A stretch of 64,000 bases of DNA from Candidatus Lloydbacteria bacterium RIFCSPHIGHO2_02_FULL_50_18 (lineage in GTDB: Bacteria > Patescibacteriota > Minisyncoccia > Phycocordibacterales > UBA6899), in NCBI GenBank assembly GCA_001821395.1, contig MHLM01000015.1, positions 2,293-66,292 of the forward strand. Reading direction: 5' to 3'. How positions within the stretch are numbered: position 1 is the first letter of the stretch; each line of letters starts with the position of its first letter. Position numbers and translations under genes: made by a program. Under the pieces are notes generated by a model, which was given only the letters and a program-made list of their open reading frames with translations, was not told the DNA's origin and ran no database searches. Below are positions 1-64,000 of the stretch, one piece after another.

Positions 1-1400
1 TCGGACGAGCAAGAAATATCGCTCCAAACGCTTTTGCGAAACACATCAATGCCAGCCCTCCGGTAAATACGAGCGAAGAAGCGGCGAGCACGAATATCCA
101 TCTCAACGAATAATGGAAGCTTGTTATGCCCTGAAACAACGACTGATATGTTAACCACTCACTGAAAAATCCGTTCAACGGGGGCAGTGCGGAGATCGCC
201 ATTGAACCGATAAGGAAGAAGAGCGCAGTCGATGGCATATATTTTATCAGGCCTCCATATTCTTCCATGTTCTTGGTATGTACCTCATTGATCACCGATC
301 CGGCGCTCAAAAAGAGTAGCGACTTAAAGATCGCATGATTGATCGTATGAAAGAGGGCCGCAATAAAACTGAGCAATGCAAGTGAAGGGACTCCCAGAGT
401 ATAGAAGATCAGTGCGCTACCAAGCCCAAGCAAGATGATGCCGATATTTTCGATACTGTGATACGCTAGCAACCTCTTAATATCATGCTCAGTAAGTGCA
501 TAGAGCACTCCAAGTAAAGAAGAGACCGCACCGATGACCAACACTGTCTCACCCCACCACAATGGCACGGGCTGTAGTATGTCGAGGAATAATCTCATCA
601 TCATATAGATACCGGTCTTGATCATGACACCCGACATGAGCGCAGAAACGTGAGAAGGAGCAGCCGGATGCGCCGCAGGAAGCCAAATATGAAGCGGGAT
701 GATACCGGCCTTTATTCCGAAACCGATCAGCGCAAAAATAAAGATCGCATTTTTGACAGACTGAGGTACAAGCGCTATCCCCGATGCAATAGCTGAAAAG
801 TCAAAAGAACCGGTGTACTTATAGAGGAACAAGAAAGCCAAGATAATGAACGCCGTCCCGACATAGGTCATGACGAGATACAGTGAGCCCGCTTTGATAT
901 TTGCCGGATCGTTGCGATCATAGACAACGAGAAAGTAGGAGGCGATAGACATCAATTCCCATGCAATGAGAAAAAATAATGCATTTGCTGAAGATACGAC
1001 CAAAAACAAACTCAGGAAGAGGATGTTATAAAAAAACCCAAGCGTCCCTAGCTGATATTTCCCGTAGTAATGCGTAACGTAACCGAATGCATAGACAGAA
1101 CAAAAAACACCAATGAGCGAGATCGCAAATATAAAGAATGAAGAAAGTAGATCAACATGAAAAGAGAACGAGAGCAAGGAAAAAGGAGAACTCCCGATCA
1201 TGAAATCATACTCTTTACCCGCATAGATCGCAGCAGATGAAAAACATAACCCGAGAGCTGTGCCAAGTACCGCAAAAGAATTACTCCACCAATTTGTGAC
1301 TTTGTCATTTTTTTGCAAAAAAAGCGAGCCGATCGCGCCTGCTCCGAACAGCGCAAGCGCCGTAAGAAAAAATAGAGGAGAAAGTATTATTGTAAGCATA
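1..1400 (-). CDS. NuoL/M/N (HyfB/MrpD)-like proton-pumping antiporter subunit, truncated at the window edge (start codon at ~1400, extends left of position 1)
   Basis: Reverse-strand translation from ATG at 1398-1400 gives a continuous >460 aa multi-TM protein. It carries the NuoL/M/N signature WLPAAHPAAPSHVSALMSGVMIKTGIY (cf. [22 protein letters not shown]). Not in the ORF track because it runs off the window. Confidence 0.75.
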
Positions 1401-1997
1401 TTATTTTGCAGTTAGGGATCTCTTATCCACGACCTCCAGTATGTGCAGAAGCCCGAGCAAAATATCTTTGGGTGAGGGTGGGTCGCCGGGGATATGATAA
1501 TGAACCGGGATGACAGAATCCACGCCGTCCATGACTGCATATGAACCCCTGAAGATCCCTCCATCAAGCGCATCATCACCGATCGCTACCACGATCTTAG
1601 GTTCCGGGGTCGCTTCATAGGCGTCCTTGACCGCCGAAGCCATATTTCTTGTAACTGGTCCTGTGACAAAAAGCATATCGGCATGGCGAGGAGAAGCGAC
1701 AAAATGTATACCAAAACGTTCAACATCGTAAAAATTATTCGATAGCGCAACCAATTCCTGCTCGCAGGCATTGTCGGAACCGGCATCAACCTGCCTTATT
1801 GCGAGCGAACCATGAAAAAGGCGCTTAATATTATCGCGTACTTTTTCTCCCACCTCCGCATACGCTGCATTCGCAATATCCCCAGAGTCTATGCTAATGA
1901 CATTATTTGGTGTCTTAATTATTTTGAGAAAAATATTCAACATATTTACCATTATGAAACGTCTAATACACTCGGACGAAATCGCTATCCCCCTCAA
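1401..1997 (-). CDS. NuoB / [NiFe]-hydrogenase group-4 small-subunit homolog lacking Fe-S cysteine ligands (Ehr-like)
   Basis: Aligns to NuoB/HycG core: ERFGIHFVASPRHADMLFVTGPVTRNMASAVKDAYEATPEPKIVVAIGDDALDGGIF...VIPVHYHIPGDPPSPKDIL. The canonical cluster ligands are replaced: CC -> AC, GSC -> GDD, GC -> GV, PGCPP -> PGDPP. The true start may be an internal Met. Confidence 0.8.
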   Translation of the reverse strand: MRGIAISSECIRRFIMVNMLNIFLKIIKTPNNVISIDSGDIANAAYAEVGEKVRDNIKRLFHGSLAIRQVDAGSDNACEQELVALSNNFYDVERFGIHFVASPRHADMLFVTGPVTRNMASAVKDAYEATPEPKIVVAIGDDALDGGIFRGSYAVMDGVDSVIPVHYHIPGDPPSPKDILLGLLHILEVVDKRSLTAK

Positions 1998-2240
1998 CTA
2001 TTTTTTCAGAAAAATCCACACAAATTGAACCCCATACCACAGATACCATGCTAACCATAAAACGAAATATGGTTGCAACTGGTGCAACTAATAGAATAAA
2101 TATATGCAATTTTTAAAATTAAGTCAAAAAATGGACATACTGAAGCCCTTTTCTGCCATTCTCGCTTCAAGAATGAACGGAGTGTCATTAGGAAAAATTG
2201 GTCGCGCAAAGCTCTTCGATTCCTGTTGGAGGAAATTCCA

Positions 2241-2280
2241 ATGCCGGGAATCTCGGCTACCGCCGCGGGTGATATTCAAT
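2241..2280. repeat. tRNA-Pro 3'-end fragment (atgccgggaatc) fused to a conserved 34-nt element GGAATCTCGGCTACCGCCGCGGGTGATATTCAAT; attR-like scar
   Basis: 12 nt identical to the tRNA-Pro T-stem/T-loop region at 2531-2542. The following 34 nt are identical to 22816-22849, and a degenerate copy lies at 15126-15158. Confidence 0.6.
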
Positions 2281-2480
2281 CTCGACGACTCGATAATGAA
2301 TATCCTTTCGATTCTCGTCGACAGTGCCGCAGAGTGAGAATCGGTCACGAGTTACTAAGCTTTTTATTTCGCTACGCTCATAAAAATCTAAGTACTCTCG
2401 ACCCCGACTCGCTCGCCTCGAAGACTCGGCATAGCTCCGTCTTTCGATCCCCGGGCGGGACTGAGGCAGCTCAGTCCCTC

Positions 2481-2532
2481 ATCCCGACCATATGAAAAAA
2501 CACCTGATGGCGTTTTTTCATATGGTCGGGAT
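2481..2532 (-). terminator. Extended palindrome / intrinsic terminator overlapping the tRNA-Pro 3' end
   Basis: ATCCCGACCATATG-AAAAAA-[CACCTGATGGCG]-TTTTTT-CATATGGTCGGGAT. The outer arms are an inverted copy of the tRNA 3' terminus. The inner stem is flanked by A6/T6 tracts, so it could terminate in either direction. Confidence 0.6.
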
Positions 2533-2596
2533 GCCGGGAATCGAACCCGGTTCTTGCGAACCCGAATCGCAAATACTACCGGTGTACTACATCCCG
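2523..2596 (-). tRNA. tRNA-Pro (anticodon CGG), CCA encoded
   Basis: Manual fold: acceptor CGGGATG/CATCCCG, D-stem GTAC/GTAT, anticodon stem TGCGA/TCGCA with loop TTCGGGT (G37), T-arm CCGGG-TTCGATT-CCCGG, discriminator A, then CCA. Confidence 0.85.
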
Positions 2597-2663
2597 TCTA
2601 TTCTCTGACGGTTCCAACTCAATAAATAACTCATCTACTATACTCCACAAAACACCTTCAACG

Positions 2664-2897
2664 CTAGAGCCCGGTGAGCGCCGTTGAATAACTATCTAAA
2701 AACGAAGGGATCACAAGCACGAGCCCGATGAGTGGAATAATGAATACTGCAAGCGTGATCACCATCGTCCAAAAGAAATATTTTCTCGTCTTCTCTACTG
2801 AGACGTATATTGCATCGATCTTCCCCTCAAGCGTCTCAAGTTTTTTGTTTATTTCTGTTTCCATATTGCAAAGTGTAGCACGAGAAAATTCTTCCAA
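2664..2897 (-). CDS. Small hypothetical membrane protein (77 aa)
   Basis: ORF with a C-terminal hydrophobic TM segment (FFWTMVITLAVFIIPLIGLVLVIPSF). No recognisable domain. Confidence 0.35.
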   Translation of the reverse strand: MEEFSRATLCNMETEINKKLETLEGKIDAIYVSVEKTRKYFFWTMVITLAVFIIPLIGLVLVIPSFLDSYSTALTGL

Positions 2898-3008
2898 ACA
2901 GCCTTGAGCGCGAGGCGTGGGGAAAGTGATGAGGAAGACTTATTCGTATAAGTTGACCGAATCACAGGGGTCCCCACAACAAAGTGGGCAAGGTTGTTTG
3001 GAGGGATT

Positions 3009-4790
3009 TTACCAACTTCCGCCACCACCGCCACCACCACCGCCTCCCGACATACCTCCCCCGCCCGAACCTCCGCCCGCACTTGCGAACGCAGTGCCCG
3101 CACTCGTACTAAAGGCCCCCATCGAAGCTGCCAGCGCGGCCGCATTAAACCGTACCCCGCCGCCCTGGTACCAACGTTCGGCATCTTTCTTCGTGTACAT
3201 GTCCACAAACTTTTCCGCCCAGGCTTTCTCGACACCAAAGATCATCGCGTATGGAAGAAATCGTTCAAACGTTTTTGGCTCTTTTTCCGGTGCGTTTGCA
3301 AAATCGATGCGATCCTTCTCCGCAACGGAGAGATATTCCTTAAACCCCTCGATCTCTTCACGCGCAATAGCACCCTGCTGTGTCCGTTTGCCCATAAAGT
3401 ATCCGAAGACCGTGACGATGACACCTGAAACAATGAGTGCCAAATTCCCGAATGAAAGCAGTGAGCCGATGACTATCAATGCGATACCTGTCAGCACGTA
3501 ATTCCTCGTCGTGACCTGCGGATCCGTTTCAAAATAACCCAAAGAGGTGAGATCGACAGCGATGAGCTTTGATAGTTCACTCCTCACATCGACAAACTTG
3601 TGCGCAAGGGTTGATACGAGCACCGTTTCCCCGCTCGCACGAAGCGTATCGTAAAGCATTTTTTCCGGTGCAGTAAGCAGGCTCGTATCAACGCCGGGGA
3701 GAAAATGCAGTCGATGATCTTCGTTTGTGACCAACAGTCTCTTTTTCTTCGTACGCTCGATAGTGAGCAATCCGCGCACGGCGAAGTCGATGATCGCTGC
3801 TGATATTGTTTTGGGCTTGAGATCCGAGTGATACAAATATCCGAGCTCAAGTGTCGTCAAATGCTTCGGTATATCGTATTGCGCGATGATCGTCCCCCGG
3901 CCTTTTGGATCGCGACCCTTTTTCCACCAGATATTCCACATGACCACGAATACGACAAGCGGTATGAGTGCACTCATGCCAAGAAAATCATTTTTCCACC
4001 AGCGATAGAATCCCACACTGTCTGCGAGTTTTTTCACCGATGACTTTGGAGCAATGAGGAATATGCCCTTCGGTATCCCTACGGCAACGGTCATTCCCTC
4101 ATTTGAGTGCAGCGAGCCATCATAGGTAAAACGTACGGAATTGATGATTCCCGTTCCCTCTTGCGGAGTGGACGATGCGGTGCACAATGCAGTGCTTCCC
4201 AGGGGACCAACATAACACGCACTTGAAATACTATTTTCGTTGAGCGGAAGCGGCAGGATCACGTCAGTACGTACTGCGGCGATAGTTTGCTTCCATTCAT
4301 TCCCCGTGACATTCCAATAGAACTCATCCTTGCCTGCCAACCCCTGATTGATCGCACCCCAGACCGTGTAATGAATGACGTAGAGCTGTCTTCCCGTGAC
4401 CTCAACATCAGGGTCGCCGATCTTCAACTCCATATAATTCCCTCCGCCCGAATACTTCGACTCCCGGAGGTTTCCCTTGCCGTCCGTGACCATGATACTT
4501 GAGATCTCTATGCTGCGTGCTGCACGCTCTCCCGGAACGGTGAAAGTGAGCGGAATGCGACGATAGATCCCATGTCGCACTTCACCATCCGGATTAAAAC
4601 TATAGACGATCTCTTCTTGCACGACAGCACTACCGTTCGGTTTCAACTCGATATGCGCAGTGAATGCGTCGATAGAGTCATCCGCGAACGCGAAAAAAGG
4701 CGTCAAAAAAAAGAAAGCAGCACAGACCAGTCGAAGAAACCGATGATCAGTCATTGTCACCGAGCTTCTTTTTAACGTCCTCGAATTCAT
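3009..4790 (-). CDS. DUF2207-family membrane protein with C-terminal poly-Gly tail
   Basis: Signal/anchor at the N-terminus, a large extracytoplasmic domain, TM helices mid-protein and a C-terminal GGGSGGGGMSGGGGGGGGGG tail: the architecture typical of DUF2207 proteins. Confidence 0.7.
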   Translation of the reverse strand: MNSRTLKRSSVTMTDHRFLRLVCAAFFFLTPFFAFADDSIDAFTAHIELKPNGSAVVQEEIVYSFNPDGEVRHGIYRRIPLTFTVPGERAARSIEISSIMVTDGKGNLRESKYSGGGNYMELKIGDPDVEVTGRQLYVIHYTVWGAINQGLAGKDEFYWNVTGNEWKQTIAAVRTDVILPLPLNENSISSACYVGPLGSTALCTASSTPQEGTGIINSVRFTYDGSLHSNEGMTVAVGIPKGIFLIAPKSSVKKLADSVGFYRWWKNDFLGMSALIPLVVFVVMWNIWWKKGRDPKGRGTIIAQYDIPKHLTTLELGYLYHSDLKPKTISAAIIDFAVRGLLTIERTKKKRLLVTNEDHRLHFLPGVDTSLLTAPEKMLYDTLRASGETVLVSTLAHKFVDVRSELSKLIAVDLTSLGYFETDPQVTTRNYVLTGIALIVIGSLLSFGNLALIVSGVIVTVFGYFMGKRTQQGAIAREEIEGFKEYLSVAEKDRIDFANAPEKEPKTFERFLPYAMIFGVEKAWAEKFVDMYTKKDAERWYQGGGVRFNAAALAASMGAFSTSAGTAFASAGGGSGGGGMSGGGGGGGGGGSW

Positions 4791-4956
4791 TTTCCAATTC
4801 CTTAAGACGCTCTTTACTTGCCTTGATAAGCTCGGCCCCTTCCTTCACTTTCTCAATCCCTTTTTCAACGTCGATCTCTTCTTGCGACTCGAACCACTCC
4901 GTGATGGCGCGAAGTTTTTTCATCATCTCGGTTATATTGGCTGTGCTTTTTGGCAT
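4747..4956 (-). CDS. xseB: Exodeoxyribonuclease VII small subunit
   Basis: 69 aa helical protein (ITEWFESQEEIDVEKGIEKVKEGAELIKASKERLKELENE) matching the XseB family. It lies immediately downstream of xseA. Confidence 0.8.
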   Translation of the reverse strand: MPKSTANITEMMKKLRAITEWFESQEEIDVEKGIEKVKEGAELIKASKERLKELENEFEDVKKKLGDND

Positions 4957-4959
4957 ATA

Positions 4960-6525
4960 TTATTTATCGTTAATCGGATGTTTCTCCTTAGTTTCAACCA
5001 CCAGTGTACCATCTGAAAGACGGGCATCAAAACTCTGCCCGACGGCGATATCAGCAATACTGCGGACCACCTTTCCGCCGTGAGTGAGAATGCTATAGCC
5101 GAGTTTTAATTGACGAAGCGGATCATTTTGCTGAACCGATCGCGCAGCGGAGGCAAGCGCCTCAAGGACAAAGCGGCGTTGTTGCCTATACTGCTCAAGA
5201 AGTGTCTTGCTCGAATAATGCAGCTCATCCTTTTTGGATGATAATTGACGCGCAAGGAGAAGGACCGAATCATTGAAGCTCGTGATGAGCAGGCGAAATG
5301 GTTGAATAAGCACATCGAGCCGTGTTTCCAATTCACCGCTTACGGTTCGCAGGGCATCTTGCATCCGCCACACATCCTGCTCGAAGCGAACGATCAACCC
5401 TCGGGAGAGCGTTTGCAGTTCGTGTATCGTATGCTCCCACGACGCATTGAGGAGGATGGTCGTTGCCGTCGGGGTCGATGGTGCGTAGTCGGCAACAAGC
5501 TGCACGAGCGGCACATCCTTGTCGTGCCCGATGGCACAGATGGTAACGGCGGGAAACGTCGCAACCTTGCGCACCACGTGCTCGTTATTGAAAGCCTGTA
5601 GACTCTCGAGTGACCCTCCGCCACGAACAAGCACAAGGACGTCAATATCTTTCGATTCGAGTAGTGTGAGTGCGGCAAGAATATCTTTGACGGCTCCCGC
5701 TCCTTCAACGCGTGAATCGACGAAGACCACATGATAGCCGAATCGGCCGAGATTATTGAGAAAATCGTGAATGACCGCACCGGAGCGCGATGTCACGAGA
5801 CCGATACGTATCGGATGTTCTTTAAGCTGCCGCTTCCTCTCGGGCGCAAATAGCCCTTCAAGCTCAAGTTTCTTTTTAAGTTCGTTGTAGGCCTTCTGGA
5901 ATGCCCCTTCCCCAACGAGCTCGATCGTTTCCGCACGAAAACTGAAACGTCCCGAGGGTTTATATATCTCGCTTCTTCCCTCGAGGATGACCTCAAGCCC
6001 CTCGGCGAGCGTGATTCCCGCAAGCGCAAAATCACTCATCCACATGAAGACTGAGAGCATGCTTCCGTCTTCCGCATCGCGGAGGGAGAAGTAGACTGCT
6101 TTCCCCTGCTCCTTGAAGCTCGTCACCTCACCCTTCACGGTCGCGCGCATGCGCCAGAGCTCCCGATTCACGATGTCGAGATAGGTGCTGACGGAATAGA
6201 GCATGCGTTCCTCCTTCGGCTTTGGCAACACCATTCCATCCACAATGTAGGAAATAGCGGTAATCTCATCGGGCTTTTGTCCAAAGGCTGCCTTTGGAGT
6301 TTCCGCACCGCCGCCTTCTTTGACCATATTGAGGATTGCAGCTCCATATTGATTGTACTTCGCTTCCTTGATGCCCTTGATGGCCGTCAGCTCTTCCTTG
6401 GTCTTCGGCATTGCTCGCACGATCTCGTCGATCGCGCTGTTCGGCAGCACGCGAAAAAGCTCAACGCCTTTCTTTGCCGCCTCACTCTCCCTCCATGCAT
6501 GTAATACGCTTCGCAGATTTGCCAT
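4960..6525 (-). CDS. xseA: Exodeoxyribonuclease VII large subunit with an N-terminal HRDC domain
   Basis: OB-fold plus the XseA catalytic core (IGLVTSRSGAVIHDFLNNLGRF...VLVLVRGGGSLESLQAFNNE). The N-terminal ~75 aa form an HRDC-like domain (LFRVLPNSAIDEIVRAMPKTKEELTAIKGI...YGAAIL). Confidence 0.85.
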   Translation of the reverse strand: MANLRSVLHAWRESEAAKKGVELFRVLPNSAIDEIVRAMPKTKEELTAIKGIKEAKYNQYGAAILNMVKEGGGAETPKAAFGQKPDEITAISYIVDGMVLPKPKEERMLYSVSTYLDIVNRELWRMRATVKGEVTSFKEQGKAVYFSLRDAEDGSMLSVFMWMSDFALAGITLAEGLEVILEGRSEIYKPSGRFSFRAETIELVGEGAFQKAYNELKKKLELEGLFAPERKRQLKEHPIRIGLVTSRSGAVIHDFLNNLGRFGYHVVFVDSRVEGAGAVKDILAALTLLESKDIDVLVLVRGGGSLESLQAFNNEHVVRKVATFPAVTICAIGHDKDVPLVQLVADYAPSTPTATTILLNASWEHTIHELQTLSRGLIVRFEQDVWRMQDALRTVSGELETRLDVLIQPFRLLITSFNDSVLLLARQLSSKKDELHYSSKTLLEQYRQQRRFVLEALASAARSVQQNDPLRQLKLGYSILTHGGKVVRSIADIAVGQSFDARLSDGTLVVETKEKHPINDK

Positions 6526-6656
6526 ACGGGTATTCTACTACATGAAGCGAATTGATGGCAGAAAATTGAATTCTCCAAATATACTTCGGTATTCTCTATA
6601 AAATTAAAACTAACAAAAATACCCCAAAATGGGATATTTGAATTCTAACCAAATAC

Positions 6657-6866
6657 TTACTTTGTTCCTTGCTGTTTCTGGAAATGATTTGGGCATTCCG
6701 GCTGAATGCAGCCCAATACTTTGAATACAAAGAATTTTCTCCTGAGCGAACTTCCACACGTCTTACATTTGGGGGAAGACTCCGGATCGCTACTCCTAAT
6801 GAGCCTGGCGGGTGGCGGATTTGGTTTTCCCGCAGCATCGTATCCGAATTTCCATTCATCTGCCAT
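6657..6866 (-). CDS. Possible small zinc-ribbon protein (69 aa); doubtful
   Basis: CKTCGSS...CIQPEC looks like a CxxC...CxxxxC pair. It sits in an otherwise non-coding 460-bp gap. Weak evidence. Confidence 0.2.
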   Translation of the reverse strand: MADEWKFGYDAAGKPNPPPARLIRSSDPESSPKCKTCGSSLRRKFFVFKVLGCIQPECPNHFQKQQGTK

Positions 6867-6989
6867 TCATATTCCCCTTCTCATGTTCTGAGCATAAACT
6901 ACCCTACAAAAAAATTGTGTCAAATCACACCTAGCATAAACGAAGCATGGTGTTCAACTTATAAAAATACTGCTCATTACGGCGAAGCA

Positions 6990-9900
6990 CTATACTGCCC
7001 CCGCAATGAGGTCTTCTTCGAATTGTTCGATTCCAGCAAGATCGGGGGAATATTTTGAAACATCCGGAAAATCAAGGCTGATGATCTTTTTATGGACCGC
7101 CTGGATCAGCTGCTTGAGACGTGCAACGTCTTCGTCGGTTATCGAAAGCGAAAGCGATCTGATCTCGCCGTCGACTGGCTCAAGAAATTCAAGCGTTCCT
7201 TCGTGCACCTTCCAATTGGCAAACTCGTGGGAATTTTCGACGAGAATCTTATAGAACACCAGCTGACGTTTGTAATTATGGAGTGTGACCTTCTCGCGCG
7301 CATCCTTTCCGTCCCAGTCATACTTCGCTTTTCCGGTCTTGAAGTCGATGACATGCATATTCCCTTCTTCCTCGACCATCTTGTCGATCTTGCCCGTGAG
7401 TTGGACGTCTTCGAGAACGACGCCCTGAGCGCGAAAATCCGCTTCCGAGCGGTCGGCCTTCTTTGCGGTCTTCCCTCTCTTCTCCCACCAGACATCAAGC
7501 GCCTCTCTTCCGTGATCGCGAAAATGTGTGCGCTCAGATCGCATCATCCGTTCCTTTTCGATCGCCTCATCGAAGAAGCGAACGAGATCAGCCTTTGATG
7601 GAATTTTCCCGCTCTTGTGCAAATGGCGATAGAATATTTCGATAGCCTTGTGCATCGCGCTGCCGAATGCACTCGAGGGACTCATCGCCTGCGGGAAGCG
7701 CAGCAGATTCTGTTCAAGAAAAGCGGTCGGTCCTCCGATAGTGACATTGAGAAAATTATTCAGATGCGTGACGCTCATGCGGTAATCCTTCACCAGCTCG
7801 GCAAGTATCGCTTGCTCGCCGGGAACAATCGGGTAGAACGACGGATGATCGGGCACCCCCGCGATCGCCTGCACGATCTCCTCGGCTGATACACTTGTCT
7901 CGTTTTGCGCAACATGTGTTGCGAGTGAGCCCTCAGGCTTGTCCGGTTTGATGTAGTGCACGGTGAGCGTGTCTTTCCCCGCATCGTCTTTGCGATATGC
8001 AGAGAGACACAGATGGCGCTTCGCACGCGTCAGTGCAACGTAGAAGATGCGCAATCGATCGTCACCGCCCTCCTCTCGCTCGATAGGAAGATTGATCGGG
8101 AACGGGAGTTTATTCGGGAATCCACGACCCGCCCATACTTCCTCCTGACAGGAGATGACGAAGACCGCATCGAACTCGAGGCCTTTTGCCTTGTGCGCGG
8201 TCATCAGATTCACCGCATTTGCGGCGCTTGCGAATGGCGTTGTGTCGGCGAGTGAGATACCATTCCGCTCGTGCATGTCCGCAAACTCTACTAAGTGACT
8301 GAGCGTGAGCTGTTTTCCCTTACGAAATTCACGAAGTGAGCCGACAAACACGCGCAGACTCGAAAGAAAGAGCAGATACCGCGGCTCATTATTCCTCCGC
8401 GCAATAGGACCAAAATAGAACTCACGGAAGGGACTCTTCCATGTGCTTGGTTTTTTATCCGAAACGAAAGGTTTGATCGATTCATCGTGCGCGTCCTCGC
8501 CCCCTCCCGGCAGGAGCACGCCGTCACTCCCGATCAGTTCATCGAGAATGCGCTCAAGCGGCTCATGCTGTGAGCGTGCCGCGATCTCGATCAGCCATTC
8601 TCCAATGATGCGCAACTTCTCGTTCGGATGCTCTTTCATTGCGCCGATCCACAATCGATCGTCCCGTCTATTCGCCGCGACAGAGAGATCCCAGATATCC
8701 TTTCGGCTGATGCCCCAGAACGGTGCAGTAAGTATCTCGGGCAAATATTGATCGGCCTCTTTTTGGTCACTCTTCAATAGTGTGACGATGAAGCGCGCCA
8801 ATGTGACGATGATGCGAATGTGCTCCTCTTCAAATACATTCTGCTTGCGCTCATAGGTGATCGGCATGCCGCTGCGCACCAAGACGCGTGCAATATCTTC
8901 AAGCTCCCGGTGCCTGCGAGAAATGATGGCGATCTCTTTTGCGGGTACACCTTCGGAAATCAGACGCTTCACCTCGTGCGCGACATACGCGTATTCGTGT
9001 GCGCGAGTCGGGAGCAACATGTGTTCGATGTTGCCCTTACCAAGCTCAGGTCGCGCGGCGATCAGCTTTTTCTCGAGCGTAGGAATGACCCGCTCGAGCC
9101 GCTCGTCACTCTTTTCGATCACCTCTCGAGCAACATCGAGAATGTCCTGTGTTGAACGATAGTTCTTGGTGAGCACGATGAGCGCATGGTCCTTGTAGTG
9201 TTTGGGGAAATCAAGAATATTCGATATCTCAGCACCTTGAAAGCGATAGATAGCCTGATCGTCATCGCCCACGATCATGATATTCGCCTTACCTTCGTTC
9301 ACCGGCGCATTACCGAGATGGCGAACGAGTCGCAGCTGTGCATCATTCGTGTCCTGAAATTCATCGACGAGAATGTACTGATAGCGTTCCTGCAGGTCAG
9401 CAAGGAGTGACGGATGATCCTCAAGCGTTGAAACGACGTCAAGCAACATGTCATCAAAATCATAATAACCCTCCTTCCGCATCTCTTCGCGATACCGTGC
9501 GTATATATCTGCAAGCGAACGCATTTTATCGAGATAGAGCGTGTCCTTGAATACCCGTTCATCAGCATCGGTAGTCTTCATCCATGACTGCTTCCACGCC
9601 GAAAGCGGAGCGGTCTTCTCTTCATCAATCGACAGACGCAGCGCCCGAGTGAGTGACAGTCCAATACTTGCTGAGATCGGAAGCCGAGCATCAAGCGGTA
9701 CCGGAGCGCCGCCCTCCGCGGCGAGTTCCTTTGCGATGGCAGCGATCGGATCAAATGAATTTTTCGATAGACGCTCTGCGAATATCTTTCCAAGGAGTGT
9801 GTTGATGTGTTCGAGCGATCGCTCATTCCCTTCTATCAATTCTACAAATTCGTGAGGCGTAATGCCTGCCTGTTTCAAAAGTCCGATCGCCCGCTTCGCA

Positions 9901-10358
9901 TCTTTAATGTAGGTGTACTTTTCTTCAAATTTCGTCGACAGTGGGTCCTTGCGCGGAAGGAGAGCAAACACCGACTCAAGGATCTCCAGTTGCGTCAGTT
10001 CATCGGCTGCCACAAAATCAGCACCATCGTAAAAATATTCGGGATACGACGAGATCACCTCTCTCGCGAAACCGTGAAAAGTATAGACCGCAACCTTGTA
10101 TCCGGATGGGCCGATGATCGCTGCGAGGCGCTCGCGCATGTTCACCTGCGCCGCGTCAGTAAAAGTAAGACAGAGGATGTTCCCCGGTCTGATGTCGGTG
10201 CATTTAAGAATATTTCCAACACGAAGCGAAAGCACTTGTGTCTTCCCCGTCCCGGGGCCGGCGATGACCATAACCGGCCCGTCGATAGTGTCGACTGCTT
10301 TTTTTTGTTCCGGATTCAGATTCTTGTAGGCTGCTTCGAATTGAGGTGTGGTCGACAT
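6990..10358 (-). CDS. UvrD/PcrA-family helicase fused to a C-terminal RecB-type PD-(D/E)XK nuclease (AddA-like helicase-nuclease)
   Basis: Walker A GPGTGKTQVL, UvrD motifs (DEFQDTN, VGDDDQAIYRFQGA, KNYRST), and a C-terminal nuclease with GKIDKM...VIDFKTGK...QLVFYKIL. Probable start at MSTTPQF. Confidence 0.85.
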   Translation of the reverse strand: MSTTPQFEAAYKNLNPEQKKAVDTIDGPVMVIAGPGTGKTQVLSLRVGNILKCTDIRPGNILCLTFTDAAQVNMRERLAAIIGPSGYKVAVYTFHGFAREVISSYPEYFYDGADFVAADELTQLEILESVFALLPRKDPLSTKFEEKYTYIKDAKRAIGLLKQAGITPHEFVELIEGNERSLEHINTLLGKIFAERLSKNSFDPIAAIAKELAAEGGAPVPLDARLPISASIGLSLTRALRLSIDEEKTAPLSAWKQSWMKTTDADERVFKDTLYLDKMRSLADIYARYREEMRKEGYYDFDDMLLDVVSTLEDHPSLLADLQERYQYILVDEFQDTNDAQLRLVRHLGNAPVNEGKANIMIVGDDDQAIYRFQGAEISNILDFPKHYKDHALIVLTKNYRSTQDILDVAREVIEKSDERLERVIPTLEKKLIAARPELGKGNIEHMLLPTRAHEYAYVAHEVKRLISEGVPAKEIAIISRRHRELEDIARVLVRSGMPITYERKQNVFEEEHIRIIVTLARFIVTLLKSDQKEADQYLPEILTAPFWGISRKDIWDLSVAANRRDDRLWIGAMKEHPNEKLRIIGEWLIEIAARSQHEPLERILDELIGSDGVLLPGGGEDAHDESIKPFVSDKKPSTWKSPFREFYFGPIARRNNEPRYLLFLSSLRVFVGSLREFRKGKQLTLSHLVEFADMHERNGISLADTTPFASAANAVNLMTAHKAKGLEFDAVFVISCQEEVWAGRGFPNKLPFPINLPIEREEGGDDRLRIFYVALTRAKRHLCLSAYRKDDAGKDTLTVHYIKPDKPEGSLATHVAQNETSVSAEEIVQAIAGVPDHPSFYPIVPGEQAILAELVKDYRMSVTHLNNFLNVTIGGPTAFLEQNLLRFPQAMSPSSAFGSAMHKAIEIFYRHLHKSGKIPSKADLVRFFDEAIEKERMMRSERTHFRDHGREALDVWWEKRGKTAKKADRSEADFRAQGVVLEDVQLTGKIDKMVEEEGNMHVIDFKTGKAKYDWDGKDAREKVTLHNYKRQLVFYKILVENSHEFANWKVHEGTLEFLEPVDGEIRSLSLSITDEDVARLKQLIQAVHKKIISLDFPDVSKYSPDLAGIEQFEEDLIAGAV

Positions 10359-10499
10359 GGAACGATTGTACCATGCAGGGAAACAACAGATCATCAAATA
10401 ACCACAGCTGCGAGGCGCAGAGGGTGGTCACGTGCCAAAGCAGGTATTGATTATTTGGTCATTTCGAAGAAAAAAACCGCACGGATGTGCGGTCTAAAC

Positions 10500-11129
10500 T
10501 TAGTCGGATATAAGCAATTCAACAAGCTCCGGATAATCAGAGATCACCTTGTTCTGCAGCGACGCGGCAACGAGAACTTCCGTCAACTGCATATCCAACT
10601 CGATGTCAGACAGGCCTTTTCCGTCAAGTATCTCGGACAGGGATTGCATCTCCATGAAGGCATTATCGCCGAATGCGGCAGAATGCTTTCTTCTCATTGA
10701 CTTCATCGTACGGATACCGGACTCCGGAAACCATCGACGACGGAACAACACCCTGCCGCGCGCCAGGGCAATGGCAGATAAGAACCAAAACTGCTTTATA
10801 TGGATATCCCCGTAACCGGCAAACTGAGGGCTGTGCAACTTGCGGGCAATACCACAGAGCCATAAAGCATAGCATTCATGATTCTTGGGAAACGTCACGA
10901 TATTCTTTGCATTCGAACTTCCGGAGGGAACTTTTCCCAATACGCTTGCGACAATTCCCACACGTATCCCGGGCATACCCCCCTCAGGATAATCCTGGAG
11001 AGAAACGATCGACGCAGGTGCATGCCCGCGTGCTACGAATACGAGATTATCAAGCCTGCGGATCTCACCGACAAGGTCCAGCAAAGAGAGCCGGACGTCA
11101 GATTGATCACCAGTGTCCATCTCATCCAT
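10500..11129 (-). CDS. Hypothetical protein (209 aa)
   Basis: Long ORF in codirectional gene context. No domain recognised by eye. Confidence 0.45.
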   Translation of the reverse strand: MDEMDTGDQSDVRLSLLDLVGEIRRLDNLVFVARGHAPASIVSLQDYPEGGMPGIRVGIVASVLGKVPSGSSNAKNIVTFPKNHECYALWLCGIARKLHSPQFAGYGDIHIKQFWFLSAIALARGRVLFRRRWFPESGIRTMKSMRRKHSAAFGDNAFMEMQSLSEILDGKGLSDIELDMQLTEVLVAASLQNKVISDYPELVELLISD

Positions 11130-11357
11130 GTTTTTCTCCCATTACTTCTTGGCTCACTATAATGAGTAATATCCAGTCAGTCAACTCTTCGCGTTGCTCC
11201 TTCAGCGTAGCCGGAGAAATGAACGCATCGGAAAAGATAGAGTTAACTGTTGTGCGCTAGCGCCCAAGGAACCAAAAAACAAAAAAGCCTATGATCGCTA
11301 AGGTAAATACGATAAGGGTAACCGCAACGGCATTTTTTAACCACATAGAAATAAAGA

Positions 11358-12752
11358 TTAATGTATTGAAAATTCCTCAGAGTGCACACAGCTCACCGGG
11401 ACCTGCCACTTTGCAAACTGAGACTTGATCGATCTCATCATGGGGGGTGGTCCGCACACAAAGATCTCCTTTCCTAGTAGATTTTTACTTTCGGCCGCAA
11501 TGGCATCTGCCGACAAATACCCCTTCTCTACTCCATACCAAGGGATAAGGCGGAAATTCGGATTCGTTGCCGCAATCGAGCACAACTCTTCGTTCCATGC
11601 CGCACCCTCAGATGACATCGCCGAATAATACATATCTACCTTATAGTCGCTCTCTTTGGTCAGACTTCGTGCCATAGAGAGAAACGGTGTGACGCCGATC
11701 CCTCCGGCGATCCATATCTGCTCCTTGCAGGGATAATAGACATATGATGTCCTCCCGAAAGGACCCTCGATAACCGCGCGAGACCCGGGCATTATCCGAT
11801 TCAATTGTTTCGTATAATCACCGAGGGCCTTGACTCCGATCGAAAGTTTATCGGTTCCCGGTGACGAAGTGAGCGAGAACGGATGCACTTCCTCGAGTCC
11901 CCTGGTATCGGGAAATCCGATGAACACAAATTGACCGGGCGTGTAGCTCATCGGTTTTCCGTCCTTGGCATGCATGACGATCTCGACGATGCTCGGATTT
12001 ATCTGTTTCACTTCATCAACCACATATTCGCGTCTTGGGATCAACAATGCGCCAAGGATCGTACGATACATGATACTTGCAAAGCCGATGGCCGCGAGAA
12101 ACCACATGTAGTACTGAAGTACGGGAGATCGCGTCACATCGCTAGAGACGAAGAGCGCATGAAGCGCGCCGAAGAAAAAAGCGAAACCGAGAAATTTGTG
12201 CGTGAGCTTCCAAGTATGATATGGCAGCTTGATAAAAAAAGTAAGCACGAGAAACAGTATCATGAGGAGAAGTGCAACAACACCGAATAGATATGAGCAT
12301 TCAGGGTTAACGAGACTGAACTGCGCAAAACAGAACGGATTTGCAATATAAAGCACATAACTGCTCTTCAATCCGATCGCCCCAAAACCAAGATACTGCG
12401 CGACCAACAATATCGGATGAACAAGCAGAAGAATGAACGAGACTCCGCCCAAAATATGATGCACGATATACACCCGATTCATGCCGCCAAAGAGACTCTC
12501 GAGGAAGCGGAGGCGCGCACCAAGCACGAGGTTAAGCGCAAACATCGCCATGCCGACCAGACCGAGCGCTTGCCCGAGCGCCTGCATCGTGAGGGAAAAA
12601 CTAAATGCTCCATGGCTGATAAAACGCTGATGGAGAGGAAGTGGTGTAAAAAACCAAAAGACGAGCGGAAGGAAGGACAGAAATAGCATTAGTGGCCACC
12701 CAAGTTTTGAGACACGAGGAAATTTCATTGCTTCATTGTAACACCTCACCAA
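11358..12752 (-). CDS. Ferric-reductase/NOX-family flavocytochrome (ferric reductase TM domain + FAD + NAD(P)H binding)
   Basis: Six-TM N-terminus with paired His, FAD motif HPFSLTSSP, NAD(P)H motif GGIGVTPFLSM, C-terminal CGPPPM. Confidence 0.8.
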   Translation of the reverse strand: MVRCYNEAMKFPRVSKLGWPLMLFLSFLPLVFWFFTPLPLHQRFISHGAFSFSLTMQALGQALGLVGMAMFALNLVLGARLRFLESLFGGMNRVYIVHHILGGVSFILLLVHPILLVAQYLGFGAIGLKSSYVLYIANPFCFAQFSLVNPECSYLFGVVALLLMILFLVLTFFIKLPYHTWKLTHKFLGFAFFFGALHALFVSSDVTRSPVLQYYMWFLAAIGFASIMYRTILGALLIPRREYVVDEVKQINPSIVEIVMHAKDGKPMSYTPGQFVFIGFPDTRGLEEVHPFSLTSSPGTDKLSIGVKALGDYTKQLNRIMPGSRAVIEGPFGRTSYVYYPCKEQIWIAGGIGVTPFLSMARSLTKESDYKVDMYYSAMSSEGAAWNEELCSIAATNPNFRLIPWYGVEKGYLSADAIAAESKNLLGKEIFVCGPPPMMRSIKSQFAKWQVPVSCVHSEEFSIH

Positions 12753-13228
12753 CTGCCGGAAAACTCATCATGACCGCCCGAAAGAAACTCTTCGATCCTC
12801 CGTTTTGTCGCAGGGGCGATATCTTCCGGCAGTTGATCGATCGGAAAAAAGCGACGCTCCGCGATCTCAAGATTCGGCCTCCAAAGATCAAGCTCCTCCC
12901 ACTCACCGGCCACATACACATGCATCGTGATCGTCGTAAAAAAACGTTTCTCAGAGTAGGTACCGAGTTTGCGCACGATATTTCTGATGAACACCCGAGC
13001 CTCCTCTTTGGTCTCTCGGATAGCGGCGGACTCCGGTGCCTCAAGCGACTCGATCTTTCCTCCGGGAAACTCCCAGTGAGGACGATAAGTTGTCTTGATC
13101 AGCAAAATTTCCCCATGCCGTTCGACGAGGGCTTGTGCACCGTTCAGCTGGATTCCTAATAACGATTCCGCACCGACAAGCGTACGGTACAGATAATTGA
13201 GGGCTGGAGAATAGGTGATCATACTCAA
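12746..13228 (-). CDS. NUDIX hydrolase
   Basis: Nudix box GGKIESLEAPESAAIRETKEEARV. Confidence 0.8.
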   Translation of the reverse strand: MSMITYSPALNYLYRTLVGAESLLGIQLNGAQALVERHGEILLIKTTYRPHWEFPGGKIESLEAPESAAIRETKEEARVFIRNIVRKLGTYSEKRFFTTITMHVYVAGEWEELDLWRPNLEIAERRFFPIDQLPEDIAPATKRRIEEFLSGGHDEFSGSW

Positions 13229-15057
13229 TTATATCCTACTGCCTGGAGGGCAAAAAGTCGTGCGTATTCTCCCCCAAGAGCGACCAGCTCCTCGTGGGTC
13301 CCCGACTCCTTGATCGTCCCGTCCAAGAGTACGATGATCTTGTCAGCGTGCCGCACCGTAGAAAATCGGTGTGAGATAAGGATGACGGTGCGGTCCTTCG
13401 GCAGTGCTTCAAGCTTTTCAAAGATGTGCGCCTCAGATTCGGCATCGACCGAGGCGGTCGGCTCATCGAATATCCATATCCGTGGATCGCGATAAAAGAC
13501 CCGTGCGATGGCAAGCTTCTGTTTTTGCCCAATGGACGGCTCGATGCCATTATCAAACTCTTTCCCCAGTACCGAGTCGTACCCTTTCGGCAGATTCCCG
13601 ACAAAAGATTCGGCCTCGCTTTTCATCGCCGCATCCTCGATCAGGTGCATGTCTTCCGAGCTCGATGAATCACCCAATGCGATCGCTTCTTTGATCGTAA
13701 AACTGTCATAGGTCGAATATTCCTGAAAGAGCGCGCCGATCATTCCATACCAGCTCTTCTGTTCGACCAACCGCAGGTCTGTTCCATCGACCGTGATCTT
13801 CCCCATGGTGGGGTCGTAAAAGCGCGCGAGCAATTTGATGAGCGTTGTCTTCCCCGCCCCGTTCAATCCGACGATGGCGAGCTTTGTTCCGGCGGGAATA
13901 TGCAGATCAATATCGCGGAGGATCGGGGTAGTCGAATCCGGATATGAAAAATCAACATGATCAAATACGATATCGGGCGTCTTAGCGGAGTCCAATATGA
14001 TGGGGTGTTCCGCCTCCGCAATCATCCCGGGAAGATCGAGCAGCTTGAACACATCCGTGACGAAAAGATTATCCTGGTACTGGACGCCGAGATTCGAAAA
14101 GAACCCTGAGAGCGACATACTCAGTCCCCCCATCGAGGAAAGAAGGAACACGAAAGTACCGATGGCGATCTCACCGGCGAGCACCTGATGCACGAACCAC
14201 AACGCAGAGATACCAATAGTAAGCTGTGCAAAAAATTGGGTTGAGAGCTGAAGCAGTAACTTGTGACGATCTGCACGAATTTGTTCAGACTGAAATGAGG
14301 CATACAGTTCACCGATAAGTGACATGAATTTTTTCACATTCTGGAACAGTTTGAGTTCGATCAGATGTCGCACGTGCACGGTATGCTCCGTAAGTGCCCA
14401 GAATCGCCGCCGACGCGCCGCCCCCGAGCCATAGATACTCCACACCTCTCTTCCGTATTTTATCTCTATATAAAGGCTGGGTATCGTACCGACCACGAGC
14501 AAAAGGAGCAGCCACCACGTCGCATATCCCAATACGACCATAGCGATGATGATCTCAAAAATATTCTGCAAAATGAAAAGTTGACGACTTGCAAAACTCT
14601 CCATACGCCACACACCGCTTTCTTTCACCTTAAGAAAGATATCCTGCAATGCGGGGTCCTCGTGACTGGCAACATCAAGCACGGCCATCTTGGAATACAC
14701 GAGCATCGTAAACAATTCCTCAAAATAAAAACGAAATACCTTGTTGTAATACCACTGAAGCGTATAGACGAGCGGGGGCAAGACCTCCGAAAAGATCAGA
14801 AACCCCACATACAGCAATATCTCTTTATCGAAAACGCCTTTTCCTACGGCACCCAAAAGATGGTTAATGAGCAGAGCCACTGCGCCCGTCCGCAGAAACG
14901 GCATCGCTGCGCCGAATACATACAATGCACCAACGGAAGTCAGAAGCAATTTTCGTCCTCCCCAGACGATAAGCCAAACACGCTTCATGTTGATGAGCGT
15001 TGAGACGAGCGCAGACAAGCGCAGTGTTTCTTGATGTTCAGGGTTCGATCGTGGCAT
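13225..15057 (-). CDS. ABC exporter, fused permease + ATPase (MsbA-like)
   Basis: Six-TM N-terminal domain; Walker A GLNGAGKTT, signature LSGGQKQKLAIAR, Walker B IWIFDEPTASVD. Confidence 0.9.
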   Translation of the reverse strand: MPRSNPEHQETLRLSALVSTLINMKRVWLIVWGGRKLLLTSVGALYVFGAAMPFLRTGAVALLINHLLGAVGKGVFDKEILLYVGFLIFSEVLPPLVYTLQWYYNKVFRFYFEELFTMLVYSKMAVLDVASHEDPALQDIFLKVKESGVWRMESFASRQLFILQNIFEIIIAMVVLGYATWWLLLLLVVGTIPSLYIEIKYGREVWSIYGSGAARRRRFWALTEHTVHVRHLIELKLFQNVKKFMSLIGELYASFQSEQIRADRHKLLLQLSTQFFAQLTIGISALWFVHQVLAGEIAIGTFVFLLSSMGGLSMSLSGFFSNLGVQYQDNLFVTDVFKLLDLPGMIAEAEHPIILDSAKTPDIVFDHVDFSYPDSTTPILRDIDLHIPAGTKLAIVGLNGAGKTTLIKLLARFYDPTMGKITVDGTDLRLVEQKSWYGMIGALFQEYSTYDSFTIKEAIALGDSSSSEDMHLIEDAAMKSEAESFVGNLPKGYDSVLGKEFDNGIEPSIGQKQKLAIARVFYRDPRIWIFDEPTASVDAESEAHIFEKLEALPKDRTVILISHRFSTVRHADKIIVLLDGTIKESGTHEELVALGGEYARLFALQAVGYN

Positions 15058-15111
15058 ACATACTGAGGCGTTAAGCCTCGACGCTCATTTTAACATATTT
15101 AACGCCCTAGC

Positions 15112-15160
15112 TGTGGACCATAACGGAATCTCCACCTACCGTGGCGGGTGGATTCTCCTA
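15112..15160. repeat. Degenerate direct repeat of the tRNA-Ala(GGC) 3' end plus a degenerate copy of the conserved arm element; putative attR of the defense island
   Basis: gtggaccat matches the tRNA-Ala(GGC) acceptor 3' strand at 22272-22280. The following aacggaatctccacctaccgtggcgggtggattctcc is ~75% identical to GGAATCTCGGCTACCGCCGCGGGTGATATTC. Confidence 0.5.
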
Positions 15161-15177
15161 CGGAACAATACAAATTG

Positions 15178-17535
15178 CTATTTTACCCCCGCGTACAAAC
15201 TTCTCTGGAAATCAAAAAAGGTCGAGCGAATAGCGTCTACATCCCCGAGAATATCCACCGCATCAGCAATAGCGTGATATTTCAAATTGAGCAATTGCGG
15301 GAGCTTTTCTTCGTCGAGCTCCTCGACTCCGCGCTCGACATACTTAGCAAGTACGAACTCAAGAAAATCTTTTTGATCATCATTCAATCCGCCCAAGATT
15401 GCACTCTTGGCACCCAAAACACGATCGACGCGCGAGATTGGCTGTACGCAAAACGAGACATAAGCGAGCACGTCAAACAAATCACTGTTTTCCGCATCGA
15501 TCATCTTTTGAAGTATCTCAAGCTCATCCTTCCCATACCCCGCCTCAGCAAGCTTATCGAGAAATACTTTTCTCGTACTTGGATTGGCCCAAATTTCACG
15601 AAGCTCAACTTCATTCTTATAAAATGAAGGGAGTGCACCGAACATGTTGTTCATAAATTCCTCTACCGAGATCGGCTTCCCATCTGCGCTCCAAAATGAG
15701 GTGGAGATCATATGCTTTATTTCTCGATCCTTTCCATCCCGCAACTTTATTTTAAGCTTTTGTATGGGTGGAGGCACATCGCACACGCACGGCTTCTGTC
15801 CGCACACAACGCATGGCGCGGTCGGAGGCTTCACACACACACAGGGCGTCATACCACATGCTGCACAGGGTTGTTTCGGCGCTGGCTCCACTATCGGCTC
15901 ATCAATGGGCTCTCCGTCCCACTCAGGGTCAGCGAAGTGATGATACGCATCCACAAAGTCATAGATAGTGAAATACTCCTTTCCGTCAAAGAGCCGAGTT
16001 CCTCGTCCAACGATCTGCTTAAACTCAATCATGGAGTTTACGGGGCGCATCAGTACAATATTGCGAATGTTTCGCGCATCGACTCCCGTCGAGAGCTTTT
16101 GTGAGGTAGTGAGGATGGTGGGGATACTTTTTTCATTATCCTGGAATTCTTTCAAATACTGATCCCCGCGAGCACCGTCATTGGCCGTCACGCGCACACA
16201 ATAATTTGGCTCAGTGCTCTCTTTCATCTGATTCACCAAGTCACGCACTGCGAGTGCATGGTCTTGTGTTGCGCAAAAGATAATAGTCTTTTCGTTTTGA
16301 TTTATCTCCTCAAGTATGACGCGTACACGCTTCGCCTCACGCTCCTTGATCTCGATGATCTTATTAAAGTCCGCCTCTTCGTAGATTTTTCCTTCCTCCA
16401 CTTCCCCCTCGATGATCTGGTCGTCCGAAGTGTACACATAATCATCCATCGTCGTCTTGATACGCTTCACCTTAAATGGCGTCAGAAATCCGTCATTCAC
16501 TCCGGTTTTGAGCGAGTAAGTGTATACGGGCTTTCCGAAATAGTTGTAGGTGTCCACGTTGTCTTGCCTGCGTGGCGTCGCGGTGAGCCCAAGGTGTACC
16601 GCAGGCGCGAAGTGCTCGAGGATCGCTCGCCAATTGCTCTCATCGTTCGCACCCCCACGATGACACTCGTCAATAATGATCAGATCAAAAAAGTCCGAGG
16701 GATAGTCCCCGAAATATGGCGAACCATTTTGCCCGCTCATAAAAGTCTGGAATATGGTGAAAAAGATGCTCCCATTTGTGGGCACAGCACCCTTCTTCCG
16801 TATATCAAGTGGATTAATGCGCACAAGTGCATCCTCATGGAAAGCCGAGAATGAATTAAATGCCTGATTTGCTAAAATATTTCTGTCGGCAAGAAAGAGG
16901 ATTCTCGGGCGCCTCCCTCCATCTCGCGCCAAGTTCCATCGTGACTGAAAAAGCTTCCACGCGATCTGAAATGCAATAAAAGTTTTCCCCGTGCCTGTCG
17001 CAAGCGTTAGAAGCGCCCGTTGCTTGTTTTCCGCAATTGCATCGAGTGTATTGTTCACGGCAATTTCTTGATAGTATCGCGCACTCTTTGTGCCGTTCAT
17101 ATCCTCAAACGGGACAGCGGCAAATTTCTCCTTCCATGCATTTTGGTCAGAATAGACCATGTTCCATAATTCATCAGGAGTCGGGAAACGTTCCACATAT
17201 TTCTCCGCACCCGTCTCCATGCATATCTCGTATATTTCTTTGCCGTTAGTGGCATAGGTATATTTGATCTCAAGTTTCTCAGCATAAGCCTTCGCCTGTG
17301 CGACGCCCTCCGTCGCCGAGAGTCCCTCATGCTTTGCCTCCACAACCCCGATCTTCATGTTTTTATAAACCAAAATATAGTCAGCGATCTCAGGCTTCCC
17401 GCGTACTCCACCAGTCATAATGCGTCCGAGGGTTATGCGAAACTCCCGCAGGACCTTCGATCCCTCGATCTCGCCCCATCCGGCTTCTTTCAGCTTCGGA
17501 TCAACATATTCCGCTCGTGTTTCAGATTCATTCAT
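15178..17535 (-). CDS. hsdR: Type I restriction enzyme R subunit
   Basis: N-terminal PD-(D/E)XK (ADYILVY...VVEAKH), helicase motifs LATGTGKT / DECH, typical HsdR layout. The C-terminal third carries an unusual Cys-rich tandem motif. Confidence 0.9.
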   Translation of the reverse strand: MNESETRAEYVDPKLKEAGWGEIEGSKVLREFRITLGRIMTGGVRGKPEIADYILVYKNMKIGVVEAKHEGLSATEGVAQAKAYAEKLEIKYTYATNGKEIYEICMETGAEKYVERFPTPDELWNMVYSDQNAWKEKFAAVPFEDMNGTKSARYYQEIAVNNTLDAIAENKQRALLTLATGTGKTFIAFQIAWKLFQSRWNLARDGGRRPRILFLADRNILANQAFNSFSAFHEDALVRINPLDIRKKGAVPTNGSIFFTIFQTFMSGQNGSPYFGDYPSDFFDLIIIDECHRGGANDESNWRAILEHFAPAVHLGLTATPRRQDNVDTYNYFGKPVYTYSLKTGVNDGFLTPFKVKRIKTTMDDYVYTSDDQIIEGEVEEGKIYEEADFNKIIEIKEREAKRVRVILEEINQNEKTIIFCATQDHALAVRDLVNQMKESTEPNYCVRVTANDGARGDQYLKEFQDNEKSIPTILTTSQKLSTGVDARNIRNIVLMRPVNSMIEFKQIVGRGTRLFDGKEYFTIYDFVDAYHHFADPEWDGEPIDEPIVEPAPKQPCAACGMTPCVCVKPPTAPCVVCGQKPCVCDVPPPIQKLKIKLRDGKDREIKHMISTSFWSADGKPISVEEFMNNMFGALPSFYKNEVELREIWANPSTRKVFLDKLAEAGYGKDELEILQKMIDAENSDLFDVLAYVSFCVQPISRVDRVLGAKSAILGGLNDDQKDFLEFVLAKYVERGVEELDEEKLPQLLNLKYHAIADAVDILGDVDAIRSTFFDFQRSLYAGVK

Positions 17536-18185
17536 GATGATTGTTTCGCACCATACTGCTTAACTGCCACACCGTCATATCTTTCTTTGAGTCCCTCATA
17601 AATAAGACTCACGAGGGGCTTATAATCATCGGCATGATCGATTTGCGCAAGCGCCTGACGGTAGCGATTCTTATTTTCCTTTTCTACTTTTATTGATATA
17701 CCAATTAACCCGTAGCGCTCCAAAATCAAATTCGCAGCAAGACGAGCAGTGCGTCCGTTCCCATCCCGAAATGGATGAACGCAGGTGATAGAATAATGCA
17801 ACCATGCCGCCAGATGAATAACTCGCTCAACCGTCTGATGGACTTTCGCCATGCTTACATTTTTTCCTCTTATTATTCCCTCTGCTTTATCTAGCGCTTG
17901 TAATTTTTTCTGCAACTCGACCTCCCTTTCGTTCATGAGGTCATTTATTTTTGAGTGATGAGGGGGGACGTGACTTGAGTCTGTTATTTCAAGATTTTCC
18001 GTTCTATACTTTCCCGCAATATCAGGCCAGGCATCTTTGAATATTTCCCGATGAATTTCCTTGATCGTTTCAATCGAAATACCCTTGTGTGATCGTGCAA
18101 ATTTTCTTACAAAACGAGAAGCGCGGATCACTCCAATCGCTTCTCGTTTTTGTAACTCTTCTTCCGAGCGCGGACACTCTACCAT
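17532..18185 (-). CDS. Fic/Doc family protein (AMPylator-type toxin domain)
   Basis: Canonical Fic motif HPFRDGNGRTARL. Confidence 0.85.
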   Translation of the reverse strand: MVECPRSEEELQKREAIGVIRASRFVRKFARSHKGISIETIKEIHREIFKDAWPDIAGKYRTENLEITDSSHVPPHHSKINDLMNEREVELQKKLQALDKAEGIIRGKNVSMAKVHQTVERVIHLAAWLHYSITCVHPFRDGNGRTARLAANLILERYGLIGISIKVEKENKNRYRQALAQIDHADDYKPLVSLIYEGLKERYDGVAVKQYGAKQSS

Positions 18186-18193
18186 GGCAATGC

Positions 18194-18388
18194 TTACGCT
18201 ACTTTTAGCGCAAGTTTTTCAAATTCCCCGCGATCAAGCTTGCTTCCCTCAAGCGCACTCGAATAATAGGCATGCTCAATATCCCAACTTTTTTCAAGGG
18301 CGGATTTTTGTTTTGGCGTAAGCTGAGAAATCTGTCGTTCTGCAACTTTCTTACTCGCCATTAACTGTACGAGCCGTAGATTCTTCAT
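18194..18388 (-). CDS. FicA-like small protein carrying the Fic inhibitory motif (SxxxEG); separate antitoxin-like gene or frameshifted N-terminus of Fic
   Basis: 64 aa; ...IEHAYYSSALEGSKLD contains S-x-x-x-E-G. Its stop lies 8 nt upstream of the Fic ATG, in a different frame. Confidence 0.5.
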   Translation of the reverse strand: MKNLRLVQLMASKKVAERQISQLTPKQKSALEKSWDIEHAYYSSALEGSKLDRGEFEKLALKVA

Positions 18389-18480
18389 GGATATGACTAT
18401 ACCACTATTTGACTATTTTACAACTCCTCATGTTTCAGGGGTGACTCCTTGGCCTTGAAAGGTGTCTCCTCGGAAACTGC

Positions 18481-19686
18481 TCACAACTCCCCAGCAAAGG
18501 CCTTTTTCAACACTGATTTTTTAAGCTCCTCAATATCAGCAAGTTTTTGCCCGTAGATTCCTTCAAGTTTTTTTGTCTGCTCCGCAAGCGCATCGAGCTT
18601 TTTGACGATGGTTTTTTGCTCTGAGACAGATGGAAATGGAAACCGCTCATGCTCAAACGTTGCCATGTTGATATTGGCCTGCGCACTTCCTTTTCCTTTT
18701 GCCTGGAGTACTGCCTTAAATGATTGCAAAAGATACTCGACAAAATTAGTATCTGCAATTTTGGGATTAGCAACAAGTCCGATCACGCTATCAGGAAAAC
18801 ACGCATCGAAATTCAGAATTCCAGTTTCTGCGATATTCGCCGCAATCGTAATGCAGATAGTTCCTCTCGGCCACAGCTTGCTCTGCGCCAGTCCCGCCTC
18901 GCTATACGACTGTGAGTACTCCACAATAAAGTGTCCAGAATTTCGAATATCTCCCGTCTGAATAAAGGGGTACTTTCCGCCATAGAGTTTTTTGTCGTTT
19001 CTTGGGCGATGCTTAGATTTTCCTCTGCCGAATTGCAGGGAGACTTCTTCTAGCGTCTTTTTCTCCCATTTCGAATTTTCAAAAACCCCCTGCAAATACG
19101 ATTCAAAAAGTTCGCGGGAATTCTTCAAATTCTTCTCCGCATTCTCCTTCGCCTTCTCCACTCCCTCAAAAACCTCATCAAGAATTTTTACGATGCGCTT
19201 TTGCTCGATCGCAGAAGGAAAAGGTATCTCAACCTCTTTTAATTTTGTTCCAGAAAGTTCCTTAAAAGTTGTACCACTACCCAAACTATTCAAAAGTTCA
19301 ACTGAATCTTTCAAAAAATAATAGAGAAATTTTGTATCAAGATTTTTATTCGGTATTAATCCCTTACACCCCTGATTTGTTGAAATTTCTTTTGTGTTTA
19401 TCGCCAAGTGACCAATCGGAGCACGGGTAGACAAAATAATCGAGTTGGGTGGAATGATTTTTGCTGACGACCTTTCTAATCCAGCCTTTGAAATTTTTCG
19501 TTCTGTTTCCTCAACGTATATTTTCCTAAGTCTCCCCATGTCTTTGGGTGTGATCCACAAAATATTTCCATCCCAGTACCTCAAAACGCCCGTTTTAGGA
19601 GTTCCTCCGTTTACAATCTCGCAAACCTCCCCAAGTTTTTTTATTTGCCAGTTAGTTTTCATAGTGAGAAATAATTTGCTTTCCAT
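18481..19686 (-). CDS. hsdS: Type I restriction-modification specificity subunit
   Basis: Two target-recognition-domain halves with conserved HsdS N-terminal and central repeats (EVCEIVNGGTPKTG...; ...VSEQKTIVKKLDAL). Confidence 0.85.
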   Translation of the reverse strand: MESKLFLTMKTNWQIKKLGEVCEIVNGGTPKTGVLRYWDGNILWITPKDMGRLRKIYVEETERKISKAGLERSSAKIIPPNSIILSTRAPIGHLAINTKEISTNQGCKGLIPNKNLDTKFLYYFLKDSVELLNSLGSGTTFKELSGTKLKEVEIPFPSAIEQKRIVKILDEVFEGVEKAKENAEKNLKNSRELFESYLQGVFENSKWEKKTLEEVSLQFGRGKSKHRPRNDKKLYGGKYPFIQTGDIRNSGHFIVEYSQSYSEAGLAQSKLWPRGTICITIAANIAETGILNFDACFPDSVIGLVANPKIADTNFVEYLLQSFKAVLQAKGKGSAQANINMATFEHERFPFPSVSEQKTIVKKLDALAEQTKKLEGIYGQKLADIEELKKSVLKKAFAGEL

Positions 19687-20821
19687 TCTGTATCAATTGG
19701 TCGTAAGTGAGAATGTCTATATCATGTAAACTAGAGTTTAAAAAATGAAGAGCTTTTTTCTCATCCTCAGTAAAGGCATCTGACCGACCGAGAATGAGCT
19801 GGACTCTTGGTCTTAGTATTCGAACAGAGTGCTGAATCGACAAAGTTTTTTTATAGTCTTCGATTCTTTGTAAATAAATTAAGGACTGACCAATTGCTTC
19901 CGAGAAAGGGCTCGTAGGGAAATGGCAACGATGCGAAGTATCATATCTAAACAGCGGGCTGCCGACACTTGGCCTCTTAACTTCAATGAGGCTGATAAAT
20001 CCATCGGGCGTTTCGAGTACGATGTCTGCCTCAGAGTTATCTTCTCCAATCTTCCTGAATGTGTGCTTTTTGTAGTACTCGACTCCAAAAACCCACAAAT
20101 TAGCCCCAATCCATTTATGAAACACACCCTCTGGTTGATTTGCGTGATATTTCTTTAGTGCACCATTTCCTTTTATTGCCTCAAGGAAATTCACGTCAGA
20201 TTCGATGCTTAAAAGGTATTCTAAATTAGCAATAGCCTCTTTGTGTTCTTTTTGTTTTATTGCTGCGCTCAAACTCTCGACGTCAAGGGCATCAATATTC
20301 TCAATAAACTTCTGAAATAAACTATTTCTTTCAGCGGTGCCCAACTTATTAAAAAGCTGAAACAGCTGATCAGATGTTAATGCTTGCGACCCATGCAATA
20401 ACTGTGAAAATGCATTCTTTCGCTCCACAAGTTCACTTACGTTTTGATCAGTAAATTTTAAATTTTCCTTAGAAGTTAAGTCCAGTAAATCTAATGATTC
20501 AAGAAACTTAATAAAGCGAGTAAGTGCTCCTCCATGAAAACTGAAAGATTGATTATGTGGTATGCCAGTATCTTTTGAAAATCTTTGAATGCGCAATGAA
20601 AACCCAGTGGTGTCTTGATTATAAATAGCGGTTATTTCTTGCACTGCGCTTTCGCGTATGACCTCAAAAACTTTCTTTTCTTTTTGATCGTTATAAAAAT
20701 CTTTAAAATCTTTTAGCTCAAATACTTTTGAAATGTATCTGATGTTCCCATCTTTCCCAATCGCCCTACTCACATAAGTAAGTGCGGGGTCTTTTTTGAT
20801 CGCATACTCTCCATTGCTCAT
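19652..20821 (-). CDS. Shedu-like (DUF4263-type) PD-(D/E)XK nuclease embedded between hsdM and hsdS
   Basis: C-terminal nuclease core LWVFGVEYYKK...EADIVLETPDGFISLIEVKRPS (D...E-V-K). Size and layout resemble SduA. It overlaps hsdM by 4 nt and hsdS by ~11-35 nt, so it is operonic. Confidence 0.55.
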   Translation of the reverse strand: MSNGEYAIKKDPALTYVSRAIGKDGNIRYISKVFELKDFKDFYNDQKEKKVFEVIRESAVQEITAIYNQDTTGFSLRIQRFSKDTGIPHNQSFSFHGGALTRFIKFLESLDLLDLTSKENLKFTDQNVSELVERKNAFSQLLHGSQALTSDQLFQLFNKLGTAERNSLFQKFIENIDALDVESLSAAIKQKEHKEAIANLEYLLSIESDVNFLEAIKGNGALKKYHANQPEGVFHKWIGANLWVFGVEYYKKHTFRKIGEDNSEADIVLETPDGFISLIEVKRPSVGSPLFRYDTSHRCHFPTSPFSEAIGQSLIYLQRIEDYKKTLSIQHSVRILRPRVQLILGRSDAFTEDEKKALHFLNSSLHDIDILTYDQLIQNGKQIISHYEN

Positions 20822-22263
20822 AACAAGTTTTTCAATATCTGAGCACTTTCTTTATCCAATTTCTCCATTTCCTTCAAAATCTCCTTCGGGGTGCGCAGCG
20901 CTACCTCACCTCCCTTGTTTGGATTCTTTGCCGATAGGTCGAAGGTCTTCTGGTCGACGTCTTTTATGTCTATGCTCCATGAATTTTCAGAATCACCATT
21001 CGTCTCTTGGAGTTTTATAAAATCAGCAAGGTCGGCTTCGTTGAGTGCATTGGTCTTGCCGAGGTTGCGGTCGAGGTTGAGCTGATAGAACCAGACTTTT
21101 TTCGTTGGTGCACCCTTCTCAAAAAAGAGTATGACCGTTTTCACCCCTGCACCAGTGAATGTGCCACCTGGCAGGTCGAGCACGGTGTGGAGATTGCAAC
21201 TTTCAAGCAGCATTTTGCGAAGCGACACCGAAGCATTGTCGGTGTTGGAAAGAAAGGTGTTTTTGATGACCACACCCGCTTTTCCTCCGGCTTTCAGCAT
21301 TTTGATGAAATGCTGGAGAAAAAGAAATGCCGTCTCTCCCGTTTTGATAGGAAAATTCTGCTGTACCTCAGGTCTCTCTGAGCCTCCAAATGGCGGATTC
21401 GCAAGCACGATCTCATAGCGGTCTTTCTCCTGAATATCCGCAAGGTTTTCGGCAAGTGTGTTGGTGTGAATGATGTTCGGAGCCTCGATGCCATGGAGAA
21501 TCATGTTCATGATGCCAATGATGTAGGCGAGCGATTTCTTCTCCTTGCCGTAAAATGTCTTCTTCTGAAGTGTCTGCATGTCGCTTGTCGAAAGCTTCTT
21601 GCTCTCCTTCAAGTATTCAAACGCTTCCACGAGGAATCCCGCCGAGCCCACAGCCCCATCATAGACTTTATCGCCGATTTTTGGAGCGACCACCTTCACG
21701 ATGGTCTTGATGAGTGGGCGCGGGGTGTAGTACTCGCCACCATTGCGCCCTGCGTTGCCCATGTTCTTTATCTTGCCCTCGTAAAGGTGTGAAAGCTCGT
21801 GCTTTTCGCTCTGCGAGCGAAAGTGCATTCCATCCACGAGGTTCAGCACCTCGCGGAGGTTGTACCCACTTTGTATCTTGTTTTTGATCTCGCTAAAAAT
21901 TTCTCCGATCTTGTACTCGATCGTGTCGGGACTCACTGCATCCGCCTTGAATTTCTTGAAATACGGAAAAAGCTCGCGCTCGACGAAATCCTTAAGGTCA
22001 TCACCCGACAGTGCTTTGCTGTGGTCAATCTTCTTATCTCCTGTCTTGGGCACTGCCCACACTTCCCAGCGAAACTTCGGCGAGATGATATATTCGTATT
22101 TTTTACCTGCGAGCTTCGCCTCGGTCTCCTTATCCTTTTCAAGATCATCAAGATACTTGAGAAAGAGCACCCACGAAGTCTGCTCGATATAATCCAGCTC
22201 ACTCGACGCCCCCGCATCCTTACGCAATATGTCATCAATATTTTTAAAGTGTTGTTCAAACAT
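20818..22263 (-). CDS. hsdM: Type I restriction-modification DNA methyltransferase subunit
   Basis: N6-adenine MTase motifs including LANPPFGGSE and an HsdM N-terminal domain. The ORF-track N-extension to 22314 overlaps the tRNA. The real start is MFEQHF at 22263, 7 nt after the tRNA 3' end. Confidence 0.9.
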   Translation of the reverse strand: MFEQHFKNIDDILRKDAGASSELDYIEQTSWVLFLKYLDDLEKDKETEAKLAGKKYEYIISPKFRWEVWAVPKTGDKKIDHSKALSGDDLKDFVERELFPYFKKFKADAVSPDTIEYKIGEIFSEIKNKIQSGYNLREVLNLVDGMHFRSQSEKHELSHLYEGKIKNMGNAGRNGGEYYTPRPLIKTIVKVVAPKIGDKVYDGAVGSAGFLVEAFEYLKESKKLSTSDMQTLQKKTFYGKEKKSLAYIIGIMNMILHGIEAPNIIHTNTLAENLADIQEKDRYEIVLANPPFGGSERPEVQQNFPIKTGETAFLFLQHFIKMLKAGGKAGVVIKNTFLSNTDNASVSLRKMLLESCNLHTVLDLPGGTFTGAGVKTVILFFEKGAPTKKVWFYQLNLDRNLGKTNALNEADLADFIKLQETNGDSENSWSIDIKDVDQKTFDLSAKNPNKGGEVALRTPKEILKEMEKLDKESAQILKNLL

Positions 22264-22269
22264 TTTTTT

Positions 22270-22345
22270 TGGTGGACCATGGGAGAATCGAACTCCCCAC
22301 CTCTTCCATGCCATGGAAGCGCTCTACCAAATGAGCTAATGGCCC
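22270..22345 (-). tRNA. tRNA-Ala (anticodon GGC), G3:U70, CCA encoded
   Basis: Manual fold: acceptor GGGCCAT/ATGGTCC with G3:U70, anticodon stem CTTCC/GGAAG with loop ATGGCAT, T-arm GGGAG-TTCGATT-CTCCC, then ACCA. Confidence 0.85.
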
Positions 22346-22640
22346 GTAGAAAGATGATAACTTACAAATGGGTTTTCTTCAATGAAGACGGGGGGGGTCG
22401 AGTCGTGAAGGGAGTCGAAGCTTATTCGAGATCGTCATCGCAAGCTTTGTGGAGATGGCAAGTCGTGTAGTGCGTTGCCGGAGGGCAACACTGCTACGAA
22501 AAAGCCAACCGGGTGTCTGGCTTTGCGGACTTGGCTTACAGCTTCAGTACGCCTTTTCGATTTATTCAGAGCGAAGCTCTTCATAAATAACGAAAAGCCC
22601 TTCGACTCCCCGCCGCAAGTGAAGCAGTTCACTTGCTTGA

Positions 22641-22694
22641 GTCCACAGGTACAAAAAAATTACGATTTCTCGTAATTTTTTTGTACCTGTGGAC
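22641..22694 (-). terminator. Perfect 54-nt palindrome / intrinsic terminator overlapping the tRNA-Ala(CGC) 3' end
   Basis: GTCCACAGGTAC-AAAAAAA-TTACGA-ttct-TCGTAA-TTTTTTT-GTACCTGTGGAC. The 3' arm includes the first nucleotides of the tRNA 3' terminus. Confidence 0.6.
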
Positions 22695-22760
22695 TCACGG
22701 GGAGTCGAACCCCGGACTCGGCAATGCGAATGCCGTGTAATACCACTTTACTATGAGCCC
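22690..22760 (-). tRNA. tRNA-Ala (anticodon CGC), G3:U70, no CCA encoded
   Basis: Manual fold: acceptor GGGCTCA/TGAGTCC (G3:U70), anticodon stem CGGCA/TGCCG with loop TTCGCAT, T-arm CGGGG-TTCGACT-CCCCG, discriminator A. Confidence 0.8.
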
Positions 22761-22805
22761 AGTAGGCGAATAGTAGCGAATTTATCCGTGGGGTGCAAAT
22801 TGTTG

Positions 22806-22849
22806 GACCGTACAGGAATCTCGGCTACCGCCGCGGGTGATATTCAATT
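22806..22849. repeat. tRNA-Ala(TGC) 3'-end fragment (tggaccgtacagga) fused to the conserved 34-nt element; attR-like scar
   Basis: 14 nt identical to the acceptor/T-stem of tRNA-Ala(TGC) at 23197-23210. It is followed by aatctcggctaccgccgcgggtgatattcaat, identical to 2247-2280. Confidence 0.6.
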
Positions 22850-23141
22850 TCGTACAGGAATTTCGACGCCTACTGCGTCAGTACCCAGTTTCAATTTGAA
22901 TACAGGACTCTTCCTCTACGAGGACAGTATACCTTTCACCACAGAGAGTACTTCTTGTTTTCTAGCTCACTTCGTTCGTAAGTAAACAATGTCGTCCGTT
23001 TACTGAGGATAAGAATCCTGCCGTACAGGAATCTCTCCCCTTACAGGGGCAGTGTCCAGTTTCGATTTACTCAAAATAGGAATTTCTCGTAAATATCGAA
23101 ACAGGCTTCGAGTCCTTACGCAAGCAATGCAGATTGCTTGC

Positions 23142-23206
23142 TACGGTCCACACCATATAAGAAAAAACTGCCTTACGGCAGTTTTTACTTTATGGTGTGG
23201 ACCGTA
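23142..23206 (-). terminator. Extended hairpin / terminator overlapping the tRNA-Ala(TGC) 3' end
   Basis: ctacggtccacaccata-aagaaaaaa-CTGCC-ttac-GGCAG-ttttta-ctttatggtgtggaccgta: GC stem flanked by A/T tracts. The outer arms are an inverted copy of the tRNA acceptor 3' strand. Confidence 0.55.
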
Positions 23207-23270
23207 CAGGACTCGAACCTGCCACCCCCGCATTGCAAATGCGGTGCTCTACCAGATGAGCTAACGGCCC
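23198..23270 (-). tRNA. tRNA-Ala (anticodon TGC), G3:U70
   Basis: Manual fold: acceptor GGGCCGT/ACGGTCC (G3:U70), anticodon stem CCGCA/TGCGG with loop TTTGCAA, T-arm GCAGG-TTCGAGT-CCTGT. Confidence 0.85.
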
Positions 23271-23525
23271 TAAAACATTTTGCTGCAAAACGTTCGGGCG
23301 AACAATTTTTCGGAAAATTGTTTTAGCCCAATGACCAACAAAGAGCTTCTTCGTCAGTAACGGAAAGAATACACTAAAACAGTATCTCAAACAAGTACCC
23401 CACCGATCACAGAAGAAGAGCGATGTATCTTTCAACTATTTCCTCAAGTGTAAGCCGTTCCTATTGTGCGGCAGAGGTGGGGTCCATACGATCAAATACC
23501 ACTGACGCGGCGATTGAGAACCTGA

Positions 23526-24491
23526 TCACCGTGACACGACACATAGTCCAATCACATGATCGAGAAATTCGGGAAACGCTACTCCCCCGGCCGCGAGCGC
23601 TTTAGGAATGAGTGATTCATCAGTGAGTCCCGGGAGCGTATTGATCTCAAGCGTGTAGATACCATCATCGGAAATAATGAAGTCTGTACGAGAATAATGC
23701 CGTGCACCGATCGCTCGGTGCGCTTTGACCGCCATGTCGCGGAGTGTACTGTGCATCCCAAGCGTGAATCTTCCGGGGCATATCTCACTCGTCGCACCCC
23801 CATACTTCGCTTCGTAATCAAAAAATTCCTTGGAACCCTGCGGAACGATCTCGATCGGATAGAGGACAAAATATTCACCCTCCGCTCCGCTGTCAATGAC
23901 GCACACGGTTGCCTCCTTTCCTGAAATGACATCTTCAACAAGCACATCACCGAATTGTGCGGCGATCTCTATTGCAGACGCCAGTTCCGGAAAAGAGCGC
24001 ACGATCGTTGTACCAACGGACGACCCCCCCGTAACCGGCTTCACGATAAGCGGAAAATTTCTATTGCGGTAGATCTCAAAAGCGGCATCGGCAATATCCA
24101 CCCCCCCAACGACGATATCTCCACGGGGTACCAAAAGTCCGTTTTCCACAAAGCGCTCTTTTGCCAGACCCTTGTGCATACCGATGGCCGACGGTAGCGA
24201 TGCGGAGCCTGTGTACGGCATGCCGAACTGTTCAAAAAGCTGTTGTATCTTCCCATCTTCACCGTACGTGCCATGAAGGGCGTTCCAAATGACGTCAACG
24301 TGGGCGGCGATATTCGCAAAGTCCGTCTGCATGCCGTTCATGAGCCACTCACCGCCTTTTGTTAAAATGATATCGACGGGAGCATATTTGTTTTGATCGA
24401 GACTACGCAGCACGTTAGCACCCGTATTGAGGGAGACCTCATATTCACTTGAGGGACCGCCGCGCACTACGCCAACACGGATCTTTTCCAT
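23526..24491 (-). CDS. ddl: D-alanine--D-alanine ligase
   Basis: MEKIRVGVVRGGPSSEYEVSLNTG... ATP-grasp family with Ddl N-terminal signature. Confidence 0.85.
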   Translation of the reverse strand: MEKIRVGVVRGGPSSEYEVSLNTGANVLRSLDQNKYAPVDIILTKGGEWLMNGMQTDFANIAAHVDVIWNALHGTYGEDGKIQQLFEQFGMPYTGSASLPSAIGMHKGLAKERFVENGLLVPRGDIVVGGVDIADAAFEIYRNRNFPLIVKPVTGGSSVGTTIVRSFPELASAIEIAAQFGDVLVEDVISGKEATVCVIDSGAEGEYFVLYPIEIVPQGSKEFFDYEAKYGGATSEICPGRFTLGMHSTLRDMAVKAHRAIGARHYSRTDFIISDDGIYTLEINTLPGLTDESLIPKALAAGGVAFPEFLDHVIGLCVVSR

Positions 24492-24524
24492 ACATCCATT
24501 ATAACGCAAAAGGGACGTCGGGGG

Positions 24525-25799
24525 TTACTTTTTTGAGGGCGTTATCCTATCTCTCAACTGCCGATGATATGCAACCGCAAAACGATGGGACTCTGCATTA
24601 CCGAGAAGAATGCCGCGCTTGTATGATTCTACGATCTCCTTGTTCCCCAGTATTGCCTTTGGTTTATGTCGTTCATCCTTAACGACACTGACGATATCGA
24701 TCGAAGCACCGAGTTCCTTCATTACCTTCTCGGCTCGCCGCTTTTGCGCGGTACTGCCGTCGATCACGAGCAGGTCCGGACTGGTCCATTCCGTGTGGCT
24801 GAATCTGCGGCGAAGCACCTCATCAAGATGCAGCGTATCATCGGACTTTTCGCTTTCAATACGGATCTTGAATTTACGATAATCACTCTTCTTTATGTGT
24901 CCGTCTTCGACCACCACCATGACACCGACCGTGTATTTTCCTCCGATGTGCGCTATGTCGTACGCTTCAATACGAAATGCTTTCCCTCGCTTTCGAGATG
25001 ACTCGCGCGACACTTCGCGGATCTCATCACTGATCAGCGACACATCATTGATGTGCATCAGTCCGAACAGCGTGTTCTTGCATTCCTGCGCTTTTTCAAA
25101 CTCATGTCTTTTCGCATGTGCATGCATCGCTTTTTCGACGCGCGTGAGAACGACCTTTTTCTTTCCTTCAAAGAATAGTGCAATATTACGGATCTGCTCA
25201 CCGTAGTCCTTTGCGGAGATCTCGCCAGTGCAAACACCCGGACATAAGCCTATTTGGCGATTGAAACATGGCTTACCTTGATGCAGAGTGCCCGTCTGCC
25301 TGGGCAGGCAGGTATCTCTGAATGGAAAGATCTTGCGGATCAGTTTCAATGCCATAGCCAAATTCGTTCCGTGCGGAAACGGTCCGAAGATATATTTATA
25401 TTTACTTTTGAGATCACTGTCTCCCGAAAGCATCGTGCGTTCGCGAATGCTTATGACACGCGGAAATTCTTCCTCAGTGATCACAATATAGTTAAAACTT
25501 TTATTATCCTTTTCTTTGGTGTTGTAATACGGCTGATGCTCTTTGATGAGGCTCGCCTCCAAGATCACGGCCTCGAGCACCGAATCGGTCGCTGTATGCA
25601 TGACGCCCTTCGCGAGCGTGACCATGTCGACGATATGCTTTCCGCGCGTATGCAAAAGATCGTTCGCAAAATAACTGCGTACGCGATCGGCAAGCGATGT
25701 CGCTTTGCCGATATACATGATCCCACCTTTGGCATCGAGGAACCGATAGACCCCCGGCTTGTCGGGAAGTTTGGCTTTTTTCAGTTCTTCTTTGAGCAT
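24525..25799 (-). CDS. uvrC: Excinuclease ABC subunit C, short form lacking the C-terminal (HhH)2 domain
   Basis: GIY-YIG (PGVYRFLDAKGGIMYIGKATSLADRVRSYF), Cys motif CFNRQIGLCPGVC, UVR helix, RNase H-like endonuclease domain (EAYDIAHIGGKYTVGVMVVV). The protein ends before any HhH motif. Confidence 0.8.
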   Translation of the reverse strand: MLKEELKKAKLPDKPGVYRFLDAKGGIMYIGKATSLADRVRSYFANDLLHTRGKHIVDMVTLAKGVMHTATDSVLEAVILEASLIKEHQPYYNTKEKDNKSFNYIVITEEEFPRVISIRERTMLSGDSDLKSKYKYIFGPFPHGTNLAMALKLIRKIFPFRDTCLPRQTGTLHQGKPCFNRQIGLCPGVCTGEISAKDYGEQIRNIALFFEGKKKVVLTRVEKAMHAHAKRHEFEKAQECKNTLFGLMHINDVSLISDEIREVSRESSRKRGKAFRIEAYDIAHIGGKYTVGVMVVVEDGHIKKSDYRKFKIRIESEKSDDTLHLDEVLRRRFSHTEWTSPDLLVIDGSTAQKRRAEKVMKELGASIDIVSVVKDERHKPKAILGNKEIVESYKRGILLGNAESHRFAVAYHRQLRDRITPSKK

Positions 25800-25811
25800 G
25801 ATCGCAGTTTA

Positions 25812-28460
25812 TTAGCGTTTCCCCTTTGCCAGCATTTTCTTCAGGTATTTGCCGGTATGCGACTTCGGATTATTAGCGACCTCCTCGGGAGTCCCCGTCG
25901 CGACGAGTTCCCCGCCGCCCGATCCGCCCTCCGGCCCGATATCAATAACGTAGTCCGACGACTTGATCACGTCGAGATTGTGCTCGATGAGAAGCACGGA
26001 ATTGCCTTTATCAACAAGCGTCTGAAGGATCTCGATCAACTTTTTGACATCTTCATAGTGCAGACCGATCGTCGGCTCATCAAGCAGATACATCGTGCGC
26101 TGCATGAGCGGTCGATACAGTTCTGAGGCGATCTTCACGCGCTGTGCTTCTCCACCCGAGAGCGTGGTTGCCGACTGACCCAACTCCAAATAGCCGAGGC
26201 CGACGTCCATCATCGACTTCAACCTGTCGGATATCGCGGGAATATCCTCAAAGAATGTTGTCGCCTCCTCTACGGTCATCTTCAGTACTTCATAGATATT
26301 CTTCTTCTTGAATTTGACCTCGAGTGTTTCTTTCTGGAATCGTTTCCCCTGACAAACGTCACAGAGCACATAGACCGTGGGCAAGAAATGCATTTCGACG
26401 GCGATCATGCCGTTTCCCTCGCATGCTTCACAACGCCCTCCTTTTACATTGAAAGAAAAACGTGAAGGCTTCCAGCCGCGCACCTTTGCCTCCTCGGTCT
26501 CCGCGAAGATATCACGAATGAATGTCCACGCTCCCGTGTAGGTCGCGGGATTCGAGCGAGGTGTCCGTCCGATCGGCGATTGATCGATCAAGATCGTACG
26601 ATGGAGATACTCGGACCCCAAAAATGATGCGCAGTTATATGTCTTCGCTGAGCGATATTTGCGGTCGAAACGTGCCTGAAGATTCTTGTGCACGAGCTCA
26701 TAGAGCAACGTCGACTTTCCCGAGCCCGACACCCCCGTGACCGTTACGAGTCGTCCGAGAGGGATATCGACATTCATGTGCTTGATATTGAACGCCTTTC
26801 CGCCGCGTATCTGCAAGGCACCCTTCTCTTTTTCTCGCCTTTTTTCCGGAATGGGAATGCTCTTGTCTCCGCGCAGATAATCGAGCGTGAGCGAATGCTC
26901 TTTTTTATTGAGGAGGAGATCTTCAAGATAACCGGCTGCGACAACATGTCCGCCGTGCACACCCGCACCGGGACCGATATCAATCAGATAATCGGATGCA
27001 AAAATAGTATCTTCATCGTGTTCCACGGTAATAATGGTATTGCCGATGTCACAAAGCTCGCGAAGGGTCTTGATCAGTCTATCATTATCTTTCTGATGCA
27101 GACCGATCGTCGGTTCATCGAGCACATAGAGCGCACCGACCAAGCGGGAGCCCAGCTGTGATGCGAGACGGATGCGCTGCGCTTCTCCTCCCGAAAGCGT
27201 GTTGGCGCGCCTTCCAAGCGTCAGATAGCCGATACCGACGTCGAGCATGAAGGACAAGCGGGACTGGATCTCCTTTATGACCACGTTGGAGATTTCACGC
27301 TCGGTCGGCGTGAGTTTCAATGTTCTGAAATATGCGTCCGCCTCTTCGATCGACATGTCGGTGATGTCGACAATGTTCTTTCCCGTCTCGATGGCCACGC
27401 TTCCTTCTTTGGTATTTTTGCTTTTCTCTTTTTTTTCACCTCCGATGCGCACATGAAGCGCTTCTTCGCGGAGCCGCGCTCCGTGACACACCTCACAGAC
27501 CTCATCACCGAAAAAATGCTTTGTCCCAAGTCCGTTACACCCCTGACATGCGCCTGCAGGAGAATTGAACGAGAACAGTCTCGGCTCGACTTCAGGATAA
27601 GAAAATCCGTCGTCCGGACAGGCGAATTTTGCCGACATGAGGATGTCGTCCTCACCGATGACGAGACGCACCAACCCTTCCGTCTCGTCGAGCCCGCGCT
27701 CAACTGCTTCGGCTAAACGCTCACGAACACCCTTCACGTTGTCGGTGAATTCGGAAACGAAGAACTCATCGACGAGAATGTCGATGTCGTGTTTCTTGGT
27801 CTTTGTGAGAACGATCTGCTCGCGAAGATTCTTTTGTTTCCCATCGATGCGCGCCTTGATGTACCCCTTTGAAAGAAAATCGTAGAGCAACTGATAGTAC
27901 TCGCCCTTCCTGCCGCGAACGACGGGCGCATAGATCCCAACTTTTAGCGTTGAGTAGGAAACTCCGAGTACGACATCCTTTGCCTCGTGTTTGCCGATCT
28001 CTTCCACCTTCTCGATCACAAAATTCATGATCTCCTCATTAGTGAGACGCTTAATGGGCTTTCCACAGGTAAGACAGTGCGGGATACCGATGCGCGCATA
28101 AAGCACGCGCAAATAGTCGTAGATCTCCGTGATCGTCGCAACCGTCGAACGCGGGTTCGATGAGTGCGATTTCTGATCGATCGAAATTGCGGGTGAAAGT
28201 CCGACGATCTCGTCGACGTCCGGCTTCTGCATCTGATGAAGGAATTGTCGCGCATAGGCAGACAGTGACTCTACGTAACGCCGCTGACCTTCGGCAAAAA
28301 TCGTATCAAAAGCAAGCGAAGACTTCCCGGACCCCGAAAGGCCGGTGATCACCACCATCTTGTTTCGAGGCATTTCAACGGTGATATTCTTGAGATTGTG
28401 CGTGCGTGCGCCGCGCACGATGATACTTCCCAATTCCTTTGTTTTGTGTTTTTCGTTCAT
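25812..28460 (-). CDS. uvrA: Excinuclease ABC subunit A
   Basis: Two ABC ATPase modules (GLSGSGKSS; GVSGSGKST), two LSGGEAQR signatures, zinc-finger cysteines. Confidence 0.92.
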
Positions 28461-28550
28461 GAAGTGAGCGCAATACTAACACATTTTTGTAAAAATGCAA
28501 TGTCATACCAACTGACTTTCTCCGGGATCAGCGCCGTCCGATCCTATCGA

Positions 28551-29408
28551 TCATTGCTTATGCGGAGTCACAACCATTTTTTTGACCTCCGCGACGATCT
28601 CATCAAGAGTGTAATTCGCCTTCACCATGAACTGGTCCGCTCCCCCCTTTAGCGCCTTTTCAATATCTTCGCGCTGTCCGAAATTTGAAAGCATGGATAC
28701 TTTTGTTTGTGCCAAAGCGGGATTCGCGCGAACACGACTCAGCACTTCAAAGCCATCGATACCCGGCAAAAGAATGTCGAGCAGTATAATGTCCGGTATT
28801 TCCTTCTCAGCAAATTCGACGCCCTGCTCACCGTCAACGGCAGCCACGACGTTAAAACCTTCCTTTGCTATCTTCTGAAGCGCAAGATCACGCAAGAATT
28901 TATCATCCTCAATGACCAATACCTTGATGGAAGATGCTTCGCGCGGTTCTGCACTTGCAGTCGCCGATGTTGCCGCACCCACCAGAGATGCCGACACGGA
29001 TGGCACTGCGACTGCGCCCGCTACAGGAAGGACTTTTGCGATCTTTTGCAGTATCTGCGTAGTATCATTTTTGGATTTTACAAAATAATCCTTTACCCCA
29101 AGCTTAATGGCGACTGCGATCTCCACCAGATCGCCGCTCTGCGAAGCGGCAATGACCGGCACGAGTGCGATGCGTTCGTCTGCCTGTGCGCGGATCGCCT
29201 CAAGCATGGCGATGTTGTTTTCACCGTTCATTCCGACATCGACGATCAGTAATTCCGGAATGGCGACCGAAAAAACATCCCTCAATGACGGTTCATCATG
29301 AGCCAATAGTACGCGATATCCAGCTTCCTTAAGTACTCCAGAAAGCCTTGTTGTAAATTCCTCGTCAATGGAAATAATGAGGATTGTTCTTGTTTGTTCG
29401 TCGGTCAT
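28551..29408 (-). CDS. Response regulator with two tandem receiver (REC) domains and no output domain
   Basis: Two CheY-like domains (LLIVDVGMNG...; DIILLDILLPGIDGFEVL...K) joined by an Ala/Ser-rich linker. Confidence 0.75.
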   Translation of the reverse strand: MTDEQTRTILIISIDEEFTTRLSGVLKEAGYRVLLAHDEPSLRDVFSVAIPELLIVDVGMNGENNIAMLEAIRAQADERIALVPVIAASQSGDLVEIAVAIKLGVKDYFVKSKNDTTQILQKIAKVLPVAGAVAVPSVSASLVGAATSATASAEPREASSIKVLVIEDDKFLRDLALQKIAKEGFNVVAAVDGEQGVEFAEKEIPDIILLDILLPGIDGFEVLSRVRANPALAQTKVSMLSNFGQREDIEKALKGGADQFMVKANYTLDEIVAEVKKMVVTPHKQ

Positions 29409-29443
29409 AATGTAGGTGATAATATTATAGCACGTGCCGGGAA

Positions 29444-30877
29444 TTAAATGTTCAAGGGCAATACAACATGAAAGGTTGAACCCTCCCCCAGCACACTCTC
29501 AAACCACATTCTTCCCGAATGTCGCTTGACGATAGTCTGCGCAATAAAGAGCCCCAATCCCGACCCATCTGTCTCCGTGTGCGTGGCATTCGTTGCTCGA
29601 AAAAATCTTGCAAATATCTTATCCGACTCCTCCGGTGGTATACCAATACCGTTGTCTTTCACCCAAAAATGCAGTTCATCATCTTCTTGTGCGACACCCA
29701 CCAATATCACCCCGTCTTTTTTCGTGTATTTGATCGCATTGTCGATAAGATTCTGGAGTACGTCATGCATCTTATCCACGTCTACCTTAATCTTGGGGAG
29801 CAGGTCCTTCGGGGATGAAAATTCGATCCGGATGTTCTTCCGCGTCGCAAGAGTCAGCAGATTCCTGATCATTTCCTGCACAATGTCCTCGAACTGTACG
29901 GGGACAAAAGCATATTTAATCTTTCCGGACTCTAAGCGATCGACAGAGAGCATATCGTTGACGAGCTTGATCATCCGCTCATTCGAATCAAATCCTTTTT
30001 GTAGGAGTTCCTGCTGCTGATCGGTCAATACTCCGGCATCTTTGTCGAGCAGTATCTTCAGCGTCCACTTGATCGCGGAAAGGGGTGTCCGCAGCTGATG
30101 CGCCACGACAGAAATGATCTCGGACTTCATTTTATCCAACTGGATCAATTTTTCGTTTGCACTCGTGAGCTCCAAGTCACGACGCACCAACAACTTTGCG
30201 CTTTGATCAAATCCTTTAGTTAATTTTTCGAGTCGATCGATCTGACTTTCCTCGCGACTGATCTGTTCCTGAAAAAGTTCATCGCGAGCATCGATCAAGC
30301 GAGAAATATACCCGCCAAAAAAACCAGTGAGCACATAGAGGAGTGAAATGACTCCGGACTTGAGCAGCACATTGGTCAGATCATGAGAAAAAAGACGTGA
30401 CGTATCCCCGATCAGCAATTCAGTGATGATACCCGAATGCAATAATACGGAAAGAAAAACGAGAAAACTGGCTGCAATCGCAACGGAGATCGCTCCGCGA
30501 AAACCAAAAATGATCATCGACACGACGATGGGGACAAAAAAGAACGAGTGTCCGATACTTTCAACCCCGCCACCTGTGAACATCATGATAATGAAAAAAA
30601 ACACCATATCGACGCCAACCTGCGCCATATTCAGTGTATTCACTCGTGCTTCCGTTATGTGCTCCGTATCGATCCTCTTGATGGCGAGAACGAATATCCA
30701 GTTACACAACAATACGATGGTGAGCGAAGCGATAAGGATGCCAAGCGCATTCGATCCGCCGGTACCGTCCTGAGCAATAAGTCCTAAAAAAAATGCCAAT
30801 AGCGCGTAATACCAACGGGCATCGACGATCCAACGCATCGATTGTAAGCGAGCTTCACCGTGTGGTTGATTTTGCAT
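29444..30877 (-). CDS. Sensor histidine kinase (multi-TM N-terminus, HisKA + HATPase_c)
   Basis: H-box VAHQLRTPLSAI, N-box NLIDNAIKYT, G-boxes DNGIGIP / GSGLGLFIAQ, and ~6 N-terminal TM helices. Confidence 0.85.
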   Translation of the reverse strand: MQNQPHGEARLQSMRWIVDARWYYALLAFFLGLIAQDGTGGSNALGILIASLTIVLLCNWIFVLAIKRIDTEHITEARVNTLNMAQVGVDMVFFFIIMMFTGGGVESIGHSFFFVPIVVSMIIFGFRGAISVAIAASFLVFLSVLLHSGIITELLIGDTSRLFSHDLTNVLLKSGVISLLYVLTGFFGGYISRLIDARDELFQEQISREESQIDRLEKLTKGFDQSAKLLVRRDLELTSANEKLIQLDKMKSEIISVVAHQLRTPLSAIKWTLKILLDKDAGVLTDQQQELLQKGFDSNERMIKLVNDMLSVDRLESGKIKYAFVPVQFEDIVQEMIRNLLTLATRKNIRIEFSSPKDLLPKIKVDVDKMHDVLQNLIDNAIKYTKKDGVILVGVAQEDDELHFWVKDNGIGIPPEESDKIFARFFRATNATHTETDGSGLGLFIAQTIVKRHSGRMWFESVLGEGSTFHVVLPLNI

Positions 30878-30908
30878 GATACTGCTCTAATATTACGCGA
30901 TAATGCAC

Positions 30909-32087
30909 CTATTCGGCAATAGCCCAAATGAGCAAAGAGCCGTTATGGAATTGTAAGTCCGGTCCGGATTGACCGCCGACCTGAGCGTAACTATAGAACC
31001 CCACCATGGGCACGTCCCTTCCAAGAATACGCTGAATGACCTCGATCTCTTCGTCGACGCGTAGTCCAAACATCTTTTTTCGTGAAACAGAATTGATAAT
31101 GATGACTGCTTTTGGTTTTTTTCCGTTCAATTTTTTTATTACTTCATTTGCGGCAAGTTCTGCGGTCTCGAGTCCACGTTCGACGTCCGAGATCATGAGG
31201 CGGATCTCAGCACCGACGGGTATTGCCGATGCAAAGGTCATTCCGCCCTTTTGGTCAACGAATATCGGGTTACGTAAAAGTACTTCTTCACTGTCGGACA
31301 AATAAACACCCAAAGGGTACGACGTGGCGAGGGATGGAAGCAACCCGACATGCAGATCATGGGTATGCTCAAGTCCGAAATAATCTTCATAGATCGATGT
31401 CGCGGGCTTTCCATCCAACTCAAGCAGTGTGGTCCCCTCGGAGCGGGTCACCTTGCGTGCGATCCCGATGGGAAGAAACCCGTGCATGGCGACTGCTGCC
31501 GCTTGATACTCTCCGGAAAGACCCAACCCAACGATAGAGCCTCGATATGCTTTGTTTTGAAAGTATTGATAGGTCTCGAAGAAAAGAAGATCGTCACTCG
31601 CAACCCCACCGCAAACGGGGAACGACGGGCCGAGTTTGCTCATGAAACCGCCAATGGTCGCATCTGCATTCCCCGATAATACATCGAGAAATGTTAAGCA
31701 GGAGCTCATATATCCGCGTGAGTTATACTGGAGCGTATTCGCACATTCTTCACCCGCCTTTTTAGGGTTCCAGAGAATATGATTCCCCATCGCGCCCCAA
31801 AATTGCACCTGATCTGAAGAGATCGCCATGATCACCACACTACCTTCAGAGGAAATTCCCTCGCTTGAGATCTCTCCCGCGGATGAACATCCGACGATGA
31901 CGGCATCGGACGCGAGCTCTCCGACCCCGTCGAGCATCTTGTCCTGGTCAAGTGCGATCGAACAAAAAACGATGAGCGCATCCGCCTTCTTCCCAGGAGG
32001 CAAACCGGAGAGCGCGGCCGCGCACGCCTCTCTTCCTGCTTTTTGCGGATCTTTTCCTGTCCCAACTCCGATACTTGCGGCTATCAT
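30909..32087 (-). CDS. FIST-domain sensory protein (FIST_N + FIST_C)
   Basis: Size and residue pattern fit FIST sensory modules (ALIVFCSIALD...VIVGCSSAGEI...; C-terminal FIST_C). Codirectional and immediately upstream of the HK/RR pair. Confidence 0.65.
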   Translation of the reverse strand: MIAASIGVGTGKDPQKAGREACAAALSGLPPGKKADALIVFCSIALDQDKMLDGVGELASDAVIVGCSSAGEISSEGISSEGSVVIMAISSDQVQFWGAMGNHILWNPKKAGEECANTLQYNSRGYMSSCLTFLDVLSGNADATIGGFMSKLGPSFPVCGGVASDDLLFFETYQYFQNKAYRGSIVGLGLSGEYQAAAVAMHGFLPIGIARKVTRSEGTTLLELDGKPATSIYEDYFGLEHTHDLHVGLLPSLATSYPLGVYLSDSEEVLLRNPIFVDQKGGMTFASAIPVGAEIRLMISDVERGLETAELAANEVIKKLNGKKPKAVIIINSVSRKKMFGLRVDEEIEVIQRILGRDVPMVGFYSYAQVGGQSGPDLQFHNGSLLIWAIAE

Positions 32088-32161
32088 AAAAAGAAGTATA
32101 CCATTTTCAAGCCCTAGGGAGGTCGTTATTCACACCATGACGGCAACGTATACGACGATAT

Positions 32162-34219
<2,058 letters not shown>

Positions 34220-34584
34220 GATAGCATAAAGTTGTCATTTCAGCAACGCATGCGCATGCCTCCTACTTCCCCTTACGATAGGTTTCAGTATACTAAACAC
34301 AGACAAGGATTGGAGGGGTACCATGCCGAACATTTGCGGAAAACCGATCTTTCCTCTGCGCGGCTTCATTCCGATCGGACACTGCGGTCTCATCGAGTAT
34401 CATGATGGAAAATGTATGATGCAGATTGAGACAAAAAGCGACGCGATGCAGACGAAGCAGCTCGACATCGATCTCCGAGACCTATGGAAACCGATAAGGG
34501 ATCTTCCCGATGGTCATACACCCTGTTTTCCGTTCGCGTATGAAACGTAGCACATGTTCCGCCGAATATATATCGGCGGAACTT

Positions 34585-35781
34585 TTATTTAGTATAGAAA
34601 TCTCTGAGTGTTCGCTCTTTCAATACTTCGTACGTCCCGTCGAATAACGAGAGGCGTATCCGTTCGACCAAACTGACCGCAAAATACAAATTATGAATGG
34701 AGCCGAGTGCGGCACCGAGCATCTCGTCCTCACGAAAGAGGTGTGCGAGATACGCGCGCGTATGATTTGTGCAGGTATAACATCCGCAGTCATCTTCGAC
34801 AGGAGTATGATCGTCGATATATTTCGCATTCGTGATGTTCATACGCCCATGCTTTGTATACAAGGAACCGTTCCTCCCCAATCGTGTCGGCGAAACGCAA
34901 TCGAACGTATCCACGCCGGCTTCGATGCCGTAAAAGAAATCGATCGGCTCACCGATACCCAACAGATGCCGGGGTTTATTCTCGGGAAGTATCGCATTCA
35001 CCCATCGGACAGCGGTGCCGATGTCGTCCTTACTGAATGACCCTCCGATGCCGAAACCGTCAAAATCCATTGCGCCGATCGTTCGTGCGGCCTCTTCCCG
35101 CAGATCGCGATGTTTTCCTCCCTGGATCACGCCAAAGAGTGCCTGGTCCCCGCCCAATGATCGATGCTCCGCAAGGCTACGCTTCGCCCATTCGTGAGTG
35201 CGGTCGAGTGATGCTTTTTGCTTGTCATACGGTGCATGCGGTGAGGTGCATTCATCGAACGCGACAATGATGTCAGCACCGATGTTGTGCTGGATCTGAA
35301 TAGACCGTTCAGGCGTAAAGCGGTGTGAGCTTCCGTCGCGATGTGACTTGAAGGTGACCCCTTCATCGTCAATCGTTGCAAGCTGTCCGTGATCGCTCTC
35401 CGTATCTTCCTGATTCTCCTCTTCACTCGCCACCTTACCGATTCCCTTTCCATATGCAACTCCGAGTGAGAACACCTGGAATCCGCCCGAGTCGGTGAAT
35501 GTGGGGCCATCCCAGTTCATGAATTTACCGAGCCCGCCCGCCCTCTTCACCAGCTCATCACCCGGAGCGAGGTAGAGGTGATAGGTGTTCGAAAGAACAA
35601 TTTGCGCTCCGATACTCTTTACCTGCTCCATCGTGAGAGACTTCACGGTTGCCTTCGTCCCGACAACGATGAACGCCGGTGTCCTGATATCGCCGTGCGG
35701 TGTATGAATGATTCCCGCGCGCGCGAGTGAACCCCCTCCGACCTTTTTCTCTATGGTGAAACCGAATTTCTTTGAATTCAT
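34585..35781 (-). CDS. tgt: Queuine tRNA-ribosyltransferase
   Basis: TGT core (TPAFIVVGTKATVKSLT..., DSGGFQV) and zinc site CGCYTCTNHTRAYLAHL. Start at MNSKKFGF; the ORF-track N-extension is unlikely. Confidence 0.85.
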   Translation of the reverse strand: MNSKKFGFTIEKKVGGGSLARAGIIHTPHGDIRTPAFIVVGTKATVKSLTMEQVKSIGAQIVLSNTYHLYLAPGDELVKRAGGLGKFMNWDGPTFTDSGGFQVFSLGVAYGKGIGKVASEEENQEDTESDHGQLATIDDEGVTFKSHRDGSSHRFTPERSIQIQHNIGADIIVAFDECTSPHAPYDKQKASLDRTHEWAKRSLAEHRSLGGDQALFGVIQGGKHRDLREEAARTIGAMDFDGFGIGGSFSKDDIGTAVRWVNAILPENKPRHLLGIGEPIDFFYGIEAGVDTFDCVSPTRLGRNGSLYTKHGRMNITNAKYIDDHTPVEDDCGCYTCTNHTRAYLAHLFREDEMLGAALGSIHNLYFAVSLVERIRLSLFDGTYEVLKERTLRDFYTK

Positions 35782-35832
35782 GATAATGATGACTATACCA
35801 CGTAGGGAAAAATTCATGATATATTTACGCAC

Positions 35833-36750
35833 ATGAAACAATACCTGGACTACCTGCGCACGATAAAAGAAAAAGGGGCTAAAAAAGAGGACCGCACGGG
35901 GACCGGGACGGTCAGCGTCTTCGGGCATCAAATGCGTTTTGACCTCTCGGAAGGACTACCGCTCACAACGACAAAAAAGTTGCCGATCAAAACGATCATT
36001 CATGAACTACTGTGGTTTCTGAAAGGTGACTCGAATCTCCGCTACCTCGCACAAAATAATGTGCATATCTGGGACGAATGGCCGTACAAAGCGTATCTCG
36101 TTCGCAATGGCCTGCCGGTACCTAAAACCGATTCGGACGAATGGAAAATGGGGATTGCCGCATTCGTCGAGAAGATCAAAACAGATGATGCATTCGCAAA
36201 AGATTTCGGTGAACTTGGTCCGATCTACGGATACCAGTGGCGCAGCTGGCCGACCCCGAAAGGCGGTCACATTGATCAGATCGCACAGGTCATCGCACAG
36301 ATAAAGAATAATCCCGATTCCCGCCGCATGATCGTGTCTGCCTGGAACGTTGCCGACATCGAGGAGATGGCGAAGGCGGGACTTCCGCCCTGCCACTGTC
36401 TATTTCAGTTCTATGTCGCCGACGGAAAACTCTCATGCCAGCTCTATCAGCGCAGCTGCGACTCTTTTCTTGGTGTTCCCTTCAACATCGCATCGTATGC
36501 ACTCCTGACCGAGATGATCGCGCATGTCACAGGACTCACCCCCGGTGAATTCATTTGGACGGGGGGCGATTGCCATATCTACAACAATCATTTTGAGCAA
36601 GTGGCGGAGCAGCTCGCTCGCACCCCGCGCACACTTCCCCGACTCGTGATCAATCGCAAGGTCGATTCGATCTTCGACTTTCACATAGATGACTTTGACA
36701 TCGTTGGATACGACCCTCTGCCTGCCATCAAAGCCCCAATTGCCGTCTGA
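35833..36750 (+). CDS. thyA: Thymidylate synthase
   Basis: [18 protein letters not shown]..., catalytic Cys region [12 protein letters not shown]-terminal [19 protein letters not shown]. Confidence 0.92.
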
Positions 36751-36783
36751 TCATAGTTGCGCTACTTTTTATTTTTTCTCCAC

Positions 36784-37287
36784 ATGACCCTCACACTTAT
36801 TGCCGCAATGGATCGACAGAATGGGATCGGTTTCAAAAATACTATTCCCTGGATGGGTAAGGTCCCTTCCGATATGCGATGGTTCAAGCAGGCGACGATG
36901 GGTCATCCCGTAGTCATGGGAAGAAATACCTTTGACGCAATGGGAGGTCGAGCGCTTTCGGATCGGACCAATTATGTACTGACACGCCAAAGCGAACATG
37001 CCATTGAAAGAGTGTTCACCGCAAAAGCATTGGAAGATGTTCTTGATCTCTACAAAGAGACCGATGAAGAGGTCTTCGTTATCGGCGGTGCCCAAGTTTA
37101 CAAAGAAGCCCTCCCGCTTGCCGACAAACTCTTCATCACCATTGTGGACGGAGTCTTCGAAGCCGACACGTATTTCCCAAGATGGAACGATGCTGAATGG
37201 GTCATCGCAGAAGAGCGATATGTTCCGCAAAGTGACACAGACAAATTCGCACTTCGTTTCCTTACACTGAAGAGAAAAACCGCCTGA
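36784..37287 (+). CDS. folA: Dihydrofolate reductase
   Basis: MTLTLIAAMDRQNGIGFKNTIPW...VVMGRNTF; classic DHFR N-terminus, directly downstream of thyA. Confidence 0.85.
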   Translation: MTLTLIAAMDRQNGIGFKNTIPWMGKVPSDMRWFKQATMGHPVVMGRNTFDAMGGRALSDRTNYVLTRQSEHAIERVFTAKALEDVLDLYKETDEEVFVIGGAQVYKEALPLADKLFITIVDGVFEADTYFPRWNDAEWVIAEERYVPQSDTDKFALRFLTLKRKTA

Positions 37288-37653
37288 TCAGGGGCGGTTT
37301 TTTATTGAAACAACGATATCGAGTAGCTTGGACTGATCGAGACGACGAAGTCGATCGGCAAACATGTCTATTGTCACTTGGGGCACAACTCCACGATAGA
37401 GCGCGATGGTGTTCTTGTGAACCTCAACAAAACCGCCAATGCGCTTAATGCGTCTTACCTCAGACTGAAAAGACTCAGAGCGGATGAATGTTTCGGCATC
37501 GCACTCAATAATCTCGAGGGCAAGATTCGTGCAACCGGGCGACCGCGCCCCGTGCTCGCTATAGATCTCAAAACCCACTAAATACGGATTTGCTGACTGC
37601 GAAACATGCCTTTCTGCAACTCCACAATCAACACATTTCCACGTGTAGTTCAT
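37288..37653 (-). CDS. Hypothetical protein with N-terminal CxxC (121 aa)
   Basis: ORF convergent with folA. N-terminal WKCVDCG zinc-ribbon-like motif. No family recognised. Confidence 0.4.
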   Translation of the reverse strand: MNYTWKCVDCGVAERHVSQSANPYLVGFEIYSEHGARSPGCTNLALEIIECDAETFIRSESFQSEVRRIKRIGGFVEVHKNTIALYRGVVPQVTIDMFADRLRRLDQSKLLDIVVSIKNRP

Positions 37654-37709
37654 TTAGATGCCTCCTGTTTGGTGCTTGTACTATCTGCGACTTAGATTAG
37701 TTGATGGGA

Positions 37710-38558
37710 TTACTTCGTCAAGTTTTGTTTCACAAAGTGGAGCGCGCCATGCAGTCCGCCGATATCTCCCAGTTCAGAATGTTCAATCTTTGGGAGCTCG
37801 GGGTAAATATTGAGAATCCCTTTCAGATGTGCGCGCACGCGATCAACAGGAATGCCGATCTTCTTCATCATCGAACCGCCGAGGACAACGATGTCCGGCG
37901 ACCAATGGACGATTGTATTATTAAGACCATACGCAAGAAGACGTGCCATTTCTTCCCAAAATACCTCATCGGTGATCTCAAATGGCTTCTTGCCGTATCG
38001 TGCGGTGACTGCCGATCCGGAGATCTGCGATTCAAAATCAAGACCCGTACCGCAGACCGACACCTTACAGAGTGATCCGTCTGCGTCGATGATCTGGTGA
38101 CCCGGCTCAAAACCTATGGCAGAGATGTCGATCGACTGATTCACGATCCGCACACCTCCCACTCCCGTCGAAACGGTCATATAGACGACGATAGGATACC
38201 CGCGCCCCGCGCCCGCAACCGCCTCACCGAGACCTACGATTGCCGTATCATTCTCAATGAATGTCGGCACACCGAACGACTGCTCAAGCGCAGCCTTGAT
38301 GGGTTTTCCATTCCAACCTTGAAGATGCGGGCCGTTCAAAAATTTTGTCTTATCACGAGAAAGTGTTCCTGCGATCCCACCGCCTGCAGCTATCAGTTTT
38401 TCTCCATTCAGTAATTCAGCGGACAGACTTTTCAGCATGAGCATCCCGGCATCGAAATCTTTCGGGGTCTCAACAATCTTCGGCTCTCCGAAGGTCTCAC
38501 CGTCTTTTGATAATGCTACACGCATATTTGTCCCACCAATGTCGAACAGTATGAACAT
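37710..38558 (-). CDS. ROK/glucokinase-family sugar kinase
   Basis: N-terminal MFILFDIGGTNMRVAL actin-fold ATPase motif; ROK-like central region. Adjacent to pgi. Confidence 0.7.
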   Translation of the reverse strand: MFILFDIGGTNMRVALSKDGETFGEPKIVETPKDFDAGMLMLKSLSAELLNGEKLIAAGGGIAGTLSRDKTKFLNGPHLQGWNGKPIKAALEQSFGVPTFIENDTAIVGLGEAVAGAGRGYPIVVYMTVSTGVGGVRIVNQSIDISAIGFEPGHQIIDADGSLCKVSVCGTGLDFESQISGSAVTARYGKKPFEITDEVFWEEMARLLAYGLNNTIVHWSPDIVVLGGSMMKKIGIPVDRVRAHLKGILNIYPELPKIEHSELGDIGGLHGALHFVKQNLTK

Positions 38559-38574
38559 ATGTTTATTGTTAATT

Positions 38575-39918
38575 TTAGTCTTTTAAGCTTCCAAGGATTC
38601 GCCTCGTGCCCTCTTTGTAATCCTCTACATTCGGCTGATCAAAGGGGTCTACGTGCATCAGTGCCGCCAAATGAATGACCGCAAGCATGCGCCACTCGAG
38701 GTACGCACCAAGCACGTACGGTGAAATGGTCGGGAGCCGCACCTCGGCGAACGGCAATGCGTTCTTCTGATACCCGCTCATGACACCGTCGAATATCGCT
38801 GACATGATCGTGCTGGGACTTTTTCCGGCAATTCCTGAAACCAGACCCTGCAAAAGCCCCTGCTCGGGAACACGCCGTGACGACGTACTCCCCGCGTGAA
38901 CGAGCATGGTGAATTTGTCTTTCGGTCCGCCAAAGTAGAGCTGTGCCATTGAGTGGAGGTCGGTCGAACCGATCGAGACAATCGGAGTGATGCCTACATG
39001 GACGACTTTCCCCGAGAGGTCTTTCTCTTTGCCGAGCGACTCTGCAATGAGCTGCCGCTCCCATTTCCCGAGCGACTCAAGCTCCGGTGCAAAGTGAAAG
39101 ATATTGAGTATCGCTATTCCCCGTTGCATTTCCGCATGAAGGATCTCCGCAGATCGTCTTGCGTGATGCGTATTCGGGTCATCGGAAATACACTGCGCAA
39201 GCATATCTTTCGCCCCATCACGGAGCGCTACAACGTCGACCCCAGCAAGCAAGAGCGGGAATAATCCAACGGAAGAAAAAACGGAGAAACGACCTCCGAC
39301 AACCTTGGGTATCTCAAGCAGCCCATATTTTTTTTGTTCAGCAATCTTCCAGAGTGCGGAAAATGCGTCCGTCGTACAAACGACTCGCTCCTCAATGCCG
39401 TCTATGCGCTGCATCAGATATCGCATCAGGAGCTCAAAGTTAGCGATACTTTCCGTCGTCGTTCCGGATTTGCTTATTAAATTAATGACGAGTTCCTCTT
39501 TATGATGTACATCGCCCCCAAGCACTTCTTCGAGATCATGTATCATCCGAGCGGAAGTGGTATCAAGAAATAAGAGTTTTGGGGCCTTATCGGAAAGGAG
39601 ATCAAACGGTCCTCGCAGTGCGTCGTAAATGGCCCTTGTACCCAAATTAGACCCGCCAATACCGATAATGATGATGAACTTAAGTTGTGATGTGTAAAAA
39701 CGCTCCGCCACCTTCTTCACATCCCCGAGGATGTTCGGATCGAGCGGTAAACGGATCACTTCGTTGTGTGACACATATGCTCCGGAACGAAGTGCTGCGA
39801 TGCGGCGAAATTCCGTAAGCAATGCCTCGGATGCGCTGCCTTCATGGCTCGTACGCAGCGGCGACGTATTGTAATAATGGCAGGAAAGTAGGTTATCCAT
39901 GAGGGTTCTTTGTTTCAC
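38575..39918 (-). CDS. pgi: Glucose-6-phosphate isomerase
   Basis: SIS-domain PGI signatures (IIIIGIGGSNLGTRAIYDAL; SKSGTTTE). Confidence 0.85.
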   Translation of the reverse strand: MKQRTLMDNLLSCHYYNTSPLRTSHEGSASEALLTEFRRIAALRSGAYVSHNEVIRLPLDPNILGDVKKVAERFYTSQLKFIIIIGIGGSNLGTRAIYDALRGPFDLLSDKAPKLLFLDTTSARMIHDLEEVLGGDVHHKEELVINLISKSGTTTESIANFELLMRYLMQRIDGIEERVVCTTDAFSALWKIAEQKKYGLLEIPKVVGGRFSVFSSVGLFPLLLAGVDVVALRDGAKDMLAQCISDDPNTHHARRSAEILHAEMQRGIAILNIFHFAPELESLGKWERQLIAESLGKEKDLSGKVVHVGITPIVSIGSTDLHSMAQLYFGGPKDKFTMLVHAGSTSSRRVPEQGLLQGLVSGIAGKSPSTIMSAIFDGVMSGYQKNALPFAEVRLPTISPYVLGAYLEWRMLAVIHLAALMHVDPFDQPNVEDYKEGTRRILGSLKD

Positions 39919-41878
39919 TTATCAGACTAAGTTCTTTGAGCTTTTGCATATACATGATCACGGTGCGCAAAAATTCAGCATGACTCCATGTTAACGGTGC
40001 CGCTCCCACCTGTTCACGCGTATATGGATTCAATTGTTCGGAAAGTATTCCCGAGCGAAGCGTGTTTCGTTCTACCCAATTGAGATCGGCGCGCACTTTA
40101 TCGAGATCACGATCACTGCGTGCGATGCTTATCTCCCACTGTGTGTACCATAAGGTGGTAATGAACCATGGATTCCCCGGCACATCTGCTGCGGATCGGT
40201 AATATTGGTCACCTTCATAGCGAGCCATCCCGCCGACCGGAGTATTTATCGTCAATCGCTCCTTTGTGATACGCACTGCACTCTGCAAGCGCTCATCATC
40301 CTGAGGCAATATCCCAAAGAGAAATACTCCATACGCGCTCGACGCATCCAAGGTGCGATCGAATGTCATTTCGCCGCTATCGCTAATGAGTGCGGAGCGG
40401 AGAAAATAGCCGCTCTTTTCGTCATACAGATACTTGATGATCGCACTACGCATCTCCTCCGCAACAGTACGAAAACTATGCTCGGTACGTTCTTCACCAA
40501 AAATATGCGCAAAACGTGCCGCCGCCATGAGTCCCGCATACACCGTAGCTGCGGTGTATGTATGCACACCGAATTTTTCCTCCCACAGATTGTATGATGG
40601 TTTTGGCAGCCCTGTGTATGGGTCACGATAGGTCGTCAGGAATGTTGCGGCTTTCTTTATGAACGACTCATAAATCGACTCAATGTAGTCAAGATCCTTC
40701 GATGCGATCCAGTGTTCCCAGAGTGCCCACAAGATCAGCGCTGTTTCATCTTCCTGTATCGGAAGTTCTGTCTTTCCGTTCACGACGTAGCCATGCCATG
40801 ATGAACCCAACGACTCATCGGCACGATACTTATGCATCAAATAGCCGTCTTTACTGATCACGTGATTGCAAAAATCAAAGAATTTACGGGCACTGTGTCT
40901 GTCGCCAAGCCAATCAAGCGTCACGGTGACATATGCGGCATCTCTCGGCCATACGTAGGCATAGGTGTCTCTCCCTCCTTGAAGCATATCTGAATCGCCG
41001 GACGCGATGATGCCGCCGTGAATATCGACGTGAGACCTTAGGTAAAATTGCGATTTCTTGAAGAGGTCGATCACGTTGTCTCCTAGTCCGTAAAAATTCC
41101 AATTGAGCTTCTCCACCCATGCGTTCCAATAATCACGCGTTGTTTTCATCAAACTGTCGGGTGAATGACGAAGGACATAAGTGTTCAATTCCTTTGCCTC
41201 ATCGACAGAGTGACCGATGGTCATCCAGTAGTGAAATGTCTCCACACTCTCACCTTCTATCTGCATGGCCATCGCGACCGTCGAGTCAACACTGCCGTGT
41301 TCGATCGTGTTTTTTGACAGCAGTCCGTCTTCCGCATCCTTATATGTTCCCTCCTTTCCTTCGATCTGAAATATGCCGACCGTATAGTCGGTCAATCCAC
41401 GACCTTCCCGCAATGCGTTGATGAGAAATGCTCGCGCGCCCTCATAGTGAACGACGGTATTGCTTTGTGGATCGTAAAATGCGGTATCACCCTTGTCGGA
41501 ATGACAAAGCTCGAACTGTTGATTGAAAAAGACGCGTACTTCACGTTTTTGCGTGAGCTTATTCAATACCTTTATCTTACGCAGAAAGATATTCTTTTCA
41601 TGACACAATACATCGGTGAAGTGTATCTCCAATTGGAGTGCACTCGAGTATGCCGTCGTAAGACCTGTATATGCGAGATCGGACTGTACATTGATTGTCC
41701 ACGAACCATCATCAAGCCAGGAGAACCGTCCGTCCACCCAGACACCCAGGCGATGCGCATTGGAGCCGCCCGCGTGATTTTCGAGTCCGACGTAGGGAAA
41801 ATAGATATCACGCACACGCGCATACGCGTCCGTTAATATAAGGAGCGAACCGTTTCCGAATGAAAGGTGCTTAGCCAT
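39893..41878 (-). CDS. Glycoside hydrolase family 15 (glucoamylase / glucodextranase-like)
   Basis: N-terminal beta-sandwich plus (alpha/alpha)6 catalytic domain with GH15 motifs (YAYVWPRDAAYV, LWEEKFGVHTYTAATVYAGL, NPWFITTLW). Confidence 0.8.
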   Translation of the reverse strand: MAKHLSFGNGSLLILTDAYARVRDIYFPYVGLENHAGGSNAHRLGVWVDGRFSWLDDGSWTINVQSDLAYTGLTTAYSSALQLEIHFTDVLCHEKNIFLRKIKVLNKLTQKREVRVFFNQQFELCHSDKGDTAFYDPQSNTVVHYEGARAFLINALREGRGLTDYTVGIFQIEGKEGTYKDAEDGLLSKNTIEHGSVDSTVAMAMQIEGESVETFHYWMTIGHSVDEAKELNTYVLRHSPDSLMKTTRDYWNAWVEKLNWNFYGLGDNVIDLFKKSQFYLRSHVDIHGGIIASGDSDMLQGGRDTYAYVWPRDAAYVTVTLDWLGDRHSARKFFDFCNHVISKDGYLMHKYRADESLGSSWHGYVVNGKTELPIQEDETALILWALWEHWIASKDLDYIESIYESFIKKAATFLTTYRDPYTGLPKPSYNLWEEKFGVHTYTAATVYAGLMAAARFAHIFGEERTEHSFRTVAEEMRSAIIKYLYDEKSGYFLRSALISDSGEMTFDRTLDASSAYGVFLFGILPQDDERLQSAVRITKERLTINTPVGGMARYEGDQYYRSAADVPGNPWFITTLWYTQWEISIARSDRDLDKVRADLNWVERNTLRSGILSEQLNPYTREQVGAAPLTWSHAEFLRTVIMYMQKLKELSLISETKNPHG

Positions 41879-41946
41879 TGCTACAGTATACCTGCTCGTT
41901 TTCTAATTAACAAAACGGATAATGCGTTCCGAGATCGCGAGGATGA

Positions 41947-43287
41947 TCATTTTTTTGTCACGGAATGCTTTTTCACTGCGACTTTCTTTTTTGGAGCACT
42001 CACGGTCTTTGCGACCTTTACGACAGCCTTCTTCGCGGGTGTTGTCTTCTTTTTTGCGACGGAAAGTTTTTTGCTCTCCACGCGTTTGTTCTTTTTTTCT
42101 TCGATGCGCAGACGGAGATCGTGAATCACGTTGTTGTACGCAATGAATGCTTCGTAAGGGGTATCGTAAGGATTGAAATATTTGTGCACGTCACCATCGG
42201 AGAACCACTTTGTACACATATAGTAAAAATGATCTGAGGTTTGAAGTTTGCGCCAATCTTCGATGATCTTTACGTCACCCGTGGCAAACACGTCCGCCTC
42301 AAGCGCGTAGATGTTGTTGATCGCCTCGTGCTGCATCGTATTGGATAACCACGCAGAGAGATCGCGCTCCACATCGGCCCATGAGACGTAATTGTGCGCA
42401 TCAAACTCTCCTACCGCCTCATATTTGTCTGCAACCTCAGACGGGGTAAGGAATTCATTATCGGGATGCTTAAGGATCTCACCCGGAAGTGCGCGCATGA
42501 AATCGAAGATGCCGGTATCTTCCCACTGGTGTTCGCCGAATGTCTCATAGTCCATGAACAAGTTCACGACATTACCGTTACCGTTGACGTTATTCACCCA
42601 CTGAGTGAATTTCTCCGAGGTAAGCGGCCATTCCTCCCAGCTCTTTGAGGAAAAACGGAAGGCGATATCATCGGACAATTTATAGTTCTTGAGAAGAGTC
42701 TTGATGGACGTTGTGCCCGGAGACTTGTAGACGAAGTTCGGACTGCGCCATCCGAGTAAGTGATCGGCACCTTCCGCGAGGATCGCCTTGTATCCCATTT
42801 CTTCGACGTACTTTGCCAATTCGTTATTGTAGATAAGTTCGGTGTTACGGAATACTTTTGGAGTGACGCCAAAAAGCTTTTTCACCTTTGCGCGATGGAG
42901 CTCTACCTGGCGTACAAATTCATCTTTTGAATAAAGGAAAGAGAGCGAATGGTAATAGGTCTCATCGAGAATTTCCACTCGTCCGGTCTTTACCAGTTTT
43001 TGAAACGAGATGAGCGTCTCCGGTGAAAATTCTTCAAGCTGATCGAGAAAGACTCCTGAAAACGAGTAAGCGATCTTGAATTCCGGATGCTTTTCAAGGA
43101 GCTCGAGCATGAGCTTATTCGTCGGCAAATAACATTTACCCGCAACCTTGTGGAGAATCTTTTCGTTGTTGATATCACGATCGGAGCGATCATTGAAATA
43201 TTCGTGATCATGACCGACATCGAATATACGATATTTCTTTATACGGTAAGGTTGATGCACCTGAAAATAGAAACAAATAGAGGCCAT
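41947..43287 (-). CDS. Glycoside hydrolase family 57 (alpha-amylase / glucanotransferase-like) with a Lys-rich C-terminal tail
   Basis: GH57 N-terminal signature ICFYFQVHQPYR plus catalytic region. The last ~50 aa are KK/AKK repeats resembling a histone H1-like tail. Confidence 0.8.
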   Translation of the reverse strand: MASICFYFQVHQPYRIKKYRIFDVGHDHEYFNDRSDRDINNEKILHKVAGKCYLPTNKLMLELLEKHPEFKIAYSFSGVFLDQLEEFSPETLISFQKLVKTGRVEILDETYYHSLSFLYSKDEFVRQVELHRAKVKKLFGVTPKVFRNTELIYNNELAKYVEEMGYKAILAEGADHLLGWRSPNFVYKSPGTTSIKTLLKNYKLSDDIAFRFSSKSWEEWPLTSEKFTQWVNNVNGNGNVVNLFMDYETFGEHQWEDTGIFDFMRALPGEILKHPDNEFLTPSEVADKYEAVGEFDAHNYVSWADVERDLSAWLSNTMQHEAINNIYALEADVFATGDVKIIEDWRKLQTSDHFYYMCTKWFSDGDVHKYFNPYDTPYEAFIAYNNVIHDLRLRIEEKKNKRVESKKLSVAKKKTTPAKKAVVKVAKTVSAPKKKVAVKKHSVTKK

Positions 43288-43326
43288 GATTTTATAAGTT
43301 AGATCTGTGTGCTGATATCCATATGA

Positions 43327-44550
43327 TCAGTCTGCACGATTGATAATGTCCTCATAAATTTGCGTGCACTTTCCCGCTGCGCTTTCCCAGGTCACATGTT
43401 CAACGTCCTTTGCACCCAATTCTCCGAGCGTATCGCGAAGCGCATTGCTTCCGACAACGTTAATGATCTTGTCGGCCATATCGTCAACATCCCAAAAATC
43501 CGACTTGAGCGCATGCGTCAGCACCTCCGAGACGCCGGACTGTTTTGAAACAAGAATAGGAGTACCATTTGCCAACGCCTCAAGGGCAGTAAGTCCGAAC
43601 GGCTCCGAGATCGACGGCATGACATAGAGATCTGCTGCGCGATAGAGCTTCAAAAGTTCGTCTCCTCTCACGAATCCCGCGAATACAATCTTGTCTCCAA
43701 GACCCATATCCGAAGCGAGACGGATGATCTGGTGCTCCATATCGCCTGACCCGGAAATGATGAAAAGCACGTTTGGATCATACTCAAGCACGCGCTTTGC
43801 AACCTTGATGAAATAATCGGGGCCCTTCTGGATAGTGATACGTCCGACAAAAAGCACGATCTTCTTACCCTGTGCGCGAATATTGCTCAAAGCCGCAGGA
43901 AGCTCGTGACGGTAATCTTTATGATCGATCCCGTTATGCACCACCATGATCGCTTCGGGTGCAATACCGTAATGTTCAACAATGACATTCTTCGTATGCT
44001 GCGAAACAGCGATGATGCAGTCTGCCGCATGGAGTCCTCGACGCTCCTCTTCGTAGATGTATTGATTGGGGTGCCCCGCGGTACGATCGAATTCTGTGGC
44101 ATGGACATGTACGATAAGCGGCTTTCCGGAAATACGCTTCGCCTCCATCCCTGCGCGGAATGAAAGCCAGTCATGCGCATGAATGACGTCGTGCTCTTCC
44201 TCCGCAGCAATGACCCTCGCCTGAAGACCGTACCGTCTCACCTCGTCAAAAAGATTCAATCCGTAGATCTCATTTTCAGGAGTTTTGAGCAGGTATTCAT
44301 CGTACAATTCGGAGGTAATGTACGGATGAATGAGCGACGTGACACTGCGGAATTTGATGTTGCGAATATTGGCAAAGACGATCTTCATGAAGTCGTGCTC
44401 AAGACCGCCAAGTTTCTTGGGTAGCACAAAAGTCACCGAGACTTCGCTCCGTGAAAGACTTTTAGTAAGGCCATAGCAAGCCATACCAAGGCCACCGCTG
44501 TTATGTGGCGGGAACTCCCATCCAAACATGAGTACCTTTATATTCTTCAT
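43327..44550 (-). CDS. GT4-family glycosyltransferase (glycogen/alpha-glucan synthase-like)
   Basis: GT-B fold with N-terminal FPPHNSGGLGMACYGL and C-terminal EPFGLTALEALANGTPIL. Sits in an alpha-glucan metabolism cluster. Confidence 0.8.
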   Translation of the reverse strand: MKNIKVLMFGWEFPPHNSGGLGMACYGLTKSLSRSEVSVTFVLPKKLGGLEHDFMKIVFANIRNIKFRSVTSLIHPYITSELYDEYLLKTPENEIYGLNLFDEVRRYGLQARVIAAEEEHDVIHAHDWLSFRAGMEAKRISGKPLIVHVHATEFDRTAGHPNQYIYEEERRGLHAADCIIAVSQHTKNVIVEHYGIAPEAIMVVHNGIDHKDYRHELPAALSNIRAQGKKIVLFVGRITIQKGPDYFIKVAKRVLEYDPNVLFIISGSGDMEHQIIRLASDMGLGDKIVFAGFVRGDELLKLYRAADLYVMPSISEPFGLTALEALANGTPILVSKQSGVSEVLTHALKSDFWDVDDMADKIINVVGSNALRDTLGELGAKDVEHVTWESAAGKCTQIYEDIINRAD

Positions 44551-44708
44551 TGAGGAAATAAAATGAACAAAGCCGCGTTAACGTTGTCTAAAAAAGAAAC
44601 AACAAACGACTAAACAACCCCGATATTATAACATATAAGCAACACAAACTCATACAATGTGCACTAGAAATGAACACATTTAGGACACTATAGCAAGTAT
44701 GCTTCTTG

Positions 44709-45251
44709 TTACCGTACGACGAATGACACGATCACGACCTTTTCAGGTGAAAACGGAGGAAGATCTGTGAGGCGATTGAACTGACCATCCCCATCATCCG
44801 GAAGTAAGGCCGCAAAATACCTACCACCGGCAAGGGTCCCTTCGGGGCGAAGCAGCTCTACGGCAGTGATCTTGTCCCCACCATTCACCTTCTGTGCGCC
44901 GAGGATAGACCCCGGTTTTCCGTCCTTCTCCTCGTAGATCGCGACCCACGAAGTCTCTGTAACGCTCACTGCACTTATAAGAACAGTGATCCCAGCCGCT
45001 TGGTCGAGAACGGTGATGCCCACACGGGAATTCGCCGGGACTGAAGGCGGTAACGGGAATTGTTTCGCGGGCGAGATTGCCTGTTCGGATGCGGAAATAT
45101 CCATAGCGGGGTTGCTATCCGTTGTAGAAGGCGTTGTTGACGTGATGCTCGCATCATTCGTACCGCTTCTTGAAAAGGACTTTACTGCTGCCGTGCCGAT
45201 AAAAATACCGATGACAAGCATCAAAATAAGCTGTTGAGTTTGTTTGGTCAT
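44709..45251 (-). CDS. Hypothetical membrane-anchored secreted protein (Ser/Thr-rich linker + C-terminal beta domain)
   Basis: Signal anchor MTKQTQQLILMLVIGIFIG, low-complexity S/T linker, conserved-looking C-terminal domain. Immediately downstream of the metal ATPase. Confidence 0.45.
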   Translation of the reverse strand: MTKQTQQLILMLVIGIFIGTAAVKSFSRSGTNDASITSTTPSTTDSNPAMDISASEQAISPAKQFPLPPSVPANSRVGITVLDQAAGITVLISAVSVTETSWVAIYEEKDGKPGSILGAQKVNGGDKITAVELLRPEGTLAGGRYFAALLPDDGDGQFNRLTDLPPFSPEKVVIVSFVVR

Positions 45252-45376
45252 ATGAAACAAGGGTAGCAAATATAGAGGGTAAGTCAAAAAGAACATGTAG
45301 GGTGCGGTATTTATCAAAAAAGTCAAAAACACAGCACTTGTTTTTGCTGCTGAATTTCTTCTGCCAGTCAATTGGT

Positions 45377-47458
45377 CTAAATTTTTAATTTTGACTCTAC
45401 TCTCTTTAGCAACACCGCATTCGTGGCCACAATGATCGAGGATGCGGACATGAGCAGGGCCGCAATCTCAGGACGAAGTGACCAACCAAATGGTGTGTAG
45501 AATATTCCCGCGGCAACGGGAATGGCAAGCACGTTATAGATAGCCGCCCAAAAAAGATTCTGTTTCATCTTGCGTACTGTAGCCTTCGAGAGACGGATCG
45601 CCGCCACAATGTCGTAGGGGTCCGACTTCATAAGCACGATATTGGCGGTTTCAATCGCTACGTCGGTACCCGCGCCGATCGCGATGCCAATATTTGATTG
45701 AGCGAGAGCGGGTGCGTCATTGACGCCGTCGCCGACCATCGCCACAAATTTCCCTTCGTCTTGTAATTTTTTCACAAAACTCGCCTTGTCTTCCGGCATG
45801 ACTTCTGCGAATACACGGTCAATCCCAAGTTCCATCCCAACAGCCTCTGCAATTTTTTTATTGTCCCCAGTGATCATCGCAGTTTCTATGCCAAGTTTTT
45901 TCAGTTCCGTGATTGTTTTTCGGGACGACTCACGAACAGCATCGAAAATACCGATAAGTCCGACCGTCTTTCCGTCAACAGCGATGATGCTCAACGTTTT
46001 TCCCGTTGCCAACAATTTTTCAATTTCCACCTTCACACCCTCGATATCAACACCCCTCTCTCGAAGTAATCGTTCAGTGCCGATCAACACATTTTTTCCG
46101 CCAACCCCTGCTTCAAGCCCCAAGCCGGAAAGTGATAGAAAATTTTCTATTGCAAGAAGAATAATTCCGCGCTTTTTTGCTTCAACAATTATAGCCGCCG
46201 AGAGAGGATGATTAGACTTGGATTCAACGCTTGCGGCATATTGCAGAATTGCGTCTTCGGAAATTTTTCCAAGTGCGATAATGTCAGTCACTCTTGGTTT
46301 GCCCTCCGTAAGTGTTCCTGTTTTATCAAGTACGATGGCATTTATTCTTGATGTACCTTCAAGCGTAGAGGCGTCTTTGATGAGAATATTGTGTTTCGCG
46401 CCAAGTCCGGTCCCCACAGCAACCGCCGTAGGTGTCGCAAGCCCGAGTGCATCGGGGCACGCGATGACGATGGTCGAAATGGCGAACGTGAGCGCGACGA
46501 CGAATGTTGCACCTGCGATGACATACCACCCAAGAAACGCGAGGATACCGGACCCGACCGCAAGCACGACGAGCCATGACGCGGCTTTGTCGGCGATCCT
46601 TTGTCCTGGTGCTTTAGAATTTTGCGCCACCTCAACCATTTTGATAATAGAGGCAAGCACGGTGTCCATTCCAACTTTTGTGGCGCGAAATTGTACCGAT
46701 CCATTTTGATTGATCGAACCACCTATTGTCTTGTCGCCAACTTTTTTAAGCACGGGAAGTGACTCCCCCGTAACAAGTGCTTCATCAATGGATGTTTCGC
46801 CCACCACCACTTCACCATCAACAGGAACCTTATCGCCGGGTTTTAGCACAACGATATCACCCACAACCACCTCCGTGCTTGGGATCAACATTTCTTTTCC
46901 GTCGCGCACCACTCGCGCCTGCGGAGGCACGAGGTCAAAAAGCGCATGAAGCGAATCTGAAGTTCCGCGACGAGATTTCATTTCCATCCAATGCCCGAAG
47001 AGTACGAAGGTGACGAGCATTGCCGCCGCCTCATAGAATGCTTCTCCTGAAGCATTGAACGCAAGAATGACACTGCCGACATACGCCGCCAAGACTCCTG
47101 TTGCAATAAGCACGGACATGTTGAGCTTACGTGCTCTGAGTGAGTAGTACGTCCCGGTAATGAAGATCGAGCCCGCCCAAAAAACTATTGGTGTCGTCAG
47201 GAGAAAGAGGAGTAAGTTTTTTGGGATGGGTGACGGAAGCAAGATTCCAAAGAGCATCTCACCCATCCGTGAATACAAGACGATAGGGATAGTGAGCGCG
47301 AGCGAAATGAAAAATCTCATCCGCATGTCAAACTCCATCTCTTTTGCCATATTTGGATCAGTCATCGCTCGCTCGTGGTCCATGTGGCTCATATGCTGCA
47401 TTGATCCTTGAGCATCCGAATGTCCTCCATTTGTTGTGTGATGATGTGTGTGGTCCAT
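45377..47458 (-). CDS. Heavy-metal translocating P1B-type ATPase (Cu-type) with His/Met-rich N-terminus
   Basis: TGES, DKTGTLT, GDGVNDAPAL motifs. TM6 motif reads CPD (IACPDALGLATP). The N-terminus MDHTHHHTTNGGHSDAQGSMQHMSHMDHE replaces an HMA CxxC domain. Confidence 0.9.
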   Translation of the reverse strand: MDHTHHHTTNGGHSDAQGSMQHMSHMDHERAMTDPNMAKEMEFDMRMRFFISLALTIPIVLYSRMGEMLFGILLPSPIPKNLLLFLLTTPIVFWAGSIFITGTYYSLRARKLNMSVLIATGVLAAYVGSVILAFNASGEAFYEAAAMLVTFVLFGHWMEMKSRRGTSDSLHALFDLVPPQARVVRDGKEMLIPSTEVVVGDIVVLKPGDKVPVDGEVVVGETSIDEALVTGESLPVLKKVGDKTIGGSINQNGSVQFRATKVGMDTVLASIIKMVEVAQNSKAPGQRIADKAASWLVVLAVGSGILAFLGWYVIAGATFVVALTFAISTIVIACPDALGLATPTAVAVGTGLGAKHNILIKDASTLEGTSRINAIVLDKTGTLTEGKPRVTDIIALGKISEDAILQYAASVESKSNHPLSAAIIVEAKKRGIILLAIENFLSLSGLGLEAGVGGKNVLIGTERLLRERGVDIEGVKVEIEKLLATGKTLSIIAVDGKTVGLIGIFDAVRESSRKTITELKKLGIETAMITGDNKKIAEAVGMELGIDRVFAEVMPEDKASFVKKLQDEGKFVAMVGDGVNDAPALAQSNIGIAIGAGTDVAIETANIVLMKSDPYDIVAAIRLSKATVRKMKQNLFWAAIYNVLAIPVAAGIFYTPFGWSLRPEIAALLMSASSIIVATNAVLLKRVESKLKI

Positions 47459-47495
47459 AACTTAATTATACCGCTTCTTTCATAAAGACCGTCGA

Positions 47496-47702
47496 CTAAT
47501 CTTTGTGTTCTTTGTGCAAGTCAGCAACATGTCCTCCGTGACTTCCATGCATAAGGAGATGCATGAAGAAACACCCGAGCAGGAATGTGAATGAGAGATA
47601 GGGGGCAAGGTGTTCTCCGTGGTTAGCAACAAGGTAGATTCCTGAAATCATAAGGAGTGCGAGTAATACATACCGAAGGTGGAAGCTTGATTGATTGTTC
47701 AT
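47496..47702 (-). CDS. DUF2933-like small membrane protein with His-rich C-terminus
   Basis: 68 aa, one or two TM segments, C-terminal HLLMHGSHGGHVADLHKEHKD. Typical neighbour of metal-efflux genes. Confidence 0.45.
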   Translation of the reverse strand: MNNQSSFHLRYVLLALLMISGIYLVANHGEHLAPYLSFTFLLGCFFMHLLMHGSHGGHVADLHKEHKD

Positions 47703-47748
47703 TATTTTGTTGGTTCAACAATTTCACACTCTTAAGCATCACCTAATG

Positions 47749-48072
47749 CTACATATCCATCTTCGTGACATTCCCCTCCGTCATACTCTTGCCGTTCGTC
47801 TGACTCTTTGTGCCATATACAGAAAGGTCCTTGGCGGCCATTGAGAGATCGTTATCGTTGTATTTTGCTCCACGATCCTCAAGAAGCACGCTGGCATTCA
47901 CCATGACATCGCCCATTTTTTTCATTTGTTCTCCATCAGCAGTGATCATCTTGGTAAGCTCTGCAACTTTTGTTGAATCAGTCGATGCCACATTGCTACC
48001 TCCCGACAGATATCCTACTCCGCCGCCAATAACGAGCGCAACGACGGTGGCAATAATTGTTGTTTTGTTCAT
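47749..48072 (-). CDS. Hypothetical membrane-anchored protein (107 aa)
   Basis: N-terminal TM segment (TIIATVVALVIGGGVGYL) and a soluble tail. Between the ATPase and the RND pump. Confidence 0.35.
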   Translation of the reverse strand: MNKTTIIATVVALVIGGGVGYLSGGSNVASTDSTKVAELTKMITADGEQMKKMGDVMVNASVLLEDRGAKYNDNDLSMAAKDLSVYGTKSQTNGKSMTEGNVTKMDM

Positions 48073-48161
48073 ATGAGTTTGATTTTATTGATCGAATTAA
48101 TTAATACGGATTGCGTATCGTCTTGGGCTGTCACGCCCGTGAATATTTTCCATATGTTTGG

Positions 48162-51100
48162 TTAGAACCCGGATGAGGATTCGTGATCAATTTGTAATAC
48201 CGCCTTTTTACCGAAACGATAAAGCAAGGCTGGGGTAAGAAAGAGGGAGATGACCGTCGATGACAGCAGTCCCCCGAATACCACAACCGCAAGCGGATGG
48301 AGCATCTCTTTGCCCGGCTCATCGCCATAAAGGAGAAGTGGCACTAACGCGAGCGAAGTTACCAGCGAAGTCATCAATACTGGCGTCACACGATCAAGCG
48401 TCGCACGAATGATCGTTGCGGGCGTAAAAGGCTCTCCTTCGTTTCGCACAAGCGACAGCGTGCGACCGATGAGCATGATGCCATTACGCGAGACTATTCC
48501 TGCGAGCGAAATAAAGCCGACCAAATGCGCGAGATTAATCGTCCCCCCCGTGAACCAAATGCCCAACATTCCTCCGATCATCACCGTCGGGATATTTGCG
48601 AGCACCAAGAGTACAATCGCTGTTGAATGAAACGCGCGATAGAGGACTGCGACGATCATCACAAACCCAGCGAGAAAGACGAACGCAAGTCGTCGCGTGC
48701 TTTCTTTTTGGCTTTGATAGTTTCCCTCGAAGGAAAGCGTCACGCCGACGGGGAGTTCGCCGCTCTCAAGTGCAAATTTCACTGCCTCAACTTCACCGAC
48801 GAGATCACTTCCTTGATAATTTGCGGTCACCGCAAGTACGCGCTTTCCGTTTTCATGGTCGACGCTATTGCGACCTCCTTCAATGCGTACGTCGGCAACG
48901 CTTCCCAGTGATGCCGCCTCCATAAACGGCAGCGCAATATCCCGCAACGATGCCATTGCCCCTTTTGATTCAGCATCGTACCGCGCAACAACATTTACCG
49001 AAGCGGCACCGAGTCGCACTTGCCCGAGTGTGTCACCCATGAGGCCCATCTCGAGGTCACTTGCCACACCCCCCGCAGAAAGCCCGTATTCCGCGATGCG
49101 ATTATGGTCAACATATACTCGAAATTCGGGTACAACAGTATTTTGCTGGATGCGCGGGTTTGTGATCCCCTTTTGCTTTTTCATCTCAGCAAGTACCTGC
49201 TTTGCCGCCTGATCCATGCTCTCGGAAGTATCCCCAAATACTTTTACTACAATAGGCGCACGCACTCCCGAAAGGAGCATCTCGACACGATGTGTGATCG
49301 GTTGACCGAGACTGTAATCTGCTCCACCGAAGCGATCAAGTGTTTTCTGAATATCGCTGAACAGGCGCGGGCGTTCACTCTCGAAGTATCCTGGCTTAAA
49401 TACAATCTGAATCTCGCTTGCATTCGCACTTCCGCCATGAGGATCTGCGGGCGCACGTCCTGCAATATTTGACACCTGTCGAATTCCCGGAATTTGTAGT
49501 AATGCGGTTTCGAGTTTCGTCACATAAGCGTTCGTCGCAGAAAGTGCAGTTCCAGGAGGAAGAAAAAGCATTATCACTGCTGAACCCTCATTAAACGGCG
49601 GGATGCCCTCCTTTCCTGCGAAAGAGTAAAACCCCGTAGCGAGAACAAGAGCGATCACGACTCCACCAGAGAGGAATTTTACATTAGTGATACACCAACT
49701 GATCCAAGGGGTTATTCTTTCCTTGATCGCAATAACAACCCGCGTTTCTTTTTCATGCCCTTCGAGTGATTTGTCACTCAAAAGAAGTGCAGACAGAACT
49801 GGCGTTACAGTGAGTGAGACCGCCATCGAAGCGACCAGGGAGACTAGGTATGCAGCTCCTAATGAGGCAAGGAGCCGCCCTTCGATATCCGGCATAAAGA
49901 ATATCGGAAGAAAAACCACGGTCACAAGGAGTGTGGCATAGACGATGGAATTTCGTACCTCGCTTGAGGCGCTCTGCACAACTTCTTCTCGATATTCTTT
50001 CTTTCCTGTTTGTTTCCAGATACGCAGCCGTCGAAAGATATTTTCGACATCAACGATAGCGTCATCGACGAGTTCCCCGACGGCAACGGCGATACCGCCA
50101 AGCGTCATGACATTCACTGAAAGTCCAAATTGCTTGAAGACGATCACCGTCACGAGGATCGACAGCGGGATCGCCGTGAGCGTGATCATTGTCGTACGCA
50201 CATTCATCAGGAAAATAATGAGAACAATGATGACAAGGATCGTTCCATCACGAAGTGCTCCCGTGACATTTCCGAGTCCTGCACGAATGAAATTCTCCTG
50301 ACGAAAAAGATCGGGGTGAATTTCTACTCCCGGGGGCAGACTCGCAGCAAGCGAACGAAACGTTCCATCGATTGCATCGGTCACCGCAAGTGTTTGCGCA
50401 TCTGGCTGACGAATGACGCGTAAAATAACCCCCTGATCTCCATCAATTGCACTTGATCCACGAATTGGGCTTGGTGTCTCAAGCACTGTTGCAATATCTG
50501 CCAGACGAACAACACTTCCCCCTGAGGTCCTCCCAATCGCAAGCTCACCAAGTGTTTTTACTTCGGTTGGCGCAACAAGAATTCTAATTGGATACTCTTT
50601 GCCACCTTCAACGAGAATATTGCCGCTTTTGTTTGTTATTGCTCCTTCGACTTTCGTGCGCACGTCTTCGATCATGAATCCATAGCGTCGCATACGCTCC
50701 GCATTGAGATCGATCCGCCACTCTCTGACATCGCCCCCCATGACGAGCACGTTCGCAACGCCGGGAGTCTTCAGTATCGCGGGACGTATTGTCCAGTCTG
50801 CAAGCGTGCGGAGTTGCATGGGAGTGATACTCGGATCTTTTGCGGTGATGCCGACCCACATAATCTCACCCAACAGCGAGGTCGAGGGGCCGAGTATCGG
50901 TTTCACACCGCGCGGGAGTACCGCTTGCGAAAGACGCTCCTGGACGATCTGTCTATTGCGCAGTGAGTCTGAGCCCCAAGCGAATTCAATGTTCAGTGTC
51001 GCTTGCGCGAACGATGCATTCGAACGGATGCGATCGACCCCAGGTGCCCCAAGCATTGTAGCCTCAAGTGGATTTAAGACGAGAAGCTCGACCTCTTCCG

Positions 51101-51272
51101 CAGCGAGTCCTGGACTCTCTGCAAACACGGTAACAGTCGGCTTGTTAATGTCAGGAAGGATATCCACCTTCATTGTCGACAAGCTCCAAAGACCGAGGAC
51201 CGAGACGGCTCCGGCTAGGATAAGCACGAGGTATTTATTTTTGAGCGACCAAGAAATGATTTTATTTAACAT
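48162..51272 (-). CDS. HME-RND heavy-metal efflux pump (CzcA/CusA family)
   Basis: 1036 aa, 12-TM RND architecture. The N-terminus MLNKIISWSLKNKYLVLILAGAVSVLG matches the CusA/CzcA consensus. Confidence 0.85.
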   Translation of the reverse strand: MLNKIISWSLKNKYLVLILAGAVSVLGLWSLSTMKVDILPDINKPTVTVFAESPGLAAEEVELLVLNPLEATMLGAPGVDRIRSNASFAQATLNIEFAWGSDSLRNRQIVQERLSQAVLPRGVKPILGPSTSLLGEIMWVGITAKDPSITPMQLRTLADWTIRPAILKTPGVANVLVMGGDVREWRIDLNAERMRRYGFMIEDVRTKVEGAITNKSGNILVEGGKEYPIRILVAPTEVKTLGELAIGRTSGGSVVRLADIATVLETPSPIRGSSAIDGDQGVILRVIRQPDAQTLAVTDAIDGTFRSLAASLPPGVEIHPDLFRQENFIRAGLGNVTGALRDGTILVIIVLIIFLMNVRTTMITLTAIPLSILVTVIVFKQFGLSVNVMTLGGIAVAVGELVDDAIVDVENIFRRLRIWKQTGKKEYREEVVQSASSEVRNSIVYATLLVTVVFLPIFFMPDIEGRLLASLGAAYLVSLVASMAVSLTVTPVLSALLLSDKSLEGHEKETRVVIAIKERITPWISWCITNVKFLSGGVVIALVLATGFYSFAGKEGIPPFNEGSAVIMLFLPPGTALSATNAYVTKLETALLQIPGIRQVSNIAGRAPADPHGGSANASEIQIVFKPGYFESERPRLFSDIQKTLDRFGGADYSLGQPITHRVEMLLSGVRAPIVVKVFGDTSESMDQAAKQVLAEMKKQKGITNPRIQQNTVVPEFRVYVDHNRIAEYGLSAGGVASDLEMGLMGDTLGQVRLGAASVNVVARYDAESKGAMASLRDIALPFMEAASLGSVADVRIEGGRNSVDHENGKRVLAVTANYQGSDLVGEVEAVKFALESGELPVGVTLSFEGNYQSQKESTRRLAFVFLAGFVMIVAVLYRAFHSTAIVLLVLANIPTVMIGGMLGIWFTGGTINLAHLVGFISLAGIVSRNGIMLIGRTLSLVRNEGEPFTPATIIRATLDRVTPVLMTSLVTSLALVPLLLYGDEPGKEMLHPLAVVVFGGLLSSTVISLFLTPALLYRFGKKAVLQIDHESSSGF

Positions 51273-51370
51273 ATTATTTTGTTATTCATTACTACTCCTA
51301 GCGAAGAACGTATAGAAAATTCTGATTTTATACAACGTCCGAGCGACGGAGTGGATAGGAATTCTTATTC

Positions 51371-53140
51371 CTACATTCCCATAGCCCGCATCGCCGCATC
51401 ATACGATGACTCACCCTTTTGTCCGCTATCAGGTGCTTTGATATCATCGAGTAGCATGTCTTCGGCAATCCCCGGGACAGACTTTACGATATATTGTTCG
51501 CCACGTGAGAGTCCGCCATAGACCTCAATCTTGTCACCGAGCGTACGTCCGAGAGAAACTTTCTTCGCATAGAGACGTCCCCCTAAAGAGACCGCCCAGA
51601 CATTCGGGCTAGCGCCTGCATCCCACCAAATCGACGAAAGAGGGATCTCAAGTGTTTCAGTATCAACTCCAGTGACGACGCGAAGCGATACTCCGATAGG
51701 CCAATCGACAGGTTCGAGCAGGAGCGCATCGGCCATGATAGAGCCAGTATCATCGAGAGAATTCCCGACACCGATCAATTTTGCGCGTGGCATCATCTGC
51801 GGAAAACCGGAACGTGTGACATAAAACTCTTGTCCGATTTCCGGCTTACGTATATTGCTGGGGATGCGGAAGCGAACAATGTAGTCACTACTCTGCCCCC
51901 CCGTTACCACGGCGACAGGCATGCCGGGCCCGACAAATTCTCCTACCTTTCTCATAATCGACGAGACGGTACCGCCCTTTGGTGCGACGATCGCAGCATT
52001 ACCGAGCACGCCATTCTTTACCGTCTGATACGCGGCCTCTTTCGCGGCGAGATCGCCTTCAGCCATTGCGAGATCTTGTCGAAGCATTGCGATATCATTA
52101 TCGTTCATACGCACTTGCTCAAATGATGTTTTTTCAGTATCGACCGCCATTAACTCAGTCTCACGAAGCTTATCAGCCGCCATGATGAACGACTCCTGAT
52201 CTCTATGGAGCATCGCCTTCAGGTTCATAAGCTCAAGATCCGTGAGCATGCTGCCATCAGGTATTGATGCATCGGCGAGCTTGATCGTGAGTTCAAAATA
52301 CGCGAGCCCTGATACAAGCGGGAGTTTATCCGGTGTATCAATGTCGGACAGCGTGGCAAACAAGACTGATGGGAAAGCGTCACGCAAGCGGACGTTTTGC
52401 GCACCTATCGCGTCCTTGAGCGCGACAGCAGTCCATCGTGCGGGAAGCGTTCCGTTACCGGAGAGCATCGGATAAGTCGTAGCGAGCGTCCCACGCAACA
52501 TTGCGCGAAGCGTCTGTTTTTTTGCCTCGATCATCGAAAAATTCGACCCTCCCGACACTTGCAGCATCGACATGCTTCCACCAAGTAGTGCCCGTGAAGC
52601 ATCGAGCGAACGCAAGGTGTTCTCACGAAGTTCATCAATTTGCGCAATACGCACCTTTGCATAGACGCGCTTTGCGTCAACGCTGGCTCGCGCCATCGAA
52701 ACCATTTTTTGTTCATCCGCGAGCATCGCAATGGTATCAGGCATTGCGGGCGGGACAGAAAGCATGCCAAGCACCTCACCGGCAGCAACTCGCTGACCGA
52801 CGTGCACATTCCAAGAAGAGATCGTCCCTTCTCGTGCGGGCTGAATGGGTATACTTCCCAGCGAGATAAGCTCACCCGGCCATGAATTTTCAACTCCTGA
52901 TATGTCTGCGGAACTTGTTGCTCCGGCTACAGCAATTTCGATATCAGAGATCGGACTATTTCCGACTTCTTCGGTGGCAGGATCCGATGAGTTTTTGACG
53001 GATGCGCTGACCACAGCAAATCCGATCACCATAACGATAACTCCGAAGAGTATACCAAACAATATTTTTTTATCCGCAGTCACCCACTTTATAGATCGTT
53101 GTATGTTCTCTTGCATAAAGGATAGTAAATTGATTAACAA
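51371..53140 (-). CDS. RND efflux periplasmic adaptor (membrane fusion protein, CzcB/CusB-like)
   Basis: N-terminal TM anchor, long coiled-coil/lipoyl/beta-barrel layout. Directly upstream of the HME-RND pump. Confidence 0.7.
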   Translation of the reverse strand: MLINLLSFMQENIQRSIKWVTADKKILFGILFGVIVMVIGFAVVSASVKNSSDPATEEVGNSPISDIEIAVAGATSSADISGVENSWPGELISLGSIPIQPAREGTISSWNVHVGQRVAAGEVLGMLSVPPAMPDTIAMLADEQKMVSMARASVDAKRVYAKVRIAQIDELRENTLRSLDASRALLGGSMSMLQVSGGSNFSMIEAKKQTLRAMLRGTLATTYPMLSGNGTLPARWTAVALKDAIGAQNVRLRDAFPSVLFATLSDIDTPDKLPLVSGLAYFELTIKLADASIPDGSMLTDLELMNLKAMLHRDQESFIMAADKLRETELMAVDTEKTSFEQVRMNDNDIAMLRQDLAMAEGDLAAKEAAYQTVKNGVLGNAAIVAPKGGTVSSIMRKVGEFVGPGMPVAVVTGGQSSDYIVRFRIPSNIRKPEIGQEFYVTRSGFPQMMPRAKLIGVGNSLDDTGSIMADALLLEPVDWPIGVSLRVVTGVDTETLEIPLSSIWWDAGASPNVWAVSLGGRLYAKKVSLGRTLGDKIEVYGGLSRGEQYIVKSVPGIAEDMLLDDIKAPDSGQKGESSYDAAMRAMGM

Positions 53141-53210
53141 AAAAGACCCTTATTGAGGATCTTTCTGCGACGCAAGAAACACTTTTGACAAGCGTTAATA
53201 GTGCGTCGCT

Positions 53211-53693
53211 TTAAGCGAAATTTGGGCTGGTTTCAAAAAGTGAAAGCCAGTTAAGAATACTTTGTCTTATTCTGTTTCGCGGTTCGTCCGCTCTTCGCGC
53301 ACGAAGATGCACAAAAACACGAGCAAGAAACGCGCGCAAATAAGCATCGATCAAACCGGTGGCGACAAGGAGGAATAATGCAATAATGACCGTCATCAAT
53401 GACAGCGTCAGAAGTGGAGTTTGGGACAGGGAAAGATACATTCCGACATGATTCATCATTGATCCAATTGCTCCCGTATCCATTGATTGTACGCATCCCG
53501 AGATCGACATACCACAATCCGAAACCTGATGCACTGGGCCGACGTCCATATCCATTTCCATCGTACTCACTTGCGCAGAAAGCATGCCGCCAAAAAAACA
53601 GAACGGCACCAATGTGACGTACCCGAGCAAGATCGTTATCGCGACAATGCGTTTCATTGATAGCAACATACCATAAAGATCGTCCGATAGCAA
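53211..53693 (-). CDS. Met-rich hypothetical membrane protein
   Basis: Two TM segments flanking a Met/His-rich loop (STMEMDMDVGPVHQVSDCGMSISGCVQSMDTGAIGSMMNHVGMY), in the metal-efflux neighbourhood. Confidence 0.4.
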   Translation of the reverse strand: MLSDDLYGMLLSMKRIVAITILLGYVTLVPFCFFGGMLSAQVSTMEMDMDVGPVHQVSDCGMSISGCVQSMDTGAIGSMMNHVGMYLSLSQTPLLTLSLMTVIIALFLLVATGLIDAYLRAFLARVFVHLRARRADEPRNRIRQSILNWLSLFETSPNFA

Positions 53694-53792
53694 TGCTCCA
53701 TGAAACAGAATATTTCAGAAAATCGGCATAAAAAACAGCAAGAAGATCTTGCTGTTTAAACTGGGACGACGATAGGTACTTCTCGCCGAGTG

Positions 53793-54518
53793 TCATGCCG
53801 CATTTGCGGCACTTTGTGCAAGAGATATTCCCTGATTGAAATATTGCTCCAGGCGGCGATTGAGCCCAGCGGGGCCGCCTTCGAGCGAAACGTGGTCGAC
53901 GCGCTGAAAGGTCACTGTTATGGGAAGCCGCTTCCACAATGAAGGCGGCCGTTGTTTCGACCTCCCGAACCGTGAGCGCTCTAGCCCGCGAATGGTGACG
54001 AGGACCACGGGCTTTGCGGGCTGCGCCAATATAAGATCATGCAGACCAGAGAAATGCGGAGTGATCTTCACTCCTGCTCCATCACCGATCCCGCCTTCCG
54101 GACTTATCGCAACATGCGCTCCTCCAGCGAGAACGTCAACCAGAAGATGCAGTGCTTTTTCCTTGCGTTCCATCCGCTTCTCCTTCGACAGATGCTTCGG
54201 GCTGCCGACGGAGATCGCGTCAAAAAGCTTGAAGAACGGGTACTGCAGCGGATGCGCATATTCTTCATACCACACAGCACCGCACACCTGAATGGGCCAC
54301 ACGGCACTCACGAGGAGCGGCGCGTCCATCAACGAGACGTGATTGATAACAACGATGGCCGAGTCGACACTCCCAAGCGTCTCCGAGAGCCCGCAAATCG
54401 TCAGTCGATAGTTGCAAAGGATGAACGGATGGACGAGGAAATTGCGAAGAAATGCCTTGATCAATTTTTTCACAACGAACCTCCTGTTTAGTAAAAGATC
54501 CCTGCCCCCATTATGCAT
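53793..54518 (-). CDS. Lysophospholipid acyltransferase (PlsC family)
   Basis: HX4D motif NHVSLMDAPLL and the ISPEGG motif. Confidence 0.75.
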   Translation of the reverse strand: MHNGGRDLLLNRRFVVKKLIKAFLRNFLVHPFILCNYRLTICGLSETLGSVDSAIVVINHVSLMDAPLLVSAVWPIQVCGAVWYEEYAHPLQYPFFKLFDAISVGSPKHLSKEKRMERKEKALHLLVDVLAGGAHVAISPEGGIGDGAGVKITPHFSGLHDLILAQPAKPVVLVTIRGLERSRFGRSKQRPPSLWKRLPITVTFQRVDHVSLEGGPAGLNRRLEQYFNQGISLAQSAANAA

Positions 54519-54572
54519 GTGGTCAGTGAAGAATCAAGATGCAAAAACGGTGACGAGCACCGTTTTCATTTT

Positions 54573-54881
54573 CTAAAAAGGTATATCGGCAGGATTGATG
54601 TCTTCGTCCGTCGGATACTCCACCACGGGCTGTGAGGTCGAAGCGCGCGCCGTTGCTTCAGGTTTCGCGGCGTTCTGATCGGGCTTCCATGTATCGATCT
54701 GCACGGTGTGCGTCTTGCCATACTGATCGGGCTGCCGCATCTGCGACATAATCAGTTTCACGTATCGCTTTCCGTTATATTCGAATGCGTGAGGCTGAAG
54801 TGCATCGAGCTCCACACTGAACGAGATGTTTCCATACTGACCGACCACCTTCCCTTTTCCGACATAGATCTTTTCATTCAT
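54573..54881 (-). CDS. Short SSB-like protein with C-terminal acidic DIPF tip
   Basis: ~100 aa; N-terminal ~70 aa could be a beta-rich OB-like domain; Pro/Ala-rich linker; C-terminus ...TDEDINPADIPF matches the SSB C-terminal DDDIPF consensus. Start at MNEKIYV. Confidence 0.5.
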   Translation of the reverse strand: MNEKIYVGKGKVVGQYGNISFSVELDALQPHAFEYNGKRYVKLIMSQMRQPDQYGKTHTVQIDTWKPDQNAAKPEATARASTSQPVVEYPTDEDINPADIPF

Positions 54882-55020
54882 AGAACGATTATACAATGTT
54901 ATCTCCGACTAAATTTTTGCTACTGATATTCCCACCGATCGCGAGCGGGACATGCGCGCGAACCTATGATGCGAATCGTAGGGGTAGTGTATTTTACATC
55001 ACGCACATGGTCAACCGATG

Positions 55021-58000
55021 CTACGTAATGGCGTTTTCGTTACTTTTGTCATCTATGCCAAACCGATAGTAAAGGATCGGGAAAATGACCAACGTGAGGA
55101 CTGTCGAAAGCGAGAGTCCAAAAATGATCGCCCATGCGAGACCGCTCCATACGGGGTCGGTCACTATGACCACAGAACTCAGGATGGCCGTTATCGACGT
55201 CAACATGATCGGGCGAAGACGAGTCTTGCACGCTTCAACGATGGCATGCTTTGGACCCATACCGCGCGTGCGCAACTGCTCGATGAAGTCAAGCAAGAGT
55301 ATCGCGTTACCCACGACGATCCCACCCAGTGCAATAACGCCAATCATTGAGGTTGCGGAGAAATATGTTCCCGAAAGCGCGTCAAGGATCGCGAAGCCGG
55401 GCATGACTCCCGCAAAGCCGAGAATGATCGTGGTCATGATAAGTGCCGAAGAACGAAAACTGCGAAACTGTGCCACGAGAATGACATAGATCAGAAAATA
55501 CGATATCAGCATCGCCGTTCCAAGATCTCTAAAATTATCGAGGGTCATTTCGAACTCTCCGCCCCATTCGATCTTGTATATCTCATGAGTGATCTCGTCT
55601 TCAAAAGTGAGACCATAGAGGCTCCAACTCGTAAGGTGTCCGTGACCGCCAGGCAAGCGATAAGACCGAAGCGATGTGATCAGGTCTTTGACGACATAGA
55701 CCACGGACCTCCCTTCCACCTCACCAGTCACGAGGTCCATTTGTTCCTGCGCATCGTGCAAGATCGGGGTCGGACTGACGCCTACCCTTGTTTTCATGAC
55801 ACTCGAAAGCGGAACCATGACTCCGACATTGTTTTTCATTTCGATACGTGAAAGATCGGAAAGCTTTTCACGCGCGGACTTCTCGAACTGCACAACGATA
55901 GTTGTGTCTTCACGACTTTCGAGATGAGCGATCGCAATCGGACTACCAGTCGTCATGACCCGCAGCGTATTCACGACATCGGCAACAGAAAGACCCGATC
56001 GTGATAATTTTTCATGGTCGATATCCAATAATTCGCTGCTGCCTCCGGACGCTAGCGAGGAATTGATGTCGACAACGCCACGCGTCCCACGGAACAATGA
56101 CTGCATGTCACGGATGATCGCCCCGCGAACTTCCGGGTCTGCACCTTTCACTCGCGCAACCAGCGTTGAGAGCACTGGGGGGCCCGGTGGATCTTCAACG
56201 AGCTGCAAGCGTATTCCGGGTGTATCGGTGAATGCTGAAGTAAGCTTTACCCGCAATGACGTAACGATCTCTTCACTCATCATTGTGCGCGAAGTAACAG
56301 GAGTCAGATCGATCTTCATTGTCGCCTGAAACGGAAAGCTGCGCGCATCTGAACCGCGAAATAAACCGTTGAAATCGATGATGGGAGCGGCGCCCACAAA
56401 TGATTCAACTGAAACAACGTTCGGGTCTGTGAGCATGATCTGCGAGACTCGAGACGCGGCCGCATCAGTCGCGCCAAATGCCGTATTCTCCGGCATATCG
56501 AGGTACACATAAAATTGTTCCTTGTCCGCTTTTGGCAACATACGAAAATGCACGAATTGAAAGACGGGGAAGCTGAACGCGATGACTACCACAAGCGTTA
56601 CGCCGATCAATATCCGATCTTGAATCTTTTTGCTGTCCAAAATATGATGGATCAACGTCTTGTACCACAGCTCAAATTTGGAGTGTTTTTCCTCGTGCGC
56701 CCCTCGCTCGATACCGTCTCCTTCCACGTGCTCTTTAAGGAAAATAGATGCAATGAACGGAGAAAGCGTATATGCGACGATAAGCGACGCCAAGCGTGCA
56801 ACAGGTGCAAAAAATGCGATCGGCCCCATGTATGCACCCATCATCCCCGTCACCATGCCCATCGGAACAAAGACGACAACCGCAGTTATCGTAGAAAGGA
56901 ACACTCCCATACCCACCTCACCGGTCGCATGAGCAATGGCGTCGGTCCGGAGTTCTGTCTTCAATGAAAAATGACGGTGAATATTTTCGATAACCACGAT
57001 CGCATCATCGACAAGCAAACCCAAAGAAAATATGAGCGCAAAAAGGGTGATGCGGTTGATCGTCTCACCGGAAAAATATCCGGCAATGAACACCAGTGCG
57101 AGTGTCAGCGGGATCGCGGTTGCTACTACAAGTGCGGGACGCCATCCGAGAAAGAACACGAGTGTCAGCGTCACAATAAGTATCGCAAGCAAGAGATGTT
57201 CCGTGAGTTTCATGATCTCCTCTCCCGCGATCGCCCCTTCGTCGCAAGAGACGCGCACGTCGATGTTGTCGGGAATGAAATGCTGTTTCATTTCATCGAG
57301 ACGAGACCTTACGAGCGTGGCCACGTTGGTGATATTCGTCCCCTGTGCTTTTGCGAACGACAGATACACGACGTTGACGTCATTACTGATCGCATCAGGC
57401 GATTGTTTTTCAATAAGACTGATGTGATGGTCGATCACGTCATACCCGTCAATGATCGTTGCAACGTCTTCGAGATAGATCGGTGAGATGCTTCCCCCGC
57501 CGATCACGAGCTTCGAGAGCGTAGATCCGTCGATGATATTTCCGTCGATCTCGATGGGGATATTGAGTGCTGCTCCTTCGAGCGCTCCTACGTTTACGCG
57601 AAGATCATTCATCGAAATAGCTTGCGTTATGTCGCCAACGCTCATATGACGCGCCGCAAGACGGTCAGGGTTGAGCAAGACGGTCAGTTGACGCGAGTGT
57701 CCGCCGTTGATCTCGATATTCGTGATCCCCGATACCGTCTTTAATTGATCTTTGAGTTCGTATGCAAACTGACGTAGACCGTCAGGGCTGACCTCCGTGC
57801 TGGTGATCGCGAGCGTCATAATGGGAACATTCTCCGGATCGATCTGCTCGATCAGCGGCACACCGACTCCGATCTGTCCGGGGTCGATCGCGGACTGCAT
57901 CTTTTGGACGATCTCCGTCTTGCTCGTCTCAAGTTTTGTCCCGATCTTAAAGACTACCGTAACTACACTTTTTCCTCCTGAGAACGACTGCGAACTCAGC

Positions 58001-58260
58001 GTATCAACGCCAGGGATAGCGGCAATGCTATTCTCTATCTCGTTTGTAACAAGTCTTTCCACTTCACCTGAGGTGGCACCGGGATACATGGTCACGACAC
58101 GAAATGCCGGAAGCGTGATCTCGGGATTATATTGCTTTGGAGTAGCGATAAATGCGAACAGACCAAAAGCGAAGGTTGCTAATATGAGGATCAGCGACAA
58201 ATGGCGATTCATCACGAAAAAGCGCGAAATGTGCGAATAGATATTCTCTTTAGTTTTCAT
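55021..58260 (-). CDS. RND efflux transporter permease (AcrB-like)
   Basis: 1079 aa, 12-TM with two large periplasmic loops. Confidence 0.85.
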   Translation of the reverse strand: MKTKENIYSHISRFFVMNRHLSLILILATFAFGLFAFIATPKQYNPEITLPAFRVVTMYPGATSGEVERLVTNEIENSIAAIPGVDTLSSQSFSGGKSVVTVVFKIGTKLETSKTEIVQKMQSAIDPGQIGVGVPLIEQIDPENVPIMTLAITSTEVSPDGLRQFAYELKDQLKTVSGITNIEINGGHSRQLTVLLNPDRLAARHMSVGDITQAISMNDLRVNVGALEGAALNIPIEIDGNIIDGSTLSKLVIGGGSISPIYLEDVATIIDGYDVIDHHISLIEKQSPDAISNDVNVVYLSFAKAQGTNITNVATLVRSRLDEMKQHFIPDNIDVRVSCDEGAIAGEEIMKLTEHLLLAILIVTLTLVFFLGWRPALVVATAIPLTLALVFIAGYFSGETINRITLFALIFSLGLLVDDAIVVIENIHRHFSLKTELRTDAIAHATGEVGMGVFLSTITAVVVFVPMGMVTGMMGAYMGPIAFFAPVARLASLIVAYTLSPFIASIFLKEHVEGDGIERGAHEEKHSKFELWYKTLIHHILDSKKIQDRILIGVTLVVVIAFSFPVFQFVHFRMLPKADKEQFYVYLDMPENTAFGATDAAASRVSQIMLTDPNVVSVESFVGAAPIIDFNGLFRGSDARSFPFQATMKIDLTPVTSRTMMSEEIVTSLRVKLTSAFTDTPGIRLQLVEDPPGPPVLSTLVARVKGADPEVRGAIIRDMQSLFRGTRGVVDINSSLASGGSSELLDIDHEKLSRSGLSVADVVNTLRVMTTGSPIAIAHLESREDTTIVVQFEKSAREKLSDLSRIEMKNNVGVMVPLSSVMKTRVGVSPTPILHDAQEQMDLVTGEVEGRSVVYVVKDLITSLRSYRLPGGHGHLTSWSLYGLTFEDEITHEIYKIEWGGEFEMTLDNFRDLGTAMLISYFLIYVILVAQFRSFRSSALIMTTIILGFAGVMPGFAILDALSGTYFSATSMIGVIALGGIVVGNAILLLDFIEQLRTRGMGPKHAIVEACKTRLRPIMLTSITAILSSVVIVTDPVWSGLAWAIIFGLSLSTVLTLVIFPILYYRFGIDDKSNENAIT

Positions 58261-59860
58261 AGACAGTATTGCCGGAAATTGTGGTCACCACATCATCATC
58301 ACGTAAATAGCGATGCCCTGCCGTGGCAACGATGTCGCCGGATGTCAGTCCGCTTATGATCTCGATGAGCTCAGTCGACTCTGCGCCGACGGTGACCATA
58401 CGACGATGTACAACCTTACCGTCAAAGACAAATACATATACGGAACCGTACTCCAACAGAAGCGCACTGCGCGGAATCGCGACGGAGGCGCTGTGTGCTT
58501 TTTCAAATGCCACATGTGCATACGATCCGACCTTCAATGCGTGATCGCCATTTGCGATCGATAATTCCATCGTTACTTTTTTGCTCACGGGGTCAGCGCT
58601 AGGATCGATCCTGGTGATCACTGCGACAAATGTTCGCTCGGAAAGAAGATCGCTCACGATCGTTGCCGTATCTCCGACATGATAAAGCGACACACGGTCA
58701 TCCGGCACACCGATCGAGAGCTTAAGGACTGAGTCGTCGACGAGATGAAAAAGTGGCGTTCCGGGAGCAATGACCGCACCTTGTTCGACATACTTTTTTG
58801 TGATGAGTCCCCCAAATGATGCATGAATGACGCCATCCGCAAGAATGGTATCGGTCACATCCGTTTGCCCCTTTAATGCGACGATCTGCGACTGTGCTTC
58901 TGCGAGTTTTGTGTCGCGTATCCTTTCGAGCAGTATGACACTCGTCGATACATCATGGATGTTCTGCAACAGTGACTGCACTTGCCCACCGAGCATCGTG
59001 ACGTTTGTTTTGTATGAGCTGATCTCAGCACCGCTTGCGCTTGAGGCCGCGACACTTCCCGATAATACGGCGTAAGCTTGGCTCAGAACAACTTTTGAAT
59101 TCGTGAGCACCGCCACTGCTTCCGTAAGCCCCAAATCGACGGCCGACTGACTCGGATCTTTGTTCAGAATGGATCCGTGAAAATAATTTTGAAATTTATC
59201 ATTTGCAAGTTGGTATGCCATGAGTGTTTCGCGCGCAGTCATTTTTGCCGCTGTATTTCTCACACCAAGCTCATTATCAAATGTTATTTCGATACTGCTG
59301 TCTTTTCCGTTCTGCACAGAGAGAAGAGTACCGAGAATGTCACTCACCTGATCAGAAAGTATCGCGGCGTTCGTAAGCGCTGCAACGCTAGCAGTCTGCG
59401 ACGACCCCGTATCAGTTGCGCTCGGGATCGGACCACCCGACGTTTGCTCTGTACGGATCTGCTCTTTGTAATAGCGATCGATCGCAGAGACACCCTTTTC
59501 GGCGACGGCGATGCTATTGTTCAGGCCATCTCTTGTTGCCCGAGCCGTTGTTCCGTCGAGTTCAGCAAGTGTTTGAGCGGAAAAAACACGCGCTCCAACA
59601 TCAGCATATAACGCAACGATGCTACCGCCCGTCTTTGCCGCCAGATCTACCTCACGCTCCGGCTGCAGTATTCCGGTAAAACGCTCCGCATCCGAAACAT
59701 CCGCATTTACCGCGGCGGCGGTAGTGATGACCGGAATCTGCTGCACAGGAAGAACCTGCGCATTGATACGCATTATAACGAGCACAACAAATAGGAGTAG
59801 CGCCGTAATACTCACTACAGTAAAACTATGGGGGCGAATTTTTTGTATGATGGATCGCAT
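58250..59860 (-). CDS. RND efflux periplasmic adaptor (HlyD-like)
   Basis: N-terminal TM anchor, long alpha-hairpin region, C-terminal beta-barrel. Overlaps the pump start by 11 nt. Confidence 0.65.
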   Translation of the reverse strand: MRSIIQKIRPHSFTVVSITALLLFVVLVIMRINAQVLPVQQIPVITTAAAVNADVSDAERFTGILQPEREVDLAAKTGGSIVALYADVGARVFSAQTLAELDGTTARATRDGLNNSIAVAEKGVSAIDRYYKEQIRTEQTSGGPIPSATDTGSSQTASVAALTNAAILSDQVSDILGTLLSVQNGKDSSIEITFDNELGVRNTAAKMTARETLMAYQLANDKFQNYFHGSILNKDPSQSAVDLGLTEAVAVLTNSKVVLSQAYAVLSGSVAASSASGAEISSYKTNVTMLGGQVQSLLQNIHDVSTSVILLERIRDTKLAEAQSQIVALKGQTDVTDTILADGVIHASFGGLITKKYVEQGAVIAPGTPLFHLVDDSVLKLSIGVPDDRVSLYHVGDTATIVSDLLSERTFVAVITRIDPSADPVSKKVTMELSIANGDHALKVGSYAHVAFEKAHSASVAIPRSALLLEYGSVYVFVFDGKVVHRRMVTVGAESTELIEIISGLTSGDIVATAGHRYLRDDDVVTTISGNTVYEN

Positions 59861-59866
59861 AGCTTT

Positions 59867-60091
59867 TTATTTTGTGGGAACTCCAAGCTTTTGAAGCAAT
59901 ATCGCCGACGGACAGTATCCGGTCATTGCAAAAATGATCTGCATGCATCCGATAAGTGCAGTAACGGCGAGCCACCAAAGTTCCCGGAAATATACCGCGA
60001 GGCCGACCGAAACAAGCACGAATAATCCGGCAAGAAGATAAACAACGCGGGTGACATACCAATGTGATGTCTCAAGACGAAATATATTCAT
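59867..60091 (-). CDS. DUF2892 (YgaP-like) small inner-membrane protein
   Basis: 74 aa, two TM helices with TGYCPSAILLQKLGV, which is DUF2892-like. Confidence 0.55.
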   Translation of the reverse strand: MNIFRLETSHWYVTRVVYLLAGLFVLVSVGLAVYFRELWWLAVTALIGCMQIIFAMTGYCPSAILLQKLGVPTK

Positions 60092-60190
60092 AGAGATAAT
60101 ATAAATTTTTTAACAATAACTAAATGCGTTGCAGTACGAGTTCTTTCGTGCGGCGTCAGAGAAATACGTTTATTTCGCGAGCGACTCCAC

Positions 60191-61093
60191 TTAGCCCCTC
60201 TTGAGATACACCTTTACAAAACTGCTTTTCATTTCTGCCGCTTTTGCTGAAAGAGCTTCTGTGTCATTTGTTTTGGAGAGATCTAAGAGCTGCTCTAAAT
60301 TTTGTCGAATTGTTTGGATCTCGGTATCATTTGCAACCTCTTCTACAGCCTTGAGCCTGTCGCTTACAAGAGGATATGTCGCGATGACAAGTTCCGGATC
60401 TTTTGCATCTGCTGCTGCAATGATCGTCTCCATCGCATCATGAAAATCAACAAGGGATACCGCAAGCATCGAGAAGGCATTGCGCTTCAATATGTTCTGA
60501 AATACCGGACGGACCTGTTCAAGGTCAAGGTGTGCTGATTTAAGATCACCAGATAATATCTTATCCCTGGGCATGGCGATCATCGTGGCGATCCGATCAA
60601 GGTCTTCGTTGAATTGTGCATCATGCGAAACAACATAGGGATGATAACCTTGATACTTGGAACGAAAGTCCGCATATGCCGATTGTAGCTCAGTATAGTT
60701 TTTTACTGATTGTTCTCGATCTATCTGCCCGGTGTAAAACAATGCTTGTTTATAGGATTGATTCATTGCAGTGTAATCATCGAGGAAGATCTTCTTTGTA
60801 AAAAAGTTGCTCGCATAGCCACCTCCGATCACGATAAGCAACGACACAAAAAATAGAATACCAATTCCTGTTTTTGATAAAAGTTTTTCATGCGACGAAC
60901 AGGTGCTGATCCCAAATATTTTATACAATCCGCAATATCCGACGATCGCCGTCACCAGCATAATCAAACCAATAAGATAAAATGCGATCTGTAAAATACC
61001 TCCAAGCCAAAAAAAGCCAAGCAAAAATAATATCTCGGACAATATTAGCCGTGTCCCTCTATCCGCTATCCCTTCATTTTTTACAATATTCAT
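60191..61093 (-). CDS. Membrane protein with a DUF2892-like N-terminus and a ~200 aa soluble domain
   Basis: N-terminal two-TM module with GYCGLYKIFGISTC, then a helical soluble domain. Directly downstream of the first CsoR/CstR gene. Confidence 0.5.
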   Translation of the reverse strand: MNIVKNEGIADRGTRLILSEILFLLGFFWLGGILQIAFYLIGLIMLVTAIVGYCGLYKIFGISTCSSHEKLLSKTGIGILFFVSLLIVIGGGYASNFFTKKIFLDDYTAMNQSYKQALFYTGQIDREQSVKNYTELQSAYADFRSKYQGYHPYVVSHDAQFNEDLDRIATMIAMPRDKILSGDLKSAHLDLEQVRPVFQNILKRNAFSMLAVSLVDFHDAMETIIAAADAKDPELVIATYPLVSDRLKAVEEVANDTEIQTIRQNLEQLLDLSKTNDTEALSAKAAEMKSSFVKVYLKRG

Positions 61094-61120
61094 ATGTGAA
61101 CGGTGATTTAATAAATAATG

Positions 61121-61411
61121 TCAGATCGAAAACGCAGACGCGACGACCGTGCGTATATCCTTCTCAAATTTCAGTGAAACGCCTTCACCTTTTGCGCACG
61201 TGATCGCATAGGCATCTATATACGCTTCGGCGAACCGTTTTACGGCAACATGCACCGCTTTGATCTGTCCGATATTTACGAGGCAATCGCCCTGCTTATC
61301 GGACTCGACCGAACGCTTGATGCCTTCGATCTGCCCTTGGATACGATTGAGGCGATGAAGCAACGCTTCTCGCTCATCTGCGGTCTTATTTAATTCTTGT
61401 GAATTTTTCAT
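61121..61411 (-). CDS. CsoR/RcnR-family (DUF156) metalloregulator, CstR-like
   Basis: LLHRLNRIQGQIEGIKRSVE helix. Conserved Cys in DCLVNIG and ITCAKGEG. The CsoR His position is Tyr, giving a Cys...Cys arrangement. Confidence 0.85.
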   Translation of the reverse strand: MKNSQELNKTADEREALLHRLNRIQGQIEGIKRSVESDKQGDCLVNIGQIKAVHVAVKRFAEAYIDAYAITCAKGEGVSLKFEKDIRTVVASAFSI

Positions 61412-61418
61412 GCATACA

Positions 61419-61442
61419 CTATATACCCCATGGGGTATATAG
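61419..61442. promoter_or_regulatory. Perfect 24-nt palindrome CTATATACCCCATGGGGTATATAG; putative CsoR/CstR operator
   Basis: ATACC-N-GGTAT-type inverted repeat with a central G/C tract, 8 nt upstream of the regulator start codon. Confidence 0.65.
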
Positions 61443-61573
61443 TCAACAGCGCGATAAGTTCTTTTCGGTATCGGGTTCTTCTATTCGTATCGCAACGCTT
61501 CCATAGGCAAGGGATCATTTAATTTCCGTTTCCTATTAACACCATCAGGCACCCATCTGTACAGAGGGGCACC

Positions 61574-61975
61574 CTATGGGGCTTTCTGTGCGGCGCTCAT
61601 TTCTTGCAATTTTTTCACGAAAGGGATATCGGCGGGAGCAAAGTCAAAATTGTTCAAATCAGCGATATCGAGCAGCATGATCGCATCATGAACGGTCAGC
61701 TTGAAATCACCCGAGACATGCTCGGTATGATACGCACGGAGATGAATGGCCTTCTCACCGTATGCATGGATATTTTCCGCAAACAATTCGCCAACGCGGG
61801 CCGTGATCGCGAATTCTTCGAGCAGCTCCCTTTTCAGACACTCCTCCGGCGTCTCCCCCGCCTCGATCTTCCCGCCCGGAAACTCCCACATACCCGAAAA
61901 CGCCTGACCAGAACCCCTGCGGGCAATGAGCACCATTCCGTCCTTCATGATCACTGCTGCGCTGACCTCGATCAT
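61574..61975 (-). CDS. NUDIX hydrolase (MutT-like)
   Basis: GGKIEAGETPEECLKRELLEEFAI Nudix box. Confidence 0.8.
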   Translation of the reverse strand: MIEVSAAVIMKDGMVLIARRGSGQAFSGMWEFPGGKIEAGETPEECLKRELLEEFAITARVGELFAENIHAYGEKAIHLRAYHTEHVSGDFKLTVHDAIMLLDIADLNNFDFAPADIPFVKKLQEMSAAQKAP

Positions 61976-62304
61976 ACCGGGGTCATAACGATCTTCTCAC
62001 CTTCCGAGATCCAAGCCATGATGCCGCCTTCCAAGTCACAGACATTTTTGAATCCGCTCATTTCCATGAATGGTACGACCATCATCGTCCGCCCGCCCGA
62101 AGCGCAGTAGAAACAATAGGTCTTCTCCTTGGGGAGTGCCGTGGCCTTAGTCATGAATCCTCTATCTGAGAGATCCATCCATACCGAATTCGGGATGCGC
62201 CCTTCCGCAACTTCCGCCTCGGTACGCACGTCAACAATGACGAGGTTCGATTCGTTGGCGATACGTTCTTTGAGTTTTGCTACGTTTATTGAAGTCATGT
62301 GCAT
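61972..62304 (-). CDS. Rhodanese-like sulfurtransferase
   Basis: Single rhodanese domain with active-site Cys in CFYCASGGRT. Confidence 0.8.
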   Translation of the reverse strand: MHMTSINVAKLKERIANESNLVIVDVRTEAEVAEGRIPNSVWMDLSDRGFMTKATALPKEKTYCFYCASGGRTMMVVPFMEMSGFKNVCDLEGGIMAWISEGEKIVMTPV

Positions 62305-62541
62305 TTATGCAAGAAGGCGGTCAAACTCATTCGGCTGAAAGCCGACGATGATTTGTCCGTCGATCTCTACGACGGGAACACCCATCTGCCCGCTCTTCGA
62401 GATCATTTCCGACGCTTTCGCCCTGTCGGCACCCACGTCAAAATTGGCATAAGTCACGCCCTTTTTATCGAGATAATCCTTTGCCAACACACAGTAATGG
62501 CATGTTGAGGTCGAATATACGGTGACATTGTGATTGCTCAT
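62305..62541 (-). CDS. Glutaredoxin-like (NrdH/Grx) small redox protein
   Basis: VTVYSTSTCHYCVLAKDYL... CxxC in a thioredoxin fold, plus GVPVVEIDG. Confidence 0.75.
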   Translation of the reverse strand: MSNHNVTVYSTSTCHYCVLAKDYLDKKGVTYANFDVGADRAKASEMISKSGQMGVPVVEIDGQIIVGFQPNEFDRLLA

Positions 62542-62563
62542 AGTGATGTTATTTAGTGAATGA

Positions 62564-62854
62564 TTACATGAGATACGCCGACGCAATAATAGTGCGAATG
62601 TTGTTCTCAAATTTTGTTGAAACGCCCTCCTTCCGTGCACAACTGAGCGCATACGTTTCTACATATGCTTCAGCAAAATGCTTTACTGCGGAATGCACTG
62701 CTTTCACCTGTCCGAGGTTTGTAAGACAATTATCCTGCTTACTCGTTTCGATAGAACGTTTAATACCTTCGATTTGCCCTTGAATACGATTAAGACGATG
62801 AAGCAATGCCTCCCGCGCCAGATCGCGCGGTGTTACTTCGGCGGTTTTTTTCAT
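62564..62854 (-). CDS. CsoR/RcnR-family (DUF156) regulator paralog, CstR-like
   Basis: LLHRLNRIQGQIEGIKRSIE...DNCLTNLG...LSCARKEG; ~75% identical to the paralog at 61121-61411. Heads a grx-rhodanese-NUDIX operon. Confidence 0.85.
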   Translation of the reverse strand: MKKTAEVTPRDLAREALLHRLNRIQGQIEGIKRSIETSKQDNCLTNLGQVKAVHSAVKHFAEAYVETYALSCARKEGVSTKFENNIRTIIASAYLM

Positions 62855-62864
62855 GCCGTGATTA

Positions 62865-62883
62865 TATACCCTGTGGGGTATAA
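62865..62883. promoter_or_regulatory. Imperfect palindrome TATACCCTGTGGGGTATA; putative operator of the second CsoR/CstR paralog
   Basis: Same half-sites as the 61419-61442 operator, ~10 nt upstream of the start codon. Confidence 0.6.
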
Positions 62884-63066
62884 AGGTCAATAGGTAACAC
62901 ACCTTCTGATCCGCATTAAAAATTACCCCATGATTCATCATGGAGTATCATAGGATAATTTTATTTATGATTTGAGGATAAAAACTTGATTGATACTACC
63001 CTCCCCGCTATCAACATCCGCATGATACACGTGCGATACGAGTTGGAATTATCGTATCAGCAATAG

Positions 63067-63312
63067 CTACTGAAGATCCTTTTTCTTTTCCTCAAACTCC
63101 TTTTTATCGATCTCCCCCTTGGCATAGCGCTCTTTTAAGATATCAAGCGGAGATTTTTCATGTGCGCCATTATCATGACCATGTCCGCATCCATGACCAC
63201 CCCCAAGGCCCGCCCTTACGAAAGAGACGATCGCCCAGATGACGAGGCCCCAAAAGAGCAGCATGAAGAACGAACCAAAGCCGCCCATATAACCATATCC
63301 ATAATCCATCAT
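63067..63312 (-). CDS. SHOCT-domain membrane protein with Gly/His-rich segment
   Basis: TM helix, GGGHGCGHGHDNGAHE, and a C-terminal SHOCT motif LDILKERYAKGEIDKKEFEEKKKDL. Confidence 0.65.
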   Translation of the reverse strand: MMDYGYGYMGGFGSFFMLLFWGLVIWAIVSFVRAGLGGGHGCGHGHDNGAHEKSPLDILKERYAKGEIDKKEFEEKKKDLQ

Positions 63313-63358
63313 ATTCTTTGTGAATTACTATTTAATAATTGATTCAGTCAGCCAACAA

Positions 63359-63682
63359 TTAAAACGTGACCACCTTATCCGACGTCTCGATCATTGCAAG
63401 CAGGTCAGCCATCGTGGAGATGGGACATACTGCATTTTCCTCGTGGTGACGCATCTTGATGCACGTGCCGCACACAAGCAGTTCCCCTTTCAGTGCCTTG
63501 AACTCCGCTACTTTTACCGAGATGTCGAAATTTGTTGTATCAATGATCGTGTCGAGTTCCGACCCCTCGCTCAGTAAAAAAACTGAGGCCTGATTTCCCG
63601 CCTTCAGCGCGGTGATTCCGAGGCGAAACGCATTCCACACGTGTTCGGGGTTGTTCGACTGCAAGATGATGCCGAGTTTCAT
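63359..63682 (-). CDS. DsrE/DsrF-like sulfur-relay family protein
   Basis: MKLGIILQSNNPE...LVCGTCIKM; DsrE-fold size with conserved Cys motifs. Confidence 0.7.
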   Translation of the reverse strand: MKLGIILQSNNPEHVWNAFRLGITALKAGNQASVFLLSEGSELDTIIDTTNFDISVKVAEFKALKGELLVCGTCIKMRHHEENAVCPISTMADLLAMIETSDKVVTF

Positions 63683-64000
63683 GCGTGCATTATATTATGA
63701 AACAACCACTCTGTACAAAAAAATAATCTTCATGAATATGGTTCTATTTTGAATCGTGGTGCCTGACCTCATTTTCATCCAAGGTTCCACCTTGGATGAG
63801 GTTGGCGATGAGACCTTATCGACACTTCATACAAGACCACACGAAACTGAGATCGAATGTATTTATCTCTGTTTTCATCAGACCACATATTTTCCATAAT
63901 GGAGGGGTCTGCTTTTATTCAACCTTGAATTGCAACAGTAACTCCTATTGGCGCGAGCCGAAAAACGAACATACCCGTCGGGATATACTGGTGGTGTTAT

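Follow-up and report, generated by a model that had tools for sequence, protein, structure and literature searches.

A conserved Ehr-type small subunit without a four-cysteine [4Fe-4S] site in Patescibacteria, from a complex that most likely translocates ions independently of redox chemistry

The locus lies at the left end of a 64,000-nucleotide stretch of contig MHLM01000015.1 from Candidatus Lloydbacteria bacterium RIFCSPHIGHO2_02_FULL_50_18 (hereafter, the window), which contains the first gene of an operon and 466 codons of the second (Table 1). The first gene, ehrS-like, starts at the ATG at 1952 and encodes a small subunit of 183 residues, whose numbering is followed here. A mechanical TTG-to-stop reading frame is longer (1401..1997, reverse strand), and the 183-residue form is the one present in public gene calls, with an identical protein on 18 public contigs; an exact look-up with a 180-residue start (MLNIF...) gave no match, the 183-residue form being the one recorded. 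The second gene, ehrA-like, starts 1 nt past the ehrS stop and leaves the window at its left edge. Its product matches Proton_antipo_M (2.8e-59) and the hydrogenase-4 subunit B model (6e-159), in agreement with a preliminary description of this DNA that had placed a NuoL-like antiporter subunit beside the small subunit.

Table 1. Features of the locus, in window coordinates.
Feature	Position	Strand	Basis and remarks
ehrA-like gene, NuoL/HyfB/MrpA-type antiporter-like subunit, 5' part (466 codons)	1..1399	(-)	683 aa in full (contig L011); Proton_antipo_M
ehrS-like gene, NuoB / [NiFe]-hydrogenase small-subunit homologue	1401..1952	(-)	183 aa; ORF list, Pfam, alignments, predicted fold
D157 codon, fourth cluster cysteine position (PGCPP -> PGDPP)	1482..1484	(-)	Sequence read and alignments; codon read 1484-1482
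D126-D127 codons; D127 at third cluster cysteine position (GAC or GSC in homologues)	1572..1577	(-)	Sequence read and alignments; D127 codon 1574-1572
D60-N61-A62-C63 codons, where the hydrogenase CxxC / NuoB CC ligands sit	1764..1775	(-)	Sequence read and alignments; D60 codon 1775-1773, C63 codon 1766-1764
Sigma-70-like promoter match (TTGACT, 17 nt spacer, TATATT; 10/12 positions)	2099..2127	(-)	Consensus match only; 5' of the operon's first gene
tRNA-Pro	2523-2596	(-)	Gene upstream of the small-subunit gene

The contig itself (L011, 66.4 kb) continues through the NuoL/HyfB-like, NuoH-like and HyfE-like genes and stops within the fifth gene, 2.35 kb beyond the window's left edge, the operon of the source genome being read only to its fourth gene. 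The complete set of six genes is found in at least 30 orthologous loci, in the order small subunit, NuoL/HyfB-like, NuoH-like, HyfE-like, NuoM/N-like and NuoC-NuoD fusion, the small subunits of the orthologous operons being 68-81% identical. Because the gene upstream is a tRNA-Pro, the operon probably starts at the sigma-70-like match. In the window and in L011 alike, the reading frames are unbroken and show translational coupling. In the L001 assembly, the NuoL-like gene is broken into two reading frames, and the same protein set is found unsplit in L002. An F1Fo ATP synthase in synteny with the operon was present only in these two loci and was therefore dismissed as a functional clue of general value, and the c subunit of the ATP synthase adjoining the L002 operon is of the H+ type, without the Na+-binding Gln/Ser/Thr pattern that would be a sign of a sodium cycle. 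Also rejected were conserved small flanking reading frames, since the 66-68-residue frames of different loci are unrelated.

The small subunit matches the Pfam family PF01058 (Oxidored_q6) at 1.8e-25 and 89.6 bits, for a gathering cut-off of 27, which makes it a member of the superfamily, and in PDB sequence searches it matches MbhJ (6cfw_J, E = 6.8e-30) and HycG (7z0s_G, E = 2e-29). The NCBIfam NuoB models PRK06411 and TIGR01957 score below their curated cut-offs (114.2 versus 116 and 106 versus 142.7). The AF2 model has a pTM of 0.74, with low confidence for residues 59-75 (the first ligand loop), and Foldseek comparisons relate the predicted fold to MbhJ (6cfw_J; TMt 0.83, rmsd 2.8 Å) and to 7q5y_F (TMt 0.87). 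Over PSST/NuoB chains the TM values range from 0.62 to 0.87, corresponding to the flavodoxin-like NuoB/PSST/MbhJ fold. The gene is real and intact, and its product is a clear NuoB/hydrogenase small-subunit homologue, with homology far past chance; the preliminary description had also called it such a homologue.

The former [4Fe-4S] ligand positions were assigned from residue-by-residue alignments to MbhJ, HycG and NDUFS7. The motifs on which the preliminary description was based, GSDNACEQEL (58-67), AIGDDALDGG (123-132) and MDGVDSVIPVHYHIPGDPP (141-159), are all present. Its statement that all four ligands are replaced, three of them by Asp, holds for the Asp residues, with D60, D127 and D157 at the first, third and fourth cysteine positions and an invariant D126 just before D127. 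It fails for the remaining ligand, C63, which is retained and conserved at the second position and matches the second Cys of both the hydrogenase CxxC and the NuoB CC pair, the tandem pair of NuoB falling on A62-C63. The error belongs to the observation and leaves the Ehr interpretation drawn from it supported. C63 is the sole cysteine in the whole small subunit, and therefore a four-Cys site is impossible and the canonical cluster cannot be bound, as had been concluded. That the cysteines might be present but shifted, a case raised against this reading, is not borne out, and misalignment of the cysteine positions was rejected on the basis of conservation and of the three independent alignments.

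These positions are strongly conserved among 121 close family members, where D60, D126 and D127 are Asp in every sequence and C63 is Cys in 119. At position 157, 76 of them have D and 44 have N, and the nearest relative of 14 of the 44 N-type sequences is of the D type, which indicates repeated D/N switching. A single Cys per protein is usual in the family, and two members are devoid of Cys. The near-invariance of D60, C63, D126 and D127 in the main clade is a pattern also expected of a specific metal site. Among sub-clades of the same operon type, the residues at the ligand positions vary (DCDDD, TCDDD, TEDGD, SEDGD, NEDGD and DADAD), the last four being without Cys at these positions. Over the five pocket positions, the 96 four-Cys representatives have 0-1 acidic residues and 16 of the 17 cluster-less ones have 2-4, and the swap from Cys to Asp or Glu recurs across several separate lineages.

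The residues of the NiFe site were read from orthologous loci, the contig of the source genome ending before the large-subunit gene. The preliminary description had proposed inspecting the large subunit for NiFe CxxC motifs, and in all 120 orthologous NuoC-NuoD-fusion large subunits the four cysteine positions are occupied by S, S, S and G, as they are in every compared locus that encodes a large subunit. Compared with NiFe hydrogenases, RxCGxC is changed to KISGDS and DPCxxC to NMSYTG. The equivalents of the quinone-site His38 and Tyr87 are Ile and Gly, again in 120/120. The large subunit is well conserved, with 60-66% identity, Peregrini- and Gracilibacteria included, and 142 of 524 columns conserved at 98% or more. 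At the former NiFe site, EKISGDSS and DFPLINKSFNxSYxGNDL are nearly invariant; that four-Cys Ehr (L009) has them too suggests that the site retains a conserved function. No NuoI/HycF-type 2x[4Fe-4S] gene was found in or near the small-subunit-first operons. A search for reading frames with CxxCxxCxxxC returned none in the whole 64-kb window and, in these operons or up to 1.5 kb from them, only one 71-residue out-of-frame reading frame inside the L006 operon. As far as its genes can be read (in the source genome, to the fourth), the subtype retains no redox-cofactor binding site, because the large subunit is without NiFe cysteines, the small subunit is without a four-Cys site and there is no ferredoxin-type subunit.

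On the membrane side, alignments of the antiporter-like subunit to HycC and MbhH reveal that it retains the TM5 Glu (WELMS), the TM7 Lys (GIKAG), the TM8 Lys (VMIKTG) and the TM12 Lys (HAIFKS). The NuoH-like subunit matches HycD at 6e-40, and a PDB sequence search with the 215-residue HyfE-like subunit gave no match. The Mrp-related content of the operons is restricted to MrpA/D-like subunits and a NuoK/MrpC-like (HyfE-like) subunit, with no homologues of MrpB, MrpE, MrpF or MrpG. Without MrpE, MrpF and MrpG in the operon, there is therefore no identified pathway for antiport of a second ion.

A comparison of gene order over 98 loci demonstrated that the small-subunit-first arrangement goes with cluster loss in 56/56 loci, and the small-subunit-last (CD-B) arrangement with four cysteines in 30/31. 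A scan of genome contigs with a single-sequence query recovered 6 loci; the scan of metagenomes with the alignment as query was far richer, with at least 591 related stretches. The range of small-subunit identity given above spans Magasanik-, Moran-, Kaiser-, Nomura-, Staskawicz- and Uhrbacteria and Paceibacterota, with a mean column identity of 77% across CPR classes, and four-Cys Ehr relatives, at 53-60% identity, share the set of subunits and in most loci also have no separate NuoI-type gene. From the loci recovered, the subtype can be assigned to Patescibacteria/CPR, with some Chloroflexota having it as well. In a rough neighbor-joining tree of the small subunits (126 columns), the query sits among Ehr-type ('GDC') relatives, and the topology suggests cluster loss in one main clade together with several independent losses. 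A single origin of cluster loss is disfavoured by this tree, which with 126 columns is not decisive.

We consider it somewhat better than an even chance that this small subunit belongs to a cofactor-less Ehr subtype that works as an electron-free ion translocator, with an acidic pocket substituting for the charge and volume of the cluster. As judged from its genes, the complex is of the Ehr type. In this subtype the small-subunit gene has shifted to the head of the six-gene operon. The complex would still be functional, without electron transfer, given the strong constraint on every subunit and the retention of charged transmembrane residues in the antiporter-like and NuoH-like ones; most likely, it would be a redox-independent ion translocator. 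The preliminary description had likewise pointed to a hydrogenase-related, ion-translocating complex of the Ehr type that has lost redox cofactors, which finds support in the orthologous operons, the S/S/S/G large subunits and passages of PMC7304191. By analogy with Mrp antiporters, its role would most likely be that of a secondary proton or cation translocator linked to the proton-motive force, in fermentative cells without an electron-transport chain. Since a passage of PMC7894505 states that the role of Ehr has 'never been investigated', both ion translocation and the direction it takes are inferences. The acidic residues, typically 2-4 Asp/Glu at five positions, would stand in, by negative charge and by volume, for the lost [Fe4S4(Cys)4] in a pocket at the interface of the small, large and NuoH-like subunits, and probably form no specific new metal site.

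A bolder version of this proposal, which we hold to be rather unlikely, is that the carboxylates imitate the reduced cluster electrostatically and permanently, their net charge being about -2 to -3. The 2-4 convergent carboxylates would then lock the interface of the small, large and NuoH-like subunits in one state, and a redox-gated pump would have become a translocator that is constitutively active, or gated by a ligand or an ion. If so, the membrane arm of the complex I superfamily, together with its Q-module scaffold, could run without any electron transfer, and what the coupling machinery reads would be the charge at the N2 position, as opposed to redox chemistry itself.

An alternative that we regard as unlikely makes the Asp/Cys pocket (D60, C63, D126 and D127, perhaps also D157) a binding site for a non-redox cation, for example Mg2+, Ca2+, Zn2+, Mn2+ or Na+, with a structural or a catalytic role. 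If catalytic, the site would couple the antiporter-like membrane arm to ion sensing or to chemistry other than redox; precedents are cyanobacterial NDH-1MS/CupA and DabAB, where NuoL-like modules are coupled to the hydration of CO2. The conservation of the first four of these residues in the main clade (121/121 for each Asp, 119/121 for C63), the recurrence of the Cys-to-acid swap in separate lineages and the nearly invariant motifs at the former NiFe site are all in keeping with it, and a redox-free ion pump requires another driving reaction or gradient. However, ligand identities differ among sub-clades that share the same operon, position 157 switches between D and N, with 14/44 N-type sequences nearest to D-type ones, and neither the orthologous operons nor their flanks encode an additional catalytic subunit. 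Moreover, the first ligand loop (59-75) is predicted with low confidence. Binding of a metal through carboxylates, offered as an option in the preliminary description, is thus weakened by the differing replacement residues and the D/N flip.

Much less probable is that the complex is still a redox enzyme, with a non-canonical Fe-S or mononuclear iron centre on C63 and carboxylates that takes electrons directly from a soluble partner. Single Asp ligands of Fe-S clusters are found in Pyrococcus furiosus ferredoxin and in DPOR, so that Asp is able to ligate such clusters, one Cys is kept at a true ligand position (119/121), and the four-Cys Ehr relatives at 53-60% identity have the same subunits and mostly also are without a separate NuoI-type gene. 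On the other hand, we know of no Fe-S cluster with three carboxylate ligands. The TEDGD, SEDGD, NEDGD and DADAD sub-clades are without Cys at the ligand positions and two main-clade members are without Cys throughout. There is also no acceptor site, the NiFe cysteines and the quinone-site His/Tyr equivalents being missing from 120/120 large subunits, and no ferredoxin-like domain, while some four-Cys relatives have a fused one. Finally, a decaying, functionless relic of a hydrogenase or complex I operon, which the loss of all cofactor ligands and the split NuoL-like gene of L001 could suggest and which the preliminary description had named as a refuting case, is effectively refuted by the intact, coupled reading frames, the unsplit set in L002, the identical protein on 18 contigs, the at least 591 related metagenome stretches and the conservation of both the small subunit (68-81% identity across CPR classes, mean column identity 77%) and the large subunit (142/524 columns at 98% or more).

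The CPR Ehr clade and its loss of the NiFe cysteines were already published in 2020, according to passages of PMC7304191. In the literature searched, no account was found of a lost Fe-S site in the small subunits of Ehr, CPR or Chloroflexi, although Marreiros et al. 2013 might mention it, and the small-subunit cluster loss, the recurrent acidic replacements and the link to gene order are absent from that literature. Complex I, group 4 hydrogenases and Ehr represent one common coupling machine, in which the drive of ion translocation by the redox site is debated, and a variant conserved across a lineage, with the scaffold and the charged transmembrane residues and no redox site, offers a natural test of whether that scaffold can operate free of electrons. 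It also bears on the membrane energetics and ion homeostasis of Patescibacteria, which have small genomes and are thought to be fermentative and without electron-transport chains, these chains being largely missing from CPR (PMC7507113, PMC9166423). 'NADH dehydrogenase subunits' are routinely counted as partial complex I in CPR genomes (for example in PMC9166423); genes of the CPR Ehr type should not be taken for evidence of respiration or H2 metabolism. For annotation, the small-subunit-first order and the motif GS[DTSN]N[AS][CEAV]EQE may serve as markers of the subtype.

With complex I (NuoB/PSST with cluster N2), the small subunit shares its fold and the motifs SPRHAD and PG-x-PP; however, the CPR complex is without the tandem-Cys N2 site, NuoI and NuoEFG, and the equivalents of the quinone ligands His38 and Tyr87 are replaced as described above. 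The best matches among solved structures, for all subunits tested, are the group 4 hydrogenases, E. coli FHL (Hyc/Hyf, 7z0s) and Pyrococcus furiosus MBH (6cfw), the matched pairs being HycG/MbhJ, HycC/MbhH, HycD/MbhM and HycE/MbhL. As in HycE, the CPR large subunit is a NuoC-NuoD fusion, and as in group 4 hydrogenases, a peripheral cap sits on a NuoH-like subunit together with antiporter-like subunits. In contrast to these enzymes, the CPR complex is without the NiFe site, the proximal [4Fe-4S] cluster, the HycF/MbhN ferredoxin subunit, HycB and FdhF, and, compared with MBH, without the Mrp-type small subunits. Mrp antiporters (7qru, 6z16, 7d3u) are redox-independent and have homologous MrpA/MrpD subunits with the same pattern of TM5 Glu and TM7/TM8/TM12 Lys, but they have no NuoB-, NuoD- or NuoH-like peripheral module and do have MrpB, E, F and G, which are missing from the CPR complex. 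The CPR complex is then outside the Mrp family, and Mrp is a functional analogy only.

The closest correspondence is with the Ehr (Ech/energy-converting hydrogenase-related) complexes, a concept attributed to Coppi 2005 and Marreiros et al. 2013 in passages of PMC7894505, PMC6349859 and PMC4758237. Classical Ehr, for example EhrA-D, L and S of Geobacter sulfurreducens (GSU0739-45), has the same six kinds of subunit as the CPR complex, namely NuoL-like, NuoH-like, HyfE-like, a second antiporter-like, large and small subunits, without NuoEFG. In both, the large subunit is without NiFe cysteines, its signatures SGDS and NKSFNxSYSGxDL are shared (L009) and the N-module is absent. Jaffe et al. 2020 (BMC Biol 18:69, PMC7304191) describe, in the passages available, the CPR large subunits as a monophyletic Ehr subclade without metal-binding cysteines that 'likely cannot interact with H2'. 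From these passages, that clade is the same complex as the one studied here; they concern the large subunit only and do not mention Fe-S loss in the small subunit, the absence of a ferredoxin-type subunit, the gene-order signature or Chloroflexota. The differences from classical Ehr lie in the small subunit, which there retains the four [4Fe-4S] cysteines, whereas in the CPR subtype the ligand set is lost. Some of the four-Cys small subunits also have a fused 2x[4Fe-4S] domain (L071, L085) that the CPR subtype is without, and the small-subunit gene follows the large-subunit gene in classical Ehr (30/31 loci) but comes first in the present subtype (56/56). The cluster-less, small-subunit-first state is thus a variant of Ehr, and the membership of the complex in Ehr stands.

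The product of the ehrS-like gene is, judged by sequence, a clear homologue of the NuoB/hydrogenase small subunit, as the preliminary description had proposed. It scores 89.6 bits against Pfam PF01058 (cut-off 27), and among solved structures its nearest relatives are the Pyrococcus membrane-bound hydrogenase subunit MbhJ (6.8e-30) and the E. coli formate hydrogenlyase subunit HycG (2e-29), with the complex I PSST/NuoB subunits ranking behind both. The AlphaFold model (pTM 0.74, mean pLDDT 72, the loop of residues 59-75 being of low confidence) compares with MbhJ at a TM score of 0.83 and an rmsd of 2.8 Å. The three motifs quoted previously are found in the protein, and HMMER and MAFFT alignments place D60, C63, D127 and D157 at the four cluster-ligand positions. 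Thus, three of the [4Fe-4S] ligands are replaced by Asp, as stated, but the replacement of all four does not hold, since C63 is kept and aligns with the second Cys both of CxxC in hydrogenases and of the CC pair in NuoB. Because C63 is the sole cysteine of the small subunit, a canonical cluster is impossible, in agreement with the earlier claim. Among 121 close relatives, positions 60, 126 and 127 are always Asp (121/121 each), position 63 is Cys in 119, and position 157 is Asp in 76 and Asn in 44, its state switching many times between nearest relatives. The identical 183-aa product is on record for 18 public contigs, orthologues being mostly 178-180 aa long. A tRNA-Pro gene lies upstream of the sigma-70-like match, and a single base separates the ehrS-like stop codon from the ATG of the NuoL-like gene, whose earlier assignment is borne out by its domain matches.

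Coordinates of the features in the window and at related loci
Feature	Locus	Coordinates	Strand	Remarks
ehrS-like ORF, mechanical TTG-to-stop frame	window	1401..1997	-	ORF list
ehrS-like start, public gene calls	window	ATG at 1952	-	183-aa product
Sigma-70-like match	window	2127..2099	-	TTGACT-17 nt-TATATT, consensus match; upstream of ehrS-like gene
NuoL/HyfB-type antiporter-like gene	window	1399..1, runs off window edge	-	Proton_antipo_M 2.8e-59; NCBIfam hydrogenase-4 subunit B 6e-159
DUF2207 membrane protein	window	3009..4790	-	long glycine run at end (GGGSGGGGMSGGGGGGGGGGSW)
NOX / ferric-reductase type flavocytochrome	window	11358..12752	-	464-aa membrane protein; Ferric_reduct, FAD_binding_8, NAD_binding_1
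Low-GC island (0.415-0.436; flanks ~0.50)	window	15178..22314	-	type I restriction-modification system (hsdR, hsdS, hsdM), Fic/DOC and Shedu SduA_C-like genes inserted between its genes
Three consecutive tRNA-Ala genes	window	22270..23270	-	anticodons GGC, CGC, UGC; adjoin the low-GC defence island
Compact signalling module	window	28551..32087	-	consecutive FIST-domain sensor protein, histidine kinase, double-receiver response regulator
Fused small subunit, classical Ehr	L071	8602..9507		N-terminal domain, two CxxCxxCxxxC motifs
Fused small subunit, classical Ehr	L085	952..1872		N-terminal domain, two CxxCxxCxxxC motifs
F1Fo ATP synthase operon, Magasanikbacteria	L001/L002	2534..9816		complete; H+-type c subunit
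Region compared between two assemblies	L001	10545..12595		small subunit identical to L002
Region compared between two assemblies	L002	10545..12596		small subunit identical to L001

ENA contig k141_2069488 (66.4 kb; L011), to which the window belongs, extends 2.35 kb further left. There, where the preliminary description had pointed, the operon continues with the full NuoL-like gene (683 aa), NuoH-like (309 aa) and HyfE-like (215 aa) genes and a fifth gene, cut off after 37 codons by the end of the contig. The complete operon is present in orthologous loci of Magasanik-, Moran-, Nomura- and Kaiserbacteria and further Patescibacteria (CPR) bins, whose small subunits are 68-81% identical to that of the window; it comprises the small subunit (~180 aa), NuoL/HyfB-like (683), NuoH-like (~310), HyfE-like (215) and NuoM/N-like (~481) proteins and a NuoC-NuoD fusion (~520). 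A few cluster-less operons (L005, L016, L041) carry one extra antiporter-like (Proton_antipo_M) gene after the NuoCD-like gene, so the number of pumping modules varies. The NuoL-like gene is intact in L002 and split in L001 (415-aa and 268-aa ORFs), probably by an assembly or sequencing frameshift. At both loci the ATP synthase operon lies directly upstream of the Ehr operon, an adjacency not seen at other loci; downstream follow a CBS-domain gene and a transporter of the ArsB/CitMHS type. In the window, the NOX / ferric-reductase type gene, located ~9 kb away on the upstream side of the Ehr operon, encodes a redox protein; this is unexpected in a CPR genome, as electron-transport chains are thought to be missing from it.

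In the large subunit of the orthologous loci, KISGDSSFSH stands for RVCGICGFAH of HycE and NMSYTG for DPCYSC. The NiFe cysteines, which had been suggested for inspection, are S, S, S and G in 120/120 large-subunit homologues, and Ile and Gly, again in 120/120, occupy the positions of His38 and Tyr87, the quinone ligands of complex I. Despite this ligand loss, EKISGDSS and DFPLINKSFNxSYxGNDL are nearly invariant, being common also to the four-Cys Ehr of a high-GC MAG (L009). The membrane subunits look functional as predicted proteins: in the NuoL-like subunit the TM5 Glu (WELMS) and the TM7 (GIKAG), TM8 (MIKTG) and TM12 (HAIFKS) Lys are retained, the same as in MbhH, HycC and NuoL, and the NuoH-like subunit can be aligned with HycD from end to end (5.8e-40). 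No CxxCxxCxxxC ORF was found across the whole 64-kb window, nor inside any operon opening with the ehrS-like gene (small-subunit-first) or in the 1.5 kb on either side of it, except for one 71-aa ORF, out of frame inside the L006 operon. In contrast, the small subunit of some four-Cys Ehr (L071, L085) carries a fused 2x[4Fe-4S] domain, which is a built-in ferredoxin-like electron entry and is absent from the cluster-less subtype. The operon set, the NiFe-less large subunits and the missing ferredoxin-type ORF support the earlier interpretation of an Ehr-type, cofactor-losing complex. Judged by sequence, the ehrS-like protein is its small subunit, and the complex has no site left for NiFe, proximal [4Fe-4S] or ferredoxin-type clusters.

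Searching the small subunit against 1.84 billion representative proteins gave 164 matches at E <= 1e-30. Of the top 150, most retain the four cysteines, and ~25 do not, having at the positions equivalent to 60, 63, 126, 127 and 157 the residues SEDGD, NEDGD, DADAD, DVDES, DADDN, SADES, ECDED, DVTDD or DCTDN. Two of these cluster-less matches are labelled Chloroflexota and Dehalococcoidia, and the operon of the Chloroflexota locus L017 is likewise small-subunit-first. A rough NJ tree points to one main cluster-less clade and to several independent losses beside four-Cys sisters. In a comparison of 98 usable loci among the related DNA stretches listed, the cluster is lost in 56/56 loci with small-subunit-first order, and four cysteines are present in 30/31 with large-then-small order, L019 being the exception. 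Both groups are Ehr, because the large subunits lack the NiFe cysteines in each. The small-subunit-first strings among these loci are DCDDD (24), TCDDD (10), TEDGD (9), DCDDN (3), SEDGD (3), NEDGD (2) and others. Acidic residues at the five positions number 0-1 in four-Cys proteins and 2-4 in 16/17 cluster-less representatives.

The complex would work without electron transfer, and its most economical role would be that of a proton/cation translocator tied to the proton-motive force, similar to an Mrp antiporter. The hosts ferment and are largely without respiratory chains (PMC7507113, PMC9166423). At the subunit interface, the acidic residues would most likely stand in for the lost cluster in both charge and volume, and most likely do not form a defined new metal site. 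The principal alternative is a cation-binding or catalytic site at D60, C63, D126 and D127, for which the near-invariance of these residues within the main clade speaks; however, the identity of the acidic residues is not conserved between sub-clades and Asn is accepted at 157, which argues for charge and volume compensation. A residual non-canonical Fe-S centre in this one-cysteine protein is unlikely. The decaying pseudogene, named as an alternative in the preliminary description, is excluded by the strong purifying selection that the alignments indicate for the small subunit across CPR.

By definition, Ehr are relatives of group 4 hydrogenases that have no NiFe ligands, and according to the same sources their function was never put to the test (PMC6349859; PMC7894505; bioRxiv 10.1101/765248). 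Jaffe et al. 2020 (PMC7304191) describe a monophyletic CPR Ehr clade with large subunits lacking metal-binding cysteines. No description of the small-subunit cluster loss, the missing ferredoxin-type subunit, the gene-order signature or the Chloroflexota members was found in the literature searched, Marreiros et al. 2013 being outside its reach. The complex could offer a natural setting for testing redox-independent coupling, but its mechanism is inferred and part of the story is already published. Since the CPR clade is published and the remaining features were not found in this literature, the complex is a variant within the already known Ehr and not a separate new system, being by its sequences a cofactor-free, lineage-wide member of the complex I superfamily.

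Follow-up and report, generated by a model that had tools for sequence, protein, structure and literature searches.

The region at positions 2241 to 2596 of the window (the whole 64,000-nucleotide stretch of DNA that was analyzed) contained an intact tRNA-Pro gene and, behind it, a copy of a structured module that recurs in ~40 distinct Patescibacteria loci. This copy suggests an undescribed miniature insertion element, not the leftover of one large island. Modules of this kind were read as protein-less, non-autonomous DNA insertion elements that target tRNA T-loops and are served by an enzyme acting in trans, a reading to which a probability of roughly 0.5 was assigned. The module family at tRNA 3' ends is widespread, lineage-specific, and apparently undescribed.

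A preliminary description of the region had taken it for the empty scar of an island bounded by attL and attR, with a conserved 34-nt arm fused to a tRNA-Pro fragment. The 34-mer (2247-2280) proved instead to be the distal third of a complete, structured type-1 module of ~100 nt (71 bits). Alignment of the window with L002, the orthologous tRNA-Pro locus in Parcubacteria GWA2_47_7, showed that positions 2241 to 2596 comprise the tRNA gene and two units, of which the type-2 unit is the newer and the type-1 unit the older. The ~280-bp spacer behind tRNA-Pro contained two modules, one nested beside the other. The following features were assigned, from the gene outward:

2523..2596, minus strand: intact tRNA-Pro(CGG) (ARAGORN; Rfam RF00005, 56 bits)
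2480..2533, no strand: perfect palindrome, CATCCCGACCATATGAAAAAA / 12-nt centre / TTTTTTCATATGGTCGGGATG (read from the sequence)
2457..2478, plus strand: H0 hairpin, GGGACTGAG-GCAG-CTCAGTCCC (covariance model alignment, match 2414-2478, and family alignments)
2440..2455, plus strand: "near" copy, TCTTTCGATCCCCGGG (compared with the tRNA sequence TTCGATTCCCGG)
2336..2439, plus strand: type-2 module core, GAGAATCGGTCAC ... GACCCCGACTCGC ... GCTCCGTCTTTCGAT (alignment of the window with L002)
2240..2338, plus strand: complete type-1 module (cmsearch, model R1: 71.1 bits, E = 5e-17)
2310-2317 and 2244-2252, plus strand: 3' strand and 5' strand, respectively, of stem S1 of the type-1 module (covariance model)
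2322-2332, plus strand: decayed H0 of the type-1 module (covariance model)
2272-2303, plus strand: armA of the type-1 module (covariance model)
2304-2309 and 2266-2271, plus strand: junctions CCTTTC and CGGGTG, respectively, of the type-1 module (covariance model)
2254-2265, plus strand: armB of the type-1 module, CGGC-TACC-GCCG (covariance model)
2241..2252, plus strand: 3' fragment of tRNA-Pro in displaced position ("far" copy), repeating 2531-2542 in direct orientation (sequence)
2212..2232, plus strand: near-end remnant of a third, older module, CTCTTCGATTCCTGTTGG (read from the sequence)

The last ~20 nt of tRNA-Pro, from T-loop position G57 to the 3' end, were the part that was duplicated and inverted downstream. 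One arm of the palindrome at 2480..2533 was the acceptor 3' strand of tRNA-Pro itself plus CCA, and the centre, judged by its sequence, looks like a bidirectional terminator. H0 branched off this long palindrome and carried the GCAG loop that was kept across the family, and the near copy corresponded to the tRNA-Pro T-loop and T-stem 3' strand, inverted relative to the gene. When folded as single-stranded DNA, the minus strand of positions 2238 to 2545 reached -85 kcal/mol (z = -10.7).

The type-2 core was situated between the tRNA and the type-1 module and was missing from L002; it was also present behind tRNA-Lys in another locus (L022). Relative to L002, the window carried ~150 nt extra at the position of the type-1 H0, made up of the type-2 core (GAATCGGTCAC ... 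GACCCCGNCTCGC ... TTCGAT) and accompanied by an H0 and a perfect palindrome that were likewise new. The structure of the type-1 module was backed by alignment A2. At its far end, atgccgggaatc at 2241-2252 was identical on sequence reading to positions 2531 to 2542, within tRNA-Pro(CGG), and doubled as the 5' strand of stem S1. This repeat had been described as covering the acceptor, T-stem, and T-loop; the repeat itself was recovered, but its extent was smaller, comprising only the T-stem and 3 nt of the acceptor. The remnant of the third module had the T-stem CCTGT, which is not that of tRNA-Pro, and the corresponding unit was intact in L002. No credible ORF was found in the ~280 bp, in agreement with the preliminary description. 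The window derives from a Candidatus Lloydbacteria MAG, a protein encoded nearby being 100% identical to an NCBI entry for a genome of this kind. Across 1,670 nt of the tRNA-Pro region, two other assemblies showed no difference from the window.

Four tRNA genes, all on the minus strand, were found in the window, and model R1 produced six matches there, representing at least five module copies or remnants within 64 kb. The features outside the tRNA-Pro module, together with the partial match next to it, were as follows:

22270-22345, minus strand: tRNA-Ala(GGC) (ARAGORN, Rfam)
22689-22760, minus strand: tRNA-Ala(CGC) (ARAGORN, Rfam)
23197-23270, minus strand: tRNA-Ala(TGC) (ARAGORN, Rfam)
2414-2478, plus strand: partial copy (covariance model, 19.8 bits)
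15118..15182, plus strand: remnant, a partial copy (covariance model, 18.8 bits)
22505..22636, plus strand: variant module behind tRNA-Ala(CGC) (covariance model, 44 bits)
22808..22936, plus strand: distal unit of the tandem array behind tRNA-Ala(TGC) (covariance model, 28 bits)
23021..23141, plus strand: proximal unit behind tRNA-Ala(TGC) (covariance model, 33 bits)

The 34-mer GGAATCTCGGCTACCGCCGCGGGTGATATTCAAT occurred exactly at 2247-2280 and 22815-22848 (0 expected, 100 shuffles), and a repeat finder lengthened the match to 38 nt at 97%. The earlier claim that the identical 34 nt are fused to a fragment of tRNA-Ala(TGC) was borne out, as GGACCGTACA at 22806-22814, directly before the second 34-mer, was the reverse complement of the tRNA-Ala(TGC) 3' end. 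The array behind this gene comprised 3 to 4 tandem units. Its distal unit, truncated in the armA apex, contained the fragment GGACCGTACAGG together with the exact 34-mer at 22815-22848; its proximal unit had a variant armB (CCCC-TTAC-AGGGG), an H0 of the form GCAAGCAAT-GCAG-ATTGCTTGC, and a palindrome that included the acceptor 3' strand. Behind tRNA-Ala(CGC), the near copy CCCTTCGACTCCCCG matched the T-loop of that gene itself, and H0 read GCAAGTGAA-GCAG-TTCACTTGC. The variant module at tRNA-Ala(CGC) (22689-22760) and the inverted tRNA-tail copy beside each gene were absent from the preliminary description.

A diverged copy of the 34-mer, GGAATCTCCACCTACCGTGGCGGGTGGATTC at 15125-15155 (75% identical), was directly preceded by GTGGACCATAAC. 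The remnant to which it belongs (15118..15182) retained armB (CCAC-CTACC-GTGG) along with a far copy, the junction, and the 5' strand of armA, and was broken in the armA apex. It abutted the hsdR stop codon, with tRNA-Ala(GGC) 7 kb off, beyond a defense island. The ~75% copy near position 15126 was thus recovered, but its attribution to an Ala-GGC fragment held only in the sense of an Ala-GGC-like one, with no tRNA gene present there and a better match in locus L031. The fragment at 15117-15124 had only ATGGTCCAC in common with the tRNA-Ala(GGC) of the window, and its T-stem, CCGTT versus CTCCC in that gene, resembled the CCGCT of the L031 Ala-GGC gene, behind which an intact homologue of the remnant was found.

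The three occupied tRNA flanks of the window had a common build, with a palindrome that contained the tRNA acceptor 3' strand (perfect arms of 21 to 28 bp and a terminator-like centre), followed by H0 with the conserved GCAG loop on the plus strand and then by the body, the arm, and the direct tRNA fragment. The inverted copy at each flank tracked the T-loop variant of its own gene (GATT, GAGT, or GACT). The previously described order of tRNA, spacer, arm, and fragment and the junction in the T-loop after AATC were both confirmed in the sequence.

Contigs from one genome per species and metagenomes were searched with a degenerate motif derived from two variants in the window (GGAATCTC N3-4 TACCG NN GCGGGTG), in which 20 nt were fixed. 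Matches were obtained at 22 genome loci and 22 metagenome loci. Of the genome loci, 21 were from Patescibacteria MAGs (Saccharibacteria, Parcubacteria/Paceibacterota, Lloydbacteria, and Nomurabacteria), and the remaining one was a chance match in a coding region of Streptomycetaceae (Actinacidiphila). In nearly all loci, the motif was on the strand opposite to a tRNA or tmRNA gene, 63 to 130 nt beyond its 3' end. The targets were tRNAs for Gly, Pro, Arg (five anticodons), Lys, Cys, Leu, Ala, Met, Asp, Val, and Glu, and also a TTA-anticodon tRNA and a tmRNA (L003; Rfam, 87.8 bits). The promiscuity noted from three tRNA species in the window therefore extended to tRNAs for 11 amino acids, the TTA-anticodon tRNA, and tmRNA.

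Model R1 recovered 51 copies in 43 loci. All true copies either were located at tRNA or tmRNA 3' ends or were remnants, with none elsewhere, and the 34-mer is not a widespread chromosomal motif associated with non-tRNA genes. Only three copies were apart from a tRNA, namely, the window copy at 15118 and those in L008/L014 and L036. Occupancy was patchy: among the 79 distinct tRNA flanks of these loci, 26 showed neither a direct nor an inverted copy of at least 8 nt. IMG/VR contigs and GenBank phages contained no true copy, and the strict pattern had 0 matches in them; a single viral match to a looser pattern was dismissed as a chance match, being inside an ORF, with no covariance model match and no tRNA. 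Compared to Rfam 15, only tRNAs were matched at gathering thresholds, and nothing relevant was found at E <= 10. A full-text literature search returned no description of such a module.

In the family alignments, the module was ~100 nt in length, with a conserved core of ~75 nt. In stem S1 (9 bp), GGAATC joined to the reverse complement of the T-stem was paired with GATTCC plus the T-stem; the stem reproduced the duplex of the tRNA gene between T-loop position ~57 and the end of the T-stem. Within it were armB (4 bp, with a TACC loop and the variants CGAC/GTCG, CGGC/GCCG, CCAC/GTGG, and CGCC/GGCG) and armA (7+3 bp, with a variable tip), with the conserved junctions CGGGTG between armB and armA and CCTTTC after armA; H0 was directly outside S1. 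Counted from the tRNA, a unit comprised the intact gene, usually a terminator-like palindrome, an inverted copy of the tRNA tail, the core, and a direct copy of the tail. The inverted copy, which included the acceptor 3' strand and the T-stem and T-loop, was split by H0, the loop of which reads CTGC in the direction of the tRNA. The direct copy at the far end began in the T-loop. Pairing of the inverted and direct copies closes the core into a Y-shaped hairpin.

In an alignment of 30 distinct copies, 93.9% of cells were paired, and compensatory changes were found in 21 of the 30 pairs. The covariation score was 0.534, versus 0.16 for shuffled and <=0.095 for slid controls. The conservation of the loop and junction sequences is partly due to the way in which the copies were collected, since 20 nt of the search motif were fixed, and variant cores indicated that only an outline is universal: the ends of S1, an armB loop with TAC, armA, and H0 with a GCAG loop. 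The far junction read ...GGTAGYCGA|GATTCC followed by the T-stem 3' strand. No T-stem 5' strand was found beside it; the complementary strand was ~90 nt off.

Such a fold raises the alternative that the module is a structured noncoding RNA, either part of the tRNA 3' trailer or a convergent antisense RNA, that pairs with the T-arm and acceptor and controls tRNA maturation or stability. Consistent with this are the strong covariation, the conserved loops (TACC and GCAG) and junctions (CGGGTG and CCTTTC), the fixed position and orientation relative to tRNAs, and the bidirectional terminator that was often present between tRNA and module. In stem S1, 11 G·T versus 6 A·C pairs were counted on the motif strand, as would be expected under the RNA reading, but armA, armB, and H0 showed no wobble enrichment on either strand. 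Among 867 cells of these three elements in 43 distinct copies, 835 were Watson-Crick, 6 were G·T, 11 were A·C, and 15 were other pairs, whereas in 76 tRNAs of these loci, the tally for the acceptor stems and T-stems was 850 Watson-Crick, 46 G·U, and 4 A·C pairs, plus 12 others. Unlike the tRNAs of the same loci, armA, armB, and H0 have no tolerance of G·U and behave like DNA palindromes.

The duplications likewise weighed against an RNA. Direct repeats with the tRNA tail were 8 to 76 nt in length, exact at 8 to 27 nt and with mismatches at up to 76 nt, and some reached past the gene into the trailer and even the terminator. In L013, 66 of 76 nt were identical, terminator included, and exact runs of 27, 23, and 21 nt were found in L044, L015, and L028, respectively. 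The repeats were copies of the genomic tail, not of a CCA-tailed mature tRNA. The tRNA-matching strand was perfectly complementary to the 3' strand of the tRNA and did not copy the 5' strand, so that in the case of Ala, A3-U70 replaced G3·U70. Consensus promoter scans revealed no promoter-like site upstream of the module on the plus (motif) strand, and a copy of the terminator adjoined the module 5' end in L013. Only a minority of tRNAs carried a module, truncated copies accumulated in arrays, and no Rfam match was found even at E = 10. Taken together, the pairing, the repeats beyond the gene, the perfect complement, the lack of a promoter, and the patchy, decaying copies point to a DNA-level element, in line with the earlier view that the arm is derived from an element and not from a tRNA and that arm and fragment are a duplication at the DNA level. 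The noncoding RNA reading was considered rather unlikely.

Several more specific candidates were also rejected. A tmRNA- or tRNA-like RNA transcribed from the plus strand, the ends of which could pair as an acceptor stem, was discarded given the multiple copies per genome, A3-U70, the lack of wobble pairs, and the finding of nothing by ARAGORN and Rfam. Known self-cleaving ribozymes were set aside, with no hammerhead core on inspection and no Rfam match, as was tRNA-primed reverse transcription from a primer-binding-site-like complement to the 3' end, in which case copies would not carry genomic trailer in place of CCA. The group I introns of Patescibacteria tRNAs are at a different location, in the anticodon loop at position 35/36 (PMC13011429).

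Evidence bearing on mobility came from comparison of copies. Cores behind different tRNAs of one genome were near-identical, with S1 and the patches on the H0 side being tRNA specific: the Met and Asp cores of L028 were identical at 75 of 75 nt, the Cys and Leu cores of L018 were 94% identical, and the Pro and Ala-TGC copies of the window had in common the 34-mer and a derived ATATTCA armA strand. Like cores with tRNA-specific flanks indicate either recent spread with rewriting of the target part or gene conversion limited to the core. Tandem arrays were common (Ala-TGC in the window, L012, L025, and L041), and nesting also occurred. Truncated units always retained the same distal piece, with the break in the armA apex, and the type-2 unit of the window was additional relative to the orthologous L002. 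On these grounds we infer that the modules are mobile.

Searches for genes associated with mobility were negative within their scope. Spacers of 240 to 440 bp contained no credible ORF. All-against-all clustering of 462 ORFs near modules produced no recurrent recombinase or transposase, the clusters being syntenic housekeeping genes and a family of small HTH proteins, and Pfam identified no recombinase among 16 ORFs, of which 14 came from the window and 2 from other loci. No excised form or junction of a module was seen. A pair of filled and empty sites at the same tRNA locus was not found among the identical assemblies and relatives. The preliminary description had asked whether relatives have tRNA-Pro and no scar; no such relative was obtained, and relatives at 71% to 75% protein identity had neither the tRNA-Pro region nor the Ala/ABC-transporter synteny.

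Under the favored reading of a protein-less insertion element, a module would enter a tRNA gene at the T-loop, the 3' end of the gene would be rebuilt from a copy brought in by the module itself, and the former tail would be displaced outward. Displacement of the old tail and supply of a new one by incoming DNA is the established logic of tRNA and tmRNA islands (PMC4383910). Repeated entries would produce tandem arrays, in which older units decay. The enzyme would act in trans, from a gene at another place in the genome or on a helper element, and would probably recognize the folded hairpin form, the closing stem of which mimics the target duplex, as happens at folded single-stranded att sites. 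More tentatively, the folded strand may itself be the substrate, with armB stacking on S1 in place of the other half of the T-stem. An extension of this scheme, in which the element rewrites its closing stem and H0-side patches for each tRNA entered and relies on a host enzyme acting on the folded single strand, is speculative and probably incorrect. In addition to the negative searches above, the following run against the favored reading: like cores within a genome could reflect gene conversion between old copies, the invariant loop and junction nucleotides and strong covariation would equally fit a functional RNA, and the reading provides no mechanism for the origin of the inverted, tRNA-specific patches that flank H0.

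A classical island brought by an integrase would account for part of the same layout. In this alternative, arm plus fragment would be attR and the tRNA side attL, the genes would have been lost later, and the modules would be integrase-less, cis-mobilizable derivatives that all arose in this way. An intact gene, a displaced 3' fragment, and a T-loop-type junction are the defining layout of tRNA and tmRNA islands (Islander, PMC4383910), and the direct-repeat 3' fragment, regenerated intact gene, and T-loop junction observed here conform to it, as do the targeting of tmRNA (L003) and the tandem accretion. A 7-kb stretch between tRNA-Ala(GGC) and the module remnant in the window, with hsdR, Fic, hsdS, Shedu-like, and hsdM genes (type I R-M/Shedu-like/Fic), likewise speaks for an island. 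Against it, this stretch had no integrase, nor was one found near any of the copies. The gap between tRNA and fragment, described earlier as an island, was filled in ~40 distinct loci by the ~100-nt module and not by gene-bearing DNA, and copies apart from a tRNA numbered only three. No related element with a recombinase, the companion proposed for the arm, was detected in the 44 loci, IMG/VR contigs, or GenBank phages, and these viral sequences held no true copy of the module. The second core-type half-site, the T-stem 5' strand, was missing at the far junction, with the matching inverted copy ~90 nt off. It is unlikely that dozens of lineages independently lost genes and yet kept the same 100 nt, and the island reading as a whole was judged improbable. 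Passive template switching during replication at terminator and T-arm hairpins, with a core of no role, would produce the direct/inverted/direct layout, the junctions at hairpin-forming sequences typical of fold-back rearrangements, and the gene-adjacent palindromes with perfect 21- to 28-bp arms, but it cannot create the ~75-nt core at the second junction, whose sequence and fold recur in lineages as distant as Saccharibacteria and Paceibacteria, and was regarded as highly improbable.

Known systems resembled the modules in part. Williams reportedly distinguished, in 2002, a T-loop class among the sublocations of integration sites in tRNA and tmRNA genes. Like islands of tyrosine integrases at such genes, the modules had an intact target gene, a displaced far 3' fragment, a T-loop junction, the use of tmRNA, and tandem accretion. 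Unlike these islands, they had no genes or integrase, were ~100 to 130 nt in length plus target copies, contained an extra inverted target copy that pairs with the displaced fragment, served at least 11 amino-acid specificities with one core family, and had no inverted half-sites around the crossover at the far junction. CIMEs are att-flanked, integrase-less derivatives of integrative elements, and the parental element from which they arose, with identical att arms, exists alongside them. They resemble the modules in placing short, gene-poor DNA between target gene and displaced fragment and in accretion with newcomers; however, no parent with the same arms was found for the modules (44 loci, IMG/VR, and GenBank phages), and CIMEs have no conserved hairpin fold.

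MITEs are similar in being small, noncoding, multicopy, and hairpin forming, with inverted ends (in the module, GGAATC / GATTCC plus T-stem) and presumed mobilization in trans. The modules differ in having a long and variable target duplication (8 to 76 nt) that is always a tRNA tail, in place of the short target-site duplication of fixed length that marks MITEs, and inverted ends that are rewritten for each target, with no parent IS of the same ends seen. Folded single-stranded recombination sites include the attP of CTX phage, which is acted on by host XerCD, and integron attC. As in these, inverted segments ~90 nt apart anneal into a target-like duplex, the stems are strictly complementary and of variable sequence, and after integration the inverted pair is located at one end, beside a hybrid site; in the case of CTX attP, no recombinase encoded by the element is needed. 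In contrast to these sites, no dif-like or attC (GTTRRRY; R'/L' boxes) consensus was visible in the module alignments, the target is a tRNA T-arm, and the element is ~100 to 200 nt in length and without genes. The likeness is one of mechanism only, and the involvement of single-stranded DNA is putative. ROOL, GOLLD, and other Rfam families are also structured and tRNA adjacent, but the modules are much smaller, have no wobble pairs, are accompanied by target duplications, and have no Rfam match.

Patescibacteria have tiny genomes and are thought to be poor in mobile elements, whereas the module family occurs throughout the radiation, at tRNA genes of most specificities. A gene-less, tRNA-targeting element of an undescribed kind in this group raises the questions of which host enzyme moves the modules and whether folded single-stranded DNA is the substrate. 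If the self-rewriting extension were true, the element would in effect bring along a "guide" copied from its target. It would then represent a new class of structure-guided mobile element and would offer DNA in general, defense islands included, a way of becoming lodged at Patescibacteria tRNA genes. Modules mark places where other DNA gathers, such as the type I R-M/Shedu-like/Fic island of the window. Model R1 allows annotators to label such regions and to avoid mistaking them for tRNA pseudogenes or island boundaries. The modules also account for the long, perfect palindromes seen where tRNA genes end. Metagenome assemblies may break at such palindromes, and in this genome one contig stops exactly at the tRNA-Pro 3' end.

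Truncated copies of the module, the hairpin-forming DNA unit of ~100 nt conserved past tRNA and tmRNA 3' ends in Patescibacteria, were located in the window as follows.

22815-22850, truncated module copy
22851-22897, truncated module copy
15125-15160, truncated module copy

All of these copies were broken at the apex of armA and retained only the far copy (the displaced copy of the tRNA tail), armB, the junction, and the 5' strand of armA. Because this breakpoint is common to the truncated copies, a cleavage or crossover site in the armA apex of the module is suggested. Two larger window features were associated with modules or their remnants.

22270-23270, same strand, tRNA-Ala genes TGC, CGC, and GGC in tandem, spaced 340-440 bp
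15178-22314, minus strand, defence island encoding hsdR, a Fic-domain protein, hsdS, a Shedu-like protein, and hsdM

The spacers between the three tRNA-Ala genes were occupied by modules, and a promoter-like site (22382-22354) was found directly upstream of tRNA-Ala(GGC). The CCA end of this tRNA was separated from the start of hsdM by 7 nt, and the far-side boundary of the island was a module remnant. A 389-aa protein of the island contained the SduA_C nuclease domain (Shedu); no integrase was found within the island.

Among the genome and metagenome loci compared with the window (L-numbered), module-related features included the following.

L008 (same as L014) 1100-1251 and L036 1150-1400, complete module and terminator with no tRNA after
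L020 1248-1321 and L039 10304-10377, TTA-anticodon tRNA (ARAGORN call)
Flanks of L007 tRNA-Arg(GCG), L014 tRNA-Phe, L018 tRNA-Leu(TAG), L040 tRNA-Gly(GCC), and L042 tRNA-Ser(CGA), tail copies

In L008 and L036, which represent unrelated genomes, module and terminator were followed by a common conserved sequence (...AGAACCTATTTTCAAAA...GCGTTCCCCGCGCGCT..GCGCCTCTGTGCGAAGCACAGAGCTT...) instead of a tRNA, and this sequence had no match in Rfam. The module was also present at the TTA-anticodon tRNA, which would read UAA, of the two Saccharibacteria-type contigs. The tail copies were direct and/or inverted and 11-17 nt long. The type-1 core was absent from these tail-copy flanks, and more core types with this layout probably exist.

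In an assembly of the window's own genome (L047), the last nucleotide of a contig (6232) coincided with the 3' end of tRNA-Pro and thereby with the start of a palindrome with 21-bp arms, and a contig of another relative (L053) started just upstream of the ABC-transporter gene. Palindromes in tRNA flanks may cause such assembly breaks. HTH proteins of one small family were encoded beside other tRNA genes.

L001 2822-3484 and L038 4456-5148 and 11094-11726, HTH protein family, ~210-230 aa

The HTH was N-terminal, HTH_23 was the sole Pfam match, and the genes terminated precisely at, or overlapped, the 5' end of a same-strand tRNA gene. The window also contained a separate repeat, with its copies 1.4 kb apart.

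61132-61373 and 62575-62816, direct repeat of 242 nt, 72% identity

Follow-up and report, generated by a model that had tools for sequence, protein, structure and literature searches.

A type I restriction–modification operon with nested Shedu and FicA-like/Fic genes directly behind tRNA-Ala(GGC) in a Candidatus Lloydbacteria genome

How does a compact set of defence genes come to lie in near-contact with the 3' end of a tRNA gene, with a partial copy of that tRNA end on its far side? The question is raised by a 7.09-kb type IB (EcoAI-family) hsdM-hsdS-hsdR operon in a genome of Candidatus Lloydbacteria (CPR), located within the 64-kb stretch of DNA that was analysed here in full (the window). 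The cluster is encoded on the minus strand, as are all of its parts described below, in the order tRNA-Ala(GGC), hsdM, sduA, hsdS, FicA-like ORF, fic and hsdR. The hsd operon contains two accessory slots, with sduA between hsdM and hsdS, and the FicA-like/Fic pair between hsdS and hsdR. The locus is a stacked defence cluster, in which type I restriction–modification (RM) is combined with Shedu and FicA-like/Fic modules. We take their respective roles to be methylation-guided restriction, cleavage by a DNA-end-sensing nuclease, and AMPylation by a toxin module that would serve as a back-up through abortive infection or addiction. An earlier sequence-only reading had proposed the same gene content, and this is borne out by profile matches, with the FicA-like ORF recognized by motif and position.

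The hsd genes are assigned with high scores. The 481-residue product of hsdM (20818..22263) is a type I N6-adenine methyltransferase (Pfam N6_Mtase, 2e-63, with HsdM_N; PADLOC MTase_I, 7e-162), and hsdS (18481..19686; called start 19662, the longest ORF beginning at 19686) encodes two target-recognition domains, seen as two stretches matching Pfam Methylase_S (5e-60; PADLOC Specificity_I, 4e-122). The third gene, hsdR (15178..17535), encodes a 785-residue protein of the EcoAI/FtnUII family (type IB; Pfam ResIII and EcoEI_R_C), which scores 817 bits against NCBIfam NF046051 at a cut-off of 550.

The first slot is occupied by sduA (19652..20821), a Shedu gene of the stand-alone type, with a 4-nt overlap between its start and the hsdM stop. 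The encoded Shedu PD-(D/E)xK nuclease (389 residues; Pfam SduA_C, 6e-14, above cut-off; PADLOC SduA, 1e-33) is 100% identical to a Candidatus Lloydbacteria RIFCSPHIGHO2 protein. It shares with the solved Shedu proteins (E. coli 8ps4/8ps5, B. cereus 8ti8/8ti9) the SduA_C domain, the D...ExK motif (D266/E280/K282, invariant across 28 homologues) and the predicted fold, the best matches of the AF2 model being E. coli SduA 8ps5 and B. cereus Shedu 8ti9. However, it is only 15–17% identical to them in sequence, and its gene is translationally coupled to hsdM. The β-rich N-terminal domain (residues about 10–100) is not assigned to a known sensor type. Homologues with 52–75% identity are located outside hsd operons in all five other contexts examined, either singly or next to other defence genes, in contrast to the embedded position observed here.

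The second slot contains a 64-residue ORF (18194..18388) whose motif SSALEG fits the inhibitory FicA motif (S/T)xxxE(G/N), albeit with no HMM match among the Pfam, PADLOC and NCBIfam profiles, followed by fic (17532..18185). The latter encodes a Fic/Doc-family AMP-transferase with the motif HPFRDGNGRTAR (Pfam Fic, 2e-20), and its matches to the PADLOC models PDC-S04 (1e-23) and SoFic (2e-21) are in line with embedded-defence RM systems. The canonical HPFx(D/E)GNGRxxR sequence and the inhibitory motif carried by a small ORF located 8 nt ahead of fic resemble class I Fic proteins with FicA/VbhA-type antitoxins. Conversely, the closest solved relatives of this Fic are class II FICD proteins, where the inhibitory helix resides in the same chain, so that the pair may represent a class II protein split in two.

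The nesting of defence genes in type I RM operons is already known, both as a general arrangement (Payne et al. 2024, bioRxiv 10.1101/2024.01.29.577857) and for TgvAB, which sits within the type I RM system of VPI-2 in Vibrio cholerae (PMC12409362). As in such operons, the nested genes are co-oriented and lie between hsd genes, and a sister operon, L178, has its two slots filled with different cargo, slot 1 with an AriA-like ATPase and slot 2 with an HTH-SocA/Panacea pair; unlike the known cases, the present operon combines Shedu in slot 1 with FicA-like/Fic in slot 2 and belongs to a CPR bacterium. PrrC in EcoprrI is an embedded accessory gene with a known functional link to the RM complex; for the genes nested here such a link would be conjecture.

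L178 is the closest hsd operon (HsdM 87% and HsdR 86% identical), and nucleotide homology to it begins precisely at the ATG codons of hsdM and hsdR. The AT-rich interior, earlier placed at 18.4–20.8 kb, is real but spans about 17.5 to 20.8 kb, the GC content being 0.37–0.43 in the four genes sduA, hsdS, ficA and fic, compared with about 0.49 over the window as a whole. Likewise, GC3 is 0.35 in sduA, 0.42 in hsdS and 0.39 in ficA/fic, and 0.60 in hsdM and 0.54 in hsdR, where the host range is 0.50–0.62. A comparison of GC and tetranucleotide usage over 15.1–22.3 kb confirmed a deviating middle, the stretch at 18–21 kb being the only tetranucleotide outlier of the whole window (z 3.4–4.7), but did not mark hsdM and hsdR as foreign. 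Foreign composition is limited to sduA-hsdS-ficA-fic, and hsdM and hsdR are host-like. L178 displays the same pattern with an AT-rich middle of unrelated sequence, so that AT-richness marks the swappable middle of an hsd operon and is not the island signature for which it had been taken.

HsdR homologues across Patescibacteria are 74–86% identical. The identity is 74–79% in Uhr-, Zambryski-, Komeili- and Portnoybacteria, far above the ~48% of the neighbouring ABC core protein in such taxa, which argues for transfer. From these comparisons we infer that the hsd scaffold moves horizontally within Patescibacteria. The operon middle, i.e. hsdS and the accessory genes, would be swapped between the conserved hsdM and hsdR flanks, with the hsd operon acting as a scaffold that offers two accessory slots.

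The site in which this scaffold resides is itself variable. In three related species tRNA-Ala(GGC) lies beside the same ABC-transporter gene, with unrelated and differing genes in between: L006 (ABC protein 75% identical) has Ddl, three tRNA-Ala genes, five unrelated genes and then ABC, and in L158 (64% identical) a single small ORF separates tRNA-Ala(GGC) from ABC. The RM cluster is missing from L006, L157 and L158 alike, and the genes upstream of the ABC gene differ from one of them to the next. By these differences the interval is a hotspot of variation, and the RM cluster is specific to the lineage. The right-hand end of the interval is marked by the ABC upstream region (15058..15110), which is conserved with L006 (GGCGTTAAATATGTTAAAATGA vs GGCGGTAAATGTGCTAAAGTGA); the homology of the adjacent far-end element to the L006 ABC-upstream region is ambiguous. 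None of the cargo genes from the relatives' intervals was found in the window. An empty site, with tRNA-Ala(GGC) joined directly to the ABC flank, had been predicted; among the relatives (ABC protein 64–75% identical) no clean site of this kind was found, each bearing other genes there.

The operon could alternatively be ancestral at the locus and have been lost or replaced in the sampled relatives, with no insertion in the Lloydbacteria lineage studied here. The host-like codon composition of hsdM and hsdR would fit, as would the presence of the cluster in 12 of 12 contigs with an identical ABC protein (the five examined represent one strain). We nevertheless consider this history very improbable, in view of the three relatives with different genes at the site, the HsdR identities indicative of transfer, and the differing upstream context of the L178 operon, which consists of an HTH gene and no tRNA. 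As every identical-ABC contig carries the cluster and the five examined are one strain, the direction of the event (gain here versus loss elsewhere) and its age are matters that we can only infer.

The far side of the cargo carries a composite repeat, giving the order tRNA, cargo, inverted copy, hairpin, direct copy, flank. A degenerate T-run with an inverted copy of the tRNA-Ala(GGC) 3' end (15151..15174, TTTGTATTGTTCCGTAGGAGAATC; 17/24, P about 8.5e-4) begins 3 nt past the hsdR stop and was missing from the earlier reading. It is followed by the GTA-loop hairpin CCAC-GGTAG-GTGG (15132..15144) of the terminal unit of a trailing module, a hairpin that shows compensatory changes relative to CGGC-GGTA-GCCG of a 34-nt element found exactly at 2247–2273 and 22815–22841. 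The last part, AGATTCC together with a copy, in direct orientation, of the tRNA-Ala(GGC) T-stem/acceptor 3' strand (15113..15131, ..GTTATGGTCCAC), is the direct repeat noted earlier; it agrees at 14 of 20 positions (P about 0.005 in a location-specific test), with four consecutive T-stem mismatches. The far-end element as a whole (15112–15160) aligns to the 34-nt element at 29 of 37 positions and is its best non-family match in the window; among 40 random sequences of 64 kb, one reached a score of 32 or more. By this comparison with random sequence the similarity is non-random. The proposed fusion of a tRNA-end repeat with a copy of the 34-nt element is accordingly real, but it is not an island-specific att scar.

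Similar units are found behind other tRNAs. Trailing modules are present behind tRNA-Pro, tRNA-Ala(TGC) and tRNA-Ala(CGC) of the window, and behind three orthologous tRNA-Ala genes of L006. In each unit a GTA-loop hairpin leads into GAGATTCC, behind which the tRNA 3' strand is copied; such units occur without cargo, also in L006, which has no RM genes. The 11 units compared have nine different 5' stem sequences, and 40 of their 44 stem positions are paired; one unit (win_CGC_u1) was entered in the wrong stem register, which explains three of the four unpaired positions. Between the window and L006, 13 of 53 predicted module pairs have changed on both sides and 0 are broken. In its layout (inverted copy, GTA-loop hairpin, direct copy) the far-end repeat corresponds to the distal part of such a module and, given the cargo-less units behind other tRNAs, provides no evidence for integrase-mediated insertion. 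The operon occupies the place of the module's terminator stem-loop. Among the four tRNAs of the window, tRNA-Ala(GGC) (22270..22345, encoded CCA; Rfam 60.7 bits) is the sole one without a terminator hairpin behind it; the A6 spacer read between its CCA and the hsdM ATG (22264..22269) is the counterpart of the A-run preceding the terminator stem at the other tRNAs, and the cargo lies exactly between the A-run and T-run of the palindrome.

This exact placement would also be expected if the modules were miniature integrative elements served by a recombinase in trans, or landing pads, with ends that mimic the tRNA 3' end both ways and the RM genes as terminator-slot cargo. The inverted and direct copies at each locus match their own tRNA, the Pro and Ala(TGC) loci share a 38-nt stretch at 97% identity while their modules differ elsewhere, as if sequence had recently been copied from one locus to another, and the Ala(TGC) locus has two more units in the window than in L006. 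However, the same tRNAs are followed by orthologous modules in L006, despite a core-protein identity of only 75%, and the changes are purely compensatory, so that the modules look like selected host structure rather than a product of recent mobility. Moreover, no recombinase was identified in the 64-kb window, the modules had no matches in the viral contigs searched, and the sole known cargo-bearing example is the RM locus itself. We therefore regard mobile modules as rather improbable; should they be the att sites of a mobile-element family, an integrative reading would return in modified form.

The origin proposed by the sequence-only reading was a site-specifically integrated island. In its classical form, a tyrosine integrase would have put a 7.1-kb element into the tRNA-Ala(GGC) 3' end, generating attL and attR, followed by deletion of the integrase and att arms. 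The VPI-2 tRNA-integrated genomic island encodes integrase genes (PMC12409362). As in islands of that type, the defence cluster adjoins a tRNA 3' end, has a direct copy of this end on its far side and is missing at the same locus in related species; its RM scaffold is clearly mobile, and the 34-nt element common to three tRNA loci could be a shared attP arm. Unlike them, it has no integrase, as noted already by the sequence-only reading for the island and now extended to every sizeable ORF of the window, and the 6 nt between tRNA and hsdM ATG leave no room for an att arm. The repeat is short, degenerate and preceded by an inverted copy; where a classical island predicts the order tRNA, island, displaced tRNA end, original terminator/trailer, the direct copy here runs straight into the ABC promoter. 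In addition, the same type of unit flanks cargo-less modules, conserved with compensatory changes across species, and foreign composition is confined to the operon middle. Classical integration is thus unlikely, although not negligibly so. What stands of the island is a lineage-specific cluster in a variable, tRNA-adjoining interval without a nearby recombinase; the recurrence of the repeat unit behind other tRNAs and the host-like hsdM and hsdR speak against the remainder.

The account that we favour, with moderate confidence, is that of a horizontally acquired hsd scaffold with a swappable middle, which came to lie in the hypervariable interval between tRNA-Ala(GGC) and the ABC-transporter gene and is fused to the tRNA, the far-end repeat being part of a trailing module rather than a trace of an integrase. 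Insertion would most likely have proceeded via recombination at the palindromic terminator, or via exchange through conserved flanks.

The position behind the tRNA bears on expression. The near-contact described previously as 7 nt holds, with six intervening A's and the hsdM ATG at 22263. The gene overlaps of 4–35 nt reported throughout are present in part, e.g. between sduA and hsdM, but a gap of 92 nt precedes ficA and one of 8 nt separates ficA from fic. The former gap contains an internal promoter-like site by consensus match (TTGTAA-16-TG-TATAGT, 18396..18423), and the cluster is probably two transcription units instead of the single one suggested before; ficA-fic-hsdR would thereby be given an additional promoter of its own. 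Another consensus match, TTGAAG-17-TATCAT (22354..22382), lies upstream of tRNA-Ala(GGC) and is the putative promoter for the tRNA and hsdM-sduA-hsdS. With an ATG 6 nt past the CCA and no terminator, these three genes are most likely read from the tRNA promoter, as judged from spacing and consensus scans. Processing of the tRNA 3' end would free them as an mRNA that, owing to the 6-nt spacing, would be almost leaderless. The E. coli thrU-tyrU-glyT-thrT-tufB operon is a tRNA–mRNA co-transcription unit, which the present locus resembles in having a protein gene directly behind the tRNA with no terminator or promoter in between, and from which it differs in its 6-nt spacing and in carrying a defence operon as cargo.

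The coordinates and gene calls of the sequence-only reading of this locus were reproduced in all but one detail, the continuity of the gene overlaps. tRNA-Ala(GGC) (22270-22345, minus strand, detected by ARAGORN as well as Rfam) is the last of three tRNA-Ala genes after ddl, and the ATG of hsdM (20818-22263) is found at 22263, six A's past the encoded CCA. The remaining genes of the operon follow on the same strand: the putative Shedu gene sduA (19652-20821) is nested between hsdM and hsdS (18481-19662/19686), and a 64-aa ORF (ficA, 18194-18388) together with fic (17532-18185) is nested between hsdS and hsdR (15178-17535), beyond which lies an ABC-transporter gene (13225-15057). Overlaps are present between hsdM and sduA (4 nt), sduA and hsdS (11-35 nt), as well as fic and hsdR (4 nt). 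However, the proposed uninterrupted series of 4-35 nt overlaps is broken on either side of the 64-aa ORF, by gaps of 92 nt after hsdS and 8 nt before fic. A promoter-like site (TTGAAG-17-TATCAT, 22382-22354) precedes tRNA-Ala(GGC), and no terminator of the kind that follows the other three window tRNAs was found after it. Another promoter-like site (18423-18396), in which the -10 element is extended, precedes ficA. The suggestion of a single transcription unit probably holds for hsdM-sduA-hsdS, but ficA-fic-hsdR likely forms its own unit in view of the internal promoter-like site. As read from the sequence, the likely output is a tRNA-hsdM-sduA-hsdS transcript, freed by tRNA processing, plus a separate ficA-fic-hsdR unit; the direct tRNA-hsdM fusion suggests that the defence operon uses the tRNA promoter and tRNA processing.

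Together, hsdM, hsdS and hsdR are predicted to encode a type I restriction-modification (RM) system of the EcoAI/type IB family. The type IB assignment follows from HsdR, which scores 817 bits over residues 1-781 against the EcoAI/FtnUII HsdR equivalog NF046051 of NCBIfam (cut-off 550 bits), and whose Pfam domains (ResIII, Helicase_C and EcoEI_R_C) correspond to a helicase/translocase core of the SF2 type and a C-terminal domain characteristic of the family. HsdM matches Pfam N6_Mtase (2e-63) and HsdM_N as well as PADLOC MTase_I, and HsdS matches PADLOC Specificity_I and, in two stretches corresponding to two target-recognition domains, Pfam Methylase_S (5e-60). The Fic protein carries the active-site motif HPFx(D/E)GN(G/K)R as HPFRDGNGRTAR and matches Pfam Fic (2e-20) in addition to PADLOC PDC-S04 and SoFic. 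The preceding 64-aa ORF contains SSALEG, corresponding to the inhibitory motif (S/T)xxxE(G/N). Profile searches against Pfam, PADLOC and NCBIfam returned no family match for this ORF, and it is therefore termed FicA-like solely by its motif. The two genes constitute a putative class I FicA/Fic antitoxin-toxin pair; since the closest solved relatives of Fic are class II FICD proteins, the pair may alternatively be a split class II arrangement.

SduA (389 aa) contains the SduA_C/DUF4263 PD-(D/E)xK nuclease domain (PF14082, 52.9 bits in Pfam, cut-off 27 bits) and matches the PADLOC SduA models at 1e-33. An alignment of 28 SduA homologues shows no variation at the catalytic D...ExK residues D266, E280 and K282. 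A sequence search against solved structures found no relative; the match was instead supplied by fold comparison, as the best solved Foldseek matches of the AlphaFold model (mean pLDDT 77.8, the N-terminal domain at moderate confidence only) were E. coli SduA (8ps5, 8ps4) and B. cereus Shedu (8ti9), all at probability 1.00, with 8ti8 also retrieved. Homologues with 52-75% identity were located outside hsd operons in all five other contexts examined: those from Sedimentisphaerales and another bacterium had no detected defence neighbour, and the others adjoin Abi_C, DpnI or GmrSD genes. SduA is thus a predicted Shedu protein, combining the nuclease domain with stand-alone occurrence of its homologues. 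Its sequence is identical to that of a protein annotated in Candidatus Lloydbacteria bacterium RIFCSPHIGHO2_01_FULL. In the Parcubacteria contig L161 (3537-8483), a ribosomal-protein operon is immediately followed by a defence cluster in which an SduA homologue with 52% identity is accompanied by a SoFic-like Fic, an EcoRI-type methylase and a GmrSD/HNH protein.

Thousands of genes nested within type I RM, BREX and DISARM systems have been reported, PrrC being noted as almost exclusive to type I RM (Payne et al. 2024, 10.1101/2024.01.29.577857), and TgvAB lies inside the type I RM system of VPI-2 in Vibrio cholerae (PMC12409362). The placement of sduA between hsdM and hsdS, and of ficA-fic between hsdS and hsdR, is an instance of the embedding described by Payne et al., in which unrelated defence genes sit among the genes of a type I RM, BREX, DISARM or Hma system. 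Nested genes in type I RM operons are already well documented, and the novelty here is a member in a CPR host.

The scaffold itself is probably mobile. HsdR homologues with 74-79% identity are present in many Patescibacteria classes, where the adjoining ABC protein is only ~48% identical, which argues for horizontal spread within the CPR. The closest hsd operon, on contig L178 (1-9534; HsdM 87% and HsdR 86% identical), has the order HTH, hsdM, AriA-like ATPase, hsdS, 231-aa ORF, HTH-SocA/Panacea protein, 116-aa ORF and hsdR. Nucleotide homology with this operon begins exactly at the ATG of hsdM (22263) and at that of hsdR (17535), and the middle is unrelated. In L178, the AriA-like ATPase is of the PARIS/OLD type and the HTH-SocA/Panacea gene is antitoxin-like, and the 231-aa and 116-aa ORFs are of unknown function. 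With GC3 values of 0.60 and 0.54, hsdM and hsdR lie within the 0.50-0.62 spanned by the host, and sduA (0.35), hsdS (0.42) and ficA/fic (0.39) lie outside it; across the whole window, only 18-21 kb is a tetranucleotide outlier (z 3.4-4.7). The AT-rich interior noted earlier is consequently real, but the deviation is confined to 17.5-20.8 kb, hsdM and hsdR being host-like, and the island is not foreign overall. L178 likewise shows GC-normal flanks around an AT-rich middle. Because only the middle deviates, and does so in both operons, the AT-rich interior marks the exchangeable middle of the operon rather than a whole island. The cluster is probably a horizontally acquired type IB scaffold with two swap-in slots for defence or toxin genes. 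CPR/Patescibacteria have tiny genomes, mostly without CRISPR, and restriction is considered a central part of their defence; the circulation of one type IB hsd scaffold across CPR classes amounts to compact stacking of immunity in a very small genome. A second GC dip in the window (60001-61100, GC 0.416) coincides with the gene of a 300-aa YgaP-like membrane protein (GC3 0.41), which may be another recent acquisition.

The cluster was present in all 12 contigs holding an identical ABC protein. The five of these that were fetched are 99.98-100% identical to the window and represent the same strain, so that they offer no population variation to exploit. In the relative contig L006 (ABC 75% identical), the order is Ddl, tRNA-Ala TGC/CGC/GGC, 4.7 kb of other genes (an HTH protein, an ECF sigma factor, membrane and unknown proteins) and ABC. 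A single 194-aa ORF separates tRNA-Ala(GGC) from ABC in L158 (ABC 64%), and a different small ORF is located upstream of ABC in L157 (69%). None of the interval genes from these three relatives is present in the window. As the relatives keep the neighbourhood but not its content, the tRNA-Ala(GGC)-ABC interval qualifies as a hypervariable hotspot, in which the source species alone, among those sampled, holds the RM cluster. Scanning genome contigs for further relatives returned only L006 and L007 (68%, too short), a metagenome scan yielded one 45% relative without tRNAs, and synteny is lost among ABC homologues of ~50% identity. Relatives lacking the island were expected to show the tRNA joined directly to the ABC flank; L006, L157 and L158 lack the RM genes, but other genes fill the interval, and no clean empty site was found among the relatives sampled, none of which exceeds 75% ABC identity. 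In L006, a 139-aa ORF without a Pfam match (4424-4843), absent from the window, lies between the tRNA-Ala(TGC) trailing sequences and tRNA-Ala(CGC), and inter-tRNA spacers are accordingly variable as well. On the CPR contig L156 (2624-12022), an ABC homologue has as neighbours a HicA toxin and a series of genes like those of type IV secretion/conjugation (PrgI, TraC-like, TraG-type P-loop ATPase and T4SS pilin).

The sequence-only reading explained the cluster as an island integrated at the tRNA, in part on the strength of a degenerate direct repeat of the tRNA 3' end after hsdR (15112-15160). This far-end element aligns with the 34-nt element of two other tRNA loci (exact at 2247-2273 and 22815-22841) at 29 of 37 positions in a gapped pairwise alignment. 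It is the best match in the window outside the 34-nt family, and such a score was reached in 1 of 40 random 64-kb sequences. Its hairpin differs from that of the 34-nt element by compensatory changes (CGGC/GCCG to CCAC/GTGG). It includes a direct copy of the tRNA end (14/20, P about 0.005 in a location-specific test), and a degenerate T-run with an inverted copy of the tRNA end follows directly past the hsdR stop (17/24, P about 8e-4). As blastn at E<0.05 did not detect the element, its homology is argued from the gapped alignment together with the location-specific tests and the covariation seen in the hairpin. Alignment of the far-end unit with the ABC-upstream region of L006 is ambiguous past the ABC promoter and was therefore set aside as evidence.

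The same layout recurs in trailing modules behind the other three window tRNAs (2236-2522, 22346-22688 and 22800-23196, minus strand) and the three orthologous tRNA-Ala genes of L006 (4034-4360, 5008-5212 and 5285-5650); none was found elsewhere in the 64 kb. Each module comprises a terminator stem-loop between an A-run and a T-run, in a palindrome reaching into the acceptor 3' strand, an inverted T-loop/T-stem copy, into which a hairpin of ~22 nt is inserted in three loci, long hairpins, and one to four terminal units. In each unit, a 4-5-bp hairpin with an xGTAx loop is followed by (A)GAGATTCC and then by a direct copy of the 3' strand of the tRNA upstream. The last 10 nt of tRNA-Ala(CGC) form part of a 28-bp inverted repeat (22638-22697) that is free of mismatches and has 4 nt between its arms. 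L006 has a wholly different terminator sequence at this tRNA, yet retains the palindrome, tRNA end included.

A classical integrase-mediated island predicts the order tRNA, island, displaced tRNA end and original trailer, and the distal direct copy agrees with this. However, the copy is preceded by an inverted one and is followed at once by the ABC promoter, which is conserved with L006 from about 15110, rather than by the original trailer. From the tRNA, the order seen runs through the cargo, the inverted copy, the hairpin and the direct copy to the ABC promoter, and units of hairpin plus tRNA 3'-strand copy also flank modules without cargo behind other tRNAs. The repeat is real, but probably belongs to the trailing-module layout rather than marking an integration scar. 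Moreover, the tRNA and hsdM lie too close together to accommodate an att arm, and the atypical composition is confined to the operon middle. The reported absence of an integrase was confirmed, as the six ORFs filling the island include no recombinase, and the sizeable ORFs of the whole 64 kb showed no integrase domain. Nor did the anticipated pairing of this cargo with an integrase appear in the five SduA homologue contexts or the closest HsdR context. An integrase may have acted long ago as the insertion route, and classical integration would be favoured by the state tRNA, ATGGTCCACAG, ABC in relatives. The observed order, the cargo-less modules elsewhere, the lack of a recombinase and the missing att-arm space instead favour reading the far-end repeat as part of tRNA-Ala(GGC)'s own trailing module, inside which the horizontally acquired RM operon would have lodged. 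From ATG to stop, the operon occupies the position of the terminator stem-loop at this tRNA, between the A-run and T-run-like sequence. For island calling, a far-side copy of a tRNA end is accordingly no proof of integrase insertion in a lineage that has such repeats anyway.

Selection seems to act on the structure of the trailing modules. Of the 44 stem positions in 11 units, among which the 5' stem takes 9 distinct sequences, 40 are paired, and three of the four unpaired positions stem from one unit (win_CGC_u1) entered in the wrong stem register. Between the window and L006, 13 of the 53 predicted pairs of the Ala(CGC) module differ in both partners, and every pair is preserved; the Ala(TGC) module has a fold z of -5.4. 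A known RNA family was rejected for the modules, as Rfam recognised no more than the four tRNAs at gathering score, and permissive E-values brought no credible hit in the trailing regions or at the RM end. A viral origin of the repeat unit was likewise discarded: the 34-nt-type pattern gave no IMG/VR matches, and the 13 obtained with a looser pattern are unrelated coding sequence. Interpretation of the far-end palindrome as an integron attC site fails on the absence of the R'/R'' consensus (GTTRRRY/RYYYAAC). The module pattern is missing from ~28 tRNAs of unrelated taxa, save three tRNA-Arg genes in Bacteriovoracaceae contigs. We regard it as a long shot that the modules are a previously undescribed class of element, either att-like landing pads or miniature integrative elements with the recombinase encoded elsewhere, or tRNA-derived structured RNAs. 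If they were att-like or integrative, the RM operon would be cargo captured at the apex of the terminator palindrome and expressed as a tRNA trailer. The module family is potentially more interesting than the RM locus. The modules of tRNA-Pro and tRNA-Ala(TGC), 20 kb apart, share a 38-nt stretch (2247-2284 and 22815-22852, minus strand) at 97% identity although they differ in the rest, which suggests that the terminal unit was recently copied or gene-converted between the loci.

What the first reader, a model, noticed from the sequence alone, without database searches (positions are those of the whole stretch)
19652..20821. Shedu-like (DUF4263-type) PD-(D/E)XK nuclease gene translationally coupled inside hsdM-hsdS
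The ORF ends ...EADIVLETPDGFISLIEVKRPS (D...E-x-K) in a ~120 aa C-terminal nuclease-like domain. The N-terminal ~250 aa are helical with no recognisable domain, which is the SduA layout. It overlaps hsdM (ATGA) and hsdS, so it is expressed with the RM system. Type I RM loci are known to host embedded defense genes; a Shedu-type effector here would couple an RM barrier with a second nuclease.
Basis: partly seen in the sequence, partly recalled or inferred. Interest (0 to 1): 0.55.

Follow-up and report, generated by a model that had tools for sequence, protein, structure and literature searches.

The report
Shedu nuclease gene inside Type I RM operon

Summary
The ORF at 19652-20821 (-) is real: 389 aa, with its ATG overlapping the hsdM stop (ATGA) and its stop lying 11 nt inside hsdS. 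It is a Shedu nuclease (SduA). Pfam SduA_C scores 52.9 bits against a cutoff of 27, PADLOC SduA models reach 1e-33, and the nine best PDB fold matches are all SduA structures. All five PD-(D/E)xK motif residues (E231, D266, E280, K282, Q312) are invariant and align with the B. cereus catalytic residues. That domain occurs only in Shedu proteins and has no solved structural relative.

Most close homologues (about 15 of 17 with context) stand alone. Three other loci with a closely related Type I system carry a Shedu gene at the same hsdM-hsdS junction. Among 67 close hsdM relatives with a readable junction, 22 carry other cargo there (AbiJ, SIR2-HerA, YhcG, RhuM, Bro-N and others). sduA is therefore low-GC cargo in a recombination hot spot.

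Gu et al. already counted 602 Shedu genes within RM systems, Type I included. Verdict: correct finding, new member of a known kind, low-to-moderate interest.

The parts
19652..20821 (-). sduA: Shedu nuclease gene, 389 aa (NCBI: hypothetical protein A2845_04285, Candidatus Lloydbacteria)
   Evidence: ORF; PF14082 at 52.9 bits; PADLOC SduA at 1.2e-33; Foldseek top hits are SduA structures; 100% match to P0001
20447..20821 (-). sduA N-terminal domain (residues 1-125): beta-rich putative sensor domain found only in Shedu proteins, with no Pfam family and no solved structural relative
20138..20446 (-). sduA helical linker (residues ~126-228)
   Evidence: Helices 125-143, 150-158, 162-178, 181-206 and 212-218 in the model. 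Profile positions 145-386 align with B. cereus SduA residues 139-378, which include its linker.
19652..20137 (-). sduA PD-(D/E)xK nuclease domain (residues 229-389; DUF4263/SduA_C)
   Evidence: Pfam stretch 229-377; alignment to 8ti9
19886..20131 (-). Codons of the catalytic motifs: E231 (20129-20131), D266 (20024-20026), E280 (19982-19984), K282 (19976-19978), Q312 (19886-19888)
   Evidence: All are invariant in alignment A1. In HMM alignments they align with B. cereus E204, D249, E264, K266 and Q295. Residue roles come from Gu et al.. The D266, E280 and K282 codons were read directly from the sequence; the E231 and Q312 coordinates were computed from residue numbers, not read.
20818..22263 (-). 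hsdM (Type I methyltransferase). The ORF extends to 22314 but runs into tRNA-Ala. Homologues align from residue 18, so the likely start is the ATG at 22263.
   Evidence: PF02384 at 2.3e-63 and HsdM_N; tblastn matches from residue 18; tRNA; sequence
18481..19662 (-). hsdS (specificity subunit, two target-recognition domains). The longest ORF starts at 19686; the homologue-supported start MKTNWQIKKLGEV is at 19662.
   Evidence: PF01420 at 5.3e-60, two stretches; N-terminus compared with seven other hsdS genes
18194..18388 (-). Small ORF (64 aa) carrying the SSALEG match to the Fic inhibitory motif [S/T]xxxE[G/N]; putative Fic antitoxin
   Evidence: Translation; motif read by eye; no Pfam hit; a promoter-like site with an extended -10 lies at 18423-18396
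17532..18185 (-). Fic-domain protein (217 aa) with an intact HPFRDGNGRTAR active-site motif; second cargo, between hsdS and hsdR; its stop overlaps the hsdR start (ATGA)
   Evidence: PF02661 at 1.8e-20; PADLOC PDC-S04 at 1.3e-23 and SoFic at 1.6e-21
15178..17535 (-). hsdR (Type I restriction subunit, 785 aa)
   Evidence: ResIII, SWI2_SNF2, Helicase_C, EcoEI_R_C and HSDR_N domains
22270..22345 (-). tRNA-Ala(GGC). Its CCA end lies 7 nt upstream of the hsdM start codon, so it marks the upstream boundary of the RM locus.
   Evidence: ARAGORN; sequence

Best explanation
The gene encodes a catalytically intact Type 1 Shedu nuclease (SduA). It has an N-terminal beta-rich sensor domain, a helical linker and a C-terminal DUF4263 PD-(D/E)xK nuclease. 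It sits as horizontally acquired, low-GC cargo at the hsdM-hsdS junction of an otherwise complete Type I RM operon: tRNA-Ala, hsdM, sduA, hsdS, a putative Fic antitoxin-toxin pair, hsdR. The host is a Candidatus Lloydbacteria (CPR) genome.

Shown here: family membership, fold, conserved active site, gene overlaps, and the fact that this junction is a cargo hot spot in this Type I lineage.

Inferred: (1) sduA is transcribed with hsdM and hsdS and translated by termination-reinitiation at the ATGA overlap. (2) By analogy with the B. cereus and E. coli enzymes, the protein forms a tetramer through its nuclease domains. The N-terminal domain would hold the nuclease off until it meets a phage-specific nucleic-acid feature (a free DNA end or single-stranded end), after which the enzyme nicks or cuts the invading DNA. 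(3) It acts independently of the RM enzyme, as a second layer that catches phages escaping restriction. Embedding mainly links its inheritance and expression to the RM system.
For: Family and fold:
- PF14082 scores 52.9 bits against a cutoff of 27. Nineteen PADLOC SduA models match.
- Foldseek ranks 1-9 are all SduA structures. Profile matches to 8ti8 reach 8.9e-34 and to 8ps4 7.3e-14.

Active site:
- E231, D266, E280, K282 and Q312 are invariant in 33 sequences.
- They align with the B. cereus motif I-IV residues. Mutating the equivalent E. coli residues abolishes defence.

Autonomy:
- About 15 of 17 family members with known context are single genes in unrelated neighbourhoods, namely TA islands, a relaxase/TrwB element, or next to Abi_C or DpnI.

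Cargo slot:
- Of 80 hsdM relatives at 76-86% identity, 45 have a direct hsdM/hsdS overlap and 22 carry one to three unrelated genes there.
- Those genes include AbiJ, Dcm+GHKL, SIR2-HerA, Bro-N, RhuM, YhcG, AAA_15/21, KilA-N, Uma2, zeta toxin and an NTase_sub_bind + nucleotidyltransferase (Polbeta) pair. Most have overlapping junctions.

Foreign composition:
- sduA GC is 37.4% (GC3 35%), against hsdM 47.7% (GC3 60%) and hsdR 48.2%. The same dip occurs in L016 and L104.

Coupling:
- ATGA at the hsdM/sduA junction and an 11-nt overlap at sduA/hsdS. I saw no Shine-Dalgarno-like sequence upstream by eye, and the scan found no convincing internal terminator.

Published context:
- 602 of 5,499 Shedu genes lie within RM systems, including Type I. 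Type I RM systems frequently hold embedded defence genes.
Against: - No experiment shows activity, oligomeric state or phage defence for this protein or any close relative.
- The full-length model is moderate in quality (pLDDT 77.7, pTM 0.53).
- A Shedu gene recurs at the same junction in four related RM loci, and hsdS scars flank stand-alone copies. This leaves room for a closer functional tie to the RM system than 'independent cargo'.
- Co-transcription was not measured, and the promoter and terminator scans were at chance level.
Confidence: 0.85

Rival explanations
1. SduA is functionally wired to the Type I RM enzyme rather than being independent cargo. One version is a PrrC-like guard: the nuclease is held inactive by the RM complex and released when a phage anti-restriction protein disables it. 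Another version is a partner that acts on the DNA ends HsdR produces when it cuts.
For: - A Shedu gene occupies the same hsdM-hsdS junction in four loci whose hsdM genes are 78-84% identical: the window, L016, L019 and L104.
- Two unrelated N-terminal domains are involved, but the sduA/hsdS overlap is nearly identical: TATGAAAA(A/C)TAACTGGCAAA(C/T)AAAAAAACT.
- Stand-alone copies L105, L101 and L002 keep hsdS 5' remnants. This implies long residence of the clade in this slot.
- There is precedent in PrrC/EcoprrI and in TgvAB, which protects better within the full cluster.
- E. coli SduA senses free DNA ends.
Against: - About 15 of 17 family members are stand-alone, so the protein does not need an RM partner.
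- The same slot carries about a dozen unrelated cargo types with equally tight junctions.
- The conserved TAA that ends sduA is simply an out-of-frame stop within the conserved hsdS start. It also terminates an unrelated GHKL-ATPase cargo in L024.
- None of the 80 nearest hsdM relatives from metagenomes has sduA.
Confidence: 0.1
2. The protein is a PD-(D/E)xK nuclease with a role outside defence, for example DNA repair or recombination, or an addiction or stabilisation function for the RM cassette. It would share only the Shedu fold.
For: PD-(D/E)xK domains are versatile. The closest non-Shedu structural relative of the Shedu core is the mismatch endonuclease EndoMS (Gu et al.). The N-terminal domain is uncharacterised. 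CPR genomes are poorly studied.
Against: - It exceeds the curated SduA_C threshold and matches the defence-specific PADLOC models best.
- Its neighbours in other genomes are TA modules, Abi_C, DpnI-type RM and mobile-element genes, which is defence-island context.
- The N-terminal domain is found only fused to SduA_C.
Confidence: 0.03
3. The gene is an inactive or decaying remnant carried passively in the operon.
For: Related embedded copies show damage. The L019 sduA stops at 275 aa. The L104 hsdM contains an in-frame stop. L106/L107 sduA appears frameshifted near its 3' end.
Against: The window copy is full length (389 aa, 100% coverage against homologues). All invariant catalytic and structural residues are intact. 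hsdM, hsdS and hsdR are also intact.
Confidence: 0.02

Closest known systems
Bacillus cereus B4264 Shedu (SduA; PDB 8TI8/8TI9; 'Type 1A' of Gu et al.)
   Same: Same three-part layout: an N-terminal beta-rich domain of about 120 aa, a helical linker, and a DUF4263 PD-(D/E)xK nuclease. The linker and nuclease align at E = 8.9e-34 with a family profile. Motif I-IV residues correspond one to one.
Escherichia coli SduA (PDB 8PS4/8PS5; Loeff et al.)
   Same: It is the best Foldseek hit (E = 3.5e-8, probability 1.0). The nuclease domains align (7.3e-14). It has the same sensor-linker-nuclease logic. Its catalytic Glu/Asp/Glu/Lys residues are essential for defence.
Shedu genes encoded within RM systems (Gu et al., 602 of 5,499 genes, Types I-IV)
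   Same: The same phenomenon: a Shedu gene located within an RM gene cluster.
   Different: Their survey text lists proteobacteria, actinobacteria, firmicutes, bacteroidota, cyanobacteria and a few archaea, but does not mention CPR/Patescibacteria. Their preprint text, as far as I read it, does not describe the exact hsdM-sduA-hsdS position with overlapping codons, or the hsdS scars. I did not read their supplementary figure S8E.
Defence genes embedded in Type I RM operons: PrrC in EcoprrI, TgvAB in V. cholerae VPI-2, and the 'guilt-by-embedding' candidates of Payne et al.
   Same: A second, mechanistically distinct defence gene sits within an hsdMSR cluster and is co-oriented with it, so inheritance and expression are linked.
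   Different: Payne et al. describe PrrC as kept inactive by its RM partner. No such dependence is indicated here, because most homologues stand alone. According to that paper, a related gene in Campylobacter jejuni lies between hsdR and hsdS, similar to the position of tgvAB; I did not read how PrrC is positioned. Here sduA lies between hsdM and hsdS.

Membership tests
Shedu (SduA) | C-terminal DUF4263/SduA_C domain above the curated Pfam threshold | tested here: met
   PF14082 at E = 6.3e-14, 52.9 bits against a cutoff of 27, residues 229-377 covering profile positions 2-159 of 159. PADLOC SduA models reach 1.2e-33.
Shedu (SduA) | Complete PD-(D/E)xK active site (motif I Glu, motif II Asp, motif III Glu-x-Lys, motif IV Gln) | tested here: met
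   E231, D266, E280, K282 and Q312 are invariant in A1. They align to B. cereus E204, D249, E264, K266 and Q295. The motif definitions come from Gu et al..
Shedu (SduA) | Fold of the nuclease core superposes on solved SduA structures | tested here: met
   Foldseek PDB ranks 1-9 are 8ps4, 8ps5, 8ti8 and 8ti9 at probability 1.00. TM-score normalised to the target is 0.61-0.64 for the isolated nuclease-domain chains. The next hits are FokI at E of about 1e-2.
Shedu (SduA) | Works as a single-gene system (no obligatory partner gene) | tested here: met
   Full-length homologues lie in unrelated neighbourhoods without conserved partners.
Shedu (SduA) | Homotetramer through the nuclease domains; N-terminal domain restrains the nuclease | not testable with these tools
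   Only monomer models could be made. The property is known for the E. coli and B. cereus enzymes.
Shedu (SduA) | Confers anti-phage defence dependent on the catalytic residues | not testable with these tools
   This requires an experiment.
Shedu Type 1A (sPC4/Whirly-type SduA_N sensor, B. cereus type) | N-terminal domain belongs to SduA_N (PF21407) / Whirly fold | tested here: inconclusive
E. coli-type Shedu (DNA-end clamp sensor) | N-terminal domain homologous to the EcSduA clamp domain | tested here: not met
Type I restriction-modification system | HsdM (N6-adenine methyltransferase with HsdM_N), HsdS with two target-recognition domains, and HsdR with helicase motor and nuclease N-terminus, co-oriented in one locus | tested here: met
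   Pfam finds N6_Mtase at 2.3e-63 plus HsdM_N; Methylase_S at 5.3e-60 in two stretches; and ResIII, Helicase_C, EcoEI_R_C and HSDR_N. All genes lie on the minus strand with overlapping or short junctions.
PrrC-like RM-guarded effector | Effector activity depends on, and is masked by, the surrounding RM complex | not tested
   There is only indirect evidence against it: most homologues lack any RM neighbour.

The most novel reading that the evidence does not exclude
This Shedu clade is natively tied to one mobile Type I RM lineage rather than being a casual passenger. Shedu genes with interchangeable sensor domains have occupied the hsdM-hsdS junction long enough that stand-alone copies still carry hsdS fragments. 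The pairing might be functional: SduA could act on, or be triggered by, the DNA ends HsdR generates, or it could guard the RM complex against anti-restriction proteins.
Probability: 0.12. Interest if true: 0.6.

Novelty: new member of a known kind. Interest (0 to 1): 0.28.

Why it matters
- It gives a confident functional annotation to a protein deposited as 'hypothetical' in a CPR (Lloydbacteria) genome.
- It adds Shedu to the defence repertoire of a group whose immunity is thought to rely mainly on restriction-modification; that characterisation is from my own background knowledge, not checked here.
- It shows a concrete, sequence-level picture of how cargo is held at the hsdM-hsdS junction. 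The cargo's stop and start codons overlap the flanking genes, the cargo is low in GC, and hsdS fragments travel with escaped copies.
- The hot spot is a practical hunting ground for new defence genes. About one third of close relatives of this hsdM carry something there, including several ORFs with no Pfam match.
- The N-terminal domain is a Shedu sensor family with no structural relative, so its trigger is an open question.
- None of this changes current understanding. Both Shedu-in-RM and embedding in Type I RM systems are published.

Tried and rejected
1. NCBIfam scan of SduA: no family matched.
2. Single-sequence phmmer against PDB: no hit. Only profiles reached the SduA structures.
3. I looked for an integrated-island signature, meaning a direct repeat of the tRNA-Ala 3' end near the hsdR end. 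Only short chance-level repeats turned up, and I saw no integrase-like gene within the RM locus by eye.
4. Promoter and terminator scan of the locus: counts were at or below the shuffle expectation, so it is uninformative.
5. I tested whether sduA embedding is common among the nearest hsdM relatives: 0 of 80 metagenome loci. It is not a fixed feature of the lineage.
7. I considered whether the near-identical sduA/hsdS junction proves common descent of the embedded sduA genes. I rejected this as proof, because the TAA stop is an out-of-frame triplet within the conserved hsdS start, and it also ends an unrelated GHKL-ATPase cargo in L024.
8. I searched the fetched loci for homologues of the small ORF upstream of Fic: none found.
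Full report
**Observation**

The minus strand carries a 389-aa ORF at 19652..20821, starting at the first ATG after the upstream stop. The plus-strand bases 20818-20821 read TCAT. On the coding strand, therefore, the sduA ATG and the hsdM TGA overlap as ATGA. The 3' end runs into hsdS. The overlap is 35 nt with the longest hsdS ORF. It is 11 nt (ATGAAAACTAA) with the start MKTNWQIKKLGEV, which matches the N-termini of other hsdS genes.

The string EADIVLETPDGFISLIEVKRPS is at residues 264-285, not at the end of the ORF. The source is a Candidatus Lloydbacteria (RIFCSPHIGHO2) genome, where the protein is deposited as 'hypothetical protein A2845_04285'.

**What the protein is**

- Pfam assigns SduA_C/DUF4263 (PF14082) at E = 6.3e-14, 52.9 bits against a cutoff of 27, covering the whole profile over residues 229-377.
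- Nineteen PADLOC SduA models match, the best at 1.2e-33. One of them (PDLC00394) also covers the N-terminal residues 4-150.
- NCBIfam has no model for it, and a single-sequence search of PDB finds nothing.
- An alignment of 33 homologues (A1) has invariant E231, D266, E280, K282 and Q312.
- HMM alignments to the B. cereus Shedu chains place these residues opposite the residues that Gu et al. define as PD-(D/E)xK motifs I-IV: E204, D249, E264/K266 and Q295.
- A wider profile (A3) hits 8ti8 at 8.9e-34 across linker plus nuclease, and E. coli SduA 8ps4 at 7.3e-14.
- The AlphaFold model (pLDDT 77.7) retrieves only SduA structures as Foldseek ranks 1-9 at probability 1.00. FokI comes next, at about 1e-2.
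- Plasmid-borne relatives are annotated 'Shedu immune nuclease family protein'.

Membership of the Shedu family is therefore established by sequence, motif and fold.

Residues 10-125 form a beta-rich domain ending in one helix. Residues 125-245 are helical (the linker), and the nuclease core follows. A profile of the N-terminal domain searched against 1.84 billion representatives finds 124 proteins, with the domain always at the N-terminus. All 34 long representatives aligned with the window protein carry SduA_C, and none has a Pfam family for this domain.

Three tests failed to link the domain to anything known:
- It shows no profile similarity to the canonical SduA_N of a neighbouring Shedu type (hhalign probability 0.08).
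- Foldseek gives no hit better than E = 0.07.

It is thus a Shedu-specific sensor domain of unknown ligand. It is not the E. coli end-binding clamp, and it is not demonstrably the B. cereus Whirly type.

**The locus**

Reading downstream on the minus strand, the order is as follows.
- tRNA-Ala(GGC), 22345-22270.
- hsdM. Its homologue-supported start at 22263 lies 7 nt after the tRNA's CCA.
- sduA.
- hsdS, with two target-recognition domains.
- A 64-aa ORF with an SSALEG match to the Fic inhibitory motif.
- A Fic protein with an intact HPFRDGNGRTAR motif.
- hsdR, with ResIII, helicase and EcoEI_R_C domains.

All RM genes are intact. sduA has 37.4% GC (GC3 35%), against 47.7% (GC3 60%) for hsdM, 48.2% for hsdR and 48.8% for the window. 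It is compositionally foreign. No att-like repeat was found, I saw no integrase-like gene within the locus by eye, and the promoter and terminator scans are at chance level.

**Is the RM context a property of the family?**

Mostly not. The 34 full-length homologues (39-75% identity) come from Sedimentisphaerales, Omnitrophica, Desulfobacteraceae, Parcubacteria and Saccharibacteria. Where context is available they are mostly single genes in unrelated places:
- beside TA modules (L001, L109);
- on an element with a relaxase and TrwB;
- next to Abi_C (L105);
- next to a DpnI-type RM (L106);
- among housekeeping genes (L002, L004).

There are exceptions. L104 (sduA 70% identical) lies between an hsdM that is 78% identical to the window's and an hsdS, with hsdR following. 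L016 (Peregrinibacteria) has hsdM 84% and hsdR 75% identical to the window's. L019 (Planctomycetes) has hsdM 78% identical. At the same junction these two carry a different Shedu. It has a canonical SduA_N plus SduA_C, and the L016 copy is 45% identical to the window protein over the last 200 residues. L019's copy is truncated, and L104's hsdM has an in-frame stop.

**The junction is a cargo hot spot**

I examined the 80 closest metagenomic hsdM relatives (76-86% identity).
- In 45, hsdS overlaps hsdM directly, by 4 nt in 43 and by 11 nt in two.
- In 22, one to three genes are inserted between hsdM and hsdS.
- In 13, the junction cannot be read.
- None of the inserts is a Shedu gene.

The inserts include:
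- an AbiJ-like gene;
- Dcm plus a GHKL ATPase;
- SIR2-HerA;
- Bro-N, RhuM and YhcG/DUF1016 nucleases;
- AAA_15/AAA_21 ATPases, and KilA-N;
- Uma2, zeta toxin, and an NTase_sub_bind + nucleotidyltransferase (Polbeta) pair;
- a C39 peptidase and several ORFs with no Pfam match.

Most are joined to hsdM and hsdS by overlapping or abutting codons. The hsdS-hsdR interval is a second such slot. It holds Fic here and in L061, L066 and L070, and Bro-N in L016.

**Junction details**

The sduA/hsdS overlap is TATGAAAA(A/C)TAACTGGCAAA(C/T)AAAAAAACT in the window, L016 and L104. The stop codon is an out-of-frame TAA within the conserved hsdS start. It also ends the unrelated GHKL cargo of L024, so by itself it does not prove common descent.

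Other features do look like real scars:
- Stand-alone L105 keeps 16 nt of hsdS sequence after its stop.
- L101 keeps a degenerate version of the same 16 nt.
- L104, L105 and L002 have an hsdS 5' fragment (…KKLGEV-KYE*) immediately upstream of sduA.

At least part of this clade has therefore moved out of an hsdS-adjacent position, carrying hsdS fragments with it. I read this as exchange by recombination through the conserved hsdM 3' and hsdS 5' sequences. This is an inference.

**How it most likely works**

Shown: an intact Shedu nuclease gene, codon-overlapped with hsdM and hsdS.

Inferred from the characterised enzymes:
- SduA tetramerises through DUF4263.
- The N-terminal domain restrains the nuclease. 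In E. coli, removing it is toxic.
- Recognition of a phage nucleic-acid feature licenses nicking or cleavage. In E. coli the feature is free dsDNA ends, with a nick at about 13-14 nt from the 5' end. In B. cereus it is proposed to be single-stranded ends.

Which signal the novel N-terminal domain reads is unknown. My best reading (0.85) is that sduA is an autonomous second defence layer whose expression and inheritance are linked to the RM operon. The main rival (0.10) is functional wiring to the RM enzyme, either as a guard like PrrC or as a partner acting on HsdR-generated ends. Recurrence at the junction favours that rival. The predominance of stand-alone homologues and the diversity of other cargo argue against it.

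**Comparison with what is known, and novelty**

- Gu et al. (bioRxiv 10.1101/2023.08.10.552793) report 602 of 5,499 Shedu genes within RM systems of Types I-IV. They also describe 79 N-terminal domain clusters, many unclassified.
- Payne et al. (bioRxiv 10.1101/2024.01.29.577857) show that Type I RM systems frequently contain embedded defence genes.
- TgvAB in V. cholerae is an experimentally tested case (PMC11411939).

The finding is therefore a correct identification of a new member of a known kind. The modest additions are the CPR host, the exact hsdM-sduA-hsdS placement with overlapping codons, the description of this junction as a cargo hot spot in one Type I lineage, the hsdS scars on stand-alone copies, and a sensor domain with no structural relative.

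**Scores**

Interest 0.28. The most novel reading not excluded is a native, functional Shedu-Type I partnership, at probability 0.12 and interest 0.6 if true.

Noticed in passing
window 17532-18388 (-): A Fic protein (217 aa, intact HPFRDGNGRTAR motif; PADLOC PDC-S04/SoFic) is preceded, 8 nt upstream and in another frame, by a 64-aa ORF. That ORF contains SSALEG, which matches the Fic inhibitory-helix motif [S/T]xxxE[G/N]. It looks like a class I Fic toxin-antitoxin pair held as a second cargo between hsdS and hsdR. The Fic stop overlaps the hsdR start (ATGA). Fic genes occupy the same hsdS-hsdR interval in L061, L066 and L070.
   Followed up: partly
window 22270-23270 (-): Three tRNA-Ala genes covering all three anticodons (GGC, CGC, UGC) lie in a row about 400-500 nt apart. 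The last one (GGC) encodes its CCA end, and the hsdM start codon follows only 7 nt later. The RM operon may therefore be read through from the tRNA promoter-like site at 22382-22354.
   Followed up: partly
L021-L100 (hsdM-hsdS junctions; e.g. L063:11422-12075, L078:2708-3034, L080:2413-2991): In this Type I lineage, 22 of 67 readable hsdM-hsdS junctions hold cargo. Several cargo ORFs have no Pfam match at all (217 aa, 108 aa, 192 aa). By the guilt-by-embedding logic they are candidates for new defence genes.
   Followed up: partly
L104:1323-1385, L105:5290-5346, L002:7535-7563; L105:6514-6529, L101:1447-1462: Stand-alone and embedded sduA copies are flanked by fragments of the hsdS 5' end. Upstream there is a remnant encoding ...KKLGEV-KYE*. 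Downstream, CTGGCAAACAAAAAAA remains even where no hsdS follows. This suggests the cassette moves by recombination through hsdS sequence.
   Followed up: partly
L016:9587-10657, L019:9587-10414, L013-L015: Shedu genes whose nuclease domains are 39-47% identical to the window's carry at least three mutually unrelated N-terminal domains: the window type, the canonical SduA_N in L016/L019, and a third type in L013-L015. This illustrates sensor-domain swapping on a conserved core. L019's copy ends prematurely at 275 aa.
   Followed up: partly
L032 and L033, 8001-10052: In two loci the hsdM-like ORF is about 680 aa (2052 nt) and is followed directly by hsdR, with no separate hsdS detected. This may be an hsdM-hsdS fusion or a different subtype.
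   Followed up: no
L030:9552-12456 and L024:9612-12405: Two-gene systems are embedded at the same junction. One is SIR2-like plus HerA (DUF87), which I recognise as a known defence pair. The other is a C5 cytosine methylase plus a GHKL (HATPase_c_3) ATPase.
   Followed up: no
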